DNA from: Gemmatimonadales bacterium
GTDB lineage: Bacteria > Gemmatimonadota > Gemmatimonadetes > Gemmatimonadales > GWC2-71-9
DNA length: 64,000 nt
Reading direction: 5' to 3'
Assembly (NCBI GenBank): GCA_035491895.1
Contig: DATJJY010000084.1
Location: 7,192 to 71,191, forward strand
In this document: positions 1 to 64,000 of the stretch, one piece after another
Layout of the letters: each line of letters starts with the position of its first letter
How positions within the stretch are numbered: position 1 is the first letter of the stretch
The notes under the pieces: generated by a model
What the model saw: only the letters and a program-made list of their open reading frames with translations
Told to the model about the DNA's origin: nothing
The model's database searches: none
Position numbers and translations under genes: made by a program

Positions 1-813
1 CCGGCGCTCCGCCGCGCGGACATCGGCGTCGCCATGGGTCGCGGCGGCACTGACGTGGCGCGCGAGGCCGCCCACATGGTCCTCCTGGACGACAACTTCG
101 CCACCATCGTCGGCGCGGTGCGTGAGGGCCGCCGTATCTACGACAACCTCCGCAAGTTCGTGAAGTACAGTCTGACGACGGGGGTGGGCGAGATCTGGCC
201 CCTGTTCCTCGCCCCGCTGCTGGGGCTGCCGATTCCCCTGCTCCCCATCCACATCCTGTGGATCAACCTGGTCACTGACGGGCTCCCGGGCCTCACGCTC
301 GCGGCCGAACGGTCGGAGGCGGGCGTGATGCAGCGCCCGCCGCGGCCGCCACGGGAGAGCCTGTTCGCGCATGGACTGTGGCAACACGTCGTCTGGGTCG
401 GCCTCCTCATGGGCAGCGTGACGCTGGGCGCCCAAGCGTGGGCGTACAGTACCGGATCGGCGCACTGGCAGAGCATAACCTTCACAGTGATGGCCCTGTC
501 GCAGATGGCACACGTCCTCGCCATCCGTTCAGAGCGTGTGTCACTCCTCCGGCAAGGGCTGTGGTCCAATAGGTCGCTGTTGGGGGCGGTGGTGCTCACG
601 TTCGCCCTCCAGATGGCGACCCTTTATCTGCCGGCGCTCAATGCGGTGTTCAAGACCCAGCCCCTTACGGTGCCTGAGCTCGTTCTCTCGTTGTTGCTTT
701 CCACTCTGGTGTTCGTGGCCGTGGAAATCGAGAAGGCGGTGAGGCGCCGTGCCGACCGGCGGTCGCTATCGACTGCCGCCACCGGGATGGATCTGGGGAA
801 GGAGCAACGATGA
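1..813 (+). CDS. P-type cation-transporting ATPase, C-terminal part (5' end outside window)
   Basis: The frame is open from nt 1 (PALRRADIGVAMG...). It carries the GTDVAREAA..VLLDDNFATIV hinge motif, PIHILWINLVTDGLP and further hydrophobic helices typical of P2-type ATPase C-termini. Stop TGA at 811-813. Confidence 0.85.
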   Translation, partial: PALRRADIGVAMGRGGTDVAREAAHMVLLDDNFATIVGAVREGRRIYDNLRKFVKYSLTTGVGEIWPLFLAPLLGLPIPLLPIHILWINLVTDGLPGLTLAAERSEAGVMQRPPRPPRESLFAHGLWQHVVWVGLLMGSVTLGAQAWAYSTGSAHWQSITFTVMALSQMAHVLAIRSERVSLLRQGLWSNRSLLGAVVLTFALQMATLYLPALNAVFKTQPLTVPELVLSLLLSTLVFVAVEIEKAVRRRADRRSLSTAATGMDLGKEQR

Positions 814-1103
814 AAGCGCCCAGGCGAAGCGGGTTCCAAAGCATGGCAGGAAGATCGATCGTCGTGGGAGTGGACGCTTCATCCGAATCCCGTCGGGCTG
901 GCGCCGTAGCATGGGAGATTGCCCAGGCTTCGGGAATGAATTGCCACCTCGTGCACGCAGTGCCGGACGCGCGGGTTGCGAAGGCGATCGGTTCCGTCCC
1001 GGTCCACGACCGTCTGCTTATCGGCAGTGCGACCGAATGGCTGTTGAGCCGACTGGCCGCATCGCTGCTGGTTGTCCCGTTCGCGCGGGCCAAACGTCGG
1101 TAG
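810..1103 (+). CDS. Short universal-stress-protein-like protein (mini-USP, central part of the fold missing)
   Basis: ATG 810 overlaps the ATPase stop (ATGA), with GAAGGAG about 7 nt upstream. N-terminal SIVVGVDASSES..HLVHAV and C-terminal LLIGSATEWLLSRL..LLVVP match the two ends of the UspA fold, but only about 97 aa in total. Confidence 0.45.
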   Translation: MKAPRRSGFQSMAGRSIVVGVDASSESRRAGAVAWEIAQASGMNCHLVHAVPDARVAKAIGSVPVHDRLLIGSATEWLLSRLAASLLVVPFARAKRR

Positions 1104-1183
1104 AAGCCGCCTTCCGCACCGATTCACCTTCCCTTCATGAAGGAATCGGCAGCTTCCGTGAGGAAACTCAACCGGAGCCCGTT

Positions 1184-2104
1184 ATGTCGTGGAAGTCGAT
1201 CGTCGTAGGAGTGGACGCAACGCCCGCCGGAGGGCATGCGGCACAACTGGGCTTGCAGATCGCGGCCGCCGCGGAAGTCGAGTGCCGGCTGGTGCATGCG
1301 ACCCGCGATGTCTGGACGGCCATTACCGTCGAAGGGAATCCGGCGCACGCCGCGGCATTCCGGGCGGCAGCATTACATGCGGTGCGGGAGCGCCTGAACG
1401 TCGCACTGGAGGGTGTCGTCCCGTGGAAAGCCCTCCACAACGCGGACGTCAGGGAAGGGTGGGCACCCGCCGTACTCGATGACGTGGTGCGCGAAGCCGG
1501 TGCCGATCTCGTCATTCTCGGCGCCAAGCACCACACCGCGCTGGGACGCTGGCTCGGCGGCAGCACGGTGCACAACCTGGCGCGGATGCTGCGCGCGCCG
1601 CTCATGGTGACGGGTGAGCCGCCCGCCAAGATCCGGCGAGTGCTCGTTGCGCTGGACGCGTCGGCAGCCGCTCGGCCGACCTACGAGGCCGCCCGCCGGC
1701 TCGCCGATCTGTTCGACGCCGAGCTGAAAGCGCTGCACGTGATCGAGCCGCTGCCGATCCTGCCCGAGACGCCGCCACCGATGAATTCCATCGATTACGA
1801 GCAGCTGATGGAAGAGGACTGCGCCCAGAAAGTGTGGCCGATCGTCGGAGCGGAGGCCGAGCGGACGATCCGCCACGCCGTCGCCGACTTCGGCATCGCG
1901 GCGGAGGCAAAGGCGTGGGCAGCCGACGTCGTCGTGGTCGGCAGTCATGGCAAGGGTTTCGTGGAGCGGATGCTGGTGGGGAGCGTCACGGAACGTCTCC
2001 TGAGCGATTTGCCGGCGCCCATCCTGCTCGTCATTCCCGCCGGAAAGAAAGCGGCGCACCTCGCCCGCTCGACGAGTCCCGGGAGGCAGGCCGTCGCAGT
2101 CTGA
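1184..2104 (+). CDS. Tandem universal stress protein (two UspA domains)
   Basis: Real start is MSWKSIVVGVDATP (ATG 1184), inside the longer track ORF 749..2104. There are two repeats of the VGVD/..ALDAS ... DLVILGAKHH / VVVVGSHGKGFVERMLVGSVTERLL pattern. Confidence 0.8.
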   Translation: MSWKSIVVGVDATPAGGHAAQLGLQIAAAAEVECRLVHATRDVWTAITVEGNPAHAAAFRAAALHAVRERLNVALEGVVPWKALHNADVREGWAPAVLDDVVREAGADLVILGAKHHTALGRWLGGSTVHNLARMLRAPLMVTGEPPAKIRRVLVALDASAAARPTYEAARRLADLFDAELKALHVIEPLPILPETPPPMNSIDYEQLMEEDCAQKVWPIVGAEAERTIRHAVADFGIAAEAKAWAADVVVVGSHGKGFVERMLVGSVTERLLSDLPAPILLVIPAGKKAAHLARSTSPGRQAVAV

Positions 2105-2133
2105 TTGCGCCTTCGGATCTTTAGCAGTACAGC

Positions 2134-2161
2134 AGGGTGGCTTGTGACGGCAGGCCACCCT
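2134..2161 (+). terminator. Hairpin downstream of the USP gene (possible terminator)
   Basis: AGGGTGGC-N12-GCCACCCT gives an 8-bp stem, followed by TGTCGTAT (weak T tract). Confidence 0.4.
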
Positions 2162-2198
2162 TGTCGTATCCGCCTCCCGGCTGGAGCCTTAAGAGACG

Positions 2199-3188
2199 AT
2201 GCGCGCCATGCTGCTGGACGCTCCCGGCCACGCCCTCCGCCGGGTGACAGCCCCAGACCCTGAGGCAGGAGCTGGTGAAGTCCTGCTGCGCGTGCACGCC
2301 TGTGGCGTGTGCCGCACCGACCTGCATGTCTGCGACGGAGAGCTCCCGAACCCAAAACTTCCCCTCGTGCTGGGCCACGAAATCATCGGCACCGTTCTGG
2401 ACAGCGGGCCGGGAGCCAGCCGCTTTCCACCCGGGACTCGCATCGGCGTCCCCTGGCTCGGCTGGACGTGCGGCGAGTGCGGCTACTGTCGCTCGGGACG
2501 CGAGAATCTCTGCGACCGCGCCCGGTTCACCGGGTACCAGCGGGACGGTGGATACGCCGAGCTGGCGGTCGCCGATGAGCGGTTCTGCTTTCCTCTGCCG
2601 CCCGGGTTCGACGACTGCGCCGCCGCTCCCCTGCTCTGCGCCGGGTTGATCGGCTATCGGTCGCTCATGCTGGCCGGCGATGCACGGCGACTGGGCATTT
2701 ATGGTTTCGGCGCGGCCGCCCACATCGTCACGCAGGTCGCCCGGCACCAGGGTCGGCGCGTCTTCGCCTTCACCCGTCCCGGCGACGACGCGGGGCAGAC
2801 ATTCGCCCGCGAGCAGGGCGCCGAGTGGGCCGGGGGGTCCGATAAGCCCGCACCGGAGCCGCTCGACGCCGCGATCATCTTCGCGCCCGTGGGGGTGCTC
2901 GTCCCCACGGCGCTCGCCGCCGTAGCGAAGGGCGGCTCGGTCGTCTGCGCCGGGATCCATATGAGCGACGTTCCGTCATTCCCTTACCGCCTGCTCTGGG
3001 GTGAGCGCGTGGTGCGGTCGGTGGCGAATCTGACGCGCCAGGACGGAGCGGACTTTCTGAAAGTCGCCGGCGAGATACCGATCCGGACGTCGGTCGAGAC
3101 GTATCCCCTGGAAAACGCCAACGAAGCGCTGCGCGACCTCCGCGATGGCCGAGTGCGGGGTGCCGCGGTGCTGCGGTGCCATCAATGA
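2199..3188 (+). CDS. Zinc-dependent alcohol dehydrogenase family oxidoreductase
   Basis: ACGVCRTDLH and GHEIIGTV catalytic-Zn motifs, CGECGYCRSGRENLC structural-Zn motif, GFGAAAH Rossmann motif. 329 aa. Confidence 0.9.
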   Translation: MRAMLLDAPGHALRRVTAPDPEAGAGEVLLRVHACGVCRTDLHVCDGELPNPKLPLVLGHEIIGTVLDSGPGASRFPPGTRIGVPWLGWTCGECGYCRSGRENLCDRARFTGYQRDGGYAELAVADERFCFPLPPGFDDCAAAPLLCAGLIGYRSLMLAGDARRLGIYGFGAAAHIVTQVARHQGRRVFAFTRPGDDAGQTFAREQGAEWAGGSDKPAPEPLDAAIIFAPVGVLVPTALAAVAKGGSVVCAGIHMSDVPSFPYRLLWGERVVRSVANLTRQDGADFLKVAGEIPIRTSVETYPLENANEALRDLRDGRVRGAAVLRCHQ

Positions 3189-4768
3189 AGCTGGGCCGGT
3201 CCCGGTTGTCGGCTCACCGGCGCGCCCACCTCACATCGTTTCTCAACCTCCTCTTCTTCGGCCTCGCCCTCCTCGGACTCGATCGGTTGTTGGCGGCGTA
3301 CCAGCCCGGCGACGTCATTCGATCGCTGGCAGCGGTGCCGTTCTCGACGATCGTGCTGGCGGCGGCGATCTGCGCCCTCGGTTACCTCGCGCTCGTCGGG
3401 TACGACTACGTGGCGTTCCGCGTCGTCGGCCCCGATCTCTCGCTGCTCGAGATGCTGGTGCCCTCATTCGTGAGTTTCGCCGTCAGTAACAACGCTCCGG
3501 CATCGGTGGTGACGGCGGGCGGTGTGCGGTATCGCATGTACCGCCCCCACGGCCTGACGATCGCCGGGGCCGCCGCGGTCGCCGGTCTCAACGTCGCGAC
3601 CTACACGATCGGCCTGTGCGCTCTGGCGGGCGTATCCCTGATCCTGCACCCCTCCGGCGGACCCGCTGCGGGGCTGGGGTTATCGGGCGGTCTGCTCGGG
3701 AGCGTGCTGCTCGCCGTGGTCGCCGCGTATCTCGCGGCCGCGAGGTTTGCCGGAGGTTCGCTGCGCATCGGACGGCACGTGCTGCCGCTTCCTACCCTCC
3801 GCCTGGCGCTGGCTCAGCTCGGCGTATCGGTCGCCGACTGGCTGTTCTCCGCGGCGCCGCTCTACGTCCTCCTCATTAGGATGGCGCCGGTGCCGTTCTT
3901 CGCGTTTCTCACCACGTTCTTGATCGGCCAGTTCGCCGCCCTCCTGGCCCCGATCCCCGGGGGCATCGGTGTGTTCGAGGCGGTCGTGCTGGTGCTCCGC
4001 CCGCCGGAGGTGTCGGCGCCGCAGGTATTGGCGGTCCTCCTGCTCTACCGCGTGCTCTATTACCTGCTGCCGCTCATCGTCGCCGGCGTCATTCTCGCCG
4101 TGCGCGCCGTGCGCCAGGCGCGGGACGCGGATCGCCCGTTCCGCGAGCTGGCGGTCAGGAGCGCCGCGCTCGTACCCCGGATGCTCGGGCTCATCGCGTT
4201 TCTGGCGGGCGTCGTCCTGCTCGTGACCGGGGCAATCCCGGGAGACGATCGCCGGCTGGCGTGGCTCGCCACGTTCCTGCCGTTGCCCGTGATCGAGGCG
4301 TCTCACTTCTTCGCGAGCGTCGTCGGTGCGGTGCTGATCGTCTTCGCCTGGGGGGTAGAGCGTGGAGTCCGTTTCGCGTATCACGGCGTCGTCGGCTTGT
4401 TCGCCTGTAGCGTGCTGCTCGCGCTGCTGCGGTCGTTCGACGTGCTGCTGGCAAGCGTTTTCGCGGCTGCGTGCGTTCTCTTTATCGTTGCCGGTCGGAC
4501 ATTCCCGCGCGGCGACTCTCTGATGCGCGAGCCGATGGGGCCGCGCTGGATCTTCACTGTGGGGGCGGTGCTGCTGGTGGATTTCTGGATCGCGCTGCTC
4601 ACCTACCGCCACGTCCCGTACGGCGGCGAAACATGGTGGCATTTCGCGCTCGACGGCGACGGCCCGCGCGCGGTGCGAGCCGCCGTGGGGGCCTCGGTCG
4701 TGCTGTTGCTGTGGGCCACCGCCCGCCTGATCTCGGGAGTGGCGCCGTCGTCGTCACGACGACGCTGA
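3185..4768 (+). CDS. Polytopic membrane protein, lysyl-phosphatidylglycerol synthase TM-region / MprF flippase-like (no synthase domain)
   Basis: Roughly 12-14 hydrophobic helices. The N-terminal pattern (..VIRSLAAVPFSTIVLAAAICALGYLALVGYDYVAF) resembles the LPG_synthase_TM/UPF0104 family. ATG 3185 overlaps the ADH stop (ATGA); a GTG at 3176 is an alternative start. Confidence 0.6.
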   Translation: MKLGRSRLSAHRRAHLTSFLNLLFFGLALLGLDRLLAAYQPGDVIRSLAAVPFSTIVLAAAICALGYLALVGYDYVAFRVVGPDLSLLEMLVPSFVSFAVSNNAPASVVTAGGVRYRMYRPHGLTIAGAAAVAGLNVATYTIGLCALAGVSLILHPSGGPAAGLGLSGGLLGSVLLAVVAAYLAAARFAGGSLRIGRHVLPLPTLRLALAQLGVSVADWLFSAAPLYVLLIRMAPVPFFAFLTTFLIGQFAALLAPIPGGIGVFEAVVLVLRPPEVSAPQVLAVLLLYRVLYYLLPLIVAGVILAVRAVRQARDADRPFRELAVRSAALVPRMLGLIAFLAGVVLLVTGAIPGDDRRLAWLATFLPLPVIEASHFFASVVGAVLIVFAWGVERGVRFAYHGVVGLFACSVLLALLRSFDVLLASVFAAACVLFIVAGRTFPRGDSLMREPMGPRWIFTVGAVLLVDFWIALLTYRHVPYGGETWWHFALDGDGPRAVRAAVGASVVLLLWATARLISGVAPSSSRRR

Positions 4769-4771
4769 TCC

Positions 4772-5287
4772 TCAATCCGTATCGGGAGCGTGCACGACCC
4801 CGATATACGGAAGCGTCCGGTACTTGTTGTCGTAGTCGAGGCCGTAGCCGACCACCCAGCGATCCGGAATCTCGAATCCCACGTAATCGAGCCGCACTGC
4901 GGTATTCTCGTGGCCGCGCTTGCGCACCAGGACGCACGTCCGGAGCGACGCCGGCTCGCGGATCTCGAACATCTTCACGAGGTAGGAGAGGGTACACCCC
5001 GAGCTGACGATATCCTCGACGATGACCACGTGGCGGCTCTTGATGTCGACGCGCACGTCCATCGCCAGCCGGACCGACCCCATGGGCAGGCTGCCCCGGT
5101 CGTACTGGGACAGCGAAACGAAGTCCACCGCGCAGGGCACCGTGAGCCGCCGGGTCAGGTCCGCCAGAAACACATAGGAGCCGCGCAGCACCCCCACCAT
5201 CAACAGGTCTTCCACCCCTGCGTGATCGTGTGAAATGCGGCGGGCGAGCTCATCCACGCGATCGGCGATCGCGGATGCCGGAATCAT
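4772..5287 (-). CDS. hpt: Hypoxanthine(-guanine) phosphoribosyltransferase
   Basis: VVIVEDIVSSGCTLS PRPP-binding loop, LLMVGVLRGSYVFLADL, and C-terminal DYVGFEIPDRWVVGYGLDYDNKYRTLPYIGV. Likely start is MIPASAIADRV (5287); the track ORF extends to 5353. Confidence 0.9.
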   Translation of the reverse strand: MIPASAIADRVDELARRISHDHAGVEDLLMVGVLRGSYVFLADLTRRLTVPCAVDFVSLSQYDRGSLPMGSVRLAMDVRVDIKSRHVVIVEDIVSSGCTLSYLVKMFEIREPASLRTCVLVRKRGHENTAVRLDYVGFEIPDRWVVGYGLDYDNKYRTLPYIGVVHAPDTD

Positions 5288-5307
5288 GACGGGCGGCTGG
5301 AACCCGC

Positions 5308-6696
5308 TCACACCGGCACCTGCTCCCCGTCCTGTGCCGGACGGCTCGACCATCCCATCTTGGACGAGATCAGGTCGCCGAGCATTTTCGCGGCGGGCGG
5401 TTCACCGTGTACGAGGTAGGTCGTGCGCGGCGGGCGCTTGAATCCGCCGAGCCACCGCAGCATCTCGTTCTGATCGGCGTGCGCCGAGAGACCGTGAATC
5501 GTTTCCACCTTCGCCTGTACCGGCACATCCTCGCCGAACAACCGCAGCGTCTTCGCCCCGTCCTGCAGCGAGCGGCCACGGGTCCCGAGCGCCTGGAAGC
5601 CCACCAGCAGGACCGTGTTCTTTGGATCGGGCAGCCGGTGCGCGAGGTGATGCAGGATGCGGCCGCCGGTCGCCATTCCCGAAGCCGACACGATGATCGC
5701 CGGACCGCGCAGGTCATTCAGGCGCTTCGATTCTTCCACGGCCCTTACAAAGTGGCAATGCGCCGTATGGAGCGGAGTCTGACCGCGCCTGATCTCCGCC
5801 ATGAACTCCTCGTCGAGCTCCTCCGGGTGGTGCAGATAGATCTCCGTGACGTCGGTCGCGGAAGGGCTGTCGACGTACACCGGTAACTGAGGAACACGTC
5901 CCGCATCCTCGAGGTGATGCAGCATCCAGAGCAATTCCTGCGTCCGGTCCACCACGAACGCCGGGACGACGAGGACCCCGCCGCGATCCGCGGTCGCCTT
6001 CACGACGCTCGCCAGCTCGTCGTCGGTACCGGCGGGATGAATGCGGTCGCCGTACGTCGACTCGAGGAGCAGTACGTCCGCTTCCGCCACCGGCTCGGGA
6101 TCCGGCAGGATGGGCCGGTCGTAGCGTCCCAGATCGCCCGAGAAGACGATGCGCGGACCGGGACCCAGCTTCACGTCCACCGTCGCCGCGCCGAGGATGT
6201 GGCCCGCTCGGCGATACGTCACGGTGATGTCGCCCGCGACCGGGAACGCCTGTCCGTACGGCGGCGCCGGTCGCAGCTGCGTCAGCGCCTGTTCCGCGTC
6301 GGCCGCCGTGTAGAGCGGCAATGCCGGCGTGTGCTTCGAGTAGCCATGACGGTTGGCCCGCTCGGCGTCCTCTTCCTGGAGGTGGGCGGCATCGGGGAGC
6401 AGGACCCCCAGGAGGTCCACGGTCGCTTTGGTGCAGTGAATCGGTCCACGGTACCCGCGCTTCACGAGCAGCGGCAGCGCGCCGGTGTGATCGATGTGGG
6501 CGTGCGAGATGACGACCGCGTCCAACGCCGTCGGATCGAACTGGAAGTCGCGCCAGTTCCGCTCGCGCAGCTCCTTCAATCCCTGGAAGAGCCCGCAATC
6601 GAGCAGCACGCGGCGCCCGCTGGCGGTAACGAGGTGCATCGAGCCGGTGACGGTCCCGGCCGCACCGAGAAACTGAATGGAAGGGGCGTTCGCCAT
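5308..6696 (-). CDS. MBL-fold metallo-hydrolase with beta-CASP/RNA-metabolising domain
   Basis: Start MANAPSIQFLGAAGTVTGS (ATG 6696). ISHAHIDHTGALP (HxHxDH) motif, and a later ...HGLSAHADQNEMLRW beta-CASP motif C-like region. Confidence 0.85.
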   Translation of the reverse strand: MANAPSIQFLGAAGTVTGSMHLVTASGRRVLLDCGLFQGLKELRERNWRDFQFDPTALDAVVISHAHIDHTGALPLLVKRGYRGPIHCTKATVDLLGVLLPDAAHLQEEDAERANRHGYSKHTPALPLYTAADAEQALTQLRPAPPYGQAFPVAGDITVTYRRAGHILGAATVDVKLGPGPRIVFSGDLGRYDRPILPDPEPVAEADVLLLESTYGDRIHPAGTDDELASVVKATADRGGVLVVPAFVVDRTQELLWMLHHLEDAGRVPQLPVYVDSPSATDVTEIYLHHPEELDEEFMAEIRRGQTPLHTAHCHFVRAVEESKRLNDLRGPAIIVSASGMATGGRILHHLAHRLPDPKNTVLLVGFQALGTRGRSLQDGAKTLRLFGEDVPVQAKVETIHGLSAHADQNEMLRWLGGFKRPPRTTYLVHGEPPAAKMLGDLISSKMGWSSRPAQDGEQVPV

Positions 6697-6728
6697 GCGC
6701 CTAAGATGCACCCGGCGCCCGCACGCGG

Positions 6729-7508
6729 CTAACTCGCGCGACCTGCTTCGATCACCCCCAGCACTCGCAACAGTCCGTCCAGGAACGTGAGCGGATGCGG
6801 CGGACACCCTGGTACCCAGAGATCGACCGGGATCTCGCCGGGAACGCCGTTCGAGACTTCCGGGCTGCCGCGAAACGGCCCCCCACTCACGGCGCAAGCG
6901 CCCACAGCCAGCACGATCTTCGGCGGCGGAACGGCGTCGTAAGTCTTCTGCAGCGCCAAACGCATGTTGACGTTGACGGCGCCGGTGATCACGATTCCAT
7001 CGGCGTGGCGAGGCGAAGCGACGAACTGCACGCCGAAACGGGCCAGGTCGAACACCACATTACCGAGGGCTACGAGCTCGGCCTCGCACCCGCCGCAGCT
7101 CCCCGCCACGACCGACCGGAGCCGCAGCGATCGCCCAAACAGCTTGCGACTGCGCTCGTCGAGCGCCCGCGCCAGCTCCACCTCGCCGCCTGGCGTCACC
7201 AGGGCGTCGCGTCGGTCGACAGCCATCCGATAATCCCGGGAGTACCCGATGGCGCCCGCCGGACACGCTGCGGCCTCCTCAGGACTGAAGAGACACGACC
7301 CGAGGTCCAGCGACGTCCGAGCGTTCGGGCCTTCTACCAGGAATGCCGAGGGGGCGTGGGCGCGGCACTCGCTGCAGTCATCCGGGCAACGCGCGGGGTC
7401 GCGCACCGCGCGGCCACGGAACCGCTCCGGGAGCTCGGGGAGAGGTCCCCGTGGAAAGGGCAGGGTGCGCATCCCCTGCCGCAGCCGGTTGCGGATCAGG
7501 TCGAGCAC
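6729..7508 (-). CDS. Ehr/Hyc small subunit: NuoB/HycG-like [4Fe-4S] domain fused to a degenerate HycF/NuoI-like ferredoxin N-terminus
   Basis: C-terminal half has GSCGGCEAE ... GACAVSGGPF ... VPGCPPHP (NuoB/HycG cluster motifs). N-terminal half has ..RNRLRQGMRTLPFPRGP..FRGRAVRDPARCPDDCSECRAHAP...CLFSPEEAAACPAGAI (HycF-like with depleted Cys). Start is probably GTG 7508; ATG 7472 is the alternative. Confidence 0.8.
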   Translation of the reverse strand: MLDLIRNRLRQGMRTLPFPRGPLPELPERFRGRAVRDPARCPDDCSECRAHAPSAFLVEGPNARTSLDLGSCLFSPEEAAACPAGAIGYSRDYRMAVDRRDALVTPGGEVELARALDERSRKLFGRSLRLRSVVAGSCGGCEAELVALGNVVFDLARFGVQFVASPRHADGIVITGAVNVNMRLALQKTYDAVPPPKIVLAVGACAVSGGPFRGSPEVSNGVPGEIPVDLWVPGCPPHPLTFLDGLLRVLGVIEAGRAS

Positions 7509-7524
7509 GAGACCGTCCCGCCGG

Positions 7525-9036
7525 TCACAGGTCGTGCCCGGCGTAGGAGAGATTGAAGCTCTTGTTGCACAGCGGGAAGTCGGAGATCTCGTTCCCGGGC
7601 ATCGCAAGCGCGAGTGCGGCCCAATTGTGGAACGACGGGTCCGTGACCTTGTGCCGGCGGATGCTTCCCGTGTCGTCCGTGATGACCACGTGCACGATCT
7701 CCCCGCGCCACCCCTCGACCATCGCCACGACCAGCTCGTCGGGCCGCAGCGGTCCGCACGACACGCGGGCTTCGCCCCGAGGCAGCGCGCCGAGCTGCTC
7801 GATGAGGAAGGCGAGTGAGCGCTGAATTTCCAGCCGCCGCACCAGTGCCCGCGCCAGCACGTCGCCTGCCCAGGCCGTGGCCACCGGAATGTGGGCGAAA
7901 CGAAAGATCCCGTAGGGATGATCCTGGCGCACGTCCCGCGACATTTCGCACGCGCGTGCCACCGGACCGACGAGGCCGGCGTCGCCGCAGGCGGCCTTGG
8001 GCACAATGCCCACGCCTTCGAAGCGGGCCTGTACCGACGCGCTCTGGAACATCAAATCGAGGACCGGCTCAACTTCATCCCTGAGTCCCTCCAGTCGGCC
8101 GTGCATGTACGCCGCCATCTCCGGCGGGATGTCGAATCCGGCTCCTCCCGGCCGCACCAATCCACGACCGTACCGGTTGCCGCTCAGCGTCATCAGGAGA
8201 TTCAGGCACTCACCGCGCAGCCGTCCGAGGTACGCTGCGGCCGGCGCATAGGCCACATCGCCGGCCATGGCGCCGAGATCGCCGATATGGTTGGCCAACC
8301 GCTCGAGCTCGAGGGCGATGCCGCGGATCGTCTGCGCGCGCGGCGTCTTACGGGTGCGTGCGAGAGCCTCCAAGGCCCCGCAATACGCTTCAGCGTGCCC
8401 GATTACGGTATCCCCCGCGATCGACTCGGCCAGCAGCACGCCACGCACGGAGTCGAGCGTCTCCAGCAGCCGCTCCACGCCGCGGTGTTGGTACCCCAGC
8501 ATGATCTCCAGAAACAACACTGTTTCGCCGTGCGCCTGGAAACGAAAGTGTCCCGGCTCGATGATTCCGGCGTGCACGGGACCCACCGCCACCTCGTGGA
8601 CCTCATCGCCCTCGATCCGGAAGAACGGATGTGCCTCCCGATCTATCGCGCCGCCCCGGCGGGCTGGTGACACGTGATCCGGCGGGTGGCGCCGCAACGG
8701 CTTGAGCCAGGGGTGGCCCTCGGGCACCACGCCGCATTGCTCCGCGATTTCGCGCTCGAAGCGGTCTGCCTGGGCGCACTGCAGCGTGAGTGCCGGGTAG
8801 CGGAGATCCACGACCGTGGTCGACACCATCAGGTCGCCGCGGACATCATCGGCCAGGACAGCGACGAGCCTGGTCTGATCGTCTCTTTCAGGCATGCCAA
8901 ACAGCGACACGAGCCGCCACCCATCTGCCACCGCTTGCACCAGCGACTCGCGGAAACTGTCGAGCGATTCGCGCGGAACCGACTTCCAGGGAACGGCCCG
9001 GCGATTACGCAGCCCGAGCTCCCCGAAGTCTCTCAT
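7525..9036 (-). CDS. Ehr large subunit: NuoC-NuoD/HycE-like fusion lacking all four [NiFe] cysteine ligands
   Basis: ATG 9036 overlaps the upstream stop (ATGA). N-terminal NuoC-like domain, then HEVAVGPVHAGIIEPGHFRF, LGYQHRGVERLLE, ERLANHIGD. The position of RxCGxCxxxH reads ESIAGDTVIGH, and the position of DPCxxCxxR reads FNLSYAGHDL at the C-terminus. Confidence 0.85.
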   Translation of the reverse strand: MRDFGELGLRNRRAVPWKSVPRESLDSFRESLVQAVADGWRLVSLFGMPERDDQTRLVAVLADDVRGDLMVSTTVVDLRYPALTLQCAQADRFEREIAEQCGVVPEGHPWLKPLRRHPPDHVSPARRGGAIDREAHPFFRIEGDEVHEVAVGPVHAGIIEPGHFRFQAHGETVLFLEIMLGYQHRGVERLLETLDSVRGVLLAESIAGDTVIGHAEAYCGALEALARTRKTPRAQTIRGIALELERLANHIGDLGAMAGDVAYAPAAAYLGRLRGECLNLLMTLSGNRYGRGLVRPGGAGFDIPPEMAAYMHGRLEGLRDEVEPVLDLMFQSASVQARFEGVGIVPKAACGDAGLVGPVARACEMSRDVRQDHPYGIFRFAHIPVATAWAGDVLARALVRRLEIQRSLAFLIEQLGALPRGEARVSCGPLRPDELVVAMVEGWRGEIVHVVITDDTGSIRRHKVTDPSFHNWAALALAMPGNEISDFPLCNKSFNLSYAGHDL

Positions 9037-10466
9037 GGCGCCGATCCTCCGAGCGCCGTGGCGGCCCGCGCCAGAAGCTGCTGCAGCGGCCCGGGAATCG
9101 CGATCCCCAGAGCAAGCGCGGCGACGACGAGCGCCGCGGGACCCGCGACGAGCCATGCGCTCTCCCGGGCGCGCGGTCCGGAGGAGGCCACCGGTCCATA
9201 CAGCATCCCCAACATCATCGCCCCGACCCCGATGAAGATCACCGCGAGCAGGGCGAGGACCGCGCCCGCGATCCAGGGATGGCCGCCGGCCCAGGCCGCA
9301 CGCACGATCGTGAACTCGCTCAGGAACATCCCGAACGGCGGTGACCCCGTCACCGCGAACAGTCCCAGGAGGAGCAGGATTCCGGACACGGGGACCGCGC
9401 GCAGTACGCCTCCGCCGGATGATGGAAACGCAGTGGCGGCAGGGCCGACAACCAGCACGGCGTTCCCGACCGCGAGGAAGAGGAGTCCTTTTACCACCGC
9501 GTTGTTGACCAGGTGCAGCACGCTGCCGTAGACCCCGACGCCCCCCAATCCCAGCCCGAGGACGAGCAAGCCCACGTGCTCGACGCTCGAGTACGCGAGC
9601 AGGCGCTTCACGTCGGTTTGCCCGACGACGAACGCCGCCGCCACCGTGAGCGAGAGCAGTCCGAAGATCACGAGCGGCGGCTGCACGAATTGACCCAGGC
9701 CGGCGGCAACCGCGACCTCGGTTACCCGAGCGATCCCCAGGAACGCACAGCTGGTGAGGCCCCCGGCCATCAGGCCGCCGACCAACGCCGGCGCCTCGCC
9801 GTACGTGTCCGGCTTCCAGGTGTGCATCGGCGCGAGCCCCAGTTTGGTGCCGTACCCCACCAGCAGGAAGACGAACGCCGCCTTGAGCCAGACCGGATGC
9901 AGCAATGCCGCATGCGCGACGAGATCCTCCAACACAAGTGGCCGTACTCCCGGGCTGAGCTCTCCCTGGGCGGTGGAGAGAAAGAAGGTCCCGAGCAACG
10001 CCAGTGCGATGCCGACCGACGAGAGGACGAGATACTTCCACACTGCCTCGAGGGACCGCCGGTCGCGCCGCTGGAAGATGAGGGGCGCCAACGCCAGGGT
10101 CGTGCCTTCCATCCCCACCCACAGGAGTGCCAGATGATGGCTCACGGCAACCAGTGATGCGGTGGCGAGAAATGCGAGGAGCCAGCTCGCAAACCCGCGC
10201 CCGGTCCGTTCGCACCGCAGGTATCCCACCGCGTACGTCGCCACGACGAAGAACAGCAGGCTGACGACCGAAAGGACGACGAGCCCGAGCGGGTCGAGCG
10301 CGAGCCACCCATCGAGCACGGCAGCGGGTGGTGACCACCACGCCGTCGCGACGAGTATCAGATGAATGGCCGCCACCCATACCAGCCAACCGCCGTGCCG
10401 GGTGCCCCGGGCGAAGGCTCCCGCGGCGCCGAGCGCGGGGACGAGGAACAGCGCGAGCAGGAGCAT
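9033..10466 (-). CDS. Antiporter-like membrane subunit (HyfF / NuoN / Mrp-type)
   Basis: Start MLLLALFLVPALG (ATG 10466, 1-nt overlap with the upstream TGA). LLWVGMEGTTLALAPLI, WKYLVLSSVGIALALLG and LAPMHTWKPDTYGEAPALVGGLMAGGL are typical of the proton-conducting NuoL/M/N family. Confidence 0.85.
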   Translation of the reverse strand: MLLLALFLVPALGAAGAFARGTRHGGWLVWVAAIHLILVATAWWSPPAAVLDGWLALDPLGLVVLSVVSLLFFVVATYAVGYLRCERTGRGFASWLLAFLATASLVAVSHHLALLWVGMEGTTLALAPLIFQRRDRRSLEAVWKYLVLSSVGIALALLGTFFLSTAQGELSPGVRPLVLEDLVAHAALLHPVWLKAAFVFLLVGYGTKLGLAPMHTWKPDTYGEAPALVGGLMAGGLTSCAFLGIARVTEVAVAAGLGQFVQPPLVIFGLLSLTVAAAFVVGQTDVKRLLAYSSVEHVGLLVLGLGLGGVGVYGSVLHLVNNAVVKGLLFLAVGNAVLVVGPAATAFPSSGGGVLRAVPVSGILLLLGLFAVTGSPPFGMFLSEFTIVRAAWAGGHPWIAGAVLALLAVIFIGVGAMMLGMLYGPVASSGPRARESAWLVAGPAALVVAALALGIAIPGPLQQLLARAATALGGSAP

Positions 10467-11104
10467 CAGTCTCTCAGCTCCGTGAGCCGGGCCGAGTCGA
10501 GCGAATCGAACTCCCGGTTGATGTGGAACACGACGATCCCCATGATGAACACACCCACGAACACGTCGAGCAGGACGCCGACCTCGACGAGAAAGGGAAC
10601 GCGGTCCAGGCTCGTCAACCCGAACACATAGATCCCGTTCTCCAGCATGAGGTAGCCCACCACCTGGATCAACGCTTTCGCCCGCGTGGCCAGGACCTGG
10701 AGCCCCATGATGACGCACGCGAGCGAGGTGGTGACCAGCAACACCGGATGCTCACCCGGCACCGGGAGCCGCACCGCCACCGCGCCGGCCACGGCGACGG
10801 CGAGAATTCCCAGCACGAGGGACGCGACATAACCGACCCGTGGCTCAACTTCCCGGCGGACCGCGGCTTCCCGAATCGCCCAGATGAGGAACCAGGGCAG
10901 CACGATCGCCTTCACGAGGATCGTTCCCGCCGCGAGGCCCAGTGTATGGACCGACCACTGCGGGCGCAGCACGAGCGGCAGCAGGCCGAGCAATCCACCC
11001 TGCACCGCCACGGCCCGGATGCACGTCGTGAGCCGCGTGGTGCCGAGAATGAGAAAGCCGAACAACAGGACCAGCAGCAGGAGTAGGTCTGCCAGACGTT
11101 CCAT
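10466..11104 (-). CDS. HyfE-like small membrane subunit (NuoK-related)
   Basis: 212 aa, about 6-7 TM helices. The C-terminal ..GYLMLENGIYVFGL..VPFLVEVGVLLDVFVGVFIMGIVV pattern resembles hydrogenase-4 component E. Confidence 0.8.
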   Translation of the reverse strand: MERLADLLLLLVLLFGFLILGTTRLTTCIRAVAVQGGLLGLLPLVLRPQWSVHTLGLAAGTILVKAIVLPWFLIWAIREAAVRREVEPRVGYVASLVLGILAVAVAGAVAVRLPVPGEHPVLLVTTSLACVIMGLQVLATRAKALIQVVGYLMLENGIYVFGLTSLDRVPFLVEVGVLLDVFVGVFIMGIVVFHINREFDSLDSARLTELRD

Positions 11105-11106
11105 GA

Positions 11107-12093
11107 TTAGCTGAGGAGCTGGAGGATGGCACCGAGCGACGCCAGCACCGATGCGGCAACCAGGAACTGCGGGACTCGGCTCAAGCGGAACCGCGCCATG
11201 CTGGATTCGACCACGCCCACGGCGACGGCCACCGTCAAAAGACCCGCCACGAGCAATCCCAATGCCGCGGGACCGGGGAGACGGCCACGGGACGCCAGAA
11301 CACCGACCAGTAGCGCGGCGAAGAGGGCCATTCTGAGCGCGGCGCCGTAGAGGAGCAGCGCCAGATCCGGGCCACTGTGATCGAGCACGGTAACCTCGTG
11401 AATCATGGTCAGCTCGAGGTGCGTGGCGGGATCGTCCACCGGCATGCGGGACGCTTCCGTCAGCAGCACGAAGAACAGGCTCGCCGCGGCCATCGCCAGC
11501 GCCGGCGCCGCCGCGCCCCAGGGAAGCGCTTGCGTTCCGCCGAGCATCCCTTCGAGCGAAAGCTGCCCGCTGGCGAGTGCCAGCACGACGAAGCTGAGAA
11601 ACAGCGCCGGCTCGACGAGCGATGCGAAGGTCGCGTCGCGGCTCGCGCCCATCCCTTCAAAGCTCGATCCGGTATCGAGCGCCGCGAGCACCAGGGTGAA
11701 GCGGCCCAAGGCCAGCAGCGCGGCGAACCCCACGAAATCGCCGGTGAAACCAAACAGTGCGTGGCGCCCGTCGAGCGGCAGTAACCCCAGAGCGAGCAAC
11801 GGAGTCACCAGTCCGGCCACAGGGGCCAGGCGGAATATCCAAGTCGTCGTCGTGCTGTACACGGCACCCTTGCGCACCAAGCGGAAGAGGTCCCAGTAGA
11901 GCTGCATCAGCGGCGCACCGCGCCGGCCAGTGAGCACCGCTTTCGTCTTGGCTGCGACCCCGGGAAGCACGGGCGCGAGCGCCAGCAGAACGAGGAAGCC
12001 GACGGCGGATGACGCGGTCAGGGGGACGCCCCCTGCGCCAGATAGAGGAGGAGCAGCAGCAGGATAGCGATGACGTACAGGAGGTACACCCAC
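11107..12093 (-). CDS. HycD/HyfC/NuoH-like membrane subunit
   Basis: ..AKTKAVLTGRRGAPLMQLYWDLFRLVRKG.. matches the HycD/NuoH N-terminal loop, and the protein has multiple TM helices. Start is uncertain. The first canonical in-frame start is GTG 12093 (75-nt overlap with the upstream gene). A CTG at 12021 would give a CTGA stop/start overlap and a HycD-like length. Confidence 0.8.
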   Translation of the reverse strand: MGVPPVRHRYPAAAPPLSGAGGVPLTASSAVGFLVLLALAPVLPGVAAKTKAVLTGRRGAPLMQLYWDLFRLVRKGAVYSTTTTWIFRLAPVAGLVTPLLALGLLPLDGRHALFGFTGDFVGFAALLALGRFTLVLAALDTGSSFEGMGASRDATFASLVEPALFLSFVVLALASGQLSLEGMLGGTQALPWGAAAPALAMAAASLFFVLLTEASRMPVDDPATHLELTMIHEVTVLDHSGPDLALLLYGAALRMALFAALLVGVLASRGRLPGPAALGLLVAGLLTVAVAVGVVESSMARFRLSRVPQFLVAASVLASLGAILQLLS

Positions 12094-13985
12094 AACCGGC
12101 CGTGCTGGAGGGGACGGAGCCGCGCCAACACCCCACGCACGGCGCTCCAAGCGGGGAGGATCGCTCCGTCCAGGACGAGCTCGCGGGCTTGACTGTGAAA
12201 CGCCCTTCCCCCATGGGCGTGCGTTTCGTGGACGCCAGCCAAGCGGCCATACGCCGCGAGGAGCGGAGCCGCGAACGACGATGCCGTGTACTGCATCCGC
12301 TCGTTCTGGAGGGCGTAGCCGCACCCCCAGGTCTCCGCCCGCGTGAGCGACCGGCGCCGGCGTACGGCTGCCCACGCCACGGCACCGAGAGCAAGGAGCA
12401 CGACGAGCACGAGCGACCAGAGCCCGAGGCGGACGATCCCCGCGAAGACCTCGCTCCCGCTCGCCGGGAACGGGATTCGCGCGATCGACGCGCCTACGAC
12501 GAGGGCCGGCCCAACCGCGAGACCCGGTGCCAGCCCGATGAAAGCGCACGCCCCCGCCAGACCGAACATCGGACCCAGCATGCCGCCTGCGACCTCGTGC
12601 CCATGTAGCGCCGCGTCACTTCGAGGCACCCCCAGGAACACGACGCCGCATACCTTCGCGAAACATGCCAGGGCGAGGCCACCAATGATCGCGAGGCCGA
12701 CTACGCCGAGGAGAACCAACCGGATGGACCCTCCAGCCGTGCCGCCACGCAGCAGGCCGAGATAGATCACCCATTCGCTCACGAAGCCGTTGAGCGGCGG
12801 CAATCCCACAATGGCGACGGAACCGATTAGGAACGACACCCAGGTGAAGGGCATGCGCCGTCCCAGGCCGCCGAGGCGATCCATGATTCGCGTCCCCGTC
12901 GCGTGAACCGTCGCGCCGGCGCCCAGGAACAGGAGGCTTTTGAAGAGTGCATGATTCATCGTGTGGAGCACCGCGCCGGCGAACCCGAGCACCGCAACGA
13001 GGGGAACTCCGTAGGCCGCGCCCAAGGCCCCCGTTCCCAACCCGATGAGAATGATCCCGATATTTTCGACGCTATGATAGGCGAGGAGGCGCTTCAGGTC
13101 GTGCTGCGCCAGGGCCCAAAGCACGCCGAGAACACCCGACAGCACTCCGCTCACCAGCACCAGCCAGCCCCACCACGCAGGGGGCGCACCGAGCAGGCTC
13201 ACCACCCGGATCAGACCGTAGATCCCCATCTTGATGACCACTCCGGACATCAACGCGGAGACGTGCGTTGGGGCCGACGCGTGGGCGTCGGGAAGCCAGA
13301 AGTGGAGCGGGACGAGACCCGCCTTGAGGCCGAATCCGAAGAGCGCAAGACACAGCACGAGCGCACCTCGGGCGGGCAGGCTGCCAGCCCGACTCGCCAA
13401 AGCGTCGAAGGTGAGTCCACCTCCGGCGCCCGCCCAGGAGGCGAACAGCGCGATCAGCGCGAGGGTGCCAACGTGAGTCGCCACCAGGTACACCCACCCC
13501 GCGCGTCGCACTTCGGCCCGCTCGTTGTCGAACGTCACCAGGAAGTAGGCGAGTACCGCCATCGCCTCCCAGGCGACGAGAAACGGCACCACGGCTCGCG
13601 CCAATACGACCAGCGCCAGGGCAGCCAGCTCGACCGCGAAGAGGGCACGCGCGGTCGCAACGCCGCGCCGGCTTCCGTCGCCGCCGAGTGCGCGCAAGCC
13701 GTACAACGCGCTCGCCAGGCCCGGGCCGAGGACGACGAGGAGAAACGCCGCCGAGAGGCGATCGAGACCAAACACCCAGGGGCCGCTCGGCGCCGGGATG
13801 GGTATCTGGATGTCCGCCGCCGACCCACCCGCCAGCACGCTCACTGCCGGTGCCGCCGCCACCACGCACCCGACGGCGACCAACAGCCCATACGCGCGAT
13901 CCGCGAGCACGGGCCGGCTGCGTAGCACGGCGGCGCACCCCGCGGCGGCTACAATCGTCGCGAGCCCCCAGAAGCACAGGTTCAC
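12018..13985 (-). CDS. HyfB / NuoL-like antiporter subunit
   Basis: 655 aa. AWEAMAVLAYFLV, HFWLPDAHASAPTHVSALMSGVVIKMGIYGLIRV, LKRLLAYHSVENIGIILIG. GTG start 13985 overlaps the upstream stop (GTGA). Confidence 0.85.
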   Translation of the reverse strand: MNLCFWGLATIVAAAGCAAVLRSRPVLADRAYGLLVAVGCVVAAAPAVSVLAGGSAADIQIPIPAPSGPWVFGLDRLSAAFLLVVLGPGLASALYGLRALGGDGSRRGVATARALFAVELAALALVVLARAVVPFLVAWEAMAVLAYFLVTFDNERAEVRRAGWVYLVATHVGTLALIALFASWAGAGGGLTFDALASRAGSLPARGALVLCLALFGFGLKAGLVPLHFWLPDAHASAPTHVSALMSGVVIKMGIYGLIRVVSLLGAPPAWWGWLVLVSGVLSGVLGVLWALAQHDLKRLLAYHSVENIGIILIGLGTGALGAAYGVPLVAVLGFAGAVLHTMNHALFKSLLFLGAGATVHATGTRIMDRLGGLGRRMPFTWVSFLIGSVAIVGLPPLNGFVSEWVIYLGLLRGGTAGGSIRLVLLGVVGLAIIGGLALACFAKVCGVVFLGVPRSDAALHGHEVAGGMLGPMFGLAGACAFIGLAPGLAVGPALVVGASIARIPFPASGSEVFAGIVRLGLWSLVLVVLLALGAVAWAAVRRRRSLTRAETWGCGYALQNERMQYTASSFAAPLLAAYGRLAGVHETHAHGGRAFHSQARELVLDGAILPAWSAVRGVLARLRPLQHGRLWVYLLYVIAILLLLLLYLAQGASP

Positions 13986-14680
13986 CGCGACGCCACCGGG
14001 TGAGTTCCGCTCGTCGCCTGCTCTAGCTCACGCACGCGGGCGAGCAAAGCATCGGCGCTGGCCCGCCCCTCCAACAGTCCCCTGAGCGTCTTGTCCCGCA
14101 GCACAAAGCCCAGCTGCGCCAGTATCCGGAGGTGGGCTGGGACGTTCGGGCTGATGACGGTGAAGAGTGCGTGCACGGGCTTGCCGTCAACCGCGTCGAA
14201 CCCCACAGGGTGGTGCAACAAGCACAGGGTCACGAACGGGGCCGCGACGTGCAGCAGAATCGGGTTGCGGACATGCGGGATGGCGATTCCGTCGCCGATC
14301 CCCGTCGAGCCCATCGCCTCGCGCGCCTCGAGCACCGTGGCGAGAAAGTCGCGGTCGGCGTCGGCGGGGAGCGGCAGGCGCTTCACGATTTGGTGCAGCA
14401 CCTCTGCTCTTCCTTCTCCCCCGACGTCGTGATGGATCCCCCCGGTAACCAGTAGCTCCGACAGCAAGGCCACGTCCTCGGGCCGACGCCGCGCCTGATC
14501 CAGCAAGCGACGGGACACGGCGATGCCCTGTTCCGTAGCCCACTCCCACAGCTCGATGGCGTTCAGATGGAGGCGTTCGTTGACAGTGTGGGCCGGCAGT
14601 CCGCGCTGGCTGATCCAGCGGCGCACGGTCGACTCGTTGACTCCGAGATACGAGGCCGCCTGGTGGACGGTCAGCTGCAT
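13982..14680 (-). CDS. HTH (excisionase/MerR-type) DNA-binding domain fused to a PTS EIIA(Ntr/Fru)-type domain
   Basis: N-terminus LTVHQAASYLGVNESTVRRWISQRGLPAH (HTH_17-like). C-terminal domain carries STGIGDGIAIPHVRNP (EIIA_2 phospho-His loop) and ..VHALFTVISPNVPAHLRILAQL. Confidence 0.8.
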   Translation of the reverse strand: MQLTVHQAASYLGVNESTVRRWISQRGLPAHTVNERLHLNAIELWEWATEQGIAVSRRLLDQARRRPEDVALLSELLVTGGIHHDVGGEGRAEVLHQIVKRLPLPADADRDFLATVLEAREAMGSTGIGDGIAIPHVRNPILLHVAAPFVTLCLLHHPVGFDAVDGKPVHALFTVISPNVPAHLRILAQLGFVLRDKTLRGLLEGRASADALLARVRELEQATSGTHPVASR

Positions 14681-14751
14681 GCGAGGGCGAGGCGGGGGCG
14701 TGGTGCGGACACCGAGCGCGAAACTAACGGGAAATGACGCCGCCCGTCAAT

Positions 14752-16389
14752 TCACGGACTAGGATCGATACGGAACCGGTAGCGGGTGAGTCGAACGCCT
14801 CCGACACTGACATCACCCGTGATCGTACCGCCCGCTCGCGCGACCGCCGCGTAGAGCTCCTGCATCATCGTGGGATACGAGTTCGCGACCAGCGCCCAAG
14901 CCGTCGGATGCGCAACCGCCGCGAGGCGCGCCGCTTCACGGGCCGCCCAGCCGGAATCACTGACGACGGGGACGCCGAAACCGCGGCCCTCGCGCCACTG
15001 GATTCCGGATGCGAGCCCGAGTACCTCGACCCTGCCGCCGCGCGTCGTCCGGAGGCTGTCGCCTTCCTCCAGCCTAACTGGACGGCCGCGCGGAGGCGTG
15101 TTGTGGAATGCCGCGGCTCCCGGCGTCCCCGCGTATTGCTCGATCCAATCGAGATACGCCGTATCGGCGCGCGCCCAATCGGTCGTGTAGAAAGCCCACG
15201 CCGGGATGCTTCCGCTCGCCAGGTAGATGGGCTCGTCCCCTCGCGCGAGGCGCTGCAGCGAGTCCACCGCCTCCCGCGTGGAAGCTGGACGATATGGATG
15301 GGCGACGTTCACTCCGATGAGCGCGACAATCGCCACGACGCCGAGCGCCCAGCCGAGGCGCGCTCGTTGCAGCGTGGGGGCGGCGAATACCGCCGCGAGG
15401 CCCAGCAGGAAGGTGGGGACCGTGAACATCAGGAGACGGGCGGCGAGCGGGTACCGCTGCAGGCCAGAGGCGACGAGGAGGAGCAAGAGCGGTACGCCGA
15501 GCAGTGCGACGCTCGCGCGCGGCAAGCGGCGCAGCCATACCCAGAGCCCCACACCCACGATATCAGCGAAGCCGATGATGACGGCGGCAGGCGCCGAGCG
15601 GCCGACGATCGACATGAATAGCCCGCGCGCCAGATTCCACCACCCCTCCGCGTGGCTGGGTGCGAAGAACGCGGGGCCCCAGAACTGCTGCATGTACCAA
15701 CTGGCCGCGACCGGTCGGTACAGGAGAGCGTAGAGCGGAACCCACACTGCACCCCACAGAGCCAGGCAAAGGATCAGTCGCCGGGCCGTCCGCCCCCTGA
15801 GGGGGCGTACGCCCACGACGATCGCCGCCGCCGCCCCCGCCAGCAGAAAGGGAGCGGGAAGCGAACCGAGAATCGCGACGAGACTCACGACCCCGAAGCG
15901 GACCCAGACGCCCTTCGAATCCGGGCGATCGAGCAGGTCGAGCGTACACCACATCAGGAGGAGGGTGAACAGTGCGTCGGTGATGTACGGCTTGGCGGTG
16001 ACGCTGTATTGAATCAACGCCGGGGCGAAGGCCGCCAGGGCGGACGCGAGGATCGCCGCGGGCTCCGTCAGGAGCCGGCGCCCCACTCCCCAAACCAGAA
16101 ACGGGATCAGCGAACCCGCCGCGAGGGGGATGAAGCGAAGCGTGTACTCGTTCATCCCCGCGACTGTCGTGCACAGCTTCACGGCCCAGAGAAAGAGAAC
16201 CGGACCCGTCTGGAGCGAGGCCAGTGGACGGAGCAGCTCCATGAAGGAGCGTAGACCCAAGTCCAGGCTCAACGTCGTCTCATCAATCGTCAGCGACGGA
16301 CGGGAGAGGTAGAACCCGAGGCGAAGGGCCGTGCCGAGAATCAGGATTACCGTGAGCAGGAACTGTCGACGCCGGAGCGACAACGTCAC
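14752..16389 (-). CDS. ArnT/PMT_2-like (GT-C fold) membrane glycosyltransferase, paralogue 2
   Basis: GTG 16389 overlaps the upstream stop (GTGA). N-terminus LRLGFYLSRPSLTIDETTLSLDL..PVLFLWAVKLCTTVAGMNEYTLRFIPL, about 10-12 TM helices, plus a C-terminal soluble domain. Clearly paralogous to 16386..17990. Confidence 0.7.
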   Translation of the reverse strand: MTLSLRRRQFLLTVILILGTALRLGFYLSRPSLTIDETTLSLDLGLRSFMELLRPLASLQTGPVLFLWAVKLCTTVAGMNEYTLRFIPLAAGSLIPFLVWGVGRRLLTEPAAILASALAAFAPALIQYSVTAKPYITDALFTLLLMWCTLDLLDRPDSKGVWVRFGVVSLVAILGSLPAPFLLAGAAAAIVVGVRPLRGRTARRLILCLALWGAVWVPLYALLYRPVAASWYMQQFWGPAFFAPSHAEGWWNLARGLFMSIVGRSAPAAVIIGFADIVGVGLWVWLRRLPRASVALLGVPLLLLLVASGLQRYPLAARLLMFTVPTFLLGLAAVFAAPTLQRARLGWALGVVAIVALIGVNVAHPYRPASTREAVDSLQRLARGDEPIYLASGSIPAWAFYTTDWARADTAYLDWIEQYAGTPGAAAFHNTPPRGRPVRLEEGDSLRTTRGGRVEVLGLASGIQWREGRGFGVPVVSDSGWAAREAARLAAVAHPTAWALVANSYPTMMQELYAAVARAGGTITGDVSVGGVRLTRYRFRIDPSP

Positions 16390-17990
16390 GGCGGCCTCGC
16401 GAATCCGACCCGCGAACGCTCGACTCCTCCCACCACCGAGTCGACCTCGATCCGCCCGCCGACACGGTCCAGGGCCGCGAACAGCGAATCCCGCGTGCCT
16501 GCGTACGCGGTGGCGATCAACAGCCAGACGGTGGGCCCGGATTGCTTGATGCGGGCCGCTTCCGTGGCGGCCCACCCCGCGTCAGGGGAGCGGCCGCTCA
16601 ACCCGACCACTTCGCGCCATTGGATCCCCGGGGCGAGGCCGAGGATTTCCACTCTCCCGAGCCGCCGTACATCGGAACCCGCCGCATCGGCCACGGTCAC
16701 TTCTCGGCTCCGCGGCGCCAGGTTGTGGAAGCCCGGAGCATCGGGGACTCCGCCCCAGCGGCGGATTCTCCCGAGGTAGCCGGTGTCGGGGGATGACCAA
16801 TCGGTGGTGTAGAACGCCCAGGCCGGAATTGCGCCGCTCGAGACGTAGACCGGATCGCCAGCTGCGGCCGCGGCGATGGTGCGGATCGCTGGACGCAGCG
16901 CCGGCGTGCGGTAGGGATGCAGAACGTTCACGAGAGCGAGCCCGGCCACGACGAGCGCGCTGATTGTTATGCCGATGAGCCGGCGCCTGGACGAGAGCGC
17001 GACAACGCTCGCCGCAGCGCAGAGCGCGAAGGTCGGCGCCACGCCCAGGAGAACCCTGGCCGAGAGTGGATAACGGTGTACTGGCGACGCGACGAGTACC
17101 GCCAGTATGGGGATCCCGAGGAGACCGGCCGGCGCGCGGCCGGCGCGGCGCGCAAGGATAGCGAAACCAGCCACGAACAGAAGTATGACGAGGGGGATCA
17201 AGACGGCTGGGATCGGACGGGCCACGAGCGACTGTATCACCGCACGTCCAGCCAGCTGCCATCCGGCGACGTCCAACGGGGATAGGAAGGCCCCACTCCA
17301 GAACCGCTGCATGTAGCTGCTCGCGGCGACTGGTCGATACAGGGTGAGATAGAGGTAGAGAAAGGCCACACCCCAGACCGCAATGAGGGCTGCAAGCCGC
17401 GCGGCCGAACCGGCGGTCCTGGGCTTGAGTCCCAGGAGCAGGGCGACAGCGACACCGCCCAACAGAAACGGCGCAGCGATCGACCCCAGGACGGCTGCAA
17501 GTCCAGCTACTCCCAGCCATGCCTGGGCCCGGCGTTCTCCCGGACGGTCCAACAGGCGCAACGTGCTTTGCGCCAAGACGAGCGCGATCACCGCGTCCGT
17601 CATATACGGTTTGGCGATCACGCTGTACTGGACGAGGGTCGGCGCAACGCTGGCGATGCCCGTGGCGACCAGTGCCCCGGCCGGGTCGAGCACCCGTTGG
17701 CCGACGCGCCAGACGAGATAGGGGACGACGAGACCGCCGACCAGCGGCACGCTGCGCAGCGCATACTCGTTCATGCCGCCGATCAGGGTGCACAGCTTGA
17801 CTCCCCAGAGGAACAGCGGCGCAGCCGTCTGCTCGTAGGCGAGGGGATGCAGCAATCCGGCCAACGACCGCGCCCCGATTTCGAGGCTCGTCATCGTTTC
17901 GTCGATCGAGAGGGAGGGGCGGGAGAGGTAGAGGCCGAGGCGCAGGGCGGCGCCGAGGACGAGGAGGAGCCAGAAGACCCGCCGCCGCAT
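16386..17990 (-). CDS. ArnT/PMT_2-like (GT-C fold) membrane glycosyltransferase, paralogue 1
   Basis: MRRRVFWLLLVLGAALRLGLYLSRPSLSIDETMTSLEI..PLFLWGVKLCTLIGGMNEYALRSVPL. Same architecture as the downstream paralogue. Confidence 0.7.
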   Translation of the reverse strand: MRRRVFWLLLVLGAALRLGLYLSRPSLSIDETMTSLEIGARSLAGLLHPLAYEQTAAPLFLWGVKLCTLIGGMNEYALRSVPLVGGLVVPYLVWRVGQRVLDPAGALVATGIASVAPTLVQYSVIAKPYMTDAVIALVLAQSTLRLLDRPGERRAQAWLGVAGLAAVLGSIAAPFLLGGVAVALLLGLKPRTAGSAARLAALIAVWGVAFLYLYLTLYRPVAASSYMQRFWSGAFLSPLDVAGWQLAGRAVIQSLVARPIPAVLIPLVILLFVAGFAILARRAGRAPAGLLGIPILAVLVASPVHRYPLSARVLLGVAPTFALCAAASVVALSSRRRLIGITISALVVAGLALVNVLHPYRTPALRPAIRTIAAAAAGDPVYVSSGAIPAWAFYTTDWSSPDTGYLGRIRRWGGVPDAPGFHNLAPRSREVTVADAAGSDVRRLGRVEILGLAPGIQWREVVGLSGRSPDAGWAATEAARIKQSGPTVWLLIATAYAGTRDSLFAALDRVGGRIEVDSVVGGVERSRVGFARPP

Positions 17991-17998
17991 CGGCGACG

Positions 17999-20173
17999 CT
18001 ACGCTTTTTCGAGCAGCGCTTTGAACCGCGGATCGTCGTGCAGTGCGACCAGATCCGAATCGTTTTCGATCCAGCCCCGCAACCCGAACCCCAGCTGAAT
18101 CGCTTTCTCGAGGCAGGCGAACGCCTCGTCATGCTCACCCTGCACGGCGTAAAAGCAGCCGACGTTGTAGAGCAGCCCGGAATCCTCGGGGTCGATTGCC
18201 AGCGCCCGTTTCGCCCATTCGAGCCCGCGCTCGCGCTGGCCGATGTGCGCCAGCTCGATCGCCCCGAGACAGAGCGCGCGGGGATCGTCCGGGTTCAGCT
18301 CGACGTAGCGCTCCACCAGCTCCCACGTGTTGCGGTGGGCCGCTTCGGCGTCCGCCGTACGACCCAGCCCCTCGTACGTTTGAGCGAGGAACGACGCCGC
18401 CTGGTAGTCGTCGGGGCGGAGCCGGCTCGCCGCCTCGAACGACCGCGACGCTTCGGCAACCTTGCCCTGCCCGTACTTGACCCGGGCGTAGTAGTAGTGG
18501 GCTTCGAACAGCTTGGGGTTCAGGCGAATCGCCGTTTCGAACTCCTGCTCGGCCTCCGCCTGTCGTCCCCCGAACGCCAGCGCCATACCGCGCGACGTAT
18601 GGGCCTCGGCCAGCTGGGGATCGAGCTCGAGCGCCTTGCGGCTCGCACTGTCGGCCTGCTCGAGGTGGGCACCGCTGGCATCCCAGTACGTGTAGATGAA
18701 TGAGCAGCAATCCGCGATGCCGGCGTAGGCGAGCGCGTAGTTCGGGTCGATCTCCTTGGCGCGCTCGAACATCCGGCGCGCGTACTCCACGCTCTTGCGA
18801 CGCCACTGATGGAAGAACTGCCGGCCCCGCAAGTAGTACTCGTATGCCTGCACGTTCGCCGTGGGCGCCTTTTCGATGGCCCGCTTTTCGTCGTCGCTCA
18901 GCACCACACGCAGCGCCTTCACGATGTTGCCGGCGATTTCCTCCTGAATCGCGAACACGTCTTCCATGTCCCGGTCGTAGCGCTCCGACCAGAGGTGATA
19001 GCCGTCCGCCACGTTGATCAGCTGCGCCGTGATGCGCAGCCGGTTCCCCGCTTTCCGCACGCTGCCTTCGAGGACCGTGCCGACGCCAAGCTGCTCCCCC
19101 ACTCTCCGGATATCGAGGTTCTGTCCCTTGAACGCGAACGCCGACGAGCGCGACGCGACCCGCAGCGCCTGGATCTTCGTCAGGGCATTGAGGATTTCTT
19201 CGGCCATCCCCTCGCAGAAGTACTCCTGATCGCGCTGGGGGCTCATGTCGGCAAGGGGAAGAACGGCGATGGACTTGGCCGCGGCGTGCGCGGCGGTGGC
19301 GGGCATCGTGCCGGGAGGAGTCGACACCCCCGACGACTTCAGCGCCTGGGCGAACTGGTTGGCCGACGCGAAGCGATCACTGGGCGATTTCGACAGCGCC
19401 TTCGAGACCGCCGCGTCGAGCCAATCGGGCAGACCGCCGCGGCGATCCCGCAGAGGCGGGGGCGGGTCGGTGAACAACTTCGCGATGATCGCCTGCGGGG
19501 TCGGGCCGGCGAACGGAACGCTGCCTCCCAGCATCTCGTACAGCATCGCCCCCAGTGCGTAGATGTCGCTCCGGCCGTCCAGCTCCGGCTCCCCTGCGGC
19601 CTGCTCGGGGCTCATGTACGCCGGCGTGCCGATCGCCGCGCCGGTTTGTGTCAGGTTCTCCGCCGCTGCCGCACTGACCGCCTTCGCGATGCCGAAATCG
19701 GTCACCACCGCTTCGCCGTCGTGCAGCATCACGTTCTCGGGCTTGATGTCCCGGTGCACCACCTGGTGACGGTGCGCGTAATCGAGTGCGGCAGCCACGG
19801 AGCGGGCGATCTGCACCGCGTCGTCGACCGGGAGCTGCCGGGAGCGCTCCAGCCGTTGCCGCAGGCTCTCCCCCTCGACGAAGGGCATCACGTAAAACAA
19901 CAGGTCCTGCGCTTGTCCGGAGTCGTAGAGGGGGACGATGTGGGGATGCTGCAGGCCGGCGGCGATCTGGATCTCCCGCAGGAATCGCTCGGGGCCGAGG
20001 CTGACGGCCAGCTGCGGATGCAGCACCTTCAAAGCGACGGACCGGTGGTGGCGCAGGTCCTGGGCGAGAAACACGGTCGCCATGCCGCCACGGCCGACCT
20101 CGCGGTCGACCTGGTAGCGGTCGGCCACCGCGGTCCGGAGGCGATCGATCAACTCGGTCATGGGAACAGCCAA
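17999..20173 (-). CDS. Ser/Thr protein kinase with C-terminal TPR domain
   Basis: GRGGMATVFLAQD..VALKVL, HRDIKPENVML, DFGIAK, GTPAYMSPEQ Hanks motifs. A central TolB-N-like linker, then multiple TPR-like repeats (..AEAHTSRGMALAFGGRQAEAEQEFETAIRLNP..). Confidence 0.9.
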   Translation of the reverse strand: MAVPMTELIDRLRTAVADRYQVDREVGRGGMATVFLAQDLRHHRSVALKVLHPQLAVSLGPERFLREIQIAAGLQHPHIVPLYDSGQAQDLLFYVMPFVEGESLRQRLERSRQLPVDDAVQIARSVAAALDYAHRHQVVHRDIKPENVMLHDGEAVVTDFGIAKAVSAAAAENLTQTGAAIGTPAYMSPEQAAGEPELDGRSDIYALGAMLYEMLGGSVPFAGPTPQAIIAKLFTDPPPPLRDRRGGLPDWLDAAVSKALSKSPSDRFASANQFAQALKSSGVSTPPGTMPATAAHAAAKSIAVLPLADMSPQRDQEYFCEGMAEEILNALTKIQALRVASRSSAFAFKGQNLDIRRVGEQLGVGTVLEGSVRKAGNRLRITAQLINVADGYHLWSERYDRDMEDVFAIQEEIAGNIVKALRVVLSDDEKRAIEKAPTANVQAYEYYLRGRQFFHQWRRKSVEYARRMFERAKEIDPNYALAYAGIADCCSFIYTYWDASGAHLEQADSASRKALELDPQLAEAHTSRGMALAFGGRQAEAEQEFETAIRLNPKLFEAHYYYARVKYGQGKVAEASRSFEAASRLRPDDYQAASFLAQTYEGLGRTADAEAAHRNTWELVERYVELNPDDPRALCLGAIELAHIGQRERGLEWAKRALAIDPEDSGLLYNVGCFYAVQGEHDEAFACLEKAIQLGFGLRGWIENDSDLVALHDDPRFKALLEKA

Positions 20174-20178
20174 GATAC

Positions 20179-20195
20179 CGGGGGCGGTGCCCCCG
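20179..20195 (-). terminator. GC hairpin between tRNA-Cys and the kinase start (possible tRNA terminator/processing stem)
   Basis: CGGGGGC-GGT-GCCCCCG gives a 7-bp stem. On the minus strand it is followed by GUAUCUUGGCUGUU. It lies 5 nt upstream of the kinase ATG. Confidence 0.3.
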
Positions 20196-20316
20196 CGCGA
20201 TTGCGAACCCGAGCGCTACCCGTGCCTGAGCTTCCGTGCATGAGTCGCTACTTCGGGACGTGCGCAGTCACCAACTCGGAATGGCGCGATCGGGGAACGC
20301 CGGTGGTCCCGCTGAG

Positions 20317-20388
<72 letters not shown>

Positions 20389-20436
20389 GGAGAGTGGGAA
20401 AGCTGACCAGCCGGTGGGCGTTCTGCAAGAACCTCG

Positions 20437-20850
20437 CTAGCGCTGCGGCCTCTTCAGCTTCACGACGATCGCAACCTGTCCGTCGGTCGGGCCGTACCGG
20501 CTCGCGGTCTCATTCTGGCTCAGAAAGCGCATCTCCTGGATGTTCTCCGCTGCGATGGCCTTCAGATAATCGACGTCACCGACATTGAAGTCGTTGAGGT
20601 ACACCTTGACCGGCGCGACCTGGACCGACTGACCCACGGTCCCCACCGATTGCATCGTGATGTCGGACGGATGCAGCCACATCGGCCGCAGTCGAGCCAC
20701 CGCCTCGTAGGCCGTCGTGATGTTGTCGCCCTGCTTCCCGATCTCCTCTGCCGTCAGCACGTTCTTCTGCCAATGCTGACCGTACAGGGGCACGTACCCA
20801 CCGAATGTCGCAACCGCGAACGTGAGCACGGCAATGGTTGGCGTTCGCAT
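20437..20850 (-). CDS. Small secreted protein with TonB-receptor plug-like segment (hypothetical)
   Basis: Signal peptide MRTPTIAVLTFAVATFGG. ..VKVYLNDFNVGDVDYLKAIAAENIQEMRFLSQNETASRYGPTDGQVAIVV resembles the plug-domain consensus. Confidence 0.55.
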   Translation of the reverse strand: MRTPTIAVLTFAVATFGGYVPLYGQHWQKNVLTAEEIGKQGDNITTAYEAVARLRPMWLHPSDITMQSVGTVGQSVQVAPVKVYLNDFNVGDVDYLKAIAAENIQEMRFLSQNETASRYGPTDGQVAIVVKLKRPQR

Positions 20851-20933
20851 TGATCCCCCTGTTTGGCGAAGAGTCGGACGGCACCGTCACCCGTAACATA
20901 GGGGGTTCGGCGTCGCCGGCGAGGGGCAGGGAG

Positions 20934-21530
20934 TCAACTCCACGGGGCTCGCGCACTTGGCGACCGCGACCCCAGCTCGGCTGCCAACCCGCGCAGCATC
21001 AATCGGCGAAAGATGTCGTCGACGTCCTGGGGCGGGACCTTCGCACCCTGGTCGAGCCACCAGGTGAGGACGGCCATGAAGGCGCCGGCAATGTACTGAG
21101 CGGCCAGGCTTCGCTGGTCGCGGGCGCCCTTGAAACCGAGCGCCTTGAGGTCGAGGGCGGCAAGGTCGGCGATCGTACTGCGGATGCGCTGCACCACAAA
21201 TCCTCCACTCCCTCGCCCTACTATCGACGCGTACACTGGGAGATGCTCGCGCGCGTGCTCGAGCATCGCGAGGCTGTAGCCGAGACCCGGTGCCTGTCGC
21301 TGTCGCTCCAGGAGAAATGCCCGGAGGTCCTCCAACCGGCTCGCGAGCAGGGTCTCCTTGTCGGCGAAGTGAGCATAGAACGTCGCCCGTCCGACATTCG
21401 CCTTGTCGATGATGTTCTGGACGGTCGTCGCCTCGTAGCCCTTCTCGATCATCATCGCGATCAACGCGTCCTGGAGGAGCTGGCGCGTGCGTTGCACGCG
21501 CCGGTCTGGCCGCTTTGGCGGCGTGGCCAT
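20934..21530 (-). CDS. TetR/AcrR family transcriptional regulator
   Basis: Start MATPPKRPDRRVQRTRQLLQDALIAMMIEKGYEATTVQNIIDKANVGRATFYAHFADKE (TetR_N HTH), ATG at 21530. Confidence 0.85.
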   Translation of the reverse strand: MATPPKRPDRRVQRTRQLLQDALIAMMIEKGYEATTVQNIIDKANVGRATFYAHFADKETLLASRLEDLRAFLLERQRQAPGLGYSLAMLEHAREHLPVYASIVGRGSGGFVVQRIRSTIADLAALDLKALGFKGARDQRSLAAQYIAGAFMAVLTWWLDQGAKVPPQDVDDIFRRLMLRGLAAELGSRSPSARAPWS

Positions 21531-21657
21531 ATCACCTGCCTCTAGTGAATTGGGCACGCGATCCCGTCTCGAACCGAACACACCCGCGTCCCTTGTTCCG
21601 AATCGGACACCCGTGCCACTCGTGTCGATGGCCAATCCCATAATACGTGACACATTA

Positions 21658-21697
21658 TTCGTTAACGAACAGTATGTCAAGAAAAGAATAGTATGTC
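21658..21697. promoter_or_regulatory. Candidate TetR operator / divergent promoter region
   Basis: AT-rich island in a GC-rich genome. It contains a perfect 12-bp palindrome TTCGTTAACGAA (21658-21669) and a direct repeat AGTATGTC (21671-21678 and 21690-21697), between the divergent TetR gene and gene 21719. Confidence 0.4.
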
Positions 21698-21718
21698 CAC
21701 AATAGTCGGGAGGTCGTC

Positions 21719-23215
21719 ATGCACACGTCCGCGCGCCAATCGCTACTCAGCGTCATGCTCAGCGCGGTGATCATCGGCATCAATCACCTCTACTCAATAG
21801 GTCCGCGGGCCATTGGTCTGGGTGCGATGCTGCTCCTCGTGCCCGCCGCCCTGCTGTGGTGGTTTCGCCGAACGCAGAGTCGCGTGGCCTTCGCCGGCTA
21901 CTTGCTCATGAATGCCTGGATCGTGATCGGGTTCGGACTGTGGGAGGGTCTCTGGAGGATCACGCTGCCCCTGTTCCTGGGTACGCTGCTCGCTTCGCTG
22001 TCGACGACGTTTCCGAGTCCGACCCTCGGCGCCTACGGCTTCGAAGCGACCGGGATACTGATGTTCATCGGGAGTCTGTTCGTCGCGTACCACGCGTTCA
22101 CACTCGTTCAGGTGAGGCGGCCGACGGCGGCAGGCGGCCGCGGCCGTTTCGCAACGGGCGCCCTCCTGGCCGTCGCGGTGCTGGTTGCCGCGTTTGTATG
22201 GACGGACCAGGATCGCTGGACCGCTCCCGCCAACGGCGTCGTCAAGATCGGCGTCATCGTGCCGAAGAGCGGGCCGTTTGCCATCCTCGGCAATTCATTC
22301 CTGAAGGCGGTGCAGGTCGCCCGGCAGGATCTGCGCGGCACGAAATACCAGTACCAACTGGTGATGGTCGACGTCGGCTCCGATCCGCGGACAGCGGGCG
22401 CGGCAATCCAGCGCGCGATCCGGGTTGATCGCGTCGACGCCATTGTCGGCGGCATCTCGCTCTTCGGTCAGGTGACCAAGCCGCTCGCCACCAAGGCGCG
22501 TATCCTGCAGACCTGCGTGTGCAGCGTCACGATCATCGGTGACGGTGCGTACAACTTCACGAATATCCCAACGCCCGAAGCTGAGGGCATTCGCTGGGTG
22601 CAGGAGGCGCGGCGACGGGGCATCACCACCGTCGCGATGCTGAGCGGGCTGTATCCGCCGAGCATCCAGGGTCATGTGACGGCGGTCAAGACGGAGGCGG
22701 CCCGAGAGGGTGTACGCATCGTATCCGATCAGACCTTCGACACCGGGACGACCGATTTCCGCGCGATGATCGAGCGCGCCGAAGCCGGTCATCCGGACGT
22801 GTACTACGTCGAAGCGCCCGAGCCGGCACTCGATCAGCTGGCCCAACAGCTGTCCGCGACCGGCATCCACGACTTCACATCGGTCGTGGCGCCGTCGCTC
22901 AGCACACAGCCCGAGTTGTTCGAAGGGACGTGGTACACCGACAGCGATCTGCGCGACTTTGGCTTCAAGCGGCGGTTCGAGGAGATGTACCCCGGAACGC
23001 AGTTCGCGACGCACATGATGCCGTATGCGTACGACGACTTCAACCTGATCGTGCAGGCATATGAGCGTGGCCAGAATCCCGCGGTCTATGTCCGAAACAT
23101 CACAGGCTACGAGGGGATGGCCGGCCCGGTGAAGAAAGCGCCGCGCAGCGGGAACTTCGAGTCCATGCCGGCGGTCTGGACGATCAAGAACGGCAAACCC
23201 GCGTTGGTGCACTAA
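21719..23215 (+). CDS. Membrane-anchored type-I periplasmic-binding-protein (LivK/Peripla_BP_6-like) domain protein
   Basis: About 6 N-terminal hydrophobic helices (residues 1-165), then VVKIGVIVPKSGPFAILGNSFLKAVQVARQDL..VDAIVGGISLFG.., typical of branched-chain amino-acid-type solute-binding proteins. Confidence 0.8.
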   Translation: MHTSARQSLLSVMLSAVIIGINHLYSIGPRAIGLGAMLLLVPAALLWWFRRTQSRVAFAGYLLMNAWIVIGFGLWEGLWRITLPLFLGTLLASLSTTFPSPTLGAYGFEATGILMFIGSLFVAYHAFTLVQVRRPTAAGGRGRFATGALLAVAVLVAAFVWTDQDRWTAPANGVVKIGVIVPKSGPFAILGNSFLKAVQVARQDLRGTKYQYQLVMVDVGSDPRTAGAAIQRAIRVDRVDAIVGGISLFGQVTKPLATKARILQTCVCSVTIIGDGAYNFTNIPTPEAEGIRWVQEARRRGITTVAMLSGLYPPSIQGHVTAVKTEAAREGVRIVSDQTFDTGTTDFRAMIERAEAGHPDVYYVEAPEPALDQLAQQLSATGIHDFTSVVAPSLSTQPELFEGTWYTDSDLRDFGFKRRFEEMYPGTQFATHMMPYAYDDFNLIVQAYERGQNPAVYVRNITGYEGMAGPVKKAPRSGNFESMPAVWTIKNGKPALVH

Positions 23216-23229
23216 GGAGGATAGGGAAA

Positions 23230-23370
23230 ATGAGCACACGAGCACTTCGCTGGACCGCCATCGCCGTACTCATCGGCGTCGCGCTGAGTGGAGCGTACCT
23301 GATCGTCGCGCACAATAGCCCGGCGTTGAGCGTCACGGCCGGAGCAACGTCCGCTGGCGTATTCCACTAG
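23230..23370 (+). CDS. Candidate 46-aa single-TM micro-protein (not in the ORF track)
   Basis: AAGGAGG at 23213-23219, then ATG 23230. MSTRALRWTAIAVLIGVALSGAYLIVAHNSPALSVTAGATSAGVFH, TAG at 23368-23370. One clear TM helix. Confidence 0.35.
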   Translation: MSTRALRWTAIAVLIGVALSGAYLIVAHNSPALSVTAGATSAGVFH

Positions 23371-23390
23371 CAGGAATGCCTGCGCAGCGG

Positions 23391-23426
23391 CCAGAGGCCT
23401 CGGACTCCGAGGCCCCTGGCTTGTTT
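23391..23426. terminator. Bidirectional-looking terminator hairpin between convergent genes
   Basis: CCAGAGGCCTCGG-ACT-CCGAGGCCCCTGG (8-bp perfect core GGCCTCGG/CCGAGGCC plus outer CCAG/CTGG), followed by CTTGTTT. Confidence 0.55.
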
Positions 23427-23430
23427 GGAC

Positions 23431-24609
23431 CTACGGCGCGACCGGCGTCGCCACGTACGTCCGGATCTTCCCGCTCGGCAGCTCGACCAACCGCCCCGTG
23501 ATCACGCCCGAGTCGTTGATCGCCCTCGCCGACCAGAGCAGGTTGGTGAACCCGGGCTCCAGGAGGTCCTGCAGCCGGTGCATCTTGCCGTTCTGCCACA
23601 GCACCGCATTGCAGACGTCGGCGCAGGAGACGCCCACGATCTGCCCGCGGTTGTTGACGCCGAGTGCCTGGCTGAACTGATCGCCCTGGAACCGCCCGAG
23701 ATCCCGCATCCCGCCGTCCGCCGTCCAGACGAACGCGTGCAGGCTGTCCCCGTCGAAGTCGCCGTCGGGCGGGTTCGTGAATCCAACGACGACGCCGTTG
23801 TCGTTGAGCGCCATCGGCGTGTTCCAGTAGACGCCGCCCACGTCGCCCAAGTTCACGATCCGGGAGCCATCCCACATCACGGCGTGAATCGCGCTCTTGC
23901 GCCCGACCGCCACGTCGCATTCTCCCGAGATCCCGACCACCTGGCCGCGCTCGTTGATCGCGGTGGCGGCGGACGTCGAGTCTCCCGGGAACGGCGGCAG
24001 CTCGTGCGCCACCCCACCCTCCCATCGCACCGCCCGGAACTGGAGTACCTGCGGCGCGGTGCACGTCGGATCGTGCACGGCGGTTTCCGCCCACCCCACC
24101 ACGTGGCCGCGCGCGTTGACTCCGGCCGCGAAGCCGTTCTCCCCGCCGAGCGTCGGCAACGCGCTCAGCACGCCGTTCTCCCAGACGAATCCGAGACAGA
24201 CATGGCCGGTGAAAGCGATGAACGCGGCACAGCTCCATCGCTCGCCCAGCGTATCGAGCGCCGCGGTCTGGGAGATCCCGACGACGGTGCCGCTGTTGTT
24301 CAGACCCGGCCACTGCACGGCGCTGTTCAACCCGGCGATGCCTCCCAGCGTGCCGAGATCGGTGACCGCGCCGTTGCGCCACAGCGCCGCGTGCCGGTTG
24401 CCGCTCGCCGTGCCCGAAAAGCCCGCGACCCATCCGCGATTGTTGATCGCACCGCCCTGGCTGCTCCCAAAGAGGGTGGGCAGCTCATCCACGTGATACG
24501 CCGCAACGTCCGCATTCCGCGCGGCGGCAATGCGCGGTTGGGTGAGGCGCGCATCATCCGCGCATCCGGCGACGGCGGCGACCAGGAATGCCAACGAGAC
24601 TGAACGCAT
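23431..24609 (-). CDS. HAF-family extracellular repeat lipoprotein
   Basis: Start MRSVSLAFLVAAVAGC (lipobox). Repeated units of the type A.GINNRGxVVG....HA(F/V)LW.nG...DLGtLGG (for example NNRGWVAGFSG..RHAALWRNGAVTDLGTLGG; NDNGVVVGF...HAFVWTADGGMRDLG). Confidence 0.8.
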   Translation of the reverse strand: MRSVSLAFLVAAVAGCADDARLTQPRIAAARNADVAAYHVDELPTLFGSSQGGAINNRGWVAGFSGTASGNRHAALWRNGAVTDLGTLGGIAGLNSAVQWPGLNNSGTVVGISQTAALDTLGERWSCAAFIAFTGHVCLGFVWENGVLSALPTLGGENGFAAGVNARGHVVGWAETAVHDPTCTAPQVLQFRAVRWEGGVAHELPPFPGDSTSAATAINERGQVVGISGECDVAVGRKSAIHAVMWDGSRIVNLGDVGGVYWNTPMALNDNGVVVGFTNPPDGDFDGDSLHAFVWTADGGMRDLGRFQGDQFSQALGVNNRGQIVGVSCADVCNAVLWQNGKMHRLQDLLEPGFTNLLWSARAINDSGVITGRLVELPSGKIRTYVATPVAP

Positions 24610-24760
24610 GGTGACGTCCTCCGTGGTGGTGAGGTACTGTTCGATCATGGGGCAGCGGGTGACGGTGCGCACGCCGGTTCCGGACGGGGAATTCGGAGAC
24701 GAATTCGACGTCCGAAACCGGCGAGTAGGAGCCGTGCGGCGGGGTAGCGTCTCTTACGGG

Positions 24761-26221
24761 ATGCGACTCACCGCCGACATCTGCCAGCGCGCCTTGCGCG
24801 CGCGCGACGCGCGCTTCGACGGGATCTTCTTCGTCGGGATCACGACGACCGGCATCTACTGCCGGCCCGTCTGTCCCTCGCGGGCGGCGGTGCCGACGCG
24901 CCGCCGCTTCTTCGAGTCCGCGGCCGCGGCGGAGCACGCCGGGTACCGGCCCTGCCTGCGCTGCCGTCCCGAGCTCGCGCCGGGTCGCGCGCTGATGGAC
25001 GCGGTGCCCCGGCTCGCACGCGCCGCCGCCCTCCGCATCGCCGCCGGCGCCCTCAACGGACACAGTGTCGCCGAGCTGGCCCGCGAGCTGGGCGTGAGCG
25101 AGCGCCACGTGCGCCGGGCGCTGGAGCGGGAGATCGGCGTCTCACCGATCGCGCTCGCCCAGACGCACCGCCTGCTGCTCGCCAAACGCCTGCTCGCCGA
25201 CACCGACTTGCCGGTGACCCGTATCGCGTACGCGAGCGGCTTTCAGAGCTTGCGCCGCTTCAATTCCGCGTTTCGCGAACGCTACCGGCTGAGCCCGAGC
25301 GCGCTGCGGCCGCGGCCCCGCTCCGGGCGCCGCGAAACCGACCTGGTACGGTTGACGCTGGCGTATCGGGCTCCGCTCGCATGGGATCCGCTCATCGCTT
25401 TCCTGGAACGCAGCGCCCTTCCCGGCGTCGAGGTGATCGAGGGACGCGCCTACGGCCGGACGATCGAGCTCGACGGCCTTACCGGCGTCGTCTTCGCGTC
25501 CGATGCGCCGGAACGGACGCATCTGAACATCGATCTGTCTCCGTCCCTGCTCCCGGTCCTGATGCCGCTCTTGGTGCGGCTGCGGCACCTGTTCGACCTC
25601 GACGCCGAACCCACCGTGATCGACGTCCATCTGACCGAAGGCGGACTCGGCACGCTCGTGAGCCGCCACCGCGGCCTGCGTACACCCGGTGTGATCGACG
25701 GCTTCGACGCCGTGCTCAGCGCGTTGCTGCTCGGGTGGGAACGATCGGGAGAAGTGGCCCGCGAAACGGCGCGGCGTGTGGTCGGGGCATTCGGCGCGGG
25801 CATGGACATCGGGGCTGCGGCGCTCACGCGACTCGCGCCGACGCCGCAGCGGATCGCGGCAGCGGGGCCCGGCCGTCTCACCGAACTCGGCGTTCCGCCG
25901 CGTCGGGCCTCGGCCCTTGTCGCCGTCGCGCGCGCGCTATCGGACGGGACGCTGCGACTCGAGCCGGGAAGTGACATCGAGGCAGCCAAGCGGGGGCTGC
26001 TCGCCATCGAGGGGATCGGCGATCGCTGCGCGACGACGATCGTGATGCGCGCGCTCTACTGGCCCGATGCGTTTCCCGCTTCGGATCCCGCCCTGCGCCG
26101 GGCGGCGGGGGTGGCGAACCCGCGCGAGCTCCACGCCCGGGCGGAGCAGTGGCGTCCCTGGCGGGCCTACGCCGCCATGCACCTGCGAATGGCCGGCGGG
26201 CTACCGCTCCAGCACGAGTAG
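24761..26221 (+). CDS. Ada-type Zn methyl-acceptor + AraC HTH + AlkA (DNA-3-methyladenine glycosylase II) fusion
   Basis: Start MRLTADICQRALRARDARFDGIFFVGITTTGIYCRPVCPSR...GYRPCLRCRP (Ada_Zn_binding). AraC HTH (..SVAELARELGVSERHVRRALEREIGVSP..YASGFQSLRRFNSAFRERY). C-terminal HhH-GPD (..LLAIEGIGDRCATTIVMRAL..). Confidence 0.85.
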   Translation: MRLTADICQRALRARDARFDGIFFVGITTTGIYCRPVCPSRAAVPTRRRFFESAAAAEHAGYRPCLRCRPELAPGRALMDAVPRLARAAALRIAAGALNGHSVAELARELGVSERHVRRALEREIGVSPIALAQTHRLLLAKRLLADTDLPVTRIAYASGFQSLRRFNSAFRERYRLSPSALRPRPRSGRRETDLVRLTLAYRAPLAWDPLIAFLERSALPGVEVIEGRAYGRTIELDGLTGVVFASDAPERTHLNIDLSPSLLPVLMPLLVRLRHLFDLDAEPTVIDVHLTEGGLGTLVSRHRGLRTPGVIDGFDAVLSALLLGWERSGEVARETARRVVGAFGAGMDIGAAALTRLAPTPQRIAAAGPGRLTELGVPPRRASALVAVARALSDGTLRLEPGSDIEAAKRGLLAIEGIGDRCATTIVMRALYWPDAFPASDPALRRAAGVANPRELHARAEQWRPWRAYAAMHLRMAGGLPLQHE

Positions 26222-27220
26222 TGCGAAGGTCCCCGGCACAATGCTCGGCCGCGGGCGCGGCCGGTCCGGCGTAGGCGCCGGCGGCGGACCGAAATCCGCG
26301 GACACCGTATAGACGGTGTGCGACGCGAGGTCGACCTCCATGGTGCGGGCGCCGCGCTTCGTCGCCACATTCGCCACCACCGTGTACTTGTCCGGTCCAT
26401 CCTCGTGCACCACCGTCACGTTCCCGTCTCCCGTCGACGCGAAGGCCAGCTGTGTGCCCGGATCGAAACGGTCGGCGTCCACGCCCTCACCGATCGGGAC
26501 CGTCGTGATAACCTTGCCGGCCTCGGCGTCGGAGATCGCCATGACCTTGTTGTGACATCCGCTGAACAGGCGGTGGTGCTCGCGATCGATCGCCAGACCG
26601 CTGGGTGATTCGCACGGTGCGAGCGGCCACCGGCGCACCACCTTCATGGCGTTGGCGTCGATTTCATCCACCGCGCTCGAGTCCTCGAGGTTCACGTACA
26701 GCTTCCCGTCCCCGGCCGAAACCGCGAACTCCGGTCCACCACCCAAGTCGATCGTCCCGAGCTTCTTTCCCGATGCCGCGTCGATCACCGACGACGAACG
26801 GGAATCGCCGTTGAACGTGAAGATGCGTTTGGTCGCAGGATCGAAGAGGATGGCGTCAGCGTCGGGCGCCGCGATGGTGCGTCCCAGCACCTGGAGCGTC
26901 TTCAGGTCGAAGATCACGACCGAGCTGTCGCCGCCCGACGTCGCGAAGCCGCGTCCGTCCGCGTAATCGAACGCGACACCATGAGCCCGGTTCAACCCCG
27001 GGATTTCGGCGAGCGCCTTACCGCTCGCCGGATCGACCACCATCACACGGTCCTGCCGGGCGATGAACAGGCGGTGGCCCGCGGTGTCGAGCGCGATGTA
27101 ATCCCAGCCGCCGTCCCCCCCCAGCGTGTACGTGTGCGTGACGTGATATGCTTGTGCCTGGAGGTGCGGACCGCCGGCTGCCAGCAGCGCGGCCGAGAGA
27201 ATCAGAGTGTGTGTGCGCAT
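26201..27220 (-). CDS. YncE/YVTN-like beta-propeller protein, secreted
   Basis: Start MRTHTLILSAALLAAGGPHLQAQA (signal peptide). Repeated blades ..GVAFDYADGRGFATSGGDSSVVIFD.., ..ILFDPATKRIFTFNGDSRSSSVID.., ..GLAIDREHHRLFSGCHNKVMAISD.. The 3' end overlaps the convergent alkA-like gene by 21 nt. Confidence 0.75.
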   Translation of the reverse strand: MRTHTLILSAALLAAGGPHLQAQAYHVTHTYTLGGDGGWDYIALDTAGHRLFIARQDRVMVVDPASGKALAEIPGLNRAHGVAFDYADGRGFATSGGDSSVVIFDLKTLQVLGRTIAAPDADAILFDPATKRIFTFNGDSRSSSVIDAASGKKLGTIDLGGGPEFAVSAGDGKLYVNLEDSSAVDEIDANAMKVVRRWPLAPCESPSGLAIDREHHRLFSGCHNKVMAISDAEAGKVITTVPIGEGVDADRFDPGTQLAFASTGDGNVTVVHEDGPDKYTVVANVATKRGARTMEVDLASHTVYTVSADFGPPPAPTPDRPRPRPSIVPGTFALLVLER

Positions 27221-27323
27221 AGACGAGGAATATCCAGTGCCCACCTTACGTGAAGCTTGCTCGCTGCCCACCCCCTTGCCCCGGCGCCCGGGAGACGTAA
27301 GCTGGCTGGCAAGGAGGCGGAGC

Positions 27324-27824
27324 ATGCTAAGATCTTCGCTGTGGACGGGGTTCGCCTTGCTGGCGCTGTCGACCGGGAGCGCCACGGCCCAACAGCCCGA
27401 TCCCCTGGCCCCGGTGCTGTTCCTCGTGGGCCGCTGGGACGGCGCAGCGACGTCGACGTACGGGCCCTACCACTATCACAATGAGACCGTACGCCGGGGC
27501 AACTGGCTCGTCGGCTCGGGCGAGGCGCGCCCGGATCAGCCGGGCGCGGCCCCGATCATCACCACCACCATCATCGGGCGCGACGCCGCCGGGCATCTCG
27601 TGCTGTTTCTATTCGATGCCGGCGGGATCTGGCGTTTCGCCGGAACCGCCGACAGCGCCGGGGTCACCTTCGAGTGGCGCGAGGGCGGCTCCTTCCGTCG
27701 CACCCGCATCACGCCCGAGGCCGACGGGTCGGTGCATCAGGAGACCGTGGCGCACCTCCCCGACCAGCAGCCCCCTCTCCCCAAAGAGGTGACCGCCGAA
27801 AGCGTGCAGCGCCGCGCACCTTAG
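27324..27824 (+). CDS. Secreted hypothetical protein
   Basis: AAGGAGG at 27311-27317, then ATG 27324. Signal peptide MLRSSLWTGFALLALSTGSATAQQ. No recognisable catalytic motif. Confidence 0.55.
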   Translation: MLRSSLWTGFALLALSTGSATAQQPDPLAPVLFLVGRWDGAATSTYGPYHYHNETVRRGNWLVGSGEARPDQPGAAPIITTTIIGRDAAGHLVLFLFDAGGIWRFAGTADSAGVTFEWREGGSFRRTRITPEADGSVHQETVAHLPDQQPPLPKEVTAESVQRRAP

Positions 27825-27850
27825 CAAAGCTCAGCGCATTACGAGCATAC

Positions 27851-27988
27851 GCCGGGAGTGGGGCGACGGACCGTTGGACGCGGGGGCGCTCGACCCGGAC
27901 CAACGTTTCGGGTCTCATTGCCGACTACGCGAGATAATGTCCAGGCCGTGCGGCCCCCGCGTCCTCGCGTCCTCGCCCCACTCCCGGC
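27851..27988. repeat. 138-bp nested inverted-repeat element (REP/MITE-like long hairpin)
   Basis: Perfect 16-bp terminal inverted repeat GCCGGGAGTGGGGCGA (27851-27866) / TCGCCCCACTCCCGGC (27973-27988). A second perfect 12-bp pair GGACGCGGGGGC (27876-27887) / GCCCCCGCGTCC (27953-27964). It lies between convergent genes. Confidence 0.65.
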
Positions 27989-28012
27989 GTCGCACTCCTT
28001 ACCGGAGCCTCC

Positions 28013-28390
28013 TCACCGACGCACCTCGTTCATTAGAGCGAGCACGTTCTTTTCACTGTCCCGGAAGAACGCGAGCCACAGCTCGTGATCGGGGAGCCGC
28101 GCCGCGACGTGCGGCGGCTCGTGAAACGTTACGCCCCGCTCCACCAGCGTGCGGTGCGCCGCCTGGATGTCGTCGACCCGGTAATAGAGGATCGACGCCG
28201 GGTGGTCGAACGCCGGGGCGGAGGGCAGCCCGAGCATCAGCCGCACCCCGGCACAGTCGAAGAACGCCATCCCCGGAACTTCGAACAGCAGCTGCATCCC
28301 CAGCGTGTCGCGATAAAACGCCACGGCGCGCGGCAGATCGTGCGCGTTGACCGCGATCTGCCCGATCCGACCCAGCGACAGCGTCCCCAT
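28013..28390 (-). CDS. VOC (glyoxalase/bleomycin-resistance/dioxygenase) family protein
   Basis: MGTLSLGRIGQIAVNAHDLPRAVAFYRDTLGMQLLFE...HELWLAFFRDSEKNVLALM. The start at 28390 is preferred, because the alternative (28417) lies inside the operator palindrome. Confidence 0.8.
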   Translation of the reverse strand: MGTLSLGRIGQIAVNAHDLPRAVAFYRDTLGMQLLFEVPGMAFFDCAGVRLMLGLPSAPAFDHPASILYYRVDDIQAAHRTLVERGVTFHEPPHVAARLPDHELWLAFFRDSEKNVLALMNEVRR

Positions 28391-28404
28391 ACGACCCTCG
28401 CTTG

Positions 28405-28429
28405 ATTTAGTTAGCATTGCTAACTAAAT
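28405..28429. promoter_or_regulatory. Candidate MarR operator (25-bp perfect palindrome)
   Basis: ATTTAGTTAGCA-T-TGCTAACTAAAT, in the 48-bp gap between the divergent VOC and MarR genes. Confidence 0.55.
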
Positions 28430-28438
28430 TGCTGGTCC

Positions 28439-28882
28439 ATGCCCGAGCGCGCAACCCCCCCGGCTCCGCCGACGCCCGTCGTGGTGGCCGATCGGCTTCA
28501 TTCGGCGGCGATCCACCTGCTGCGCGCGTTACGGCGCGAGGACGCCAAGCTGGGCGTCGGACCGGCCAAGCTGTCGGCGTTGTCGGTGCTGGTGTTCGGC
28601 GGCCCGCGCTCGATCGGGGCGCTGGCGCGGGCGGAGCAAGTGCGGCTGCCGACGATGAGCCGGCTGGTCGCCGCGCTGGAGCGCAACGGCCTCGCCACCC
28701 GAGTCCCCGATCCGACCGACGGCCGCGCCTCGCACGTGCACCCCACGGCGCTGGGACGCAGCGTGCTGCGGCGTGGGCGCGGCCGCCGCGTCCGCACCCT
28801 GGCGCGCCGCCTCGCGGCGCTGCCGGAGGCCGACCGCGCGCTGCTGGCGCGCGCGGCCGACTTGATCGCGGGGCTTACTTGA
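28439..28882 (+). CDS. MarR family transcriptional regulator
   Basis: ..LSALSVLVFGGPRSIGALARAEQVRLPTMSRLVAALERNGLATRVPDPTDGRASHVHPTALG.. is a winged-HTH MarR signature. Confidence 0.85.
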   Translation: MPERATPPAPPTPVVVADRLHSAAIHLLRALRREDAKLGVGPAKLSALSVLVFGGPRSIGALARAEQVRLPTMSRLVAALERNGLATRVPDPTDGRASHVHPTALGRSVLRRGRGRRVRTLARRLAALPEADRALLARAADLIAGLT

Positions 28883-30536
28883 GCGCGAAGCTCTTGCGGA
28901 CCGTGACCGCCCAGGGACCGCCGGCGAAGCGGTGATAGCGGTACGACACGGCGAACTCCGCCACGTCGCCCCGCACCGAGCGCGGTGACCCGAGCCGCAG
29001 GGCGACCCCGGCGTCGCCGCCCAGCCGCGCCGGCTCCAACCCGCCGTACCACGCGCCGCCGTATTCGATGTAGGGCGCGACCCCGACCCCGACGACGCCC
29101 CAGAGCTGGTCCGCCACGAAGATGCGGTCCTCGATCATGGCGTACACAAGACGCGTTCCGGTGAATGCGTGGGCTCCAAATCCGCGTGGGCCGTTCAGAG
29201 TGGACCAGGGGTCGAACGTCGTGCCGGGGCGCTGGCCCTGCATCGCCCCTCCCTCGACGTGCAGCAGCAGCGCCTGGCGCGACAACGCGAGGCTCGCGAC
29301 ATCGAGACTGGCGTGGGTCTGACCCGAGTCGAGGCCGGCTCGGCCATAGACGCCGTGCGCGGCGGCACGCGCCAGTACGAGACCCTTGGCCCAACGCGCG
29401 GCTACCTGGCCGCTGAGGGAGGGCCCGAGGCCCGCCCGGTCGCCGGCATATCCCCACGCGCGCGGTGCCGCCCACACGCCCACGGAAAGCGCCGAAGAAA
29501 GATCGACATCCTCTTGTCTCGCGAAGCCGTTGAGGTGCTGGTAGACGCCGAAGCGCACTCGAGCAGCATCGATCCCGACGCCGATCGTCCCGAACGCCGA
29601 GTAGGGGGCTCGGGTTTCCGGCGTGGTCTTGGGCACATAATCCTCGCGGCGCCACACGCCCCCGGCCCAGAGGCGGACGAAGCCGCGGGATGTCGCGTGC
29701 AGCGCGACGCCACCCAGCACGGCGAAGGCGAGTGCGTGGCGTACCGCGCTGTCGGCGACGACGCCGTCACGGAAGTCGAGGGTGCGTTGGTTCCCGGCTT
29801 CGCCGGAGGTCAGGAGGCTCCAGCGCGCATCGGTCCGATAGAACGGCAGGCCGTAACTCCAGGCGCCCGCGTCACCGTCGGAGAGATGGCTGTAGACGGC
29901 GACCAGCGGCGCATGCCGCGCGATGAGACCGGGGCTCGCGAACTGCAGGTCGAGTGAATGGCGGTCGGGATTGACGCCGTACGCGACACTCACGAGCGTC
30001 GCCGTGCCGAGGAAGTTGCGCTCCACCATGGCGGCGCTCCACGTGGTGGATCCGGCCGAAGACGAAAAATTCAGCTGCGGCGAGGTGCTCCAGCCGTCGG
30101 CCGTCTCGACTTTGAGCGCGAGGCGGTCGTCGATGCGCACGGTGTCGAGCCGCACGGAGCGAAACACGCCGAGCTCCCGCAGCGCGCGCTCGCTCTCCAC
30201 GAGACGGGCGGAATCGAGCGGGGATCCGGCGCCCACGAGGAGCAGCCGGCGGATCACCCCCGGATGCGTCGTGATGTGCAGCGCGTTCCCCAGCTTCGCG
30301 ACGACGCGCGGTGTCCCGTCCGGCGGATCGAACACGTTGTGCGACACGACGATCACGGTGTCGATCGTCGGGTCGGACCGATTCCCGGCCTGTGCCACGA
30401 GCGCCGACTCTCCGAGGACGCACAACAGCGCCACTCCCAGGACCGCGCGGGTGCTCCCGCATCGACCGCGGGTCAGCGCAGACCGTCGATCCGCTGGCGC
30501 AGCCGGTATGTAGCGTGTTTGGTCGAATCGTTCCAT
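28875..30536 (-). CDS. Omp85/BamA-family outer-membrane protein (POTRA + surface-antigen beta-barrel)
   Basis: POTRA-like ..IDTVIVVSHNVFD...LLLVGAGSPLDSARLVESERALRELGVFRSVRLDTVRIDDRLALKVETADGWS. C-terminal barrel ending ..VRGDVAEFAVSYRYHRFAGGPWAVTVRKSFALK. Exact start is uncertain. Confidence 0.7.
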   Translation of the reverse strand: MERFDQTRYIPAAPADRRSALTRGRCGSTRAVLGVALLCVLGESALVAQAGNRSDPTIDTVIVVSHNVFDPPDGTPRVVAKLGNALHITTHPGVIRRLLLVGAGSPLDSARLVESERALRELGVFRSVRLDTVRIDDRLALKVETADGWSTSPQLNFSSSAGSTTWSAAMVERNFLGTATLVSVAYGVNPDRHSLDLQFASPGLIARHAPLVAVYSHLSDGDAGAWSYGLPFYRTDARWSLLTSGEAGNQRTLDFRDGVVADSAVRHALAFAVLGGVALHATSRGFVRLWAGGVWRREDYVPKTTPETRAPYSAFGTIGVGIDAARVRFGVYQHLNGFARQEDVDLSSALSVGVWAAPRAWGYAGDRAGLGPSLSGQVAARWAKGLVLARAAAHGVYGRAGLDSGQTHASLDVASLALSRQALLLHVEGGAMQGQRPGTTFDPWSTLNGPRGFGAHAFTGTRLVYAMIEDRIFVADQLWGVVGVGVAPYIEYGGAWYGGLEPARLGGDAGVALRLGSPRSVRGDVAEFAVSYRYHRFAGGPWAVTVRKSFALK

Positions 30537-31027
30537 TCAGTGAAGAATAGCGTGGCGTCGACCCGCCCGACGATCTGCGCCATCCCGCGCTGGATGATCG
30601 TGAACGTGCCGCGCACCGAGTCGGGGCGCAGGGGACTGCACAGGCAGCTCACCGTGCCGTACGCCGGGATGCGGGCCGGCGGCGGCCCGAGGGTGTAGGC
30701 GGTGCCCCGCTCGAGAATGCGGATGTTCCCCAGATCGAGCCCGAAGTGCAGCGAGTACTCGTCGCCGAGACTGCTCTGGTCCGGATTGAAGTCGTAGCGG
30801 GCGAGGAGGAGGTGGTGCCCGCCACGGGTGGAATCGAGCGGCTCGCTCTTCAGCCGGACGAGCGTGAGAGTCGGATCAGTATCGACGACGAGGCGAGCAC
30901 TGGTCAACCATTGGGCTTGTTGTTGGTCGCCTTCCGTATCTCCACGCTCCGGAAAGAATCCACAACCCGAAAACGCCAAGAGAGACGACGTCGAGAGGAA
31001 CAACGCGAACTCGATCGTCTCGAACAT
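30473..31027 (-). CDS. Hypothetical lipoprotein
   Basis: MFETIEFALFLSTSSLLAFSGC lipobox. No recognised domain. Overlaps the annotated start of the downstream Omp85-like gene. Confidence 0.55.
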   Translation of the reverse strand: MFETIEFALFLSTSSLLAFSGCGFFPERGDTEGDQQQAQWLTSARLVVDTDPTLTLVRLKSEPLDSTRGGHHLLLARYDFNPDQSSLGDEYSLHFGLDLGNIRILERGTAYTLGPPPARIPAYGTVSCLCSPLRPDSVRGTFTIIQRGMAQIVGRVDATLFFTEWNDSTKHATYRLRQRIDGLR

Positions 31028-31128
31028 TGCAGCAGCATGCGGTCGAGGCACGCGATTAAGCTAATCACCCGTCTTCACGAGAACCCGCCGCTGCTTCCTC
31101 TATTACGTACGCGGCACGGGAGCAGGAG

Positions 31129-31153
31129 CGTGGGCCGCGCGTGGCGGCCCACG
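31129..31153 (-). terminator. GC-rich hairpin after the porin gene (possible terminator, no U tract)
   Basis: CGTGGGCCGC-GCGTG-GCGGCCCACG gives a 10-bp stem, 17 nt downstream of the porin stop on the minus strand. Confidence 0.35.
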
Positions 31154-31169
31154 ACGTCCCTTCCCTGCA

Positions 31170-32363
31170 TCAGTAGAGGTACGCCACGCCGAGCGCGACG
31201 GTGACCTGATCCCTCTTGCGGTCGAAGGCCGGCAACGTCGAACGATCGTACCGCACTTCGGGCCGGACGACCGCACCCGGCCAGAAGCGGAGGTTCAGGG
31301 TCGCGGTGGCGCTCCCGAACTTCTGCCCGACGTTCGGCGGGAAGCCGATCCCCGCTCCGTTGATCGTGCTGCGCGCGCCGTTCTCGTCGTTCACGTAGTC
31401 ACCCCGCAACGCGAGACCGACGGTCGAGCCGAAGTCATAGGTGACCCAGCCCCCCAAGGCCCACCACTTGGCGTCCTCGGTCGGATCGGGCAGGGCCGCA
31501 TTCGCCTGCTCTTGCCCGTAGTCTCCCTGAACCCACACCGCCGCCTGGCCGAGCTTGCGCCACACCAGGCCCTCGATGCCGTAGCGGCTCGCGTGGTTGT
31601 TCCCGGTCTCCTCGGGACCCCAGAACCCCACGATACCGATTGACGTGGCCGCGTTGGGATAGATGCCGAGGCGCCCCATCAGCGACTTGTGCGTGTTGTT
31701 ATCGGCAACCTGATCCCACCCGTTGATCACACGAAACTGGGCGTCGACGTGGTCGTTGAACTTCGTCTCGACGCTCATCCCTGTCCCCGTGAAGTTCTCG
31801 ACATAGACGAATTGATTCCCTTCCGACCAGTTGGGATTGGCATACGTCTCGAGCACTTCGAGCCCCATGAGCGTCGGGATCCGGCCGATCTTGAACTGCA
31901 GCCCATTTCCGCTGGCGGTCGGGACGTTCAAGGTCAGGTAGAAGTGCGGAATGTCGCCCTGGGGTCCGAGGCTGAGGCCGTTCGACTGAATGACGGACGC
32001 GTCCTCCCCGACCAGGACCTCGGTGTGGAATCCGGCGCTGAACTTCGCCGGTTCGTAGGGCTTGTCGAGCACGACCGAGAGCGCGTTGAGGGTGAAGCGG
32101 TTCTGCAGCCGGTCGTACAGCCGGCCGACGATCGCCGTGTCCCCGACGCTCCGGCCCGAGTACGCGTACGAGCCTTCCGCGAACCCGGTCAGCTTGAACC
32201 CGGCTACCGTGGTTTCCAAGTGGTTCACAGGGGGCGGCGGGGGATCGGCCTTCTTGGTCGAGTCGACCGGCGCCGAAGACGAACCCTGAGCGCCGAGCGT
32301 TCCGGGCGCCATGAGGGTCGCGCCAAGCAGCGCGAACACGAGGCGACGCTGGTTGCCACGCAT
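31170..32363 (-). CDS. Outer-membrane beta-barrel porin (amt-cluster-associated)
   Basis: Signal peptide MRGNQRRLVFALLGATLMAPGTLGAQG, alternating beta-strand pattern, and a C-terminal ..VTVALGVAYLY aromatic terminus. Lies directly downstream of glnK-amtB. Confidence 0.7.
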   Translation of the reverse strand: MRGNQRRLVFALLGATLMAPGTLGAQGSSSAPVDSTKKADPPPPPVNHLETTVAGFKLTGFAEGSYAYSGRSVGDTAIVGRLYDRLQNRFTLNALSVVLDKPYEPAKFSAGFHTEVLVGEDASVIQSNGLSLGPQGDIPHFYLTLNVPTASGNGLQFKIGRIPTLMGLEVLETYANPNWSEGNQFVYVENFTGTGMSVETKFNDHVDAQFRVINGWDQVADNNTHKSLMGRLGIYPNAATSIGIVGFWGPEETGNNHASRYGIEGLVWRKLGQAAVWVQGDYGQEQANAALPDPTEDAKWWALGGWVTYDFGSTVGLALRGDYVNDENGARSTINGAGIGFPPNVGQKFGSATATLNLRFWPGAVVRPEVRYDRSTLPAFDRKRDQVTVALGVAYLY

Positions 32364-32379
32364 GGATGCTCCTTGATAG

Positions 32380-32772
32380 TTAGGGCTGGTCCTCACCCAG
32401 AGCCCGGCGCTGCACCTGGTCCGCCGTAACGGCAGTGACGGCGGCGGTGTCGACCTCGCCGGTCCTGATCCGGATCACGCGCTCCAAGGGCTGCACGAAA
32501 ATCTTGCCGTCACCGACCTGACCGGTGCGTGCGGACGACAGGATCGCCTTGATGGTCGGCTCGACGAACGGCTCCGAGCACGCCATCTCGAGCCGCACCT
32601 TCTCGCGGAACTCGAGCACCACGGTGCGGCCGCGATAATGCTCCTGCAGCTCCCGCTCGCCTCCATGCCCGCTCACGCGGCTGATGGTGATGCCGGTGAT
32701 CCCGGCGCGGAACAGCGCGGCCTTGACCTGCGGCAGCCGCTCGGGGCGCACCACGGCGGTGATGAGTTTCAT
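32380..32772 (-). CDS. glnK: PII nitrogen-regulatory protein (GlnK-type, with C-terminal extension)
   Basis: MKLITAVVRPERLPQVKAALFRAGITGITISRVSGHGGE...TGQVGDGKIFVQPLERVIRIRTGE. 130 aa, against about 112 aa for canonical PII. Confidence 0.9.
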   Translation of the reverse strand: MKLITAVVRPERLPQVKAALFRAGITGITISRVSGHGGERELQEHYRGRTVVLEFREKVRLEMACSEPFVEPTIKAILSSARTGQVGDGKIFVQPLERVIRIRTGEVDTAAVTAVTADQVQRRALGEDQP

Positions 32773-32787
32773 GACATTCCTCCGAGG

Positions 32788-34356
32788 TCAGATGGCTTCG
32801 GGTTCGGGTTCGAGGTGCGCCGCGCCCAGGTGCGGCGCCGATTCGCTGAGAATGACCGCGGACGCGACTTCGGGGGTGTCGGGGTAGGCGAGCGCGCCCA
32901 CCTCTGGCAGATCGAGCCCGAGCTCCTCCACCTCGGCAGACACGCGGTGCCCTCCGACCAGCACCTCGGTGAGCTTGTAGGCGCCGTACGCCATCGCACC
33001 GACGGCCACGAAATTCGTGACCCCGCCGATCAGCTGAGCCACGAACTGGCTCGGATCGCCGTAGAACAACCCGCGCACGCCCCCGGGCACGCCGTTCCAG
33101 CCGTCGCCGTACGTGCCGTCGGCGAGCAGGCCGAGGGACAGGATTCCCCAAAGCCCGTTTACTCCGTGCACTGAGATCGCGCCCACTGGATCGTCGATGC
33201 GGAGCTTCCCGTCGATGAAGAACACCGCGATACACACCAGGACACCCGCCACCCCGCCGATCAGTACGGCCGAAGGTGCGGTAACGAAGGCGCACGGCGC
33301 GGTAATCGCGACCAGTCCCGCGAGCGCCCCGTTCGCCATCATGGACGGATCCGGCTTGCCGTACTTGACCCACAGGTAGATCATCGCGCCGACGCTTCCA
33401 GCCGCACCGGCCAGCATGGTGTTAGTGGCGATCACCCCGATGCGCAGATCCGACCCCGCGAGTGTCGAGCCGGAGTTGAATCCGAACCACCCGAAGCACA
33501 GGATGAACGTGCCCACGAGCGCCATGGGGATGTTGTGGCCCGGGATCGCATTCGGGGTGCCGTCCGCGCTGTACTTGCCACGCCGCGGTCCGATGAGCGC
33601 AGCCCCCACGAGCGCGATCACGCCACCGGTCATGTGCACTACAGACGAGCCCGCGAAATCCACGTGCCCGTGCCCGAGACCGAGGTTGGTCCCCAGCTGC
33701 GACAGCCAACCACCGCCCCACGTCCAGTTCGCGAACAGCGGGTAGATGACGGCGCCGATGAACACGCTGAACACCACGAACGCCGAGAACTTCCATCGCT
33801 CGGCCATCGCCCCTGTCGGAATCGTGGCCGCGGTGTCCATGAAGACCATCTGAAACAGGAAGTACGTGAACACGGGCGCGGCGTAGGCCACCCCCGTCAG
33901 GAAAAAACCGGTTGTACCGAACAGGCCCCAGGTGTGGCCGCCGATACCGACCGTCAGCTCGTGGCTCAACTTGTCGAAGCCGCCCAGCGTCGCCATCGGG
34001 CCCAGCCCGCCGGCTTGCAGCGCGAACCCGACCGCCCAGTAGGCGAGCATGCCGATGCCGTACACCATGAAGTTCATCGCGAACGTGTGAGCGGCATTCT
34101 TCGCGCGCGTGAAGCCGGTCTCGACCATCGCGAAGCCGGCCTGCATGAACATCACGAGGAAGCCGGTGATGAGCGTCCACACGAAGTTGATCGCGACCGT
34201 GTTCGCCGCGGCGGCGGTGCTCGCCGCCGTGACCAGCGAGTCCGTGGCCAGCGCTGCGGGCGCCGTCGGCACACCCTGCGCGACGAGGGTGAGCGGGCCC
34301 GCCAGAGTCAGCAGCAAGCCGAGACCAACTGATCGGCTGAAACCGGGTCGCGTCAT
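32788..34356 (-). CDS. amtB: Ammonium transporter AmtB (with signal peptide and C-terminal extension)
   Basis: Start MTRPGFSRSVGLGLLLTLAG (ATG 34356). FVMFMQAGFAMVETG, DFAGSSVVHMTGG, FGWFGFNSGS, ISVHGVNGLWG are Amt family signatures. Confidence 0.9.
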   Translation of the reverse strand: MTRPGFSRSVGLGLLLTLAGPLTLVAQGVPTAPAALATDSLVTAASTAAAANTVAINFVWTLITGFLVMFMQAGFAMVETGFTRAKNAAHTFAMNFMVYGIGMLAYWAVGFALQAGGLGPMATLGGFDKLSHELTVGIGGHTWGLFGTTGFFLTGVAYAAPVFTYFLFQMVFMDTAATIPTGAMAERWKFSAFVVFSVFIGAVIYPLFANWTWGGGWLSQLGTNLGLGHGHVDFAGSSVVHMTGGVIALVGAALIGPRRGKYSADGTPNAIPGHNIPMALVGTFILCFGWFGFNSGSTLAGSDLRIGVIATNTMLAGAAGSVGAMIYLWVKYGKPDPSMMANGALAGLVAITAPCAFVTAPSAVLIGGVAGVLVCIAVFFIDGKLRIDDPVGAISVHGVNGLWGILSLGLLADGTYGDGWNGVPGGVRGLFYGDPSQFVAQLIGGVTNFVAVGAMAYGAYKLTEVLVGGHRVSAEVEELGLDLPEVGALAYPDTPEVASAVILSESAPHLGAAHLEPEPEAI

Positions 34357-34398
34357 GTGGTCTCCACAGGTTGAGGTGGAACATCTGTCTTCCATTTC

Positions 34399-34486
34399 GT
34401 GCATAAAATGCAGAGAAGATTCGACAGTTCGCAAGATCTATCAGTAATTTCTGCCGACTGATAGGCATCTTGTGCGTAAATTGCAC
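34399..34486. promoter_or_regulatory. Low-GC regulatory region upstream of amtB with two copies of a 15-bp palindromic motif
   Basis: GTGCATAAAATGCAG (34399-34413) and GTGCGTAAATTGCAC (34472-34486), with centres 73 bp apart. A perfect 8-bp inverted repeat CTATCAGT-N11-ACTGATAG (34438-34464) lies between them. Confidence 0.4.
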
Positions 34487-34649
34487 ATTTGATGTTACGA
34501 GACGTAGCTGGCGTGTCGCTATCTTATCACTGACAGGATAGTGCTGCTAGTCAGCCGCGATGCCCGCATCGCGTTGTTTGCTTCTCGCTCTGGACGCCGC
34601 TGAGGGACTGCTGAAGGCAGGACCGTCCTACGCTGCTTCCGTTACGCTC

Positions 34650-35993
34650 TCAGTATCGACCCAAGTACCTGTTCAACTCCCACTCGCTCACCTGCCCGAT
34701 GTACTCGTTCCACTCTTCCCGTTTCGCCTCGACGAACCGCTCGTAGATGTGCTGCCCCAACGCCGCCTGGATCACGGGCGACTTTTCCAGATACTCCAGC
34801 GCCTCGTGCAGGTCACGCGGCAGGTCGTCGATGCGGTAGCGACGGCGCTCGCGGAAACTCATCTCGAAGATGTTCTTGTTGACCGGCTCCGACGGGACGA
34901 GCCGGCGCTCCAACCCGTCGAGCCCCGCGGCCAGCTGCACCGCGAGGGCCAGGTACGGATTAGCCGAGGGATCCGGCAGGCGCAACTCGCACCGGGTGCC
35001 GGTGCCTCGCTTGTCGGGAATGCGCACCAGCGGTGAGCGGTTGCGCATCGACCAGACCACGTTCACCGGCGCCTCGTACCCCGGTACCAGGCGCTTGTAG
35101 CTGTTGACGAGGGGATTTGTGACCGCGCAATAGCCGCGCCCGTGCTTGAGCAGACCCGCGATGTACGCCAGCGCGACGTCGGACAGCCCCCATTTTCCCT
35201 TCGGGTCGTGAAACGCGTTCTTGCCGTTGGCGAACAGCGATTGGCTCGTATGCATCCCCGAGCCGTTCCGTCCGAAGATCGGTTTCGGCATGAACGTCGC
35301 CAGGAAGCCGTGCCGAAACGCCACCTCACGCACCACGAACCGGAACGTGGCCAGGTTGTCGGCGGTCTCGAGCGCCGCGGCGTAGCGGAAATCGATCTCG
35401 TGCTGTCCCGGCGCCACCTCATGATGCCCCGCTTCCACCTCGAACCCCATGGAAACGAGATCCTTGATGATCAGCCGCCGGATCTCCTCGGCGCGATCCA
35501 CCGGTGTAAGGTCGAAATACCCCCCCTCGTCGTGCGTCTCCACCGTCGCCTGGCCCCGCGCGTCGAGCTGGAAGATGAAGAACTCCGCCTCCACCCCGGC
35601 CATCAGCTCGTAGCCCATCTGCCGCGCCCGGGCGATCTGGCGCTTCAGTGCCGCACGCGTGCACCCGGCGAAGGCCGAGCCGTCGGGATTGTAGATGTCG
35701 CAGATCACGCGGGCGACCTTCCCACCCTCGTCCTCGTACGGCAGGATGCGGAAGGTGTCGAGGTCGGGCTTCAACACCATGTCCGACTCCTCGATGCGCA
35801 CGAACCCCTCGATCGAGCTGCCGTCGAACATGATGTCGCCGTCGAGCGCCTTCTCGAACTGGCTGGCCGGAACCTCGACGTTCTTGTTGATCCCGAGGAT
35901 GTCGGTGAACTGCAACCGCAGGAACGCGACGCCCTGCTCCTTGGCGAGGGCCAGGATGTCGCGTTTAGTGGAAGCGTGGGGCTTGGCGGTCAT
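34650..35993 (-). CDS. glnA: Glutamine synthetase, type I-alpha-like (short form)
   Basis: ..FLRLQFTDILGINKNVEV..FDGSSIEGF..EAEFFIF..GSGMHTSQSL..NSYKRLVPGYEAPV..SMRNRSPLVRIP. About 447 aa. ATG at 35993; the track start at 35999 is a TTG. Confidence 0.9.
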   Translation of the reverse strand: MTAKPHASTKRDILALAKEQGVAFLRLQFTDILGINKNVEVPASQFEKALDGDIMFDGSSIEGFVRIEESDMVLKPDLDTFRILPYEDEGGKVARVICDIYNPDGSAFAGCTRAALKRQIARARQMGYELMAGVEAEFFIFQLDARGQATVETHDEGGYFDLTPVDRAEEIRRLIIKDLVSMGFEVEAGHHEVAPGQHEIDFRYAAALETADNLATFRFVVREVAFRHGFLATFMPKPIFGRNGSGMHTSQSLFANGKNAFHDPKGKWGLSDVALAYIAGLLKHGRGYCAVTNPLVNSYKRLVPGYEAPVNVVWSMRNRSPLVRIPDKRGTGTRCELRLPDPSANPYLALAVQLAAGLDGLERRLVPSEPVNKNIFEMSFRERRRYRIDDLPRDLHEALEYLEKSPVIQAALGQHIYERFVEAKREEWNEYIGQVSEWELNRYLGRY

Positions 35994-36000
35994 GGGCAAT

Positions 36001-36091
36001 GACGGTAGGAGACGGTAGGAGACGGTAGGGGATGGTAGGGGTGAAGGCCATTCCCCTACCGTCTCCTACCGTCTCTTACCGTCTCCTACCG
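36001..36091. repeat. Palindrome built from tandem decamers (39-nt arms) between the two glnA genes
   Basis: GACGGTAGGA GACGGTAGGA GACGGTAGGG GATGGTAGGGG - 11-nt centre - CCCCTACC GTCTCCTACC GTCTCTTACC GTCTCCTACCG. Arms 36003-36041 and 36053-36091 are complementary with 3 mismatches. Confidence 0.85.
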
Positions 36092-36098
36092 ACCGTAG

Positions 36099-37565
36099 TT
36101 AACAGTCGTAATAGAGGAAGAACTCGTACGGATGCGGCCGCAACGCGACCGGATCGATCTCCTTGGCCCGCTTGTAACCGAGCCACGTATCGATGAGGTC
36201 CTGCGTGAAGACGCCGCCCTCGAGCAGGAACGCGTGGTCGGCCTCGAGCGCCGCCAGCGACTCGGCGAGGCTTCCCGGCGTGTTCTTGACGTGCTTCCGC
36301 TCCGCCGGCTCGAGCTCGTACAGGTCCACGTCCATCGGCTTCGGCGGCTCGATCTTGTTGCGCAGCCCGTCCAGCCCCGCCATCAGGAGCGCGGCGAAGG
36401 TGAGGTACGGGTTGCTCGACGGGTCGGGCGCGCGGAACTCGATCCGTTTCGACTTCGCCGACTTCGAGTACATCGGGATGCGGCAGATCGCCGAGCGGTT
36501 GCGCTGTGAGTAGATGAGGTTGATCGGCGCCTCGTACCCCGGCACCAGCCGCCGGTAGCTGTTGGTCGTCGGGGCGGCGAAGGCGAGCAGCGCCGCCGCA
36601 TGCTTGATGAGCCCGCCGATGTACCAGCGCGCTGGGTCGGACAGCAGCGCGTAGCCCTTCGGGTCGTAGAACAGGTTCGTCTTGTCGTTCCACAGGCTCA
36701 TGTGCACGTGCATCCCGGAGCCGTTGTCGCCGTACATCGGCTTCGGCATGAACGTCGCCGTGTAGCCGTACTGGGCGCAGACGTTCTTCACGACGTACTT
36801 GTACATCATCACCTGGTCGGCCATACGGGTGAGGGTCGTGAAGCGCATGTCGATTTCGGTCTGGCCCGCGGTGCCCACCTCGTGGTGATGCACTTCCACG
36901 TCGATCCCGGCCGCGATCAGCGCCAGCATGATGCGGGAGCGCAGATCCTGCAGCTTGTCCACCGGCGGCACCGGGAAGTAGCCCTCCTTGTGCCGCGGCC
37001 GGTGGCCCAGATTCGGCGTGCCGTTGGCCCCCGAGTTCCAGATCCCCTCGACGGAATCGAGGTGGTAGTAGCCTTCGTGCGCGTTCTGGTCATAGCGCGC
37101 CGAGTTGAAGATGTAGAACTCGGCCTCGGGCCCGAAGTAGGCGGTGGTCGCGACGCCGCTCTTCACGAGGTACTGCTCAGCCTTCTGGGCGACGTAGCGC
37201 GGGTCGCGCGTGTAGCGCTCTCCCGTGATTGGATCCCCGATATCGCACGTCAGGGAGAGCGTCGGCACCTGCAGGCACGGATCGACGAAGGCGCTCGCCG
37301 GATCGGGGTACAGCAGCATGTCGCTCTCGTTGATCGCCTGAAATCCGCGGATCGACGACCCGTCGAAGCCCAGCCCTTCACTGAAGACGTCCTCGCTCAG
37401 CTCTTTCAACGGCAGCGAGAAATGCTGCCACGTGCCCGGGAGATCACAGAACTTCACGTCCACCACCTGCACGCCGGCCTCGCGGGCGCGGCGGATCACT
37501 TCGGCAGGCGACGGCTTACCCCCTCCCTTCGCCTCGCTTCTTGTCGGCTCCAACGTCGCGGTCAT
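36099..37565 (-). CDS. glnA: Glutamine synthetase, type I-beta-like (long form with adenylylation-loop Tyr)
   Basis: Start MTATLEPTRSE (ATG 37565). ..VDVKFCDLPGTWQHF..FDGSSIRGF..EAEFYIF..GSGMHVHMSLW..NSYRRLVPGYEAPINL..SQRNRSAICRIP. KPMDVDLYELEP aligns with the enterobacterial KPMDKNLYDLPP adenylylation site. Confidence 0.9.
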   Translation of the reverse strand: MTATLEPTRSEAKGGGKPSPAEVIRRAREAGVQVVDVKFCDLPGTWQHFSLPLKELSEDVFSEGLGFDGSSIRGFQAINESDMLLYPDPASAFVDPCLQVPTLSLTCDIGDPITGERYTRDPRYVAQKAEQYLVKSGVATTAYFGPEAEFYIFNSARYDQNAHEGYYHLDSVEGIWNSGANGTPNLGHRPRHKEGYFPVPPVDKLQDLRSRIMLALIAAGIDVEVHHHEVGTAGQTEIDMRFTTLTRMADQVMMYKYVVKNVCAQYGYTATFMPKPMYGDNGSGMHVHMSLWNDKTNLFYDPKGYALLSDPARWYIGGLIKHAAALLAFAAPTTNSYRRLVPGYEAPINLIYSQRNRSAICRIPMYSKSAKSKRIEFRAPDPSSNPYLTFAALLMAGLDGLRNKIEPPKPMDVDLYELEPAERKHVKNTPGSLAESLAALEADHAFLLEGGVFTQDLIDTWLGYKRAKEIDPVALRPHPYEFFLYYDC

Positions 37566-37620
37566 GTGCTCGATCCCCTCTCCCTTGTCGGTCGGCGTGA
37601 ACGGGTGGTCAAAACGACGA

Positions 37621-37652
37621 AAGCCCGCCTCCGGGCTCGGTGCGACGGGCTT
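37621..37652 (-). terminator. Terminator-like hairpin inside the GSI-beta leader (possible attenuator)
   Basis: Minus-strand RNA reads GAAGCCCG..GAGCCCG-GAGG-CGGGCUUUCGUCGUUUU. That is a 6-7-bp GC stem with a tetraloop and U-rich tail, about 45 nt upstream of the ATG. An upstream AAGCCCG copy offers alternative pairing. Confidence 0.35.
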
Positions 37653-37689
37653 CCTGAAACTCGGGTCGCCATTGATTCTGGCATGGCGC

Positions 37690-37718
37690 AAGGTAGCCGG
37701 CACCAGGATTAGCGTCAA
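37690..37718 (-). promoter_or_regulatory. Putative sigma-70-type promoter of GSI-beta glnA
   Basis: Minus strand TTGACG-N17-TACCTT. This is the same TTGACN-N17-TACCTT arrangement as upstream of csp at 60327-60355. Confidence 0.35.
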
Positions 37719-37831
37719 GCAATTCCCGCGCCAGCTGCAAGAAATACTTGGTTTGTGCTCTGAGACTCGTGAAAAGCGACGATTTGTAGTTGGCAATGCG
37801 CAACATTTGCATAATTCGAGCGACAACCCCT

Positions 37832-38095
37832 TCAGCCTGGGATGGCCTCTACGAATTGCACCAGCTCGACGGCCGAAAATTCACCGAACCGCTCGAGGAT
37901 GTCCTTTTCCTGGCGCTCGAGAAACACCCAACCCGTCGTCTTGTGTTGGCCGTCTCCCACGAAGTGCATCCGGCCGCGCACCGCTTCCAGCTCGGCGTCG
38001 GGTTGGAACTCGAGATACACGTTCCAGCGGCTTTGCCCGCGCTTCAGCTCACCCATGTGACGGGTACGATCCTGTCCCGGAAAATCCTCAGCCAT
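37832..38095 (-). CDS. Small hypothetical protein (about 87 aa)
   Basis: ORF MAEDFPGQDRTRHMGELKRGQSRWNVYLEFQPDAELEAVRGRMHFVGDGQHKTTGWVFLERQEKDILERFGEFSAVELVQFVEAIPG. No recognised motif. Confidence 0.4.
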   Translation of the reverse strand: MAEDFPGQDRTRHMGELKRGQSRWNVYLEFQPDAELEAVRGRMHFVGDGQHKTTGWVFLERQEKDILERFGEFSAVELVQFVEAIPG

Positions 38096-38213
38096 ACTCA
38101 CTACGCTACGCTGTCTATTGGCATCATGCCAGCCAGTGCCGCTCCGGCTCTTCTCGACCAAGCCTTCGAACGCTCCGCCTTGCTGGAACGGCACGAGTTA
38201 GATTGCTCGCACC

Positions 38214-38897
38214 ATGACCTGTCATTCCTGTGGAACGACACTCTCCGAAGGCGCACGCTACTGCCACAAGTGCGGCGCCAGCACTACCGCCCCGGCGACC
38301 GGTTGGCGCGTGGGCCTACCGTGGGGGATCGCGGGATTGGCGCTCGGCGCGCTGATCGGCGTCCTCGCGATGCGCGGCAGCGGCGGCGCCGGTACAGCGG
38401 GATCCGCTGAGCCGGCCGCGCCGTTCGCCGGGGGAGCGCCCGCGACCGGTATTGCCGCACCCGATATCAGCCAGATGTCTCCGGAAGAGCGGGCCCAACG
38501 CCTCTTCGATCGCGTCATGCGCCTCGATGAGGCTGGTAAGTCCGACAGCGTGCGGTTCTTCCTGCCGATGGCGCTGGGCGCCTACGAACAGCTGCCGGCG
38601 CTATCGCTCGACGCCCACTTCGACGTCGGTCTGCTGAAGCTCGCGGGGGGAGACGCGGCTGGGGCGCTCGCTCAGGCCGACACGATTCGCCGCCAGATCA
38701 CGACCCATCTCTTCGCGGACATCCTGCGCGCCCGGGCGCTCGAGGCGCAGAATGACGCTCGCGGGGCGCGGGTCGCCTATCAGGACTTCCTCAAGAACGA
38801 AGCCAGCGAGCGCGCGCGCCGTCGGCCGGAGTACGCCGACCGCTCGAACTTGCTGGACGCGTTCCACGGGGATGCGGTGAGTCACACCGCTAAGTGA
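38214..38897 (+). CDS. Zinc-ribbon / single-TM / helical-repeat protein
   Basis: MTCHSCGTTLSEGARYCHKCGAS (CxxC-N10-CxxC zinc ribbon), TM helix GLPWGIAGLALGALIGVLAM, then a helical TPR-like C-terminal domain. Confidence 0.65.
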   Translation: MTCHSCGTTLSEGARYCHKCGASTTAPATGWRVGLPWGIAGLALGALIGVLAMRGSGGAGTAGSAEPAAPFAGGAPATGIAAPDISQMSPEERAQRLFDRVMRLDEAGKSDSVRFFLPMALGAYEQLPALSLDAHFDVGLLKLAGGDAAGALAQADTIRRQITTHLFADILRARALEAQNDARGARVAYQDFLKNEASERARRRPEYADRSNLLDAFHGDAVSHTAK

Positions 38898-39441
38898 GGT
38901 TGGGTTCGACCTTCGTACGGTAGCAGTCGGGGCAGATGCCGTGGCTGAACTCCGCCTGCGACCGATGCTCGATGTACCCTTCCAGCTCGCTCCATTGATC
39001 CGACTCGTTCCGAATCCGCTTGCAGTAGCTGCAGATCGGCAATAGTCCCTCGAGGGCGTCGATCCGCTGCCGGATCCCGAGGATCCGCTGCGCCACGCCG
39101 AGCCGGGCCTTCAGCTCGTCCCCATCCACCGGCTTGGTGATGAAGTCGTCGATCCCCGATTCCATCGCGGTGAGGAAACTCTCCTTCCCACCCCGCCCGG
39201 TCAGCAGGATGAAGTAGGTGTAGAGCGGGGAGCGTGCTGCGCGGATCTGCCGGCACAGCTCCAGGCCGTCCATCTCCGGCATCATCCAGTCCGAAATCAC
39301 GACTCGCGCCTCGGTGAGACGCCAGGCGTCCAACGCCTCCTGCCCGTCGTTCGCCGCGGTGACCTGATAGCCCGCCGCCTTGAGCACCGCCTGCAGCGTC
39401 AGCCGGCCGACGGGATCGTCCTCGGCGATGAGGACGTTCAA
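38890..39441 (-). CDS. Response regulator: REC domain + small C-terminal CxxC...HGxCPxC domain
   Basis: TTG start 39441 (TTGA overlap with the upstream stop). NVLIAEDDPVGRL..VVISDWMMPEMDG..ITKP receiver domain. C-terminus LPICSYCKRIRNESDQWSELEGYIEHRSQAEFSHGICPDCY. Confidence 0.85.
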   Translation of the reverse strand: MNVLIAEDDPVGRLTLQAVLKAAGYQVTAANDGQEALDAWRLTEARVVISDWMMPEMDGLELCRQIRAARSPLYTYFILLTGRGGKESFLTAMESGIDDFITKPVDGDELKARLGVAQRILGIRQRIDALEGLLPICSYCKRIRNESDQWSELEGYIEHRSQAEFSHGICPDCYRTKVEPNLT

Positions 39442-40622
39442 ACGGAGCCTGAGGCGGCCGGTGGCGCCAGTGGAGCGGCAGTGGGCGAAGGGCCCTGCAG
39501 CGGCACGACGAACCAGAACGTACTGCCCTGCCCCACGACGCTCTCCACGCCGATCGTCCCCCCGTGGGCTTCGACCGCGAACTTGCAGAAGGTGAGCCCG
39601 AGACCGCTCGAGTGTTTGGCGCCGTGGCGCGCCGCCTCGACCTGTCCGAACTTCTCGAAGATTTTCTCGTGGAACTCGCTCGGAATGCCCGGCCCGGTGT
39701 CGCCGACGGATACCCGCACGGCTCGGTCATCGCCCCGAACGAACACGCGGATGCGTCCTGAGGCCGGCGTGAACTTGATCGCGTTCCCGACGAGGTTGGC
39801 GATCACCCGGCGGATCACGCTCGGATCGATCATCGCCCGCAGCCGCTCGGGACCTTGCTCGAGCTGCAGCGACACGCGCCGGGCAGCAGCACCGATGCTG
39901 GTGACGGCATCGGTCGCCACCGTCCCGACATCGGTCAGCGCCAGCTCGAGCGGCATCTTCCCCGCTTCGAGGCGGCTCACGTCGAGCAAATCGCTCACCA
40001 TCTCGGTCATCTCGACCGCGACCTTGCGCGCCTCGTCGATCGATTGGGTCATCTCCTGATCGAGCCGGCCCGCCCCGTCGAGCTTCAGGAGATCGAGGTA
40101 GGCCCGTATCCCGGCGAGCGGGGAGCGCAGGTCGTGCACGATCATGTGCACCAGACTGTCGCGCAGCAGCTCGAGCCGCTCCAGCCGCTGGTACTGCTGC
40201 TCCACCTCGACGTACAGCTGGTGCATGCGGACGGCGTTGCGCACGCGCAGGGTCAAGTCACTCTTGTCGATCGGCTTCGTGATGTAATCGTTCGCCCCGG
40301 CGCCGATGCCCAGCAGGCGCTGGTCCCGCTGGCTGAGCGCGGTCACGAGCAGCACGGGGATGGACGCGGTGGACGGTTCGGACTTGATCCGGCGGCACAC
40401 CTCGAAGCCGTCCATCCCGGGCATCCCGATGTCCAGGAGGACCACGTCCGGGGCCATCGTCGCGACCTGCTGCAGCGCCTCGGACCCGTCGACGGCCTCG
40501 ATGACCTCGTGGCCCTGCGCTTCGAGCAGATCGCGCAGCAGCAGACGGTTGGGATCCTGGTCGTCGACGACCAGGACACGCCCCGTCACCGCCTCGCGGC
40601 GGCGCAGCGCCGGCTCGGTCAC
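39438..40622 (-). CDS. REC-histidine kinase (receiver + HisKA + HATPase_c)
   Basis: GTG start 40622 (GTGA overlap). RVLVVDDQDPNRLLL..VVLLDIGMPGMDG..ITKP. H-box MIVHDLRSPLAGI. N/G boxes NLVGNAIKFT, DTGPGIP, GLGLTFCK. Confidence 0.9.
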   Translation of the reverse strand: MTEPALRRREAVTGRVLVVDDQDPNRLLLRDLLEAQGHEVIEAVDGSEALQQVATMAPDVVLLDIGMPGMDGFEVCRRIKSEPSTASIPVLLVTALSQRDQRLLGIGAGANDYITKPIDKSDLTLRVRNAVRMHQLYVEVEQQYQRLERLELLRDSLVHMIVHDLRSPLAGIRAYLDLLKLDGAGRLDQEMTQSIDEARKVAVEMTEMVSDLLDVSRLEAGKMPLELALTDVGTVATDAVTSIGAAARRVSLQLEQGPERLRAMIDPSVIRRVIANLVGNAIKFTPASGRIRVFVRGDDRAVRVSVGDTGPGIPSEFHEKIFEKFGQVEAARHGAKHSSGLGLTFCKFAVEAHGGTIGVESVVGQGSTFWFVVPLQGPSPTAAPLAPPAASGSV

Positions 40623-41011
40623 GACCGCCTCCGCGGCGGCAGGAGGCGTGCCACGAGCTGTGGCAGGGTGCGCGTGTCGATCGGCTTGGTGACGTACGCG
40701 TCGAACCCCGCAAGGCGGGCCTGGACCTCGTCACCGGTCATGGCCTGCGCCGTCATCGCGACAGTGGGAATGGCGCTCGTCCGCGCATCCTCCTTCAATG
40801 CCCGCACCGCTGCCAGCCCATCCATACCGGGGAGCCGGACGTCCAGCAGGATGAGATCGGGTCGCTCGGCGCGGGCGAGGCGGAGTCCTTCCTCGGCGGT
40901 GTGCGCCTGCAGCACGGCATGGCCCTGCGCGCGCAGCACTTCCGTCGCCAGCTCGAGATTCAGGGCGTTGTCCTCCACAATCAGGATTCGTGTTTCGGGG
41001 GCGCTCGTCAA
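40619..41011 (-). CDS. Single-domain CheY-like response regulator
   Basis: TTG start 41011 (TTGA overlap with the hybrid-kinase stop). RILIVEDNALNLELA..LILLDVRLPGMDG..AMTAQAM..DAYVTKP. Confidence 0.8.
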   Translation of the reverse strand: MTSAPETRILIVEDNALNLELATEVLRAQGHAVLQAHTAEEGLRLARAERPDLILLDVRLPGMDGLAAVRALKEDARTSAIPTVAMTAQAMTGDEVQARLAGFDAYVTKPIDTRTLPQLVARLLPPRRRS

Positions 41012-43974
41012 GCGGCCGGCTGCCTCGCGGCCGGACAGACCCGGGCCAATTCGGCCAACAGCTCGGCGGGGCCGTCCTTGCGAACCACCGCCTGGACCCC
41101 GTCCAGCAGCCGCGCCCGGTCCTCGGCGGTCAACTCCTTGCCGGTGAACACGAGGATCGGGATGTTGCGCCCCGCCGGGTGGTCGCGCAGCTGCCGCACG
41201 ACCTGGAATCCGGTCATTCCGGGCATCACGAGATCGAGCACGATGACGTCGGGATGGTGCGCCAGCGCCAGTTCGACACCGGTCCGGCCGTCGGTCGCCG
41301 AGAGGGCCCGCAGCCCGTTGCGATTCAGTGTTTCGGTGAGCAGCTCGACCGTCGGCGCTTCGTCGTCGACCACGAGTACCGTCGGCGTGTGGCCGATCGG
41401 AATCGCGCCCATCGACCGGCGGACGGCGGCGACGAAGCTGTCGCGCTGCACCGGCTTCACGAGCCACTCCACCGCTCCCAGGCTGAGCCCCAGCTCGCGG
41501 TGATCAGTGATGCTGACCACGATGATCGGGATCCGCCGTGTGGCCGTGGTGCTCTTGAGCTGCCCCAGAATCGCGATTCCGTCTTCCCCGGGGAGCAGGA
41601 TGTCGAGGGTAATGGCGTCGGGCTTCAGGGTTCTGGCGAGCGCGACGGCCTGCGACCCGGTCGTGGCGTGCGCGACGCGGTAGCCCGCCTCCTTCAGGAA
41701 GTGCCCCAGCAGGTCGCCGGCCCGGGCGTCGTCCTCCACGACCAGGACGAGCGGTCCCTGCGCCTGGCGCGGGGGCGGGACCGCCGCGAGTGTGGTCGCG
41801 ACCATCGGGGGCGACGCGCTCGGCTGGGCGCGCAGCGGCAGGTAGAACCGGAAGGTGCTGCCGCGATCGATCTCGCTCTCCACCTGAATGCGGCCGCCAT
41901 GCAGCTCCACGAGCTTCTTCGTCAGGGCGAGACCCAGCCCCGTTCCCTGCTGCTCGCGGACATACTCGGAATCGAGCTGCTCGAACTCGCGGAAAATGCG
42001 CCGCAGGTCTTCCGGCGCAATCCCGATCCCGGTGTCGGTCACGGCGACTTCGATCACGGGCTCGCCCGGCGGACGCCGCGCCGTGATGCGGATGCGGCCG
42101 CCGTCGGGGGTGAACTTGATCGCGTTGCTGAGCAAGTTGACCGTGATCTGGCTGAACTTCGCGGGATCGGCGACGATCGACGGCAGGCCTGCCTCGACGT
42201 CCACTTCCATAATATGGTGTTTCTGCTCCGCGATCGGATCCATGAGCGCCCGGACCTCGGCCAACGCCTGTGCCACCTCGAATTGCGAGAGGGTGAGCTC
42301 CATCCTGCCGGCTTCGACCTTCGAGAGGTCGAGAATATCGTTGATGACCTGCAGCAGCAGCCGGCCCGACGCCAGGACGTTGTGGACGTAGCGGTGCTGT
42401 TTCTCGTTGAGGGTGCCGAACGTCTGGTCCTCGAGCATCTCGGAGAACCCGATGATCGAGTTCAGCGGGGTGCGGAGCTCGTGACTCATCTTCGCGAGAA
42501 ACTCCGACTTGGTGCGATTGGCCGTTTCCGCCGCCGACCGGGCCCGCCGCAGCTCCTCCTCGGCCCGCACCCGCTCGCTGATGTCGAGCCAGGCGCCCAG
42601 GATCTGTACCGGCGCTCCTCCGGCATCGCGCAGCACGCGCGACTCGTCGCGCATCCAGTGGTAGGTCCCGTCGCGGAAGAGAAACCGGTACTCGCGCGTG
42701 AACCGGTCTTGCACCAGCAGCGCGGGCATCTCCGCCAGCAGCCGCTCGCGCTCCTCGGGATGGAACCGCTCCGCCGCCCAGGCGGGATCGAGAGCGTCGG
42801 CGATATCGTAGCCGGTGAGGTGGGAGAAGTTTTCGCTCACGAAGGTCGGGATCAGCTTCCCGGGGCGGATGTCGAGGGCGTAGATGACGGTGCTCGAGAA
42901 CGCCAGCACCTGCTGCAGCCGGGTCTCGGCGGCGCGTAGGGCCGCGGCGGCCTGGCGCTGCTCGGTGATGTCTTCCGACACGCCCAGCAGGAACTGCGGG
43001 CGGCCGGAGGCGTCGAGCACCGGGACCTTCTTGGTATGGAGAATCCGCGTGCCCTTGTGGCGGGTATGGATGACCTCTTCGGGGATGTCCAGCACGGTGC
43101 CGCGCGCCAGGACCTCGCGGTCCTTTCCCACGAAGAAGCGCGCCTCCGCCTCCGGAAAGAAGTCGAAGTCGTTCTTGCCGATCAGCTCCTCGCGCGTGTA
43201 CCCCAGCAGCTCCTCGCCCGCCCGGTTGAAGCGCACGAAGCCCAGGTCTTTGGCGTCCTTGATAAAGACCATGTGGGGGATCTGTTCGATCACCGAATCG
43301 AGGAAGGAACGGTAGCGCAACACCTCCGTCTCCGCCCGGTCCCGGTCGGCGATGTTCCGGGCAAACAGCAGCCGTGAGATGAGCACCAGCGCGACGGTCA
43401 GGAACGCCCCCGCCACGATCGTGATGCGGGCGACTCGCCCCGCCAGCCGGACCCGCGTTTCCAGCTGCTCGGTCCGTCTCGCGAGCGTGGAGTCCAACGC
43501 CTGCACGCTCGTGCGGATGCCATCCAGGAGATGGTCTCCCGCCTCTGCTCCCAGGCGGCTGACGGCGGCTGTGGTATTGCCGCTGTTTCGCAACGCGATC
43601 GGCTGATCGAGGTCCGACAGGGTCGCCTGGACCGCCGGCCCCAGCGGCGCCATGAGGAGCCCGAGCGCCGTATCGGACGCGGCGAGCGCGCGCACCCAGT
43701 CGAGGTCGTGCGTGGTGGCGGTGACCATGCGGGCGTACCGACCGAGATAGGACGAATCTCCGGTCAGCACGTAGCCGCGCCGTCCCGATTCGGCGTCTTC
43801 GAGGTGAATGATGAGGTTGGACAGGGCACCACGCGCTTCGAAGGCGTTGCGCCGGTTCCGCGCCGCGGCGAGAGAACCGCTGACGCTCCAATACGACACG
43901 CTGCCGACCACGAGCACCATGCCGAGGGCGGAGCCCAGACCCAGGTTCGCGATGCGCCGCAAGGATGTCGTCAT
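41008..43974 (-). CDS. Hybrid sensor histidine kinase: CHASE3 + TM + 2x PAS + HisKA/HATPase_c + 2x REC
   Basis: Start MTTSLRRIANLGLG (ATG 43974). CHASE3-like ..LIIHLEDAESGRRGYVLTGDSSYL.. PAS regions (..IPHMVFIKDAKD..; ..YRFLFRDGTYHWMRDE..). H-box KMSHELRTPLNSI. GTGLGLALTKKLVELHGG. Two receivers (LVLVVEDD..ITLDILLPGEDG; VLVVDDE..VIVLDLVMPGMTG). Confidence 0.9.
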   Translation of the reverse strand: MTTSLRRIANLGLGSALGMVLVVGSVSYWSVSGSLAAARNRRNAFEARGALSNLIIHLEDAESGRRGYVLTGDSSYLGRYARMVTATTHDLDWVRALAASDTALGLLMAPLGPAVQATLSDLDQPIALRNSGNTTAAVSRLGAEAGDHLLDGIRTSVQALDSTLARRTEQLETRVRLAGRVARITIVAGAFLTVALVLISRLLFARNIADRDRAETEVLRYRSFLDSVIEQIPHMVFIKDAKDLGFVRFNRAGEELLGYTREELIGKNDFDFFPEAEARFFVGKDREVLARGTVLDIPEEVIHTRHKGTRILHTKKVPVLDASGRPQFLLGVSEDITEQRQAAAALRAAETRLQQVLAFSSTVIYALDIRPGKLIPTFVSENFSHLTGYDIADALDPAWAAERFHPEERERLLAEMPALLVQDRFTREYRFLFRDGTYHWMRDESRVLRDAGGAPVQILGAWLDISERVRAEEELRRARSAAETANRTKSEFLAKMSHELRTPLNSIIGFSEMLEDQTFGTLNEKQHRYVHNVLASGRLLLQVINDILDLSKVEAGRMELTLSQFEVAQALAEVRALMDPIAEQKHHIMEVDVEAGLPSIVADPAKFSQITVNLLSNAIKFTPDGGRIRITARRPPGEPVIEVAVTDTGIGIAPEDLRRIFREFEQLDSEYVREQQGTGLGLALTKKLVELHGGRIQVESEIDRGSTFRFYLPLRAQPSASPPMVATTLAAVPPPRQAQGPLVLVVEDDARAGDLLGHFLKEAGYRVAHATTGSQAVALARTLKPDAITLDILLPGEDGIAILGQLKSTTATRRIPIIVVSITDHRELGLSLGAVEWLVKPVQRDSFVAAVRRSMGAIPIGHTPTVLVVDDEAPTVELLTETLNRNGLRALSATDGRTGVELALAHHPDVIVLDLVMPGMTGFQVVRQLRDHPAGRNIPILVFTGKELTAEDRARLLDGVQAVVRKDGPAELLAELARVCPAARQPAA

Positions 43975-44166
43975 GCGATCCGATGCCGGAGACCCCCCGA
44001 TCTTCATGTAGGGGTGGAGGATCGACGGTCCTAGGTCGTTTTTGCGCCACACAGGGGCGGGAACGCGACAAGTGCCGTGAGGCGGTGTGCGCCTACCTGA
44101 CTAACTTTGAGCACCTCGAAGTCTTAGAATAGTTGCAACTCGCAGCCTGGTTGAGGGAGGGCCGCC

Positions 44167-45267
44167 ATGACCGCGCCTGTACCCATCCTCGTCGTCGACG
44201 ACGAGGAGCCGATTCGGAACGCCCTCAAGCGCTATCTCACCAAGCAGGAGTTTCTGGTTCATACCGCGTCATCGGGAGAGGAGGCTCTGACCCAGCTTCA
44301 GGCACACGAGGACGTCGCGCTCATGTTGTGCGACATCCGGATGGCCGGTATGAGCGGCGTGGACATCGTTCCCCAGGCGCTCGAGCTGTCGCCGGATCTG
44401 GCGATTCTGATGCTCACGGCGGTGAACGACGCGACGACTGCGGCGCTGTGCATGCAGCGCGGCGCCCTCGACTACCTTACCAAGCCGGTCGAGCTCCTGG
44501 AGCTGGGCCGGACGATTCAGCGGGCGCTGAAGCGGCGCGAGATGATGATCGGTCGACGCGAGCTCGATCAGCATATCAAGGAAGAGGTCGAGCGCCGCAC
44601 CCAGGAATTCCAACGCGAGCGGGCACGGCTCGAGCGGGTCTCCGTGGCCACCCTCGAGGTCCTGATCAACGCCCTGGAGGCCAAAGACCCCTACCTCCGT
44701 GGGCACTCCGCCCGCGTGGCGGATCTCTCCGCCACAATCGCCGCCGAGATGAGCCTCCCGGACGACGAGATCGAGCAGATCCGTCTGGCGGGCCGGTTGC
44801 ACGACATCGGCAAGATCGGAACGCGGGAGGACGTGCAGAACAAGCACGGACCATTGACCCCCGAAGAGTACGAGCACATCAAGCAGCACGTGGTCATTGG
44901 GTCTCAGATTCTCGGGCCCCTTGCACACCTCGGTCCCATCATCGACGTCGTCCGCAGCCACCACGAGCGGTGGGACGGTTCCGGGTATCCGGACGGGCGC
45001 CGCGGCGATGAAATCCCGCTCGCCGCGCGCATCATCGGCGCCGCCGAGGTGTGGGATGCCCTCAGCACTTCCCGCCCCTATCAGGAGAAGCTCACTGCAG
45101 AGCAGGCGGTTCGTCGGATGGGAGAGCTGTCCGGTTCCGTCATCGACCCCGCGGTCTTCGCGGCTCTTTCGGAGGTCGTGAAGCGGCGGCGGTCCCTGAC
45201 ATTCCTGATCGATGGTGAGGGCACTCCGCACGAAATGCGGGAGTGGGGGGTAGAGAGCCCCTCATGA
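44167..45267 (+). CDS. Response regulator with HD-GYP domain (c-di-GMP phosphodiesterase type), paralogue A
   Basis: ILVVDDEEPIRNAL..MLCDIRMAGMSG..LTKP receiver domain. HSARVADL..RLHDIGKIG..HHERWDGSGYPDG..IPLAARIIGAAEVWDAL are HD-GYP motifs. Confidence 0.9.
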   Translation: MTAPVPILVVDDEEPIRNALKRYLTKQEFLVHTASSGEEALTQLQAHEDVALMLCDIRMAGMSGVDIVPQALELSPDLAILMLTAVNDATTAALCMQRGALDYLTKPVELLELGRTIQRALKRREMMIGRRELDQHIKEEVERRTQEFQRERARLERVSVATLEVLINALEAKDPYLRGHSARVADLSATIAAEMSLPDDEIEQIRLAGRLHDIGKIGTREDVQNKHGPLTPEEYEHIKQHVVIGSQILGPLAHLGPIIDVVRSHHERWDGSGYPDGRRGDEIPLAARIIGAAEVWDALSTSRPYQEKLTAEQAVRRMGELSGSVIDPAVFAALSEVVKRRRSLTFLIDGEGTPHEMREWGVESPS

Positions 45268-45352
45268 AGGACTCGATGGCACGTCGATTGCCGCTATTGA
45301 CCCAGGATACGGCCGAGACGAGGTTGGCGTACATCTGGAGGGGACGCAGGTA

Positions 45353-46606
45353 ATGGCGGACGTGCAGTCGATGGGGCTGGGGTTGTCGCACGTCGTGTTT
45401 CTGGAGCGAGCAGCACGTGAGCACGATTCCGCCCAGAGCCGGTTCGGACAGGCGGCGTTTCTCGTGTTGCGGCTCATCGACCTGCTCGGTGCGCGCGAGA
45501 AGGCGCCGAACGGGGACGAGCTGTTCGGCTACCAGGCCGCGGCGACGGGCCGATATTGCCACGAACAGCTCGATCCGGGACCACAGGCCGACCGTCTCCT
45601 CGACCTCGTCAGCGCCGCCTCGTACGCCCATCGTCGCAAGAACCCCGGCCACATCGCTCCCGTGATGTTCGATCTCACGCGGGACTTGATCGCCGCCAGC
45701 CATTTCGAGGAAGCGCTCGACGTGCTCACAACCTTCGAGCGGACCGCGGGTACGGAGATCGAACCCTCAGCAGAGATCACCGTGGCCATGCTCACCGGGC
45801 GGGCCAGGCGTCTCACGGCGCAATTCGACGAGGCGGAGGCGGCGTACCGGCGTGCCGGAGTGTTGGCCACGGCCCAAAGTGACCATCGCATGGAAGCGTT
45901 CTCACGCCTGGGCCGCGCCATCGTGCACCAGTCGCGAGGCAACCTGGCGGAGGCGGAGCGGGAGTATTCCGAGCTGCTCGGGGACGCGCGCACGCTGGGG
46001 GATCGCGGTCTGGAATCACAGGTGGAAAACGGTTTGGGAGTCGTCCTGGGCTATCGGGGCCAGATCCCGGATTCCGCTCCACACTTTTGGAGAGCCTTCG
46101 AGCTGTCGCAGGATGATCCAGAGGAAGCGCTGGGCGCGCTGCACAACCTGGGGTACACGCTATCGCGGTTGGGAATGGCAGAAGCCGCCGAGCGGGCATT
46201 TCGATTCGTGCTCGAGCGGGCGCACGGCGTCGAGGTCATGAACAACGCGAGGATCGAGTTGATGCACTGCGCGTCCTACCGCCGGGATCGCGTCGGCTTC
46301 GCCCGCTGGAACGCCGAGTGCGGGCGCTCGTTGGCGACGATGCTGCCCAACCAGGTGGCGGATTATCATCTCAAGGTGGGAATCGGGCTGGCGCGTTTCG
46401 GCCAGTTCGATCGGACCACCAACGAGCTGCGGCTCGCGCTCGACGTCGCACGCGCCAGCGGCCTGCACGAGTTTGAATTCCGTATCGAGCGGATCATGGC
46501 GGGGCTGAGCGGTTGCGAGTTTCTCCAGCATGATGTCGAGACCGTGTCACCAGCCTGGGCGGCCGTATCGAGCATCGCGACCGCCCTGGCTGGTCTCGTC
46601 CCGTAG
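45353..46606 (+). CDS. TPR-like helical-repeat protein (hypothetical regulator/scaffold)
   Basis: C-terminal two-thirds consist of 34-aa-like helical repeats (..AEAAYRRAGVLATAQSDHRMEAFSRLGRAIVHQSRGNLAEAEREYSELL..). No catalytic motifs. Confidence 0.55.
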   Translation: MADVQSMGLGLSHVVFLERAAREHDSAQSRFGQAAFLVLRLIDLLGAREKAPNGDELFGYQAAATGRYCHEQLDPGPQADRLLDLVSAASYAHRRKNPGHIAPVMFDLTRDLIAASHFEEALDVLTTFERTAGTEIEPSAEITVAMLTGRARRLTAQFDEAEAAYRRAGVLATAQSDHRMEAFSRLGRAIVHQSRGNLAEAEREYSELLGDARTLGDRGLESQVENGLGVVLGYRGQIPDSAPHFWRAFELSQDDPEEALGALHNLGYTLSRLGMAEAAERAFRFVLERAHGVEVMNNARIELMHCASYRRDRVGFARWNAECGRSLATMLPNQVADYHLKVGIGLARFGQFDRTTNELRLALDVARASGLHEFEFRIERIMAGLSGCEFLQHDVETVSPAWAAVSSIATALAGLVP

Positions 46607-46613
46607 TCCTCGA

Positions 46614-46769
46614 TCAGTGATGACAGGTCGAGCCGTTCTGGTAGTCGCACGACGCGTCCGCCCGGACCGGTGCCGGACCCGTGGCATTCGAAGCGTTCGA
46701 ACATGCCGATGCACCAAGCACGAAACAGACTACGACGAGGGCGACGAGAGCAGCGATCCGACGGGACAT
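46614..46769 (-). CDS. Candidate 51-aa secreted/lipidated Cys-containing peptide (not in the ORF track)
   Basis: GGAGG lies 6 nt upstream of ATG 46769. MSRRIAALVALVVVCFVLGASAC|SNASNATGPAPVRADASCDYQNGSTCHH, TGA at 46614-46616. It has a signal peptide with an ASA-C cleavage site or lipobox-like site. Confidence 0.4.
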   Translation of the reverse strand: MSRRIAALVALVVVCFVLGASACSNASNATGPAPVRADASCDYQNGSTCHH

Positions 46770-46887
46770 GGAGAGCCTCCAGCGGTGTGAGAGTAGACAG
46801 CACCACAGCTGGGGCTCATATTGGACGGGGCAGGCAGGGTTTTTGAGGTCAGATTTGCGACAACTTAGGTTGTTCCTGCGACATTAG

Positions 46888-47691
46888 ATGCTCGTCCTCG
46901 CCGCCGTTCCCGAAATTCAAGTGCTCCGACTGCGCCGCGCAGCCGGAGCGCGGTTCGGGTTTGTCTCAACCGGTGCGTGGGGCGATGTGGTCGACCTCAT
47001 TTGTCGACAGCCGATCGAGCTCGCGGTCGTCGATCCGATGCTCTCCGGCGAGCCGCGCAGCCAGGAGATCGAGCGGCTGCGTCTGCTCTTCCCTTCCCTC
47101 CCGGTGCTGCTGTACACGACATTCACACCCGCACTCGCGCCGGTGCTGCTCGCCCTCGGTCGCCAGGGTGTGCAGGAGGTCGTGTTCTGCCGGCTCGACG
47201 ATCACCCCGACGGGCTGCGCACGGCGCTGGAGCGCGAGCAGGCCCGCGCCTGCTCGCAGCAGCTGCTGGAGCAGATCTCGCAGACGTTTGCGCCGTTGCG
47301 CGCCGAGATCCGCTGGCTGCTCGAAGGGGCGCTGCGCGCTCCGGAGGGAGTCCAGACGGTCGAGCAGCTCGCCGCCTCCGCGGGAGTAGGACGCCGCACG
47401 TGCGAGCGATGGTTCATGCGCGCGGCGATGCCCAGCCCGCGGCACTTCCTCGCGGCGGCGCGCGTTCTGTACGCGCACCGCCTGCTGCAGGACCCCGGCT
47501 TCACGGTCGAAGACGTCGCCAAACGCCTCGGCTACTCGCAGGTGCGTACGCTGCAGCAGCACGCGCGCTTCTACCTCGGCCTGACGGCGGGCGAGATGCG
47601 CCTGTCGTTGACGCCGGACGCCGCCCTGCAGCTCGTCGCCCGACGGTTCCTCACACTCCCCCACGCGGCCGCCGAGACCGAGGCGTCGTGA
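46888..47691 (+). CDS. AraC-family regulator with N-terminal receiver-like (pseudo-REC) domain
   Basis: N-terminus ..IELAVVDPMLSGEP..LPVLLYTTF.. is receiver-like, but lacks the DD acidic pair at beta-1. C-terminal AraC HTH ..VEQLAASAGVGRRTCERWF..FTVEDVAKRLGYSQVRTLQQHARFYLG. Confidence 0.75.
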   Translation: MLVLAAVPEIQVLRLRRAAGARFGFVSTGAWGDVVDLICRQPIELAVVDPMLSGEPRSQEIERLRLLFPSLPVLLYTTFTPALAPVLLALGRQGVQEVVFCRLDDHPDGLRTALEREQARACSQQLLEQISQTFAPLRAEIRWLLEGALRAPEGVQTVEQLAASAGVGRRTCERWFMRAAMPSPRHFLAAARVLYAHRLLQDPGFTVEDVAKRLGYSQVRTLQQHARFYLGLTAGEMRLSLTPDAALQLVARRFLTLPHAAAETEAS

Positions 47692-48542
47692 CCGGTAGTT
47701 CGCAGGTCATTCGCGTCGCCCACAGCCCCGACTCGGACGACGCGTTCATGTTCTGGGCACTGGCGGCCGGGCGCATCGACACCAACGGGCGCCGCTACGT
47801 CCACGAGCTGGCCGATATCGAGACGCTGAATCGCCGCGCCCTCGCCGGCGAGCTGGAAGTCACCGCCGTCTCCATCCACGCCTATGCGTATCTCGCCGAC
47901 CGCTACGCCCTGCTCGCCCACGGAGCGAGCATCGGCGACCGCTACGGCCCCCGCATCGTCGCGCGGGAGCGCGCGCCGGCCGATCCTCGCGCCGCCCTCG
48001 CGGGGCGCACCGTCGCCGTTCCGGGCGAGCTCACCACCGCCTTTCTGGCGCTGCGCCTCTTCCAACCGGCGGCCCAGACCGTCGTGGTGCCGTTCGATCA
48101 GATCGAGGAGTACGTCGCGGCCGGACGCGCCGACGCCGGACTCTTGATCCACGAGGGCCAGCTCACCTTCGCCGACCGGGGCCTGCATCTCTGGGTCGAC
48201 CTGGGCGAGTGGTGGGATGACGAGACCGGATTGCCCCTGCCGCTCGGCGGCAATGTGGCACGCCGGGACCTCGGGGAGGCGTTGCTCGGCGCCGTCGCCG
48301 CCGATCTCAAAGCCAGTATCGAATACGCCCTCGCCCACCGCACCGAGGCGCTGGCGCACGCGCAGAGCTTCAGCCGCGGCCTCGACCCGGCCAAGACCGA
48401 CCGATTCGTCGGGATGTACGTCAACGACTATACGGTGGACTACGGCGAGCGCGGGCGGCGGGCGGTCCACGAGCTGCTCGCCCGCGGGCACCGCGCGGGC
48501 ATCGTGCCCGGTCCCGTGCCCCTGCAGTTCGTGGCGGCGTAA
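47688..48542 (+). CDS. MqnA/MqnD/SBP-fold family protein (futalosine-pathway-like)
   Basis: GTG 47688 overlaps the AraC stop (GTGA). IRVAHSPDSDDAFMFWALAAGRIDT.. and ..LLIHEGQLTF..GLPLPLGGNV.. resemble 1,4-dihydroxy-6-naphthoate synthase / chorismate dehydratase family proteins. The stop overlaps the next start (TAATG). Confidence 0.7.
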   Translation: MTGSSQVIRVAHSPDSDDAFMFWALAAGRIDTNGRRYVHELADIETLNRRALAGELEVTAVSIHAYAYLADRYALLAHGASIGDRYGPRIVARERAPADPRAALAGRTVAVPGELTTAFLALRLFQPAAQTVVVPFDQIEEYVAAGRADAGLLIHEGQLTFADRGLHLWVDLGEWWDDETGLPLPLGGNVARRDLGEALLGAVAADLKASIEYALAHRTEALAHAQSFSRGLDPAKTDRFVGMYVNDYTVDYGERGRRAVHELLARGHRAGIVPGPVPLQFVAA

Positions 48543-49603
48543 TGGAGAAGTCGGTGGACACCACCCGGAGCCCGGCGGTGCTCATCGTGGACGACGAAGA
48601 GCCGATCCGCACCGCGCTGCAACGGTTCCTCAAAGGACTCGAGCTACCTTCGTTCACTGCGGCCTCGGGCGCCGAAGCGCTCGAAGTGCTCCGCACCACT
48701 CCGATCGCGCTGATGCTCGCCGACATCCGCATGCCGGGAATGAGCGGCATCGATCTCGTTCCGCAGGCGGTGGCGATCGACCCCGACCTCGCGGTAGTCA
48801 TGCTCTCGGCGGTCAACGACGCGACCACCGCCGCACTCTGCATGCAGCGGGGCGCCATGGACTACCTGACGAAGCCGCTCGACCTAGACGACCTGGCACG
48901 CGCCGTTCAGGCTGCGCTGCGCCGCCGGGAAGCGCGGCGCGTGACGCGCGAGCTCGATCAACGAGCCAAGGAGTCGTTGGAGCGGGAGCGGGCCAAAGCG
49001 GCGCGGTTGACCGTGGCGACCTTGGAAGCGCTGGTGAACGCGATGGAGGCACGGGACCCTTACCTCCGCGGCCATTCAGCGCGCGTGGCCGACCTCGCCG
49101 CGACCGTCGCCGCTCACCTCGGATTGTCGGATGACATGGTCGAAGCGGTTCGGCTCGGCGGCCGGCTGCACGACATCGGGAAGATCGGCACGCGCGAGAG
49201 CGTCCTCAACAAGCAGGGACCGCTGACGCCCGAGGAGAACGAGCACATCAAGCAGCACGTCGTCATCGGGTCGCAGCTCCTGGCACCGATCGACGAGCTG
49301 CGCCCCGTGCTCGGTGGCATACGCAATCACCACGAGCGCTGGGACGGCTCGGGCTATCCGGACGGGCTCAAGGGCGAGGAGATACCACTCATCGCTCGCA
49401 TCATCGGCGCTGCGGAGGTCTATGATGCACTGAGCACCAGCCGTTCATATCAGGAGAAGATGTCGCCGTACGAAGCGGTGCAGCGGATGGGAGAAATGGC
49501 GGGAACGGTGCTCGACCCGCGCGTCTACGCCTCCCTCGCCGAGGTGGTACGCCGGCGGCGCTCGCTCGTCTTCCTCGAGGGCAGCGACGCACCAGGGTCC
49601 TGA
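48542..49603 (+). CDS. Response regulator with HD-GYP domain, paralogue B
   Basis: VLIVDDEEPIRTAL..MLADIRMPGMSG..LTKP. HSARVADL..RLHDIGKIG..HHERWDGSGYPDG..IPLIARIIGAAEVYDAL. Collinear with 44167..45267 along its whole length. Confidence 0.9.
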   Translation: MEKSVDTTRSPAVLIVDDEEPIRTALQRFLKGLELPSFTAASGAEALEVLRTTPIALMLADIRMPGMSGIDLVPQAVAIDPDLAVVMLSAVNDATTAALCMQRGAMDYLTKPLDLDDLARAVQAALRRREARRVTRELDQRAKESLERERAKAARLTVATLEALVNAMEARDPYLRGHSARVADLAATVAAHLGLSDDMVEAVRLGGRLHDIGKIGTRESVLNKQGPLTPEENEHIKQHVVIGSQLLAPIDELRPVLGGIRNHHERWDGSGYPDGLKGEEIPLIARIIGAAEVYDALSTSRSYQEKMSPYEAVQRMGEMAGTVLDPRVYASLAEVVRRRRSLVFLEGSDAPGS

Positions 49604-49613
49604 AAAGACCAAA

Positions 49614-49636
49614 CCCGGGGGCTTGCGCACCCCGGG
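49614..49636. terminator. GC hairpin, possible bidirectional terminator
   Basis: CCCGGGG-GCTTGCGCA-CCCCGGG gives a 7-bp stem. It is preceded by AAAAGACCAAA, which forms the U tract for minus-strand transcripts from the pseudopilin gene. Confidence 0.4.
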
Positions 49637-49809
49637 CTGGCGGGTCGGGCGAAGTGGCCGTCACACCTCGGCCGCGACCTCTTTCACGAACATCGTTGTC
49701 CTAGCGCCCTATCTACGCATCCAACGGCAGAATTGTTGCAACCCCGCTGCTCTGCCGCTGCACCCCGTTTGATGCATCCCCCGGCCAAACCGTTGCACCC
49801 ATGCTGGAA

Positions 49810-50238
49810 TCAGGAGCGCCGTACGCGACCCAGGCGGGATGTCGTGATTGTTTCAATCTGTGACCCACGGCTCAGCACGATGCGAGTATTGGAGAGTCCC
49901 CAAGCGATCCCAAGTGGACTGAAGACGACTTCGGGGTTGGAAACCGTGAGCGTCACACCCGCCGAGGCGGGACCGGCCCACCGCGCGTAGGGCTCCCACC
50001 CTGCAGGACCTTCCCGGTCGATTCGCAATGAGTCGGCGGCGATGCGCAATCGGGCGCGCGTGCCACGCAGCACAGCGGCGGTACGCGTAACCGCCAGCGC
50101 GCTGGTCACGTCGCGCGCGGCTCCGTCCGCGGCGATCCAGTCGACGAGCGGGACGAGACGCCACACGGCGAATGTCGTGAGCACCGCCTCAATGGCGAGG
50201 ACTGCGACCAGCTCGAGGAGTGTAAAGCCCCGGCGCAT
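49810..50238 (-). CDS. Type IV pilin-like / GspH-FimT family pseudopilin
   Basis: MRRGFTLLELVAVLAIEAVL is the prepilin N-methylation motif (G|FTLLE). 142 aa. Confidence 0.75.
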   Translation of the reverse strand: MRRGFTLLELVAVLAIEAVLTTFAVWRLVPLVDWIAADGAARDVTSALAVTRTAAVLRGTRARLRIAADSLRIDREGPAGWEPYARWAGPASAGVTLTVSNPEVVFSPLGIAWGLSNTRIVLSRGSQIETITTSRLGRVRRS

Positions 50239-50357
50239 GACCCAAGTATGGGCTCGCCGATTGGGCGAGCGTCATCAGAAAACGACGACGCGGGCCGGAA
50301 ACACGCACGGCGGCGACGAATACGGCCCTGGTCTAACCCGCCAGCCGGGGGGACGCT

Positions 50358-51008
50358 ATGTTGAAAACGATGACCGCCGCGCCGCAGCGCGATCCTCTCC
50401 ATACCCTGCGAGAGTACCGCAATCTCGCGCCGTGGAACCTGCACGACCTGTCGATCCTCGTGGGTGCCGTGCTGCACGCTTCGGCCGTGACGCCGATCAA
50501 TGCCGCGGCGCGCGCCACGCCGAGCCAGCGCACCATCCGGTTCTACGTCGCCCGCGGGCTCGTCGCGCCGCCCGAAGGACGGGGCACGGCGGCCACCTAT
50601 ACCTACCGGCATTTCCTGCAGCTGCTGTGCATCAAGCTGCGGCAGATGGAGGGCGCGACGCTGGCCGCCATCACACGGGACATGGAGGATCAAACGGGCG
50701 ACGTGCTGGAGCGGCGCGCCGCACAGACCCTGGGAGCGGCGCTGCCGCCGCCCGACCGGTTGTCGCTGCGCGGCGGTGAAGGATTGCCGCGGGGTCGCTC
50801 GGGCCGCGCCATCAACGCGTGGCTGTCTCGCGACATCGAGCGCGAGCCAGGCGCGCCGTCCAGCTGGCGGCGCATTCCCGTCGCCCGCGGAGTCGAGCTG
50901 CACCTCGATGCGGACCACCCGCTCGCGCGGCTCGGTCCCGAGGAGGCCGGCGTAGCCGAAATGGTGCGGCAGGCGCTCGCGAAACTCCTACCACAGTGGC
51001 CCGCGTAG
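50358..51008 (+). CDS. MerR-like HTH domain protein
   Basis: ..PSQRTIRFYVARGLVAPPEGRGTAATYTYRHFLQLLCIKLRQMEGATLAAI.. matches the MerR HTH plus wing pattern. The C-terminal part is unassigned. Confidence 0.6.
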   Translation: MLKTMTAAPQRDPLHTLREYRNLAPWNLHDLSILVGAVLHASAVTPINAAARATPSQRTIRFYVARGLVAPPEGRGTAATYTYRHFLQLLCIKLRQMEGATLAAITRDMEDQTGDVLERRAAQTLGAALPPPDRLSLRGGEGLPRGRSGRAINAWLSRDIEREPGAPSSWRRIPVARGVELHLDADHPLARLGPEEAGVAEMVRQALAKLLPQWPA

Positions 51009-51038
51009 TACCCATTCTCCACATCCGGGAGTAAACCC

Positions 51039-51626
51039 ATGGGCGGTGTGATTCTGCTGATCATCCTCGGGGTGGTAGTACTGTACGGGATCAGCGCATA
51101 CAACGGCCTCGTCAGCCTCAAGAACCAGACGCTCAACGCGTTCAAGCAGATCGACGTCCAGCTGAAGCGGCGTCACGATCTCATTCCCAACCTAGTGAAC
51201 GCCGTGAAGGGCGCGATGGACTTCGAGAAGTCCACGCTCGAGGCGGTGATCCAGGCCCGCAACCAGGCGGTGTCGGCCGGGGCCAACGCGGGACCCGATG
51301 CGATGAAGCAGGTGGGGGCAGCGGAGAACCAGCTGACGGCCGCGCTGTCGCGCTTCAACGTCGTGGTCGAGCAATATCCGCAGCTCAAAGCCACCGGCAA
51401 CGTCTCTCAGCTGCAGGAAGAGCTGACCTCCACCGAGAACCGCATCAGCTTCGCCCGGCAGGGATATAACGACACTGCCACGCAGTACAACACCAAGCAG
51501 CAGCAGTTTCCCACGAACATGTTCGCCGGCATCGCCAAGGCGTCGCCGGCCGAGCTGTGGGAGATCACGGACGAGGGCGAGCGCGCCGTCCCGCAGGTCG
51601 ATCTCTCCATGAAGCCCAGGGCGTGA
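51039..51626 (+). CDS. lemA: LemA family protein
   Basis: N-terminal TM helix, then YNGLVSLKNQTLNAFKQIDVQLKRRHDLIPNLVNAVKG..EAVIQARN..YPQLKA..ENRISFARQGYNDTATQYNT. Confidence 0.9.
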   Translation: MGGVILLIILGVVVLYGISAYNGLVSLKNQTLNAFKQIDVQLKRRHDLIPNLVNAVKGAMDFEKSTLEAVIQARNQAVSAGANAGPDAMKQVGAAENQLTAALSRFNVVVEQYPQLKATGNVSQLQEELTSTENRISFARQGYNDTATQYNTKQQQFPTNMFAGIAKASPAELWEITDEGERAVPQVDLSMKPRA

Positions 51627-52654
51627 CGGACGACACCGGACTCAATCTTTTTCAGCAGCAGGAGGCGAATCGCCGGCGCACCATCTGGCTGGTGATCGCC
51701 TTCGTGCTGTTCTTCGCCTGGCTCGGATTCGGCGGGGACTTCGCGTACTGGCTCGCCACGTCGGACGCCGCCCCGGAAACGTACCACCACACCTTCCCCT
51801 GGTTCGGCCTCGTCATGACGGCCATCGGCGCTGGCATCGCGCGCTACGGGTTTGTCACCGGGCCGAACAAGGTGCTGTGGTCGACCGGGGCAGTGAAGCT
51901 CGAGGACCCCCAGACCGACAAGGAGCGCCAGCTCGTCAACGTCGTCGAGGAGATGGCGATCGCCGCCGGTATTCCGCGACCGGACATCTGGATCGTCCCC
52001 GACTCCGATCCCAACGCCTTCGCGACGGGTCTCGACCAGGGTCACTCCCACATCGCCGTGACGCAGGGGTTACTGGACATCTGCAGTCGCGACGAGCTGC
52101 AGGCGGTGGTGGCGCACGAGCTGGGACACGTGAAAAACCTCGACGTGCGACTGATGACTACCCTCGCAGCGCTGGTCGGCGCGGTGGCGCTGATGCACGA
52201 CGGCGTCGGCCGGCTGCTCTCCTCCGGAGGGCGGCTCGGCGGCGGCTCGCGTGGCGGGAAGGGCAAGGGTGGCGGCATCGTCGTCATCGTCGTCCTGGTC
52301 CTCTGGGTGATCTCCTGGATTCTCGCCCCGATCATCGCCCAGTTCCTGGCGATGGCCGTGAGCCGGAAGCGGGAATACCTGGCGGACGCGATGGGCGCGC
52401 AATTCACCCGCAATCCGATGGCGCTGGCCACCGCGCTCACCAAGATCGAATCGGCCGATGCGCCGACGACGTCGATCAAGCGCGGCGCCGCCCATCTCTG
52501 CATCGCCGATCCCCTGGGGCGGCGCGCCAACCTGCGCGAGGGCGGCCTGTCCGACCTGTTCGCCACCCACCCGCCGATGGCGGCCCGCATCGCCCGGCTC
52601 AAGGGCATGGCCTACCAGCGCCTCAAGGCTGAAGGACAGTTTCCGGCAGCGTGA
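51623..52654 (+). CDS. M48 family (HtpX-like) membrane zinc metalloprotease
   Basis: GTG 51623 overlaps the lemA stop (GTGA). TM helices, HELGHVKNLD (HExxH), later ..REYLADAMGAQFT.. and ..FATHPPMAARIARL. Confidence 0.85.
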   Translation: MTDDTGLNLFQQQEANRRRTIWLVIAFVLFFAWLGFGGDFAYWLATSDAAPETYHHTFPWFGLVMTAIGAGIARYGFVTGPNKVLWSTGAVKLEDPQTDKERQLVNVVEEMAIAAGIPRPDIWIVPDSDPNAFATGLDQGHSHIAVTQGLLDICSRDELQAVVAHELGHVKNLDVRLMTTLAALVGAVALMHDGVGRLLSSGGRLGGGSRGGKGKGGGIVVIVVLVLWVISWILAPIIAQFLAMAVSRKREYLADAMGAQFTRNPMALATALTKIESADAPTTSIKRGAAHLCIADPLGRRANLREGGLSDLFATHPPMAARIARLKGMAYQRLKAEGQFPAA

Positions 52655-54123
52655 CCGCTCGCGACTGGGCCATCGCTCTCGTAGTGGGGCTCAGCGTGGC
52701 GAGCGGCGTCGCCTACCTGGCGCGGAACCGGTTGCGTCGCGCGGGCCGGGCATCCGTGCTGCGGTTCCGCACCCGTCTCGCCCGGTATCATCTGCAGCAG
52801 CGGCGCCGCGTGAGAGAGACGCTGCTCGAAGATCCCGTCGTCGGGGCAGCGGTGCTCGAGCACGCCCGCGAGCACGGAGTCCCCGAGACGCGGGTGTGGC
52901 GCCTCGTCACGCGCTACGTCGACGAGATCGTACCCTACTTGAACGTCCTCTCCTACTACAAGATCGGCTACAACGCGGCGAAGGTGCTGATCCACCTGCT
53001 GTACAAGGTCAGCGTCGACCATCAGGACGAGCGCGCTCTGGCCCGCATTCCGAAGCAGGACGTCGTCGTCTACTTGATGAATCACCGCTCCAACGCCGAC
53101 TACGTCTTGGTCGCTTACGTTCTGGCCCGCGGCACGCACGTGAGCTACGCCGTGGGGGAGTGGGCCCGGGCCTGGCCACTCGAGTACGTGTTCAAGTCGT
53201 TCGGTGCCTACTTCATCCGGCGCCGATTCCGCGAGCCGCTGTATCACGCGGTGCTCGAACGCTACGTCCAGCTCATCACGGCGAACGGCGTCACGCAGGG
53301 GATCTTCCCGGAAGGGGGCCTCAGCAGGGACGGCAAGCTGCGGCCCCCGAAGCTCGGCCTGCTCGATTACCTCTGCCGTACCCTGATCGATCCGGCGTTC
53401 CAGCGGGACATCTGGTTCGTCCCCGTGGCCCTCAACTACGACCGGGTGCTGGAGGACCGGTCGTTGATCCGCGAGCTGATCGACCCGCGAGACCGCCCCG
53501 GTCTGATCGCGCAGCTCACGACCGTCGTCTCCTACGTGGCGGGAAATACGTTCCGCCTCGTCACCGGGCGGCTGCGACGCTACGGCCGCGTCGCCGTGAA
53601 TTTCGGCACGCCGCTGTCGTTGCGCGCCTGGCTGGCGACCGCGCCGCCCGGTGTCCTGACCTGGCCGAAGGAGCGCCGCCTTCCCGAGCTCGACCGGCTG
53701 GCGCAGGAAATGATGCGGCGCATCGGCGTGATCATCCCCGTCACGCCAGTCCCATTGGCAGCAGCGGCCCTGCTTTCGTTTCAGCAGACGGTAGTGGCGC
53801 GAGACGCCGTACTCGAGCGGATGGATGTGCTGCGGGACCGGCTGCTCGAGGTCAACGGCAAGGTGGTGCGCGGCGGTGCGCGCATCAGCGAGATCTGGGA
53901 TCGCGCCTGGCGCATGTTGCGGCTGCGCCGGCTCGTCGTCGAGGACGGAACGAGCCTCGTGATCCTGCCGCGCGGACGCCCGCTGCTCGAGTACTACGCC
54001 AACTCGATCGCTCACCTCCTGCCGATCCGCGCGCCGCGGCTGCCGATGCACAAGGAGCACGATCGCGAGACGGACCTGCCAAAACTGCGAACCGGGGAGT
54101 GGGATGTGGGGAGTGGTACCTGA
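52651..54123 (+). CDS. PlsB/GPAT-like glycerolipid acyltransferase
   Basis: GTG 52651 overlaps the M48 stop (GTGA). MNHRSNADYVL (HxxxxD), GAYFIRR, IFPEGGLSRDGKL, VPVALNYDRV are acyltransferase blocks I-IV. Confidence 0.8.
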   Translation: MTARDWAIALVVGLSVASGVAYLARNRLRRAGRASVLRFRTRLARYHLQQRRRVRETLLEDPVVGAAVLEHAREHGVPETRVWRLVTRYVDEIVPYLNVLSYYKIGYNAAKVLIHLLYKVSVDHQDERALARIPKQDVVVYLMNHRSNADYVLVAYVLARGTHVSYAVGEWARAWPLEYVFKSFGAYFIRRRFREPLYHAVLERYVQLITANGVTQGIFPEGGLSRDGKLRPPKLGLLDYLCRTLIDPAFQRDIWFVPVALNYDRVLEDRSLIRELIDPRDRPGLIAQLTTVVSYVAGNTFRLVTGRLRRYGRVAVNFGTPLSLRAWLATAPPGVLTWPKERRLPELDRLAQEMMRRIGVIIPVTPVPLAAAALLSFQQTVVARDAVLERMDVLRDRLLEVNGKVVRGGARISEIWDRAWRMLRLRRLVVEDGTSLVILPRGRPLLEYYANSIAHLLPIRAPRLPMHKEHDRETDLPKLRTGEWDVGSGT

Positions 54124-54183
54124 CGGCGCAGCAAGGGGGTACGCATCGCAACGTTTGGTGCCACTCCCCACTCCCCACTCCCC
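54094..54183. repeat. Long hairpin built from GGGGAGTGG-type tandem repeats (27-nt arms)
   Basis: GGGGAGTGGGATGTGGGGAGTGGTACC (54094-54120, inside the last codons of the acyltransferase gene) and GGTGCCACTCCCCACTCCCCACTCCCC (54157-54183). Complementary with 3 mismatches, 36-nt loop. Confidence 0.8.
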
Positions 54184-54203
54184 CCTATATTTCCCCCGCT
54201 CCC

Positions 54204-55208
54204 ATGTCGGCCCCCCGCGTCCTAGACCTCCCTTCCCTCCAACCAGGCGAGCGGGTGCAGGATACCCTGCTGGTGCTCGACGCCGAGCAGCGCAGCTTCG
54301 AGGGCGGGTGGTGCACCGTGCTGACGTTCGGAAACGCCACCGGTCGCCTCACCAGCGCACCGTTCTGGGACCGTGAGCAGGCGATCGTCGAGGGGGTGCG
54401 GCCGGGTCACGTGGTCCAGGTGCTCGGCGAAGTGGCCGACTACCGTGGCCGCCGCCAGCTCCGGGTCACCTCACTCCGTGTCCTCCCACCGAGCACGGCG
54501 GAGCTCGGCCGGCTGCTCCCCAGCGTCGGGGACGTCACGCGCTACTGGGAGACGATCGACGGCTGGCGCGCCGAGCTGACGAAGCCGCGGCTGGCGGCGG
54601 TGCTCGCGTTGTTCTTCGAGGACGCCGACTTTCGCCGCCGCTTCGGAGCTTGTCCCGCCAGCGTCTCGGGTCACCACGCCATACTCGGCGGGTTATTGAC
54701 CCATACCGTCGAAGTCGGCGCCATCGCCCGCACGATCGCGCGCGCCGCGGGCGCCGATCAGGAGCTGGTGCTCGCGGGCGCCCTGCTCCACGACATCGGT
54801 AAGCTCGACGCCTACCGCTGGGACGGCGTCTTCGGGTATACCGACCTCCATTATCTCCTGGGACACGTCGTGCTGGGCGCATTGGCGCTGGAACGACGCC
54901 TCAATGAGGAGCCGGTGGCGACGTGCACCTCCGATGAGCGCCAGCTGCTGCTGCACCTCATTCTGTCGCACCACGGCCGCTTCGAGCACGGCAGCCCCGT
55001 GTTGCCGCTGACGCTCGAAGCCGAGGTGCTGCACTGGGCGGACAACGCGAGCGCCAAGACCGCCAGCATGGCGGAGGCGTTGCGCGACGCGGATGCGTTC
55101 ACCGAAGGACTCATCTCACAAAAGCGGGTCTGGCAGCTGGACCATCGCCGGCCGTACCGGGGATCGAGCGATTGGGGCGGGACACCAACGGTCGAGCCGG
55201 ATCGCTGA
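54204..55208 (+). CDS. YhaM-like OB-fold + HD-domain 3'-5' exoribonuclease/phosphohydrolase
   Basis: Start MSAPRVLDL (ATG 54204), inside an artefactual 916-aa track ORF. OB-fold N-terminus (..VLDAEQRSF..GRLTSAPFWD..VVQVLGEVADYRGRRQLRV). HD domain (SGHHAILGGLLTHTVEV..LLHDIGKLD..LSHHGRFEHGSP). Confidence 0.75.
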   Translation: MSAPRVLDLPSLQPGERVQDTLLVLDAEQRSFEGGWCTVLTFGNATGRLTSAPFWDREQAIVEGVRPGHVVQVLGEVADYRGRRQLRVTSLRVLPPSTAELGRLLPSVGDVTRYWETIDGWRAELTKPRLAAVLALFFEDADFRRRFGACPASVSGHHAILGGLLTHTVEVGAIARTIARAAGADQELVLAGALLHDIGKLDAYRWDGVFGYTDLHYLLGHVVLGALALERRLNEEPVATCTSDERQLLLHLILSHHGRFEHGSPVLPLTLEAEVLHWADNASAKTASMAEALRDADAFTEGLISQKRVWQLDHRRPYRGSSDWGGTPTVEPDR

Positions 55209-55224
55209 CCCGGGACTCCCTGCG

Positions 55225-57111
55225 ATGACCCTCGATCAGACCCCCCGCGGCCGCTACCTGGCCACGCTCAGCGTGGCGGCGCTCGGCGTCGTGTACGGCG
55301 ACATCGGCACGAGCCCGCTGTACGCGTTTCACGAAGCCTTCTACGGGCCCGTGGGAATCCCTCCCACTCCTGAGAATGTGCTCGGAGTGCTGTCGCTGGT
55401 TTTCTGGTCGCTGATTCTCGTCGTCACGATCAAGTACCATGTCGTCATCATCCGGGCCGACAACAAGGGCGAGGGAGGCGTGCTCGCCCTGATGGCGCTG
55501 GTGCAGGGCAGCCGCCTGGCCCGGGGACTGCCGCCGCGCCACGTGATGATCATCCTGGGGATCTTCGGGACCGCGCTGATCTATGCCGATGGCGCCCTCA
55601 CGCCGGCGATTTCCGTCCTCGGCGCTACCGAGGGGCTGGAGGTCGCGACACCGGGCTTGGGGCGTATCGTCGTCCCCCTCACGCTCGTCATCTTGATCGG
55701 GCTGTTCTGGTTTCAGAGCCGCGGCACGGCGCGCATCGGGGCGGTGTTCGGTCCCATCATGCTCGTCTGGTTCTGGACGATCGCCGTGCTCGGAGTGGTG
55801 GCGATACTCCGGCAGCCCAGTGTGCTGGCGGCGGTGTCGCCGGTCCACGGCGTGGGGTTCTTCGCAGAGAACCCCCGACGGGGGCTCGTCGTCCTGGGGG
55901 CGGTGTTCCTGGTGGTGACCGGCGGCGAGGCGCTGTACGCCGACCTCGGCCACTTCGGACACCGTGCGATCCAGATCGCCTGGTTCTCGACGGCCGGGCC
56001 GGCCCTGGTACTCAATTACTTCGGGCAGGGAGCCCTGCTACTGCACGATCCCAGTGCGGCGGTCAATCCGTTCTATCATCTCGCGCCGCCGTGGTTCTTG
56101 TATCCGCTGATCGCATTGGCGACGGCTGCGGCCATCATCGCCTCGCAGGCGATCATCTCGGGCGCCTTTTCCCTGACGCGCCAGGCCGTGCAGCTGGGGT
56201 ATAGCCCGCGGTTGCAGATCGACCACACCTCGTCACGGGAGATCGGGCAGATCTACGTACCGGCAGTGAACTGGGGGCTGATGCTCCTGACCTGCGCCTT
56301 CGTGATTTACTTCGGGTCGTCCACCAACATCGCTGGGGCCTACGGGGTCGCGCTGTCGACGCTGATGCTTATGACGACGCTGATGTTCTACGTCATGTCC
56401 CGCGAAGTCTGGCGCTGGAGCTTTCTGCGTGCGGTCGTGGTCGTGGGGTTGTTCCTGGCGATGGATATCCCGTTCTTCATCGCCAACGCTCTGAAGATCA
56501 AGAACGGCGGATGGGTCCCGCTGGCGACCGCCGCAGGGCTATTCCTGCTCATGTCCACCTGGAAGCGCGGTCGCGAGATTCTCTCGAAGCGCCTCCAGGA
56601 GAAGTCCGTTCCGCTCAACATCCTCATGGCCGACCTCGCCGCCGATCCTCCCCTGCGTGTGCCGGGCGTGGCGGTCTTCATGTCTGGGACACGGGACGGT
56701 GCGCCGCCGGCCCTGGTTCACAATCTCGCCCACAACAAGGTGTTGCACGAGCGCGTGGTGTTCCTCACGGTGTTAACGGAGGAAATACCCCACGTCCCCT
56801 CTGCCGAGCGCGTGATCGTGAAGCATCTCGGCAAGGGATTCCACAACGTGACGGCACGCTATGGCTTCATGGACGACCCGGATATCGTCGACATGATCGA
56901 CCGCTGCCGCGAAAAGAAACTCATCATCCCACTCGAGGGGACGACGTTTTTCCTGGGTCGCGAAGAGCTGGTGTCGACGGATCGTCCGGGGATGGCGCGC
57001 TGGCGCGAGCGGCTGTTCGCGTTCATGTCGCGCAACGCGCTGCGCGCGACGGCGTTCTTCCAGATTCCCTCGACGCAGGTGTTCGAGGTGGGGGCGCAGG
57101 TGGAGCTATGA
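55225..57111 (+). CDS. kup: KUP/HAK/KT potassium uptake transporter
   Basis: LGVVYGDIGTSPLYAF, ..GEGGVLALMAL.., GGEALYADLGHFG, and a C-terminal cytoplasmic domain ..VFLTVLTEEIPHV...RYGFMDDPDI. Confidence 0.9.
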   Translation: MTLDQTPRGRYLATLSVAALGVVYGDIGTSPLYAFHEAFYGPVGIPPTPENVLGVLSLVFWSLILVVTIKYHVVIIRADNKGEGGVLALMALVQGSRLARGLPPRHVMIILGIFGTALIYADGALTPAISVLGATEGLEVATPGLGRIVVPLTLVILIGLFWFQSRGTARIGAVFGPIMLVWFWTIAVLGVVAILRQPSVLAAVSPVHGVGFFAENPRRGLVVLGAVFLVVTGGEALYADLGHFGHRAIQIAWFSTAGPALVLNYFGQGALLLHDPSAAVNPFYHLAPPWFLYPLIALATAAAIIASQAIISGAFSLTRQAVQLGYSPRLQIDHTSSREIGQIYVPAVNWGLMLLTCAFVIYFGSSTNIAGAYGVALSTLMLMTTLMFYVMSREVWRWSFLRAVVVVGLFLAMDIPFFIANALKIKNGGWVPLATAAGLFLLMSTWKRGREILSKRLQEKSVPLNILMADLAADPPLRVPGVAVFMSGTRDGAPPALVHNLAHNKVLHERVVFLTVLTEEIPHVPSAERVIVKHLGKGFHNVTARYGFMDDPDIVDMIDRCREKKLIIPLEGTTFFLGREELVSTDRPGMARWRERLFAFMSRNALRATAFFQIPSTQVFEVGAQVEL

Positions 57112-57147
57112 GCTCGAGGTGATGGAAGTTGGTGGAGGTCGCGAAGA

Positions 57148-57861
57148 TCAGCGCAGCAGCTCCCCGAGAGAGCGGAATTCGTAACCGGCGGCGCGGGCAT
57201 CAGCGATGATTCCCGGCAGTGCCGCCGCCGTATTCGAGCGATCGCCACGATCGGTCGTTCCGGCGGGGTCGTAGCCGTCGCCGTCGTGCAGGAGGATGAT
57301 CGCCCCGGGCTTGAGCTTGACCCGAACGCGGCGCCGAATCTCCTCGGCCGGCGGTCGGTCGGAGTCCCACACCCCGTAGGTCCACCCGATAGTGCGATAA
57401 CGCAGCTTGTTGGCGACGCGCGTAACGAACGGGTTGCGGTACCCGTGCGGGGCCCGGAAGGCGCGCGGGATTTCCCCGGTGATCTCCACGATGTCCCTGT
57501 GGCCCCCCGTCAGCTCGGCGCGGACCGCGCTCGGCCCGAGGCGATGCAACTTGCGATGGGTGCGCGTGTGGTTGCCGATCTCGTGCCCCGCCCCGGCGAC
57601 CTGTCGCGCCATCTCGGGATGCAGGCGAACCGCCGCGCCGACCAGGAAGAACGCGGCCGGCACGCGCTCCCGGGCCAGGGTATCGAGAACATTGCCGGTC
57701 ACGGAGGGTCGCGGCCCGTCGTCGAATGTGAGGTAAAGCACGCGCTCGCGTTTCGATCCGCGACCCACGACCCGCCCGAAGAGTGGGCTCGTCGGGTCGT
57801 AGGCCCCCCACGCGAGCGTACCGGCAGCGGCGGCTCCCGCCGCGACAATGGGGACGATCAT
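57148..57861 (-). CDS. Polysaccharide deacetylase (NodB homology, CE4) family protein
   Basis: LYLTFDDGP, ..PAAFFLVG.., HEIGNHTRTH, ..FRAPHG.., ..IILLHDG.. are CE4 motifs 1-5. N-terminal hydrophobic segment. Confidence 0.85.
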   Translation of the reverse strand: MIVPIVAAGAAAAGTLAWGAYDPTSPLFGRVVGRGSKRERVLYLTFDDGPRPSVTGNVLDTLARERVPAAFFLVGAAVRLHPEMARQVAGAGHEIGNHTRTHRKLHRLGPSAVRAELTGGHRDIVEITGEIPRAFRAPHGYRNPFVTRVANKLRYRTIGWTYGVWDSDRPPAEEIRRRVRVKLKPGAIILLHDGDGYDPAGTTDRGDRSNTAAALPGIIADARAAGYEFRSLGELLR

Positions 57862-57905
57862 GGACTGTTGACCCGGTGAGCACTCCGGGCGTCAAAAACC
57901 CGCCT

Positions 57906-57951
57906 GGAAATACGAAGCCCCTGGAACGACCCGAAGGGCCGCCCAGGGGCT
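57906..57951 (-). terminator. Intrinsic-terminator-like hairpin in the deacetylase leader
   Basis: Minus-strand RNA reads AGCCCCUGG-G-CGGCCC-UUC-GGGUCG-UU-CCAGGGGCU, then UCGUAUUUCC. The G.U pair forms only in the minus-strand reading; the plus-strand reading would give A.C. Confidence 0.5.
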
Positions 57952-58225
57952 CCGCACATCGGTTACCCGGAGCCGGGGGATTGCTCCCGCCGTTCTTCGT
58001 CCTGCCGCCGCCGGTGGACTGTTGCGTCCGCGGTAGGGCGTACAGGAGCTCCGGCTTCCATCCCCAAGCAACCTGGCCGGGTCGCAAGGTTCACCGCTGC
58101 GAGTGCTGCGGGTCAGATCGGGTCGCGGACCGACCTTCCGCACTGCACGTCGAGGCACCGCGTCGACGTGGCTGAGGCACGCGACTGGCCTCAGCGATCC
58201 GAGTCGGTGAGATCCTCCCGGATCG
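57952..58225 (-). ncRNA. Riboswitch-like structured leader (partial resemblance to cobalamin-class aptamers; unverified)
   Basis: Minus-strand RNA has three consecutive perfect hairpins (CGAUCCG/CGGAUCG; GCUGAGGC/GCCUCAGC; CACGUCGA/UCGACGUG with GGUGCC in the loop). These are followed by GGAAGG-UCGG-N7-CCGA-U-CUGACCCGCAGC, and later by GGAUGGAAGCCGGAGCUCCUG (B12-box-like). Mutually exclusive pairings link it to the terminator. Confidence 0.35.
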
Positions 58226-58341
58226 ACAGGCGCCTGAGCCCTTGTTGCATCGGCACCTTCCCCGGAATTCCCGCTCGGACAGGTCGTGTGGGCGTGGAAG
58301 GGACTTGAGGCCCCAACCCTTCCCCACTCGACACGCAGGAC

Positions 58342-58369
58342 AATTTAAGGATCGCGAGAAACCGCGCAA
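58342..58369 (-). promoter_or_regulatory. Putative promoter for the structured leader
   Basis: Minus strand TTGCGC-N16-TAAATT, in the only AT-rich patch of this intergenic region. Confidence 0.3.
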
Positions 58370-58413
58370 GTGCCGATGTTTCTTCGGGTTAGCTCACTGC
58401 GATGTGCATCGAA

Positions 58414-58482
58414 TGTGGATCATAACCAGCGCGCTGCAGAGGCGTTGCGGCATCCATCCACATCGTGTGGAGTTGTGGATCA
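58414..58482. repeat. Cluster of DnaA-box-like 9-mers
   Basis: TGTGGATCA (58414-58422), CCATCCACA (58454-58462, inverted), TGTGGAGTT (58466-58474) and TGTGGATCA (58474-58482). Consensus is TGTGGATAA / TTATCCACA. Confidence 0.4.
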
Positions 58483-58502
58483 ACAGCGTTCACGTTCCCA
58501 CA

Positions 58503-59003
58503 TCAGCTCGCTGCCGGCTTTTTCAACGCCGCCTGCTTCATGAACGCGCGCAACAGGCCGATATAGTGGCGGAGCGCCTGGTCGAGACGCGCGCCGCGAT
58601 AGGGACCCCAGGCTCGCAGGCTGTCGGCGCTGGCGCGCGTCGGCGGCTCGGGTGCTGCCCACTCACGCTCGCAACGCGCCAGTGTTCGACGCAGATCGGC
58701 GTTCCCGCTCTGCAGCTTCACCTGCTCGACTTTGGCGTGCGGGACGTAAACGCCTCCCGCGAGCACCGTCGACACCTGATCCAGCGCGGCCGCGGCGCTG
58801 TGGCAGGACTGGCGCACCCGCCGCGCGCGCGCGAGGACGAGATCGGGGGACGCGCTGGCAAGGTCGATTGGAAAGGCCGCGATCGCACCGCGCACCACGT
58901 CCAACGAATCGGAGACACCGCTCAGCGCACGCTCGTAGCGGGCCTGGCGCACGGTGTCCGGCGCTTGCGCCACGAGGGCGAGCGCCAAGAGAGCAGTCAT
59001 CAT
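58503..59003 (-). CDS. Secreted two-Cys helical protein (hypothetical), paralogue A
   Basis: Signal-like MMTALLALALVAQA, helical composition, two Cys (..RVRQSCHSAAAAL.., ..RRTLARCEREW..). Lies 1 nt downstream of the preceding gene. Confidence 0.55.
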   Translation of the reverse strand: MMTALLALALVAQAPDTVRQARYERALSGVSDSLDVVRGAIAAFPIDLASASPDLVLARARRVRQSCHSAAAALDQVSTVLAGGVYVPHAKVEQVKLQSGNADLRRTLARCEREWAAPEPPTRASADSLRAWGPYRGARLDQALRHYIGLLRAFMKQAALKKPAAS

Positions 59004-59004
59004 G

Positions 59005-59607
59005 TCAGGAGTCGATGTTGACTTCGCTGTAACAGTAAGGATCCCCAGCTTGCGCGGGGAGGAAGAGACAACCGGCGCCGGAAGTGGCGAACCAGCCCGC
59101 CATCAGGAGCGTCGAGCGTGCTTCGCCGGTTGGCGGAGCATTGAACAGATCTGACAGCCAACGGCGCACATGCCGCAGCTCCGGCGCGCGCCGGCCCAGG
59201 AGCGCCAGCATCGCTCCAGTCCCCTGCGTGGCCCGCAGGAAGTGCGCGACGGCATGACCGCGCTCGGCGAAGGCGTAGGCGCGCACACCCGGGCCGTCGT
59301 ACAGCAGCTCGCACTCGCCGGGATCGGCGTAGGGTTGATCCATGCGGGGGCCGAAGTACGCGAAGACGCGCCGCTCGGCGTCGCGCCGCTCCACGACCGC
59401 CGCGGCGGCGTCGGGGCGGATCCAGGCGGCGTGCATGAGATCGTCGTCGTGCAGGATGCCCGCCGCCTGGGTCCACTCGATGACGGCGAGGGCCTGGTCG
59501 AGAGGACATCCGACGGCATCGTCGAACGCGAGAAAGCGCGGGGCTTCGGCCGCCCGGGCGAAGAAATGACTCAGCGCCTCGGCGCGATCTTCGAACGTAC
59601 GAGACAT
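59005..59607 (-). CDS. Hypothetical cytoplasmic protein (about 200 aa)
   Basis: Start MSRTFEDRAEALSHFF (ATG 59607). No signal peptide and no recognised motif. Confidence 0.55.
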   Translation of the reverse strand: MSRTFEDRAEALSHFFARAAEAPRFLAFDDAVGCPLDQALAVIEWTQAAGILHDDDLMHAAWIRPDAAAAVVERRDAERRVFAYFGPRMDQPYADPGECELLYDGPGVRAYAFAERGHAVAHFLRATQGTGAMLALLGRRAPELRHVRRWLSDLFNAPPTGEARSTLLMAGWFATSGAGCLFLPAQAGDPYCYSEVNIDS

Positions 59608-59684
59608 GCGGGAGGTTGCGGGAACCGGCATATCGAGATTATAACCCAAGGCTCCCACGAATGCTCCGGAGAGACAGTTTGCCT

Positions 59685-60206
59685 ATGCGGTCCATCGTCA
59701 TGCCGTTCTTGGTGTTAGGCGCCAGCATCGCCGCCCCCCCCGGCGCGTCGGGCCAACTCCCCGGCGGCGGGGATTCTGCCGCTGTTGTCGCGCCACCGGC
59801 TCCCAATCCCGCGCAGCAGCGGTACTTGCAAGGCTTGCGAACGGCCGGGCGTGGCGTGGCGCAGATCAAGACCGGCATCGACCGGCTGAATCGCGCTCGC
59901 GGCGGGCGCGATTCAACCCAAGTGAAGGTCGCCGCCAAGCGACTCACCGGGTATTGCTCCGCGGCCCGCGGCTTCATCGCGAGTGGCCGTGGCCAGATGG
60001 ACCCGGTGGCCTACGAGCCTCCGACCCGCAAACCGGCCCGCGTCCTGATGGTCCAGCTCGATTCGCTGTCATTGTCGGCGAAGGACTGCCAGAGTGCAAA
60101 GGGAATGGCGGCACAACTGTTGAGCGCCGGTCTGGTGACGCGCCTGCGGGCGTACGACTCGGCGCTCGCGGATTTCCGGACCGCCATCGGATTGCCCAAC
60201 AAGTAA
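59685..60206 (+). CDS. Secreted two-Cys helical protein (hypothetical), paralogue B
   Basis: Start MRSIVMPFLVLGASIAAPPGASG (ATG 59685). ..QQRYLQGLRTAGRGVAQIKTGIDRL..AAKRLTGYCSAARGF..SLSAKDCQSAKGM..RLRAYDSALADFRTAI aligns by eye with 58503..59003. Confidence 0.55.
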   Translation: MRSIVMPFLVLGASIAAPPGASGQLPGGGDSAAVVAPPAPNPAQQRYLQGLRTAGRGVAQIKTGIDRLNRARGGRDSTQVKVAAKRLTGYCSAARGFIASGRGQMDPVAYEPPTRKPARVLMVQLDSLSLSAKDCQSAKGMAAQLLSAGLVTRLRAYDSALADFRTAIGLPNK

Positions 60207-60290
60207 CGACGTACGGAAAAGTCGTATGGGATGAGACGTATCGTGGAGGGATGTTTCTAGTGTATAGATGCTGTCGCTACGATGACTGAT

Positions 60291-60325
60291 GGGGATTTCT
60301 TGGTGCTGGTGGGGATTTCTTCGTG
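60291..60325 (+). repeat. Two direct 15-bp repeats abutting the csp promoter
   Basis: GGGGATTTCTTGGTG (60291-60305) and GGGGATTTCTTCGTG (60311-60325), with a 20-bp period, ending 1 nt before the -35 element. Confidence 0.6.
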
Positions 60326-60326
60326 A

Positions 60327-60355
60327 TTGACAGCCTCAGATCAGGCTCCTACCTT
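60327..60355 (+). promoter_or_regulatory. Putative sigma-70-type promoter of csp
   Basis: TTGACA-N17-TACCTT. This would give a 5' UTR of about 155 nt, as is typical for cold-shock genes. Confidence 0.45.
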
Positions 60356-60515
60356 TGGCCCCGGTTCAAGCAATACGTGGCACCGTCACCGGCTGTCTGC
60401 GCTCCGCGAGGACCATCGAGTCTCGCGGTTTTTGTTTGAGCCCGTCCCAGGTCGCGGTGACCTTGGTCGATCAACAGTCCGGGGCGATGCCCCATTTGTA
60501 AAGAGGTTTATCAGT

Positions 60516-60719
60516 ATGGCAAAGGGAAAGGTGAAGTGGTTCAACGACGCGAAGGGCTTCGGCTTTATCGCGCAGGAGTCGGGTCCGGATGTGTTCGTCC
60601 ACTTCACGGCGATCCAGGCGGACGGTTTCCGGAGTCTCGCCGAGGGTGACGCCGTCGAGTTCGATGTCGCCCAGGGTCCGAAAGGCCTGCAGGCGCAGAA
60701 CGTCCGCAAGGTCTCCTGA
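60516..60719 (+). CDS. cspA: Cold-shock protein (CspA family)
   Basis: [33 protein letters not shown] carries RNP1 KGFGFI and RNP2 VFVHF. 67 aa. Confidence 0.95.
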
Positions 60720-60742
60720 CCCTGTCGGATCGCAACGAAAGG

Positions 60743-60773
60743 CGGGCCCGGGGGAGACCCCGGGCCCGTTTTT
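60743..60773 (+). terminator. Rho-independent terminator of csp
   Basis: CGGGCCCGGGG-GAGA-CCCCGGGCCCG gives an 11-bp stem, followed by TTTTT. Confidence 0.85.
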
Positions 60774-60784
60774 ATATTGAGTCC

Positions 60785-61336
60785 ATGCGACTCGCTCCCG
60801 TCTTGACCGGCCTGCTCTGGGCTGTGCCCGTTGCGGCGCAGACCCCCACCCCCGCACCCCCTCCGGTTGCCGCGCAGTCTCCTGCCCAGCTGGCGTATCG
60901 GGGGTTCGCGCTGGCGGCTCCATACGGCGCATTTACCGAGCACGCCCGGGCGCTCGCGGCGTCCGATTCCACCCCGCTGCTTTGCAACACGTCGCGACGA
61001 ACCGCCCAGCTGATGGAATGCGGCGTGCAGACGCTCGACCCAGCCGATAGCGCGCACTTCTACGTCGCCGCGTACGTCTTGGAAGGAAGAGTCGCGTTCC
61101 TCTCGTTCGGCGACTCCGGCACCTCCGCGCTTGTCGACTGGGCGCAGCGCGATATGGAAGCGCATTTCGGGCGCCCGCGTGCTTCCCGCGCCGGGATGTG
61201 GGAGTGGCGCTCGGGGCGTCAGGTGGCTCGGCTCACGTGGCGGGGGCGCGGTAGCGCCCGCTGGATCTACATCGCGCTCTGGGACGAGCCGCTCATGGAC
61301 CGGATCCAGCGCTACGTCCCCCGTCGCACTCACTGA
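60785..61336 (+). CDS. Secreted hypothetical protein
   Basis: Signal peptide MRLAPVLTGLLWAVPVAAQ, Pro-rich linker, two Cys (LLCNTS..LMECG). No recognised domain. Confidence 0.55.
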   Translation: MRLAPVLTGLLWAVPVAAQTPTPAPPPVAAQSPAQLAYRGFALAAPYGAFTEHARALAASDSTPLLCNTSRRTAQLMECGVQTLDPADSAHFYVAAYVLEGRVAFLSFGDSGTSALVDWAQRDMEAHFGRPRASRAGMWEWRSGRQVARLTWRGRGSARWIYIALWDEPLMDRIQRYVPRRTH

Positions 61337-61337
61337 G

Positions 61338-62168
61338 ATTCTCTTCGGCGCGCTGGGCGGATACGCCCTGCTCGCCGCCCTGGCCTGGCGGTTTCAGGAG
61401 CGGATCGCCTTTCCAGCCCCTCGCGGCGCGCTCCCCACGCCGCCGCCGCGGGGACTGCAGGACGCTGAGAGCGTCGCGCTCACGATGCCGGACGGTACGC
61501 GGCTGGCCGGCTGGTATATCCCGCCCTTTCCTCGTCCTTCCCCGCCCGTCCCCGCCCTTCTCTGGTTCTACGGAAACGGCGAGACGATCGCAGCGATCTG
61601 GCCGGTGTTGCGGGATTTCCGCCCTCCCCGGTCGGCCCTGCTCGTCGTCGACTATCCGGGATACGGCGCGAGCGAGGGGCGGGCGACTGAGCCCGCTTTC
61701 TACATCGCTGCGGATCTCGCGTACGCCGCACTCGTCGCCCGCCCTGGGGTGGACCCCGCGCGCGTGCGGGTGTACGGGCGATCGCTCGGCAGCGCGGCGG
61801 CCACATATGTAGCCGCGAATCACCCCGTCGCCGGATTGATCCTCGAATCTCCGTTCACGAACGCGCGGGAAATGAGCCGGCGCCATTACGCGCCGTTCCC
61901 GCGGTTTCTGATTCGCTTGCGGCTCGACAACCTCGACATGATCACCCGGGTTCGCTGCCCGGTGCTGATCCTGCACGGAACCGAGGACCGGTTGGTGCCC
62001 CTCGAGATGGGCCGGCGTGTCGCGGCCGCCGTGCCAGGCCCCGTCGAGCTGGTGGTGATCGATGGGGCGGGACACAACGACACCTACGACATGGGTGGCG
62101 TGGCGTATCGGAACAAGCTGTGGGAATTCCTCGATAACCCCGAGGCCCGGTCCAACCTTCCCGGATGA
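61338..62168 (+). CDS. Alpha/beta hydrolase (serine hydrolase, BAAT/DLH-like)
   Basis: N-terminal TM helix ILFGALGGYALLAALAW, LLWFYGNGE, nucleophile elbow GRSLGS, ..ILHGTEDRLVP.., ..GAGHND. Start is uncertain. No ATG/GTG/TTG lies between the upstream stop and the TM helix; ATT 61338 and CTG 61353 are candidates, and the first canonical start is GTG 61179. Confidence 0.7.
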   Translation: MLFGALGGYALLAALAWRFQERIAFPAPRGALPTPPPRGLQDAESVALTMPDGTRLAGWYIPPFPRPSPPVPALLWFYGNGETIAAIWPVLRDFRPPRSALLVVDYPGYGASEGRATEPAFYIAADLAYAALVARPGVDPARVRVYGRSLGSAAATYVAANHPVAGLILESPFTNAREMSRRHYAPFPRFLIRLRLDNLDMITRVRCPVLILHGTEDRLVPLEMGRRVAAAVPGPVELVVIDGAGHNDTYDMGGVAYRNKLWEFLDNPEARSNLPG

Positions 62169-62208
62169 AGGTCGTTCCAATCCCCTGAAACTCACGCCGA
62201 GGCGGAGA

Positions 62209-63645
62209 ATGGCAATCCGGGCGGCTCTTATTGGATCGGTTCTGGGATTGAGTCTCGCAGGACGAGCGGCGGCAACGCCTGTGACCGACACGGTGCCGTT
62301 GCTGCTCACCAGCCTGGCGCTGAACCTGCGCGTCGATTACGCCCATGCAACGCTTGGCGGAACGGCGACGCTCGAGCTCAGGAATCTCGCGAACCACCGC
62401 GTACGGCAGATCCCCCTGTTGTTGAATCGGCTGATGACCGTCTCGCGCGTGGCCGGCCCCGACGGCCGTGCGATCCCATTCACGCAGCGGATGGTGCTGT
62501 TCCTGGACGACTCGGCGCTCCAGGTGAATGCGATCACGGTCACCCCTACCGCTGCCGTCCAGCCCGGTAGCGTGCTCTCCATCACCGTGCACTATTCGGG
62601 CGTTCTGGTCGGTTACCCCGAGACCGGCGCGCTCTACATCAAAGACCACGTGAGCCCGGACTTTACGATTATCCGAGAGGATGCGTTTGCCTTTCCGGTG
62701 GTCGGGATTCCTTCCCGGTCCGGCAACCGCTCGGCGCCGCGAGAGCCGTTCCTGTTCACCGCCCGTATCACGGTGCCCCCGGATCAAGTGGTCGCGATGG
62801 GCGGTGAGCGCATCGAGAAGGCCCAGCGGGATTCCGAGGCCGTCTGGAGCTATCGCGCCACCGGCCCGGTCCCGTTCCTCAATATTGTGATCGCCGGCTA
62901 CGGGACGCTGGAGATCGGCGGAGCACGGATCTTCTATTTCCCCGCTGATTCGACCGGAGCCCGGATCGTGGGGCAGGCGGTCGCCCTTGCCCTCGCTCGC
63001 TTCCAGCGGTGGTACGGCCCGCTCGGGAAGGAGCCCCGGCTGACGATCATGGAGATCCCTGAGGGATACGGCTCGCAGGCGAGTCTGACCGCAGGCGTCC
63101 TGCAGACGGCGGACGCGTTTCGGGACCGGTCCCAACTGCGACAGCTGTACCACGAGCTCTCACATCTCTGGAATGTGGCTGACCGCGAGCGCCCTTCTCC
63201 GCGCTGGAACGAGGGCCTGGCATCGTTCCTTGAACGGCGGATGGCGGCGGAATTGGACAGTCAGACCGATTGGCATGCGATACTGGAGCGCGCGGCACGA
63301 CGGATCGACGGCGCATGTGCGCATCCCGTCGCCTGCGATCGGGTGCCGTTCGCCGACTACGGCCGAGCTGGCCTCACCGACCTCTCGTATCCCGTCGGCG
63401 CCGTCATGTTCTATGCGCTTTACACCACGCTCGGCTCAGATGACTTCGATCGCGCCTATCGCGACTTCTATCAGCAATTCCGGGACAGCAGTGCGACGAG
63501 CGCCGAGCTCCTGGCGGCCTTCCACCGAGTGAACCCCGCTGCCGATCGGATCTTCCAGGACTGGTTTCTCACCACGCGGTGGTACACGCGCCTGCGTGCG
63601 GGCGAGTCGGTAGAGCAGATTGTGGAGACCTACCGCCGGCCTTGA
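62209..63645 (+). CDS. Gluzincin (M1-like) metallopeptidase, secreted
   Basis: Start MAIRAALIGSVLGLSLAGRAAA (ATG 62209, GGAG upstream). YHELSHLW (HExxH), followed by WNEGLASF (NEG Glu ligand). The spacing is slightly shorter than in canonical M1. Confidence 0.65.
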   Translation: MAIRAALIGSVLGLSLAGRAAATPVTDTVPLLLTSLALNLRVDYAHATLGGTATLELRNLANHRVRQIPLLLNRLMTVSRVAGPDGRAIPFTQRMVLFLDDSALQVNAITVTPTAAVQPGSVLSITVHYSGVLVGYPETGALYIKDHVSPDFTIIREDAFAFPVVGIPSRSGNRSAPREPFLFTARITVPPDQVVAMGGERIEKAQRDSEAVWSYRATGPVPFLNIVIAGYGTLEIGGARIFYFPADSTGARIVGQAVALALARFQRWYGPLGKEPRLTIMEIPEGYGSQASLTAGVLQTADAFRDRSQLRQLYHELSHLWNVADRERPSPRWNEGLASFLERRMAAELDSQTDWHAILERAARRIDGACAHPVACDRVPFADYGRAGLTDLSYPVGAVMFYALYTTLGSDDFDRAYRDFYQQFRDSSATSAELLAAFHRVNPAADRIFQDWFLTTRWYTRLRAGESVEQIVETYRRP

Positions 63646-63654
63646 CGTCGATCG

Positions 63655-64000
63655 TCAAATCACCGTAACCGGCTCGAGGCGATCGCGCGCCGCCTCGAAG
63701 CGGCGCTCGGCGTCGTCCAGCACCCGACTCACCTCATGGCGTTCGACGTCGGCGAACTTGATGCTGGGCGCGAGGCGACCGGTGAGCTTTCGGACCGCTA
63801 CGAGGGCACGGGTCACTTCACAATGATCGGGATCCGGATCCGTATGGCCGGCGACGAGCAGCTCTTGAAACAGCGGCAGAGATCGTCGGTCGCCCAACAC
63901 GTACAACGACTCGAGCAGGCGGGGTCCGAGGAAGCGCCGCAGCAGCTGGTCCCCGCGGACCCGCTCGAACAACGACAGCAGCAGCGGCGTGGGTGACGGC
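63655..64000 (-). CDS. Hypothetical protein, C-terminal part (5' end outside window)
   Basis: The frame stays open to nt 64000 (..PSPTPLLLSLFERVRGDQLLRRFLGPRLLESLYVLGDRRSLPLFQELLVAGHTDPDPDH..). Helical-repeat-like. Stop at 63655. Confidence 0.45.
   Translation of the reverse strand, partial: PSPTPLLLSLFERVRGDQLLRRFLGPRLLESLYVLGDRRSLPLFQELLVAGHTDPDPDHCEVTRALVAVRKLTGRLAPSIKFADVERHEVSRVLDDAERRFEAARDRLEPVTVI

Follow-up and report, generated by a model that had tools for sequence, protein, structure and literature searches.

A minus-strand run of genes from a soil Gemmatimonadales bacterium, lying in the 64,000-nucleotide stretch of DNA that was analysed (the window), follows the order of a hyf operon and encodes HyfB-, HycD-, HyfE- and HyfF-like membrane proteins, a NuoC-NuoD/HycE-like large subunit and a fused HycF-HycG small subunit. 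The question is whether the encoded complex is a [NiFe] hydrogenase, a form of complex I or something else, and what it might do. Published Ehr complexes, a name first given in Geobacter and expanded in later surveys as 'energy-converting hydrogenase related', resemble group-4 hydrogenases without the Ni-Fe ligands, include Mrp/antiporter-like subunits and have been assigned no function; the sole experimental data on Ehr that we found in the literature are Geobacter proteomics. An earlier sequence-only reading had assigned the locus to this family, and three results uphold that assignment: the Ni-Fe ligands are absent, the published subunit set is matched, and synteny extends to Geobacter and Geomonas loci. 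The locus therefore very probably belongs to the Ehr family and does not encode a [NiFe] hydrogenase. It is typical of this known family, found in at least 597 species genomes that span ten or more phyla, and does not represent a new kind.

Gene content and order of the operon

The locus is a seven-gene operon with an HTH-EIIA gene first, and its features are given here in the direction of transcription.

14681-14751, minus strand: 71-nt intergenic leader 5' of the EIIA gene; the transcription unit probably begins here (a weak assignment)
13982-14680, minus strand: HTH_17 plus PTS_EIIA_2 protein, 232 aa (Pfam PTS_EIIA_2 4.4e-20, HTH_17 1.8e-8)
12018-13985, minus strand: HyfB/NuoL-like antiporter-type membrane subunit (EhrA-like), 655 aa (Proton_antipo_M 3.5e-52)
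11107-12021 or 11107-12093, minus strand: HycD/NuoH-like membrane subunit (EhrB-like) (NADHdh 2.1e-29)
10466-11104, minus strand: HyfE-like small membrane subunit (EhrC-like), 212 aa (NCBIfam 'hydrogenase 4 membrane subunit' 5.1e-22)
9033-10466, minus strand: HyfF/NuoN-like antiporter-type subunit (EhrD-like), 477 aa (Proton_antipo_M 2.3e-43; 'hydrogenase 4 subunit F' 1.1e-88)
7525-9036, minus strand: NuoC-NuoD/HycE-like large subunit (EhrL-like), 503 aa (Complex1_49kDa 4e-35, Complex1_30kDa 4e-6)
6729-7508, minus strand: fused HycF-like and NuoB/HycG-like small subunit (EhrS-like) (Oxidored_q6 1.3e-27)

The sequence-only reading had described 6729-14680 as a six-subunit module. Its six structural genes stand, all on the minus strand and with strong family matches in Pfam and NCBIfam, including the expected Proton_antipo_M, NADHdh, Complex1_30kDa/49kDa and Oxidored_q6, but the range takes in a seventh gene, since the structural genes stop at 13985 and 13982-14680 is a separate gene in another frame. 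The stop/start overlaps reported for the module were located as GTGA at 13985, where the EIIA-gene stop overlaps the HyfB start, TGATG at 10466 and ATGA at 9036. The start of the HycD/NuoH-like gene can be placed at CTG 12021 (~304 aa) or at GTG 12093 as called by NCBI (328 aa); in relatives this start is an ATGA or GTGA overlap with the HyfB stop, where the window has CTGA. Gene order is identical in 80 of 80 related genome loci. Several products carry Nuo names at NCBI, and every NCBIfam Nuo and Hyf equivalog score falls under its own cutoff (541 bits against 667 for the 12018-13985 product and 'hydrogenase 4 subunit B').

The leader contains TTGACG...TTAGTT and a stretch, 'GTTAG(T/C)TTCGCGCTCGGTGTCCGC', common to the close relatives L083, L084 and L149; a consensus promoter scan raised no flag on it. 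The same-strand run from a kinase gene down to hpt, in which the module had been said to sit, does exist, but its flanking genes are not conserved beside Ehr elsewhere, and a comparison of neighbour conservation across relatives yielded nothing that ties them to the operon.

The closest relatives with a published name share this layout. The 'Ech-hydrogenase-related' cluster GSU0739-0745 of Geobacter sulfurreducens shares the subunit order NuoL-, NuoH-, HyfE-, NuoN-like, large and small, its large subunit likewise lacks CxxC motifs, and the syntenic Geobacter, Geomonas and Geobacteraceae loci are ~50% identical and also have the HTH-EIIA gene. The Gemmatimonadota version differs in having one NuoL-like gene instead of two and a co-directional, translationally coupled EIIA gene where Geobacter has a divergent one.

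The hydrogenase-like arm

The top PDB match of the large subunit is E. coli HycE (7z0s_E, 5.7e-46), which at 160.9 bits exceeds Pyrococcus furiosus MbhL (127) and MbsL (82.6). Alignment to HycE shows all four Ni-Fe ligand cysteines replaced (A207, T210, S497 and G500): 'RVCGICGFAH' of HycE aligns with 'SIAGDTVIGH' at L1, and 'DPCYSC' with 'NLSYAG' at L2, where the subunit reads 'NLSYAGHDL'. The protein stops directly after this L2-equivalent motif ('...SYAGHDL'), without a maturation peptide. The earlier statement that the catalytic subunit cannot bind Ni-Fe agrees with these replacements, and the nearest ~100 cluster representatives likewise lack these cysteines. In a neighbour-joining tree, midpoint rooted and built without curated HydDB references, the query groups with the Cys-less sequences and outside the six relatives with intact CCCC ligands, which form a separate clade at 36-40% identity and lie at tree distances of 0.71-0.75 from the query, against 0.50 for its nearest neighbour. 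A scan of ~47 window ORFs gave no match to hyp, formate dehydrogenase, formate channel, HyfA-type ferredoxin or endopeptidase families, as had been read from the letters.

Relative to E. coli Hyf/Hyc (PDB 7Z0S), the locus matches the order hyfB, C, E, F, G, H, I, has HycE, HycG and HycF as first- or second-ranked solved matches of its arm subunits, and conserves both the acidic loop of HycD and the 'EPGHFR' loop; it lacks the Ni-Fe cysteines, the C-terminal maturation peptide, HyfA/HycB, HyfD, FdhF, FocB and HyfR. The P. furiosus complexes MBH and MBS (PDB 6CFW, 6U8Y) are homologous at lower similarity than HycE and differ in their membrane subunit sets.

Quinone reduction in the manner of complex I is unsupported, because the Tyr and His of the T. 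thermophilus NuoD homolog Nqo4 (Tyr87, His38) correspond to G208 and I159, both conserved at ≥90% in the Ehr family. Complex I also has an NADH module (NuoE, F, G) and separate NuoA/J/K, whereas these are absent from the operon, the window and 80 related loci. The former active site does keep conserved polar residues (E160, G208-D209, S497-Y498 and D502), from which it can be argued that the pocket still does something, and few proteins of the operon are as well conserved as the large subunit, which is 73-100% identical within the clade.

The small subunit combines a HycF-like domain (residues ~1-120) with a NuoB/HycG-like domain (~125-259), a fusion found throughout the family, unlike in E. 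coli. It matches MbhJ (2.7e-29) and HycG (3.7e-28), and its N-terminal domain, with the motifs CxxxCxxCxxxAP and CxxSxxExxxCP, matches MbhN (7.7e-8) and HycF (3.6e-7). Ligands are retained for one HycF-type [4Fe-4S] cluster, the outer one, and for the NuoB-type [4Fe-4S] cluster, while those of the cluster lying between them are gone: the N6a- and N2-equivalent ligands are intact, the N6b-equivalent positions read C, S, E, A, with three of four cysteines replaced, and the continuous N6a-N6b-N2 chain of complex I is therefore absent. Which HycF-type cluster adjoins the NuoB-type cluster, and so occupies the middle position, we infer from the topology of the ferredoxin fold and from a single indirect remark about E. 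coli NuoI. Among 121 Gemmatimonadota clade members the outer-cluster cysteines are kept in 116, the NuoB-type cysteines in all 121 and the middle-cluster CCCC in none; a conserved 'CLFSPEEA' stands in place of the second HycF-domain motif.

This pattern is not uniform across the family. In 45 of 71 small subunits sampled across phyla all 12 cysteines of the three clusters remain, and the NuoI-like subunit of MBH and MBS, unlike that of the locus, has two intact clusters. The NuoB-type cluster has been lost in six other lineages (L010, L032, L047, L059, L060, L075), and the outer-cluster ligands in the close relatives L004, L006 and L001. Geobacter-type and Omnitrophota loci have a degenerate HycF domain, the Geobacter type apparently retaining a different subset of ligands from the outer set kept here. 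Loss of the middle cluster here, together with loss of the NuoB-type cluster in six lineages, weakens any model that makes the passage of electrons to the large subunit the central task.

The membrane subunits and the HTH-EIIA protein

Alignments show that the two antiporter-type, the NuoH-like and the HyfE-like subunits retain the charged residues of the superfamily's ion-translocation machinery, the antiporter-like Glu/Lys and NuoH-type loop being conserved at ≥90% over 50-67 relatives. These comprise the TM5 Glu E140, the TM7 Lys K221, K252 and E404 of the HyfB-like subunit (≥90% in 50 relatives) and E120, K208, K326 and E384 of the HyfF-like subunit (≥90%); K65, E85, E155, E174 and D180 of the HyfE-like subunit and the acidic loop 'LAENxRIPxDDPNTHLELTMIHE' of the HycD/NuoH-like subunit are also conserved. 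The HyfB- and HyfF-like subunits thus carry the TM5 Glu, TM7 Lys and TM12 Lys/Glu of MrpA/D-type antiporters. Unlike in Mrp, however, MrpB, C, E, F and G are missing, the one small membrane protein being HyfE-like, and a full NuoB/C/D/I-like arm is encoded.

The product of the first gene shares the EIIA fold and phospho-His motif of PtsN (EIIA-Ntr), from which it differs by its N-terminal HTH_17 domain. The best PDB matches of its EIIA domain are the PtsN structures 3URR, 2A0J, 4GQX and 1A6J (1e-12 to 3e-14), and it scores 64.9 bits against the PtsN equivalog (cutoff 138.7). Its predicted phospho-acceptor His lies within 'GIAIPHVRNP', of which 'GIAIPH' is ≥90% conserved in 50 homologs. Our search found no characterised protein with the HTH_17 plus EIIA architecture, and neither ptsP nor ptsO was seen within the window.

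The association of this protein with Ehr holds in both directions. Seen from the Ehr side, 41 of 51 genomes have a homolog upstream of the cluster, and when metagenome loci were searched from the EIIA side, Ehr genes were present at all 60 informative loci, with a HyfB-like gene directly downstream in 59 and HyfE-HyfF-large in the 60th; the EIIA-HyfB pair is retained even where it is divergent from the rest of the cluster. The HTH-EIIA protein is, then, genomically dedicated to Ehr clusters across phyla, and it is the predicted regulator of the operon. An unbiased clustering of neighbours of Ehr loci brought out just two recurrent families, EIIA at 47 loci and SulP at 8, the latter a DauA-like anion transporter found beside Ehr in several phyla; formate dehydrogenase, ferredoxin, hyp and conserved acceptor-related genes were absent from that clustering.

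Proposed ion translocation, redox input and PTS-type control

In the best explanation, the seven genes form an operon for an Ehr-type membrane complex that is neither hydrogenase nor complex I, an identification that is very probable. The likeliest function, which we propose tentatively and judge somewhat less probable than its negation, combines ion translocation with residual redox input and PTS-type control; in identity and mechanism taken together we place a little less than even confidence. The complex would move H+ or Na+ across the membrane. MBH and MBS, which resemble complex I and translocate ions, draw their electrons from soluble ferredoxin and have no donor module of their own, and MBS sets a precedent for the loss of hydrogenase chemistry. 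In most phyla the three-cluster wire of Ehr is intact and a donor module is not encoded close by, which suggests that a low-potential donor in solution, such as ferredoxin, feeds the complex as it does MBH or the Ech hydrogenases. The Gemmatimonadota lineage has lost the middle cluster, so electrons should pass only slowly, if at all, from the outer to the NuoB-type cluster; the probable role of redox input there is to gate or tune ion translocation and not to power rapid turnover. Expression or activity would follow a PTS-Ntr-type signal, read out as phosphorylation of the EIIA domain.

A serious competitor, in our view somewhat unlikely, is a redox-independent Mrp-type cation/proton antiporter or ion-leak module, whose arm would be only a structural cap or regulatory sensor. 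EIIA would control it by binding to it directly, in the way that PtsN regulates proteins of K+ transport, and secondary transporters encoded next to it, the DauA-like SulP for instance, would use the ion gradient. The repeated, independent loss of Fe-S ligands while the membrane subunits stay conserved speaks for it, as do the placement of EIIA directly before the HyfB-like gene (59/60 loci), even where that pair diverges from the rest, and the SulP anion symporter adjoining Ehr in several phyla. It is countered by the three complete clusters in 45 of 71 family members and the clear constraint on eight cluster cysteines in this clade, and a passive cap is hard to reconcile with the clade-wide identity of the large subunit and its invariant polar pocket.

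We consider it decidedly improbable that the complex is a full redox-driven pump working at normal rate, with a ferredoxin-like donor, an unrecognised acceptor at the NuoB/NuoD/NuoH interface (for example non-canonically bound menaquinone, or sulfur or a small compound as in MBS) and a fused-subunit geometry that compensates for the missing cluster. Quinone-site residues are absent, no acceptor-related genes are conserved nearby, and the relatives L004, L006 and L001 imply that the input site is dispensable even within Gemmatimonadota. Such a pump would nevertheless account for the retention of both the outer and the NuoB-type cluster (116-121 of 121 clade members), for the 'CLFSPEEA' replacement, which suggests a remodelled yet constrained domain, and for the family-wide HycF-NuoB fusion. 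MBS, whose large subunit (6u8y_L) is a homolog of that of the locus, offers a precedent, being redox-active despite a Cys-poor large subunit.

A genuine [NiFe] hydrogenase of the Hyf/Ehf type with unusual ligands, or an odd nuo operon fragment, is hardly credible despite the hyfB-C-E-F-G-H-I order, the HycE match and the NCBI Nuo names, being contradicted by the four ligand cysteines replaced here and in ~100 nearest representatives, the lack of a maturation peptide and of hyp/protease genes in the window, the Gly and Ile at the Nqo4 Tyr87 and His38 positions, the missing NuoE/F/G/A/J/K partners and the sub-cutoff equivalog scores.

A bolder reading, which we think quite unlikely, is that Ehr complexes are PTS-controlled ion translocators and not primarily redox enzymes, with the HTH-EIIA(Ntr)-like protein, which accompanies Ehr in ten or more phyla, coupling the PEP/nitrogen-status phosphorelay to a complex-I-like H+/Na+ machine. 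If so, EIIA would act by transcription and possibly also by direct docking on the NuoL-like subunit. The Fe-S clusters would do no more than tune or sense and could be dispensed with, as their repeated loss, lineage by lineage, suggests; the ion gradient would then be used by partners like the frequently adjacent SulP anion symporter of DauA type.

The Ehr operon and its surroundings

Six tightly packed minus-strand genes in hyf order lie at positions 6729-13985 of the window (G+C ~67%), as the sequence-only reading had described; Pfam and NCBIfam matches bear out the arrangement, and the stop/start overlaps quoted there for the gene junctions are real. The range proposed for this Ehr (hydrogenase-related, complex-I-like) membrane module, 6729-14680, is retained for the six structural genes, which end at 13985, whereas its remainder, 13982-14680, does not belong to the HyfB-like gene and constitutes a seventh gene (hereafter the EIIA gene). 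Because the stop codon of the EIIA gene overlaps the HyfB-like start as GTGA, we consider it translationally coupled to the genes of the complex, and the operon therefore comprises seven genes.

Genes of the Ehr operon and other features of the window
14681-14751, minus: putative leader ahead of the EIIA gene
13982-14680, minus: protein of 232 aa with N-terminal HTH_17 and PTS_EIIA_2, a separate gene in another frame than the HyfB-like gene
12018-13985, minus: HyfB/NuoL-like subunit (Proton_antipo_M, 3.5e-52; NCBIfam 'hydrogenase 4 subunit B', 541 bits)
11107-12021 or 11107-12093, minus: HycD/NuoH-like subunit (NADHdh, 2.1e-29)
10466-11104, minus: HyfE-like subunit
9033-10466, minus: HyfF/NuoN-like subunit
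7525-9036, minus: NuoC-NuoD/HycE-like large subunit
6729-7508, minus: small subunit, N-terminal half HycF/MbhN-like, C-terminal half NuoB/HycG/MbhJ-like
5308-6696, minus: beta-CASP metallo-beta-lactamase RNase-like gene, starting 32 nt past the small-subunit stop
4772-5353, minus: phosphoribosyltransferase (hpt-like) gene, after the beta-CASP gene
14752-20173, minus: two tandem PMT_2-family glycosyltransferase genes and a Ser/Thr kinase with TPR repeats, upstream of the operon
24530-26221: one 563-aa ORF joining an Ada-type Zn-binding domain, AraC HTH and AlkA N-terminal domain, resembling an adaptive-response regulator/glycosylase
31170-37826, minus: nitrogen-assimilation block of OmpL-like porin, P-II, ammonium transporter and two glutamine synthetase genes
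38890-49603: signalling-dense stretch encoding a 1014-aa hybrid histidine kinase with CHASE3-PAS, a fusion of response regulator and histidine kinase, one stand-alone receiver, and a pair of receiver-HD-GYP-type (HD_5) proteins

The large-subunit protein is identical to one of a MAG labelled Gemmatimonadales bacterium, and NCBI proteins HTH64933-HTH64940 match the products neighbouring it. No NCBIfam Hyf or Nuo equivalog score reaches its cutoff, and the products are therefore relatives, not orthologs, of the named Hyf and Nuo enzymes. The start of the HycD-like gene is ambiguous between 12018 and 12093: where the HyfB stop overlaps, the window has CTGA (CTG at 12021), while NCBI places the start at GTG 12093 (a 76-nt overlap) and other pipelines at GTG 11970. 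In relatives the gene begins by overlapping the HyfB stop, as ATGA (ATG in 34 of 66 loci) or as GTGA (GTG in 11). A scan for consensus promoters and terminators across 4000-21500 gave counts not above those of shuffled sequence and was uninformative on operon boundaries. The beta-CASP RNase, hpt, PMT_2 glycosyltransferase and Ser/Thr kinase genes were considered as operon members and rejected; since they are not conserved beside Ehr in other phyla, we treat them as mere neighbours. One other locus (L002) likewise has a beta-CASP homolog close to its Ehr cluster, but this pairing is not kept across phyla.

Placement outside hydrogenases and complex I

Aligned residue by residue with HycE of E. 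coli and MbhL of Pyrococcus, the large subunit has A207 and T210 at the two L1 cysteine positions and S497 and G500 at those of L2; all four ligand cysteines are thus replaced, in line with the earlier statement that this subunit is unable to bind Ni-Fe. The chain ends in '...SYAGHDL' right behind the L2-equivalent motif, without a C-terminal protease-maturation peptide. The quinone ligands of complex I, represented by His38 and Tyr87 in Nqo4 (the T. thermophilus homolog of NuoD), align with I159 and G208, each of which is kept in at least 90% of the Ehr family. Among ~47 predicted ORFs across the 64-kb window there was no match to hydrogenase maturation genes, formate dehydrogenase, a formate channel, a HyfA/HycB-type ferredoxin or NuoE/F/G, which agrees with the absences read from the sequence. 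On these ligand and subunit tests, both a true [NiFe] hydrogenase and a nuo-operon fragment were rejected.

A HMMER scan of the large subunit against 1.84 billion cluster representatives returned 878 matches below 1e-30. Roughly 100 of the 115 near-full-length top matches lack the four Ni-Fe cysteines, and these cysteine-less large subunits have 'xGD[TS]' instead of CGxC, together with a C-terminal 'NKSFNLSYxGxDL'. All four cysteines are intact in six of the top matches (36-40% identity), which a neighbour-joining tree places in one clade of their own. When each GTDB species was represented by one genome, at least 597 species genomes proved to carry Ehr, spread over Gemmatimonadota, Planctomycetota, Verrucomicrobiota, Omnitrophota, Myxococcota, Acidobacteriota, Spirochaetota, Actinomycetota, Bacteroidota, Fibrobacterota and others; the Desulfuromonadia carriers include Geobacter, Geomonas and Pelobacter. 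The order HyfB-HycD-HyfE-HyfF-large-small is invariant across the compared genome loci (n=80). In two loci the Ehr cluster is accompanied in tandem by another hyf-like set of six genes, at only 33-37% identity (L037, 2574-9965; L055, 13281-20557).

The cluster named Ehr is GSU0739-45 of Geobacter sulfurreducens, whose subunits are more abundant on formate; according to the Geobacter study, 'the physiological role ... has never been investigated'. Later surveys place Ehr near group 4f with its CxxC motifs missing and its function unknown. The Mycobacterium tuberculosis Rv0081-87 locus has been assigned to the same class. The literature searched for the GSU gene numbers yielded proteomics and genome notes only. 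The cysteine-less relatives, the shared gene order and the published description of Ehr together support the assignment to this family made from the sequence alone. The Ehr family itself is already known, and the window locus is ordinary for it.

Iron-sulfur clusters of the small subunit

The NuoB-like domain of the small subunit keeps its four cysteines (GSCGGCE, GACAVSGG, PGCPP), and the HycF-like domain, aligned to MbhN and HycF, reads CxxxCxxCxxxAP followed by CxxSxxExxxCP. In the 2x[4Fe-4S] ferredoxin fold, cluster 1 is bound by the first three cysteines of motif 1 and the last of motif 2, and cluster 2 by the first three of motif 2 and the last of motif 1. All four ligands of the former set are present, and three of four in the latter are replaced; its motif 2 positions are C72, S75 and E78. 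By analogy with NuoI in complex I structures, we take the lost cluster to correspond to N6b, the neighbour of N2. Cys74 of E. coli NuoI, four residues past the last motif 1 cysteine, has been listed beside N6b, in agreement with this assignment. The loss is clade-wide: of 121 Gemmatimonadota small subunits (70-93% identity), 116 keep the outer-cluster cysteines and all keep the NuoB-type ones, whereas none has an intact middle cluster, which a conserved 'CLFSPEEA' replaces.

Of 71 small subunits compared across phyla, 45 retain the full set of three clusters. HycF domains are degenerate in several others, including Geobacter-type, Omnitrophota and a few Gemmatimonadota sequences. Three Geobacter-type loci (L023, L034, L079) keep only 'ACP' of motif 1 and a shortened 'CLFCAECP' of motif 2, and their small subunits may retain only the inner cluster. 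The NuoB-type cluster is lost in six lineages of Planctomycetota, Verrucomicrobiota and Actinomycetota (L010, L032, L047, L059, L060, L075), where two to four of the four NuoB-type cysteines are replaced and both HycF-type motifs are kept, the reverse of the window's pattern. For the small subunit, AlphaFold2 modelling from 38 close homologs reached a mean pLDDT of 52.6, too poor for fold search or geometry.

The HTH-EIIA regulator and a proposed mechanism

The solved structures closest to the EIIA domain are those of PtsN proteins, and at least 90% of 50 homologs share both 'GIAIPH', the phospho-acceptor motif of PtsN type, and a second His; the predicted phospho-acceptor is His136. An HTH-EIIA homolog, usually immediately beside HyfB, lies within 3.2 kb upstream of it in 41 of the 51 genome loci with sufficient upstream sequence. 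Geobacter-type loci differ in that the EIIA gene is divergently transcribed and paired with an extra NuoL-like gene. In the reciprocal search of metagenome contigs, run from a 13-sequence alignment of the EIIA protein, a HyfB-like gene was immediately downstream in 59 of 60 informative loci, and HyfE-HyfF-large were present in the last. We infer that the HTH-EIIA protein is a transcription factor whose state would be set by a PTS-type phosphorelay, and it may also regulate the NuoL-like subunit directly. Literature searches found no paper tying Ehr to a PTS EIIA, although synonym searches were swamped by unrelated papers on 'ECH-related' (Keap1) and electronic health records. In some loci a second, divergent HTH_17 + PTS_EIIA_2 paralog (25-29% identity) adjoins the first (L002, 1636-2343; L060, 12537-13268; L096; L101; L102; L108).

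Besides the core genes and antisense shadow ORFs of these, the only recurrent genes that unbiased ORF clustering recovered in 82 loci were that for EIIA and one for a SulP transporter; the clustering gave no recurrent donor module, ferredoxin or maturation gene. Minor clusters identified by Pfam (ABC ATPase, histidine kinase, zinc-ribbon protein, second EIIA paralogs) were not informative. The SulP gene passes the general sulP model and is DauA-like (526 bits versus a cutoff of 614); in Gemmatimonadota, Omnitrophota and Verrucomicrobiota it adjoins the Ehr cluster, where it lies immediately upstream of the EIIA gene in the same direction or is divergent from it, and within the window it is not adjacent to the cluster. 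Four loci with divergent SulP (L107, L110, L118, L122) share the stretch CTTGACGTTGAACGGTGGTTCAATATACTG upstream of the EIIA gene, which contains a promoter-like TTGACG/TATACT pair with the palindrome TTGAAC-N4-GTTCAA within the spacer; this palindrome is a candidate operator for the HTH-EIIA protein.

The membrane subunits retain the Glu/Lys residues typical of antiporter-like modules as well as the acidic loop of NuoH type, which makes ion translocation the best-supported predicted activity of the complex. The old Ni-Fe pocket, where the polar residues E160, D209, S497, Y498 and D502 are conserved, is probably still functional somehow. Ancestrally, Ehr had three clusters and no dedicated donor gene, which suggests a soluble donor such as ferredoxin. 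In the formate hydrogenlyase structure, relay hops are each <14 A and a 17 A transfer was put at ~100 per second, so that skipping a cluster should strongly slow transfer. In the window lineage the wire is broken and yet both its ends are conserved, which favors a slow or regulatory redox input. We tentatively propose that such an input would accompany an output consisting mainly of H+/Na+ movement, with the EIIA-type regulator in control. The main rival, a PTS-regulated antiporter that is fully redox-independent, we regard as somewhat unlikely. A normal redox pump with an unrecognised acceptor seems quite improbable, and a true hydrogenase or nuo fragment is essentially excluded.

Ehr complexes, which abound in bacteria of soil and sediment, form one of the uncharacterised branches lying between group-4 hydrogenases and complex I. 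The dedicated PtsN-like HTH regulator, the clade-wide loss of the middle cluster and the recurrent SulP neighbour are three testable points not found in the literature searched. A clade with the first and last Fe-S clusters but the middle one lost is a natural experiment on the need for electron transfer: if redox chemistry is dispensable, Ehr would be a complex-I-type machine repurposed into a regulated ion transporter.

What the first reader, a model, noticed from the sequence alone, without database searches (positions are those of the whole stretch)
7525..9036. Large subunit has replaced all four [NiFe] cysteine ligands
The group-4 N-terminal motif E-R-x-C-G-x-C-x-x-x-H reads E-S-I-A-G-D-T-V-I-G-H here, so Cys becomes Ala and Cys becomes Thr while the His is kept. 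The C-terminal D-P-C-x-x-C-x-D-R position reads N-L-S-Y-A-G-H-D-L, so Cys becomes Ser and Cys becomes Gly, and the protein ends right there. Flanking family signatures (GPVHAGIIEPGHFRF, LGYQHRGVERL, ERLANHIGD) are well conserved. This argues for a functional but non-hydrogenase protein rather than a pseudogene. The C-terminus also leaves no extension for endopeptidase processing.
Basis: partly seen in the sequence, partly recalled or inferred. Interest (0 to 1): 0.7.

Follow-up and report, generated by a model that had tools for sequence, protein, structure and literature searches.

The report
Cysteine-free hydrogenase-like subunit (EhrL)

Summary
Minus-strand ORF 7525-9036 (503 aa) is a NuoC+NuoD/HycE-type large subunit. 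All four [NiFe] cysteines are replaced: A207, T210, S497, G500. The protein ends at D502-L503.

It is not a pseudogene or a sequencing error. The replaced motifs are invariant in 36 Gemmatimonadota homologues. E204/G208/D209/H214 and D486-L503 are nearly invariant in 81 genomes from at least 12 phyla.

This is the defining feature of the Ehr (energy-converting-hydrogenase-related) complexes. They have been described since 2005/2013 in Geobacter, Mycobacterium tuberculosis and Nitrospira, and their function is still undetermined.

The window carries the full collinear operon: HTH-EIIA regulator, HyfB-, NuoH-, HyfE- and HyfF-like membrane subunits, EhrL, and EhrS (HycF-like domain fused to NuoB).

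Three points go beyond the finding:
- This Gemmatimonadota clade has uniformly lost one of the two ferredoxin-type [4Fe-4S] clusters of EhrS.
- Other lineages have lost the NuoB-type cluster or the other ferredoxin-type cluster.
- A PTS-EIIA-type regulator with an invariant phospho-histidine heads the operon across phyla, and no electron-input partner is conserved nearby.

I infer an ion-translocating machine that does not depend on an electron wire to the old active site. That mechanism is unproven.

The parts
7525..9036 (-). EhrL: the large subunit (NuoC-like N-domain fused to a NuoD/HycE-like domain), 503 aa, lacking all four [NiFe] cysteine ligands.
   Evidence: Translation. Pfam Complex1_49kDa 4e-35 and Complex1_30kDa 4e-6. 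Best solved relative is HycE 7z0s_E at 5.7e-46. AF2 model has pLDDT 79.8 and pTM 0.85. Foldseek best hit is 7z0s_E at 3e-26 with TM 0.79.
8395..8427 (-). Remodelled N-terminal [NiFe] motif E204-S-I-A207-G-D209-T210-V-I-G-H214, where hydrogenases have E-R-x-C-G-x-C-x-x-x-H.
   Evidence: Alignment to HycE. E204 is 80/81; G208, D209 and H214 are 81/81 in 81 genomes. D209 is the residue that separates Ehr from its CxxC-bearing relatives.
7528..7581 (-). C-terminal motif D486-F-P-L-C-N-K-S-F-N-L-S497-Y-A-G500-H-D-L503, where hydrogenases have ..D-P-C-x-x-C-x-D-R. The protein ends here.
   Evidence: D486, F487, P488, N491, K492, S493, S497, Y498, G500 and D502 are 81/81.
6729..7508 (-). EhrS: the small subunit, 259 aa, with a HycF/MbhN/NuoI-like ferredoxin domain fused to a NuoB/HycG-like domain. 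The start is GTG at 7508.
   Evidence: Pfam Oxidored_q6 1.5e-27. NCBIfam NuoB subfamily 1e-32 and formate hydrogenlyase Fe-S subunit 1.2e-9. The N-domain matches MbhN at 8.6e-8 and HycF at 2.3e-7. Start codon.
7263..7388 (-). Ferredoxin-type motifs of EhrS. Motif I reads C41-x3-C45-x2-C48-x3-A52, so the fourth Cys is lost. Motif II reads C72-L-F-S75-P-E-E78-A-A-A-C82, so the second and third Cys are replaced by Ser and Glu. One [4Fe-4S] site is kept (C41, C45, C48, C82) and the other is lost.
   Evidence: In 80 metagenomic relatives at 65-90% identity, 79/80 keep C41/C45/C48/C82, 80/80 have E78, 79/80 have S or A at position 75, and position 52 is variable.
6804..7097 (-). The four NuoB-type cysteines of EhrS (C138, C141, C205, C235), which bind the cluster next to the former active site. 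They are retained here.
   Evidence: They are 80/80 in close relatives. They are replaced in loci L009, L030, L045, L057, L058 and L073 of other phyla.
9033..10466 (-). HyfF/NuoN-type antiporter-like membrane subunit (EhrD equivalent).
   Evidence: Pfam Proton_antipo_M 2.3e-43. NCBIfam hydrogenase 4 subunit F 1.6e-88, below cut-off. The TM5 Glu, TM7 Lys, TM11 His/Lys and TM12 Glu are conserved in 64-70 of 70.
10466..11104 (-). HyfE-like small membrane subunit (EhrC equivalent).
   Evidence: NCBIfam hydrogenase 4 membrane subunit 5.1e-22. Membrane acidic residues are conserved.
11107..12021 (-). NuoH/HycD-like membrane subunit (EhrB equivalent). The start is uncertain, because there is no ATG, GTG or TTG between the hyfB-like stop and the first helix. 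CTG at 12021 is a candidate.
   Evidence: Pfam NADHdh 1.9e-29. Sequence. The acidic loop residues are conserved.
12018..13985 (-). HyfB/NuoL-type antiporter-like membrane subunit (EhrA equivalent).
   Evidence: NCBIfam hydrogenase 4 subunit B 3.4e-162 over its full length, below cut-off. Pfam Proton_antipo_M 3.5e-52. E140, K221, H341, H345, K349 and E404 are conserved in 55-56 of 56.
13982..14680 (-). First gene of the operon: a helix-turn-helix domain fused to a PTS EIIA-2 (PtsN-like) domain. Its stop overlaps the hyfB-like start (GTGA).
   Evidence: Pfam PTS_EIIA_2 4.4e-20 and HTH_17 1.8e-8. The junction is shown. The gene sits at the head of the operon in at least 43 of 62 loci with enough upstream sequence. 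The phospho-acceptor His136 in G-I-A-I-P-H is 49/49.

Best explanation
This is EhrL, the large subunit of an Ehr (energy-converting-hydrogenase-related) complex of a Gemmatimonadales bacterium.

Shown:
- It descends from group-4 [NiFe]-hydrogenase large subunits but cannot bind Ni-Fe, so it is not a hydrogenase.
- It lacks the complex-I quinone ligands.
- It is encoded in a self-contained, translationally coupled operon with a NuoB-type small subunit, a NuoH-type subunit, a HyfE-type subunit and two antiporter-like subunits. Their ion-translocation residues are intact.

Inferred:
- The former Ni-Fe cavity has become a strictly conserved polar/acidic pocket: E204, D209, T210, H214, S497, Y498, D502.
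- This pocket acts as the cytoplasmic proton/cation-handling or gating site of a complex-I/Mrp-like ion translocator.
- In this lineage the ferredoxin-type relay of the small subunit is interrupted, because one of its two clusters is lost.
- In other lineages the cluster next to the pocket is lost instead.
- So the conserved function of the family probably does not depend on delivering electrons to the pocket.
- Expression or activity is probably controlled through a PTS(Ntr)-type phospho-relay acting on the HTH-EIIA protein encoded first in the operon.

My confidence in the identity (Ehr, non-hydrogenase, functional) is about 0.95. My confidence in the redox-independent mechanism is about 0.35-0.4.
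For: Identity:
- Motif replacement is shown by alignment to HycE.
- HycE is the best match by sequence (5.7e-46) and by fold (3e-26, TM 0.79).
- NuoD equivalogs score far below cut-off (180 vs 360 bits).
- The collinear operon occurs in 80 loci of at least 12 phyla, including cultured Geomonas limicola and other Geobacteraceae at about 50% identity. This matches the Ehr subunit list given for Geobacter GSU0739-45 (PMC7894505).
- The literature definition of Ehr is loss of the CxxC motifs, with function unknown (PMC6349859, PMC10284858, PMC10432482, PMC6728331).

Functional, not decaying:
- The replaced motifs are invariant.
- The ion-translocation residues are conserved.

Against an obligatory electron wire:
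- 19 of 69 EhrS sequences lack ligands of at least one cluster, and different lineages lack different clusters.
- The loss in the Gemmatimonadota clade is uniform and its replacement motif (C-L-F-S-P-E-E-A) is itself conserved.
- The EhrL pocket stays invariant in all these lineages.
- No formate dehydrogenase, NuoEF or other electron-input gene is conserved within 6 kb on either side of the operon, nor among the window ORFs scanned against Pfam.

Regulator.
Against: - About 50 of 69 family members keep all 12 cysteines.
- This clade keeps the remaining 8 cysteines in 79-80 of 80 relatives. That argues the clusters still matter, as redox centres, sensors or structural elements.
- The identification of the lost cluster as the one adjacent to the NuoB cluster (the N6b equivalent) rests on my recollection of the Thermus Nqo9 ligand assignment. 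It was not tested here.
- Long-range tunnelling between the two remaining clusters would be slow but not strictly impossible.
- Geobacter Ehr subunits are more abundant on formate (PMC7894505), which hints at a redox link.
- No coordinates were available, so pocket geometry is inferred from alignment only. The AF2 model is of low confidence exactly at residues 132-183 and 482-503.
- No experiment exists for any Ehr complex in the library searched.
Confidence: 0.55

Rival explanations
1. Classical Ehr hypothesis. The complex is a redox-driven ion pump. Electrons enter through the ferredoxin-like domain of EhrS, or directly at the NuoB-type cluster. They reduce an unknown non-H+, non-quinone substrate in or near the remodelled pocket, and this drives the antiporter-like subunits.
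For: - Most family members keep all three clusters.
- This clade strictly keeps two clusters.
- The pocket and the proton-relay-type residues E204 and H214 are invariant.
- The literature proposes redox coupling, and Geobacter Ehr is up-regulated on formate (PMC6349859, PMC7894505).
- In MBS, a relative, the cluster next to the pocket is thought to be catalytic (my knowledge, not tested here).
Against: - Each of the three clusters is dispensable in some lineage while EhrL stays invariant.
- One relay cluster is lost in this clade.
- No electron-donor module is conserved beside the operon.
- No candidate substrate is known.
Confidence: 0.3
2. The pocket holds a new non-cysteine metal or cofactor site, for example Fe, Mn, Zn or Mg bound by D209, H214, E204 and D502. 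It performs new chemistry or sensing, such as hydration, hydrolysis or ligand sensing, coupled to the membrane arm.
For: - The carboxylate and histidine residues sit exactly at the old metal site and are invariant.
- A Cys one position before the old second C-terminal ligand (S-Y-C-G) occurs in 64/81 members.
Against: - That Cys is Ala in this clade, and position 501 is variable (H/F/Y).
- There are no matches to known metal-site families.
- No maturation or cofactor genes are conserved nearby.
- Geometry could not be examined.
Confidence: 0.1
3. It is a complex-I-type (NuoD-like) quinone-reducing subunit, or an MBS/Mbx-type sulfur-reducing subunit.
For: - Pfam and NCBIfam name it NuoD/49-kDa-like.
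- Public annotations call it NADH-quinone oxidoreductase subunit C.
- The fold matches NuoCD at TM about 0.74.
Against: - Every NuoD equivalog that matched scores far below its cut-off.
- Nqo4 Tyr87 aligns with Gly208 and His38 with Ile159.
- HycE is a much better match than Nqo4 (5.7e-46 vs 1.1e-30) or MbsL (3e-22).
- MbsL has a different motif, R-I-C-V-P-E-P.
- The membrane subunits are Hyf-type.
Confidence: 0.03
4. It is a decaying pseudogene, or the substitutions are an assembly or sequencing artefact.
For: None beyond the loss of the catalytic ligands.
Against: - The ORF is intact with coupled starts.
- The identical protein is found on 6 contigs.
- The motifs are invariant across phyla.
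- At least 598 species-level genomes carry it.
Confidence: 0.01

Closest known systems
Ehr (Ech/energy-converting-hydrogenase-related) complex of Geobacter sulfurreducens, GSU0739-45 (EhrA-1, EhrA-2, EhrB, EhrC, EhrD, EhrL, EhrS)
   Same: - The large subunit lacks the Ni-Fe cysteines.
- The set and order of genes is the same: NuoL/HyfB-like, NuoH-like, HyfE-like, HyfF-like, large, small.
- Geobacteraceae orthologues are about 50% identical with the same pocket motifs (PMC7894505).
   Different: - This operon has one HyfB-like gene, whereas most Geobacteraceae loci have two.
- This clade has lost one ferredoxin-type cluster of EhrS, and most Geobacteraceae keep both.
- It has Ala instead of Cys at position 499.
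- The G. sulfurreducens sequence itself was not available for direct comparison.
E. coli formate hydrogenlyase large subunit HycE (FHL-1, PDB 7Z0S) and the Hyf (hydrogenase-4) membrane subunits; group 4f [NiFe]-hydrogenases
   Same: - HycE is the best sequence and fold match.
- It shares the NuoC-NuoD fusion.
- It has HyfB/E/F-type membrane subunits and HycF- and HycG-like modules.
- The nearest CxxC-bearing relatives, at about 37-40% identity, look like group 4f (PMC10284858).
   Different: - No Ni-Fe ligands.
- No C-terminal extension.
- HycF- and HycG-like parts are fused into one protein.
- There is no HycB/FdhF-type electron-input partner in or beside the operon.
Mycobacterium tuberculosis Rv0082-Rv0087 ('hyc' genes, regarded as an EHR complex)
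   Same: It is described as a hydrogenase-like complex that cannot be a hydrogenase, with undetermined function (PMC6728331).
   Different: According to that paper it is headed by the regulator Rv0081, not by an HTH-EIIA gene. No sequence comparison was made here.
Respiratory complex I Q-module (NuoB, NuoCD, NuoH, NuoI) and Pyrococcus MBS/Mbx
   Same: It has the same fold and architecture for the peripheral-to-membrane junction, and antiporter-like subunits with the same key residues.
   Different: - It lacks the Tyr and His quinone ligands.
- It has no NADH module.
- The MbsL motif differs.
Mrp-type multisubunit cation/proton antiporters
   Same: - It has two MrpA/MrpD-type antiporter-like subunits with conserved Glu/Lys/His.
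- The proposed way of working needs no redox substrate (inference).
   Different: - Mrp has no NuoB/NuoD/NuoH/NuoI-like cap.
- This is a 'works like' comparison only, and it is untested.

Membership tests
Ehr complex, large subunit (EhrL) | Homologous to group-4 [NiFe]-hydrogenase large subunits / NuoD | tested here: met
   HycE 5.7e-46 and MbhL 1e-35. Pfam Complex1_49kDa. Foldseek 7z0s_E 3e-26 with TM 0.79.
Ehr complex, large subunit (EhrL) | Both CxxC Ni-Fe-binding motifs are absent | tested here: met
   A207, T210, S497 and G500. The definition is as stated in PMC6349859, PMC10284858 and PMC10432482.
Ehr complex, large subunit (EhrL) | Encoded with a NuoB-like small subunit, a NuoH-like subunit, a HyfE-like subunit and NuoL/Mrp-type antiporter-like subunits, as listed for Geobacter Ehr | tested here: met
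   The subunit list is in PMC7894505.
Ehr complex, large subunit (EhrL) | Orthology with the Geobacter protein on which the name is based | tested here: inconclusive
   Collinear orthologues occur in Geomonas limicola, Citrifermentans and other Geobacteraceae at about 50% identity. The G. sulfurreducens EhrL sequence itself (within GSU0739-45) could not be retrieved.
Group 4 [NiFe]-hydrogenase (HycE/Hyf/Ech/Mbh/4f) | N-terminal C-G-x-C ligands | tested here: not met
   The motif reads A-G-D-T.
Group 4 [NiFe]-hydrogenase (HycE/Hyf/Ech/Mbh/4f) | C-terminal C-x-x-C ligands | tested here: not met
   The motif reads S-Y-A-G.
Group 4 [NiFe]-hydrogenase (HycE/Hyf/Ech/Mbh/4f) | Hyp maturation genes and an endopeptidase in the genome | not testable with these tools
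   Only a 64-kb window is available. None were seen among the ORFs scanned.
Complex I NuoD/Nqo4 | Quinone-ligating Tyr87 and His38 (Thermus numbering, from my knowledge of the family) | tested here: not met
   In the ungapped HMMER alignment to 2fug_4, Tyr87 aligns with Gly208 and His38 with Ile159.
Complex I NuoD/Nqo4 | Scores above the curated NuoD equivalog cut-offs | tested here: not met
   180.5 bits against a cut-off of 360 (NF004739), and 146 against 459 (TIGR01962).
MBS/Mbx large subunit (MbsL) | Close sequence relationship and the same active-site-region motif | tested here: not met
   The match is only 3e-22, and MbsL reads R-I-C-V-P-E-P where this protein reads S-I-A-G-D-T-V.
Mrp antiporter | Antiporter-like subunits with the conserved TM5 Glu, TM7 Lys and TM12 Lys/Glu | tested here: met
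Mrp antiporter | No hydrogenase/complex-I-type peripheral subunits | tested here: not met
   EhrL, EhrS and a NuoH-like subunit are present.

The most novel reading that the evidence does not exclude
Ehr complexes are not redox enzymes. They are PTS(Ntr)-regulated, Mrp-like ion translocators that kept the hydrogenase/complex-I 'cap' as a gating or proton-loading module built around an invariant Asp-His-Glu pocket. Their Fe-S clusters are dispensable relics. That would make Ehr a living intermediate between Mrp antiporters and the redox-driven pumps (group-4 hydrogenases and complex I).
Probability: 0.3. Interest if true: 0.7.

Novelty: new member of a known kind. Interest (0 to 1): 0.33.

Why it matters
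The finding as written re-discovers the defining trait of Ehr complexes, so it adds a Gemmatimonadota member to a known class and nothing more. The class itself does matter.

- It is present in at least 598 species-level genomes of many phyla.
- It sits evolutionarily between Mrp antiporters, membrane-bound hydrogenases and respiratory complex I.
- It has no known function.

Three patterns seen here turn 'function unknown' into specific experiments on how the complex-I-type coupling machine can work without its redox chemistry:
- The former active site is invariant.
- The Fe-S relay is lost piecemeal in different lineages.
- A PTS-EIIA-type regulator is conserved at the head of the operon.

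Tried and rejected
- A first AF2 run on a shallow alignment (36 sequences at 73-100% identity) gave a poor model with pLDDT 60. Adding Geobacteraceae homologues raised it to 79.8. The N-terminal sheet/loop (132-183) and the C-terminus (482-503) remain low-confidence.
- The beta-CASP metallo-beta-lactamase-fold nuclease and the HPRT-like gene lie directly downstream (5308-6693 and 4772-5284). I considered them as possible operon members and rejected them, because they are not conserved next to Ehr in other loci.
- I searched 6 kb on both sides of the operon in 80 loci for a conserved partner such as formate dehydrogenase, NuoEF, cytochromes or carbonic anhydrase. Only generic sensor kinases and response regulators recur, in at most 11 loci.
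- I scanned selected large window ORFs for hyp or fdh genes and found none.
- Marreiros et al. 2013 (BBA), the key Ehr paper, is not held in the library. A search for Gemmatimonadetes together with Ehr found no paper. I found no structural or biochemical study of an Ehr complex.
- A search for the Nqo9 cluster-ligand assignment did not yield it. The N6a/N6b identification therefore stays as recalled knowledge.
- The Geomonas-seeded protein search returned no entry named EhrL.
- The pseudogene/artefact, NuoD and MbsL readings were rejected on the tests listed above.
Full report
**Observation**

The coordinates are right but the gene lies on the minus strand. The plus-strand frame has stops. The reverse complement of 7525-9036 is an open 503-codon frame ending in a stop.
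- Its ATG at 9036 overlaps the stop of the upstream gene (ATGA) and is preceded by GGAGGA.
- Pfam finds a NuoC-type (Complex1_30kDa) and a NuoD-type (Complex1_49kDa) domain.
- The best solved relative is E. coli HycE (7z0s_E, E=5.7e-46), then Pyrococcus MbhL (1e-35), Thermus Nqo4 (1.1e-30) and MbsL (3e-22).
- In the HycE alignment, 'DRVCGICGFAH' lies over 'ESIAGDTVIGH' and 'DPCYSC' over 'NLSYAG'.
- All four Ni-Fe cysteines are therefore replaced (A207, T210, S497, G500), His214 is kept, and the protein ends at D502-L503.

**Not an artefact or a pseudogene**

- The identical protein is on record from 6 contigs and is annotated for a Gemmatimonadales MAG.
- In 36 homologues at 73-100% identity, both replaced motifs are invariant.
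- A search of 1.84 billion cluster representatives gave 6129 relatives.
- Among the 114 representatives of at least 440 residues that I aligned, most read E-[ST]-[ILV]-[AS]-G-D-[ST]-x-x-[GA]-H and D-F-P-L-C-N-K-S-F-N-L-S-Y-[CAS]-G-x-D-L. Six of them carry CxxC...CxxC, at about 37-40% identity.
- Those six also end at D-R/L/K without a tail, so the lack of a C-terminal extension does not discriminate.
- In 81 genomes, G208, D209, H214, S497, Y498, G500 and D502 are 81/81 and E204 is 80/81.
- The positions that best separate this family from its CxxC-bearing relatives include D209, S497, G500 and L503.

**What it is**

The neighbours on the same strand are as follows.
- HTH + PTS-EIIA-2 protein: 13982-14680.
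- HyfB-like subunit: 12018-13985.
- NuoH/HycD-like subunit: 11107 to about 12021.
- HyfE-like subunit: 10466-11104.
- HyfF-like subunit: 9033-10466.
- This gene.
- A small subunit, 6729-7508, in which a HycF/MbhN-like ferredoxin domain is fused to a NuoB/HycG-like domain.

The best 80 loci come from these groups:
- Gemmatimonadota, Planctomycetota, Verrucomicrobiota and Omnitrophota
- Geobacteraceae and other Desulfuromonadota
- Acidobacteriota, Spirochaetota, Myxococcota, Actinomycetota, Bacteroidota, Fibrobacterota and others

The gene order is the same throughout, with one or two HyfB-like genes.

This is the published Ehr complex:
- Ehr complexes are related to group-4 hydrogenases but lack the residues that coordinate Ni and Fe (PMC6349859).
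- They are close to group 4f, lack the CxxC motifs, and have unknown function (PMC10284858, PMC10432482).
- In Geobacter sulfurreducens they are encoded by GSU0739-45, with NuoL-like EhrA, HyfE-like EhrC, EhrL and EhrS (PMC7894505).
- The M. tuberculosis Rv0082-87 genes are regarded as the same kind (PMC6728331).

An AF2 model built on 88 sequences (pLDDT 79.8, pTM 0.85) matches HycE best (Foldseek 3e-26, TM 0.79), then the fused NuoCD of E. coli.

The protein is not a NuoD. The NuoD equivalog models score far below their cut-offs. The positions of the Nqo4 quinone ligands Tyr87 and His38 are Gly208 and Ile159.

**Beyond the finding: the Fe-S relay**

The NuoB-type part of EhrS keeps its four cysteines. 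The ferredoxin-type part reads C-x3-C-x2-C-x3-A and C-L-F-S-P-E-E-A-A-A-C. Only the site made of the first three cysteines of motif I plus the last of motif II is intact.
- In 80 metagenomic relatives (65-90% identity) the pattern is uniform.
  - The intact site and the NuoB site are kept in 79-80 of 80.
  - Glu78 is 80/80 and Ser/Ala75 is 79/80.
  - Position 52 drifts.
- Across the family, about 50 of 69 EhrS proteins keep all 12 cysteines.
- Six loci of Planctomycetota, Verrucomicrobiota and Actinomycetota have replaced the NuoB-type cysteines inside otherwise perfectly conserved motifs (G-G-S-G-A-E-E-A-D, G-A-E-A-I-S-G-G, P-G-W-P-P-H-P).
- A Geobacter subclade has lost motif I instead.
- Two Omnitrophota loci and one Gemmatimonadota locus have no complete ferredoxin-type site.
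- The EhrL pocket is unchanged in all of them.
- By my recollection of the Thermus Nqo9 assignment, the site lost here is the N6b equivalent, the cluster next to N2. I could not verify this.
- The complementary losses in different clades make the general point without that assignment.

**Beyond the finding: membrane arm, regulator, partners**

- Both antiporter-like subunits keep the TM5 Glu, TM7 Lys, TM11 His/Lys and TM12 Glu.
- The NuoH-like and HyfE-like subunits keep their acidic residues.
- The HTH-EIIA gene heads the operon in at least 43 of 62 loci that have enough upstream sequence.
- Its phospho-acceptor histidine (G-I-A-I-P-H) is 49/49.
- No electron-input gene is conserved within 6 kb of the operon in the 80 loci, and none was seen among the window ORFs scanned against Pfam.

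**Mechanism**

Shown:
- The protein is not a hydrogenase and not a quinone site.
- It is under strong purifying selection.
- It is part of a self-contained operon with an apparently competent ion-translocating membrane arm.

Inferred:
- The old Ni-Fe cavity is now a polar/acidic pocket that handles protons or cations, or gates the NuoH-type channel.
- Because every cluster is dispensable somewhere while the pocket is not, the core function probably does not need electrons delivered to the pocket.
- A PTS(Ntr)-type signal probably controls the operon.

I put about 0.35-0.4 on this redox-independent reading and about 0.3 on the classical redox-pump reading. The classical reading is favoured by the retention of all clusters in most members and by the formate response in Geobacter (PMC7894505). 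I put about 0.1 on a new metal or cofactor site.

**Verdict**

The phenomenon, however, is the textbook definition of Ehr complexes. This is a new (Gemmatimonadota) member of a known kind, with a lineage-specific loss of one relay cluster. Interest is modest for the finding itself. The family-wide patterns noted here are the part worth following up.

Noticed in passing
window 13982-14680 (-); loci L001-L078: A small HTH + PTS-EIIA-2 (PtsN-like) protein is the first gene of the Ehr operon in at least 43 of 62 loci from many phyla, and its phospho-acceptor His is invariant (49/49). I found no mention of this link in the papers searched.
   Followed up: partly
window 7263-7388 (-); L001-L006, L081-L160: The Gemmatimonadota clade of EhrS has uniformly lost one of the two ferredoxin-type [4Fe-4S] sites. 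The replacement motif C-L-F-S-P-E-E-A is itself conserved.
   Followed up: yes
L009, L030, L045, L057, L058, L073 (EhrS, about 11.9-12.4 kb in each locus): In Planctomycetota, Verrucomicrobiota and Actinomycetota members the NuoB-type cluster cysteines are replaced (for example by S/E/E/W) inside otherwise conserved motifs, while EhrL is unchanged.
   Followed up: partly
L021 11516-12373; also L032, L077: A Geobacter subclade has an IclR-type regulator gene inserted between ehrL and ehrS. Its EhrS has lost the first ferredoxin motif, which is the complement of the loss seen in this window.
   Followed up: partly
window 11990-12030 (-): The NuoH-like gene has no ATG, GTG or TTG between the hyfB-like stop (12018-12020) and its first transmembrane helix. 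A CTG at 12021 that overlaps the stop (CTGA) is the only nearby candidate start.
   Followed up: no
L035 2574-9965; L053 13281-20557: Some genomes carry a second, more divergent hydrogenase-like operon (about 36-37% identity) in tandem. It is also cysteine-free (S-G-D-[ST] ... S-Y-S-G-x-D-[RL]), and its small subunit showed no detectable HycF-like N-terminal domain.
   Followed up: no
window 5308-6693 (-) and 4772-5284 (-): A beta-CASP metallo-beta-lactamase-fold RNA-processing-type nuclease and an HPRT-like phosphoribosyltransferase follow ehrS closely on the same strand. They are not conserved with Ehr elsewhere, although a beta-CASP gene lies near the operon in L001.
   Followed up: partly
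EhrL position 499 (window 7540-7542): Most family members (64/81) have a Cys one residue before the old second C-terminal ligand (S-Y-C-G). This clade and a few others have Ala.
   Followed up: no
window 749-2104 (+), 14752-17990 (-), 32788-37826 (-): The context includes a tandem universal-stress-protein gene, two paralogous PMT_2-type glycosyltransferases, and an ammonium transporter next to two glutamine synthetase genes. None could be linked to the operon.
   Followed up: no

Follow-up and report, generated by a model that had tools for sequence, protein, structure and literature searches.

A helix-turn-helix–EIIA protein is encoded by the conserved first gene of the Ehr operon and is a candidate regulator of that operon

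The window, a 64,000-nucleotide stretch of a contig from a Gemmatimonadales bacterium, carries on its minus strand a gene that we designate ehrR, followed by the genes of an Ehr (Ech-hydrogenase-related) membrane complex. Rfam and tRNA scans of the same stretch returned a tRNA-Cys only. The cluster comprises the following features:

13982..14680, minus strand: ehrR, first gene of the cluster, ATG start, encoding a 232-aa HTH_17 + EIIA (Ntr-type) protein
14528..14674, minus strand: excisionase/MerR-like winged HTH, EhrR residues 3-51 (PF12728, TIGR01764, AF2)
14039..14437, minus strand: PtsN-like PTS_EIIA_2 domain, EhrR residues 82-214 (PF00359, PDB matches, Foldseek)
14273..14275, minus strand: codon CAT of His136, the predicted phospho-acceptor in GIGDGIAIPH (alignment with PtsN structures)
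13982..13985, minus strand: GTGA stop/start overlap of ehrR (TGA 13984..13982) and ehrA (GTG 13985..13983)
12018..13985, minus strand: ehrA, HyfB/NuoL-like antiporter-type subunit, 655 aa (PF00361 Proton_antipo_M; NF005086 'hydrogenase 4 subunit B', 541 bits)
11107..12021, minus strand: ehrB, NuoH/HyfC-like (PF00146), start uncertain, either CTG 12021, which overlaps the ehrA stop, or GTG 11970
10466..11104, minus strand: ehrC, HyfE-like membrane subunit, 212 aa (NF008556 'hydrogenase 4 membrane subunit', 78.8 bits, below the cut-off of 136)
9033..10466, minus strand: ehrD, HyfF/NuoN-like antiporter-type subunit (PF00361; NF005044, 298 bits), its ATG overlapping the ehrC stop by 1 nt
7525..9036, minus strand: ehrL, fused NuoC/NuoD-like large subunit without NiFe cysteines (PF00329 + PF00346), in ATGA overlap with ehrD
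6729..7508, minus strand: ehrS, degenerate HyfH/NuoI-like N-terminal domain + NuoB-like small subunit (PF01058; NF009053 over residues 9-112), start approximate, GTG 7508 or ATG 7472

At the L1 site EhrL reads E-S-I-A-G-D-T-V-I-G-H where NiFe hydrogenases have E-R-x-C-G-x-C-x-x-x-H, and 47 of 48 family members lack Cys at both positions (one has Cys at the first), the residues there being Ala and Thr/Ser in nearly all of the 48 sequences. The region of the second, C-terminal NiFe motif (L2) is non-canonical as well. With no NiFe cysteines in its large subunit, the downstream cluster is properly called Ehr. The Geobacter sulfurreducens Ehr genes (ehrA-2, GSU0734; ehrA-1 to ehrS, GSU0739-0745; PMC7894505 supplement) share with the window cluster the subunit set and order EhrA, B, C, D, L, S, the absence of NiFe ligands and the retention of NuoB-type 4Fe-4S cysteines, and the ehr gene order of Geotalea daltonii (CP001390.1) is identical to that of the window. 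The four NuoB cysteines of EhrS were invariant (29/29); unlike most members, the window EhrS has lost three of the eight ferredoxin-type cysteines. The GTG that starts ehrB in the relative L162 is GTC in the window.

A first-pass annotation of this DNA had described the ehrR product as an excisionase/MerR-type HTH fused to a PTS_EIIA_2 domain with the loop GIGDGIAIPH, and the Pfam and NCBIfam matches at 13982..14680 on the minus strand bear this out: HTH_17 (PF12728) scored 35 bits against a cut-off of 27, PTS_EIIA_2 (PF00359) 72.6 bits against 27, and the 'excise' family TIGR01764 35.6 bits against 28.8. HTH_17 was kept in 120/120 homologues of one listing and 119/120 of another, among the matches listed. 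In the AF2 model (overall pLDDT 93.4), the N-terminal domain has winged-helix topology, with helices 5-12 and 16-25, a hairpin of strands 31-33 and 36-40, and a helix at 41-51, all at pLDDT >90. The C-terminal domain of the model has the EIIA_2 fold and belongs to the PTS_EIIA_2 superfamily; its best Foldseek matches are PtsN structures (target-normalised TM-score, TMt, 0.72-0.81; probability 1.00), with SLC4 anion-exchanger cytoplasmic domains also among the fold matches.

PtsN (EIIA-Ntr) is likewise the closest protein by sequence, the PDB entries 3urr, 2a0j, 4gqx and 1a6j each matching at ~1e-14. Besides the fold, EhrR and PtsN have in common the G-x-G-I-A-I-P-H phospho-His loop, an auxiliary Arg and His, and a role in regulation rather than transport, which for EhrR is presumed. 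The GIGDGIAIPH loop spans EhrR residues 127-136, so that His136 aligns to the His of the PtsN-structure loop G-x-G-x-A-I-P-H, and Arg120 and His183 align to the matching PtsN residues. The loop His is the phosphorylated residue established for PtsN, and we take His136 to be its counterpart. Across 130 diverse homologues of 33-63% identity, the IPH-loop His, whose loss had been named as a potential refutation, was retained in 124 (it is missing from 6), along with Arg120 in 123 and His183 in 129. This suggests that the EhrR His is phosphorylated by the PTS. As a candidate PtsN orthologue, EhrR was rejected: it scored below the equivalog cut-offs of TIGR01419 (64.9 vs 138.7 bits) and of NF008145 (54.2 vs 221 bits), and is a 232-aa protein with an N-terminal HTH_17 rather than a single-domain one. 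PtsN stands alone at ~150-160 aa, its gene usually lies in the rpoN cluster and it acts via protein contacts, whereas EhrR carries a DNA-binding domain and its gene lies in the ehr operon.

To define the neighbourhood of ehrR, we retrieved 80 genome loci via the HTH-EIIA protein, using an alignment of seven sequences that share GDGIAIPH. Seventy-nine were informative, with the ehrR stop codon inside the contig. The 80 came from Gemmatimonadota, Planctomycetota, Verrucomicrobiota, Lentisphaerota, Acidobacteriota, Desulfobacterota, Myxococcota, Spirochaetota, Omnitrophota, Eisenbacteria and Methylomirabilota. The HyfB-like ehrA lay directly 3' of the HTH-EIIA gene on the same strand in 77/79 genome loci, from about a dozen phyla; in the remaining two the contig gives <500 bp downstream of ehrR. 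This recurrence places the ehrR-ehrA adjacency far above chance. ehrB-C-D-L-S come next in every locus as far as the contig extends, and the cultured Geotalea daltonii FRC-32 shows the same ehrR-ehr layout. Complete genomes with ehrR include OY969426.1, OY759590.1 and CP001390.1. The linkage also holds in the other direction, the HTH-EIIA gene being directly upstream of ehrA in 23 of 25 metagenome loci ascertained through EhrL (L103 and L110 lack it). The neighbourhood survey proposed as a check on the HTH-EIIA/Ehr linkage thus found it conserved both ways, and the HTH-EIIA gene is the conserved first gene of the Ehr operon across about a dozen phyla. When flanking ORFs were clustered all against all, no other conserved neighbour of ehrR emerged, nor any electron-input module or PTS partner among the clustered ORFs. 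Pairwise identities of EhrR and EhrL correlated at r = 0.75 overall and at r = 0.40 outside Gemmatimonadota, a value that 11 of 2000 permutations reached.

The overlap of the ehrR TGA with the GTG of the HyfB-like gene, read from the window at the outset, was confirmed: this GTG is the sole available start for the 655-aa ehrA ORF, and independent gene calls in close relatives give the identical 4-nt overlap. Elsewhere an NTGA overlap is available in 33 of the 79 loci, a 1-nt overlap of the TAATG/TGATG type in 5, and a gap of <=30 nt in 24; stop/start overlap is nearly universal within Gemmatimonadota and common in other phyla. A junction this tight, and often overlapping, implies translation of the regulator and the first membrane subunit from a single transcript. 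Overlapping start/stop junctions would suit a stoichiometric partner of the Ehr complex as well.

The upstream regions of ehrR contain a recurrent arrangement of short motifs. Among 57 such regions from outside Gemmatimonadota, TTGACA occurs in 35 (1.4 expected) and TGTCCA in 33 (~2 expected), and TGTCY lies at constant positions, +28 and +38 relative to TTGAC and most commonly -49/-39 relative to the ATG. In 26/57 loci TGTCCA is repeated in tandem at a 10-nt distance, where 0.3 were expected and 1000 random sets gave a maximum of 5. The repeats run head to tail from the final base of the -10 box across the predicted transcription start, and an inverted GGACA is often present in the -35/-10 spacer. 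The tandem repeat was replicated in 7/24 independently ascertained metagenome loci and is missing from 17/24. In the operator-positive loci K17, Y20, R38 and F39 of the HTH are invariant (33/33) and Y31, Q36 and R41 nearly invariant; the operator-less Gemmatimonadota have other residues at all seven positions. The canonical tandem operator is missing from Gemmatimonadota and from Geobacteraceae (upstream regions of L023, L025 and G. daltonii). The helix and wing residues expected to read DNA thereby co-vary with the predicted operator. Control of transcription through the HTH, one of two routes suggested by the first-pass annotation, gains support at sequence level from this operator at the gene's own promoter and from the co-varying residues, and we infer that EhrR is the protein bound there. 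Another factor could bind the TGTCCA operator.

Upstream of ehrR itself, the window holds the following:

14681..14751, minus strand: ehrR upstream region, 71 nt, with a -35-like element, a weak -10-like element and a single TGTCC
14750..14745, minus strand: -35-like TTGACG
14727..14722, minus strand: weak -10-like TTAGTT
14711..14707, minus strand: single TGTCC, at the distal operator-repeat position of other phyla

The relatives L162, L163, L168 and L001 preserve the block that runs from TTAG to the ATG. A consensus scan of 14500..15000 called neither a sigma-70 promoter nor a terminator, and tandem TGTCY occurs nowhere in the window. With no recognisable sigma-70 promoter and a same-strand PMT_2 gene 71 nt upstream, read-through transcription is possible. 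In a search for a lineage-specific operator, some Gemmatimonadota loci were found to carry TTGAAC-N4/5-GTTCAA palindromes. A window palindrome over the -35-like box, TGACG-N5-CGTCA, was rejected as operator evidence because it is not kept in the 98%-identical L162 and L163.

The absence of further PTS components (EI, HPr, EIIB/C) from the window, observed earlier, was borne out by Pfam scans of ~50 window ORFs, which revealed no PTS gene besides ehrR, and by tblastn with E. coli HPr and NPr, which had no match in 171 sequences; the PtsN query matched EIIA domains only. Neither the window nor 2.08 Mb of related loci encodes a PTS donor, and no linked PTS gene was found at any of ~185 loci. The genes for general PTS proteins normally lie at other places in the genome.

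Several known regulators share parts of this design. Excisionase-type winged helices, for example that of lambda Xis, bind head to tail on direct repeats arranged in tandem. EhrR belongs to the same winged-helix family (HTH_17/TIGR01764) as Xis and TorI, which are excisionases or recombination directionality factors, and their binding to direct repeats about one helical turn apart matches TGTCCA-N4-TGTCCA; unlike them, EhrR is fused to a sensor, chromosomal and conserved with one operon, with no integrase or mobile element nearby. Canonical MerR proteins have a long coiled-coil dimerisation helix, a C-terminal effector site and an operator within a 19-20 bp -35/-10 spacer. EhrR was rejected as a canonical MerR regulator on its sequence and model (Pfam MerR and MerR_1 are unmatched, and short helices and the EIIA domain follow the HTH) and on its promoter (a spacer of ~17 nt, with the main repeats downstream of the -10). 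In Firmicutes, phosphorylation of a His in the C-terminal EIIA_2-like domain sets the activity of the DNA-binding PRD regulators MtlR, LicR and ManR. They are ~650-700 aa long, combine a Mga-type HTH with two PRDs and an EIIB-like domain, and control sugar-PTS operons. The proposed EhrR would follow the same logic, from PTS state to transcription of one operon; it differs in its 232 aa, its excisionase-type HTH and its target, a respiratory-type membrane complex. As a PRD-type regulator EhrR was likewise rejected, Pfam giving only HTH-type families and PTS_EIIA_2, with PRD and EIIB absent. Rv0081, an ArsR-type protein, is encoded by the promoter-proximal gene of Mycobacterium tuberculosis Rv0081-0088, and HyfR and FhlA are sigma-54 activators of Escherichia coli. 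Like ehrR, these are dedicated regulators within operons for Hyf/Hyc-like complexes, but their families and signals (metal/redox-type ArsR; formate sensing) are unrelated to EhrR and they lack a PTS domain.

Taken together, we consider it probable that EhrR is a dedicated, autoregulated transcription factor of the Ehr operon with a PtsN-like sensor. As a one-component factor transcribed as the operon's first gene, it would bind the operon's own promoter through its N-terminal excisionase-type winged helix, the target in most phyla being the two head-to-tail TGTCCA repeats 10 nt apart. Placement of the repeats over the -10 and start predicts repression and autoregulation, and repression is the sign that we infer. 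An HPr/NPr-type carrier encoded elsewhere would phosphorylate the EIIA domain (Arg120, His136, His183), and phosphorylation would presumably switch DNA binding; Ehr synthesis would then track the PEP/pyruvate or glutamine/2-oxoglutarate state that the PTS senses. The carbon/nitrogen phosphorelay may in this way control the Ehr complex. In the Gemmatimonadales lineage of the window, both the DNA-reading residues and the operator have changed.

Other readings bear on how the signal enters and where it acts. The EIIA fold could sense a ligand or partner independently of the PTS, with His, Arg and His serving ligand binding or structure, in a protein that is still a transcription factor; we think this somewhat unlikely. 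It would accommodate the lack of a linked PTS gene at ~185 loci, the score below the PtsN equivalog cut-off, the six homologues without His136 and the reuse of the EIIA_2 fold without phosphotransfer in SLC4 anion-exchanger cytoplasmic domains. Yet the complete phosphotransfer triad is kept at 95-99% across 33-63% identity, the loop REAMGSTGIGDGIAIPH is close to PtsN loops in PDB alignments, and general PTS proteins are usually encoded away from such loci. At the other extreme, the adjacency could be a local accident and the protein an ordinary PtsN or sugar-PTS IIA component, as the database names 'PTS sugar transporter subunit IIA' and 'PTS system nitrogen regulatory IIA component' would have it. 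The neighbourhood surveys refute this, with linkage in 77/79 and 23/25 loci, and the HTH fusion, the lack of EIIB/EIIC genes nearby and the sub-PtsN score point the same way, so that we give it next to no credence.

Dephospho-PtsN docks on TrkA and KdpD. By analogy EhrR might be chiefly a protein-contact regulator or peripheral partner, its EIIA domain docking on an Ehr subunit according to phosphorylation state with the HTH secondary and, in Gemmatimonadales, no longer a sequence-specific DNA reader. The ehrR/ehrA overlap, near-universal in Gemmatimonadota and common elsewhere, speaks for expression of EhrR in step with the first membrane subunit, and the EhrR/EhrL identity correlation for joint inheritance of ehrR and the structural genes. 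In the window's lineage the operator is gone and the DNA-reading residues are altered, and PtsN, the closest relative of the EIIA domain, is known for protein-contact outputs. We nevertheless judge this reading unlikely: HTH_17 is kept in virtually all listed homologues, a conserved predicted operator co-varies with the HTH residues, and first-gene autoregulators with overlapping junctions are common. More speculative, and quite unlikely in our view, is that EhrR is bifunctional, a PTS-phosphorylated autorepressor that also contacts the Ehr membrane complex in the way PtsN docks on TrkA/KdpD, with DNA reading remodelled or lost in Gemmatimonadales, including the window, and mainly protein contact left. 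If true, that would make Ehr the first machine of the complex I family under direct gating by the carbon/nitrogen phosphorelay.

The link between this protein and Ehr had been put forward as undescribed. For the Ehr link this stands, as a full-text and supplement literature search found no paper connecting a PTS-IIA gene with Ehr, an earlier mention in the two primary Ehr papers, Coppi 2005 and Marreiros 2013, being possible; for the architecture it does not, since the G. daltonii depositors annotated a 'helix-turn-helix transcriptional regulator, MerR family, PTSIIA domain-containing', leaving Ehr unmentioned. Ehr complexes, which occur widely, are related to complex I and group-4 hydrogenases. 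They are without a NiFe site, a known substrate or a known physiological role, and their function is unknown in the published view (PMC6349859, PMC7894505, PMC13194489). In G. sulfurreducens the levels of Ehr proteins increase under formate (PMC7894505). The presence of the system in the cultured Geotalea daltonii makes experiments feasible, and the predicted operator TGTCCA-N4-TGTCCA over the -10/start region is directly testable. EhrR adds a minimal 232-aa architecture that would wire a PTS-type domain to transcription, in phyla where the PTS has hardly been studied. Almost always present and the only conserved neighbour, it is the best available handle on the role of Ehr, for it would reveal the cellular state in which Ehr is produced; the PtsN-like sensor suggests carbon, nitrogen or energy status, possibly ion homeostasis by analogy with PtsN, rather than hydrogen or formate.

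ehrR, at the head of the ehr cluster, encodes a predicted two-domain protein and is flanked as follows.

Features around ehrR in the window
13982..14680, minus strand: ehrR, open reading frame with an ATG start, 232 aa
6729..7508, minus strand: ehrS, HyfH-like N-terminal domain fused to a NuoB-like subunit
14752..17990 and 17999..20173, minus strand: PMT_2 / Ser/Thr kinase upstream block
20316..20388: tRNA-Cys

Pfam placed HTH_17 at EhrR residues 3-51 (35 bits against a cut-off of 27) and PTS_EIIA_2 at residues 82-214 (72.6 bits against 27). NCBIfam TIGR01764 also called an excisionase-type HTH (35.6 versus 28.8 bits), and PtsN was the top NCBIfam EIIA model, yet fell below its equivalog cut-off (64.9 versus 138.7 bits). 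With the GIGDGIAIPH loop at residues 127-136, these matches bear out the HTH-EIIA fusion proposed in the first-pass annotation. The overlap of the ehrR TGA (13984..13982) with the GTG (13985..13983) of the 655-aa HyfB-like ORF ehrA was likewise confirmed, and by its named homologues the source organism belongs to Gemmatimonadales. The accompanying claim that the window holds no further PTS component also stood: Pfam found no EI, HPr, EIIB or EIIC among ~50 ORFs across the 64 kb, and tblastn with E. coli HPr and NPr queries gave no match. The AF2 model of EhrR was confident (pLDDT 93.4, pTM 0.82) and its closest structural matches were the PtsN entries 3urr, 1a6j, 2a0j and 4gqx; the full HTH-EIIA architecture appeared in no solved structure in this comparison.

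At E <= 1e-30 the HTH-EIIA family comprised 251 clusters (50% identity); among the top 150, full-length proteins of ~225-240 aa made up nearly the whole set. Genome loci gathered through the peptide GDGIAIPH numbered 80 and came from Gemmatimonadota, Planctomycetota, Verrucomicrobiota, Lentisphaerota, Acidobacteriota, Desulfobacterota, Myxococcota, Spirochaetota, Omnitrophota, Eisenbacteria, Methylomirabilota and unclassified MAGs. With the ehrR stop codon on the contig, 79 were informative, and in 77 of them an ehrA homologue lay at or just past that stop on the same strand; in the other two the contig ends within 500 bp. At the junction an NTGA overlap was available in 33/79, a 1-nt overlap in 5/79 and a gap of at most 30 nt in 24/79. 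ehrB-C-D-L-S come next where the contig reaches far enough, and some loci have a second ehrA. All-against-all clustering of every flanking ORF revealed no other conserved neighbour, be it a formate dehydrogenase, NuoEF or PTS gene. To avoid ascertainment bias, a second survey entered metagenomes by way of EhrL, the large subunit. Of its loci, 25 contained the ehrA start plus 700 bp or more of upstream contig, and in 23 of these ehrA was immediately preceded by an HTH-EIIA gene. The exceptions, both lacking an HTH-EIIA gene there, have a PBP1C-type penicillin-binding protein gene (locus L103, 2402-4965) or two extra antiporter-like genes (locus L110, 2078-4983) upstream of ehrA. Pairwise identities of EhrR and EhrL correlate (r = 0.75), which fits joint inheritance of the two proteins. 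Absence of a conserved linkage had been named in advance as a potential refutation of the EhrR-Ehr connection, and the linkage held in both surveys.

The same layout occurs in cultured Geotalea daltonii FRC-32, whose depositors named the protein 'helix-turn-helix transcriptional regulator, MerR family, PTSIIA domain-containing'. In two loci, L057 (1590-12675) and L069 (3-8240, ending within ehrD), ehrR and one ehrA copy diverge from the remaining ehr genes, ehrA-B-C-D-L-S in L057; the layout is reminiscent of G. sulfurreducens, in which ehrA-2 (GSU0734) lies apart from ehrA-1 to ehrS (GSU0739-45). Going by locus number, an mRNA-interferase gene (GSU0736) sits inside that gap. In four Gemmatimonadota loci (L004, L008, L012, L020) a tandem pair of HTH-EIIA genes precedes ehrA, and L003, L004 and L008 carry a second ehrA-like gene of ~2 kb.

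Downstream of ehrA, on the same strand, are NuoH-like, HyfE-like, HyfF-like, fused NuoC/D-like and HyfH/NuoB-like genes, a content and order (ehrA, B, C, D, L, S) equal to those of the Geobacter ehr cluster. By its predicted products the cluster is an Ehr complex, whose function published work regards as unknown (PMC7894505, PMC6349859, PMC13194489). At the first NiFe motif EhrL reads E-S-I-A-G-D-T-V-I-G-H against E-R-x-C-G-x-C-x-x-x-H in hydrogenases; the two NiFe-Cys positions are Ala and Thr/Ser in 48 family members, the sole exception being one Cys at the first position. A highly conserved C-terminal ISDFPLCNKSFNLSY[CA]GHDL replaces the hydrogenase D-P-C-x-x-C. The four NuoB-type cysteines of EhrS are all kept in 29/29 sequences, and its HyfH-like ferredoxin domain has two 4-Cys motifs in most members. 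Since three of these motif cysteines are replaced in the window (A59, S82, E85), one or both extra 4Fe-4S clusters were probably lost in its lineage.

At the ehrB start region (11970..12021, minus strand), relative L162 (98% identical) uses a GTG start for which the window has GTC. This leaves either CTG at 12021, overlapping the ehrA stop (CTGA), or a GTG located 11 codons inward. On the same strand, a gene for a beta-CASP / RMMBL metallo-beta-lactamase RNase (5308..6695, minus strand) begins 33 nt past the ehrS stop, and a phosphoribosyltransferase gene (4772..5353) comes next; the RNase-ehrS adjacency is common to relative L001 and was detected in no other genome locus searched.

Outside Gemmatimonadota, the region upstream of ehrR contained a sigma-70-like TTGACA in 35/57 loci (1.4 expected) and TGTCCA in 33/57 (~2 expected). 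TGTCY keeps a constant distance from TTGAC, at +28 and +38, which puts the start of the first repeat on the final base of the -10 box and the second repeat a helical turn beyond it, over the predicted start. Relative to the ehrR ATG the most frequent positions are -49 and -39, and an inverted GGACA often occurs at +11 from TTGAC, in the -35/-10 spacer. Tandem repeats 10-11 nt apart were present in 26/57 loci; random 200-nt windows drawn from these loci gave an expectation of 0.3, with no more than 5 in any of 1000 sets. The repeats recurred in 7/24 EhrL-ascertained loci. Excisionase-type winged helices bind head-to-tail tandem sites one turn apart. The 33 operator-positive loci show no variation at K17, Y20, R38 and F39 of EhrR and almost none at Y31, Q36 and R41; in the model, these positions fall within the second helix (16-25) and the beta hairpin wing. 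Gemmatimonadota lack the operator, and there the seven residues are replaced, respectively, by A/S, R, H/Y, L, H, R and A. This co-variation is the strongest available evidence that the EhrR HTH may read the TGTCCA operator. Two loci of a distant subclade (L119 and L126, 38-42% identity) lack canonical TGTCCA repeats upstream of ehrR; their place is taken by repeats resembling GTACGTCC / GTACATCC, spaced ~21 nt, which may be a variant operator.

The 71-nt region upstream of the window's ehrR contains TTGACG, a 17-nt spacer and a weak TTAGTT, and no sigma-70 promoter there passes a consensus scan. A single TGTCC (14711..14707) occupies the distal-repeat position, and tandem TGTCY occurs nowhere in the 64-kb window. 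Relatives with 83-98% protein identity share the TTAG-to-ATG block, except for a clade at 89%. Because a PMT_2 gene lies upstream on the same strand, read-through into ehrR is possible. Two PMT_2-family glycosyltransferase genes directly precede ehrR, and before them comes a gene for a TPR-repeat Ser/Thr kinase; the close relatives L001, L162 and L168 retain the PMT_2 neighbour.

Elsewhere in the window, ~17 kb from ehrR, is a nitrogen-assimilation block (31170..37880, minus strand) encoding an OmpL-like porin, P-II (GlnK), an ammonium transporter and two glutamine synthetases; there is no evidence tying it to ehrR. A dense signalling region (38890..45267 and 48542..49603) encodes a 1030-aa hybrid histidine kinase of CHASE3-PAS architecture, three more proteins with receiver domains, and a pair of response regulators that carry HD_5 (HD-GYP-type) domains. 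A Kup-type K+ transporter gene (55012..57111, plus strand) is notable only because K+ transport is under PtsN control in other bacteria.

In PDB sequence searches, REAMGSTGIGDGIAIPH of EhrR aligned with the PtsN phospho-His loop and AHLRIL with the second-His region of PtsN structures. Among 130 EhrR homologues of 33-63% identity, His136 is kept in 124, Arg120 in 123 and His183 in 129. Variability of the IPH-loop His was the other result set beforehand as a possible refutation; neither it nor absence of linkage appeared, and the interpretation was not refuted. Going by residue conservation, an HPr/NPr-type donor would phosphorylate EhrR.

We consider it fairly probable that EhrR acts as a one-component transcription factor, dedicated to the Ehr operon and autoregulated, with its PtsN-like domain's state as the switch. 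It would be made from the same mRNA as the Ehr complex and would bind over the core promoter, which predicts repression. PTS donor genes are not linked to ehrR. A transcription factor with a PTS-independent sensor domain seems to us unlikely. A little less probable still is a protein-contact regulator or partner of the Ehr complex, an explanation that the operator co-variation speaks against outside Gemmatimonadota and that weighs more in the window's lineage than elsewhere. Accidental adjacency of an ordinary IIA protein, to which we give almost no credence, is refuted.

As predicted for the autoregulated factor, the phospho-state of an EIIA_2-like domain controls a DNA-binding protein in the PRD-type regulators MtlR and LicR; EhrR differs in lacking a PRD or EIIB. 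Its sensor resembles PtsN, from which it differs in its sub-threshold score and HTH fusion, and for these reasons EhrR, by sequence, belongs to neither family. A canonical MerR was ruled out since the coiled coil and effector site are missing. The HTH plus PTSIIA architecture was already known from one manual genome annotation, that of Geotalea daltonii. A literature search, with the two primary Ehr papers outside its reach, found no description of an HTH-EIIA/Ehr link, and the conserved predicted operator upstream of ehrR is a new result. EhrR is tied to an unexpected target. For the enigmatic Ehr complex it offers a regulatory input open to testing, along with a predicted operator, and a cultured organism carries the system.
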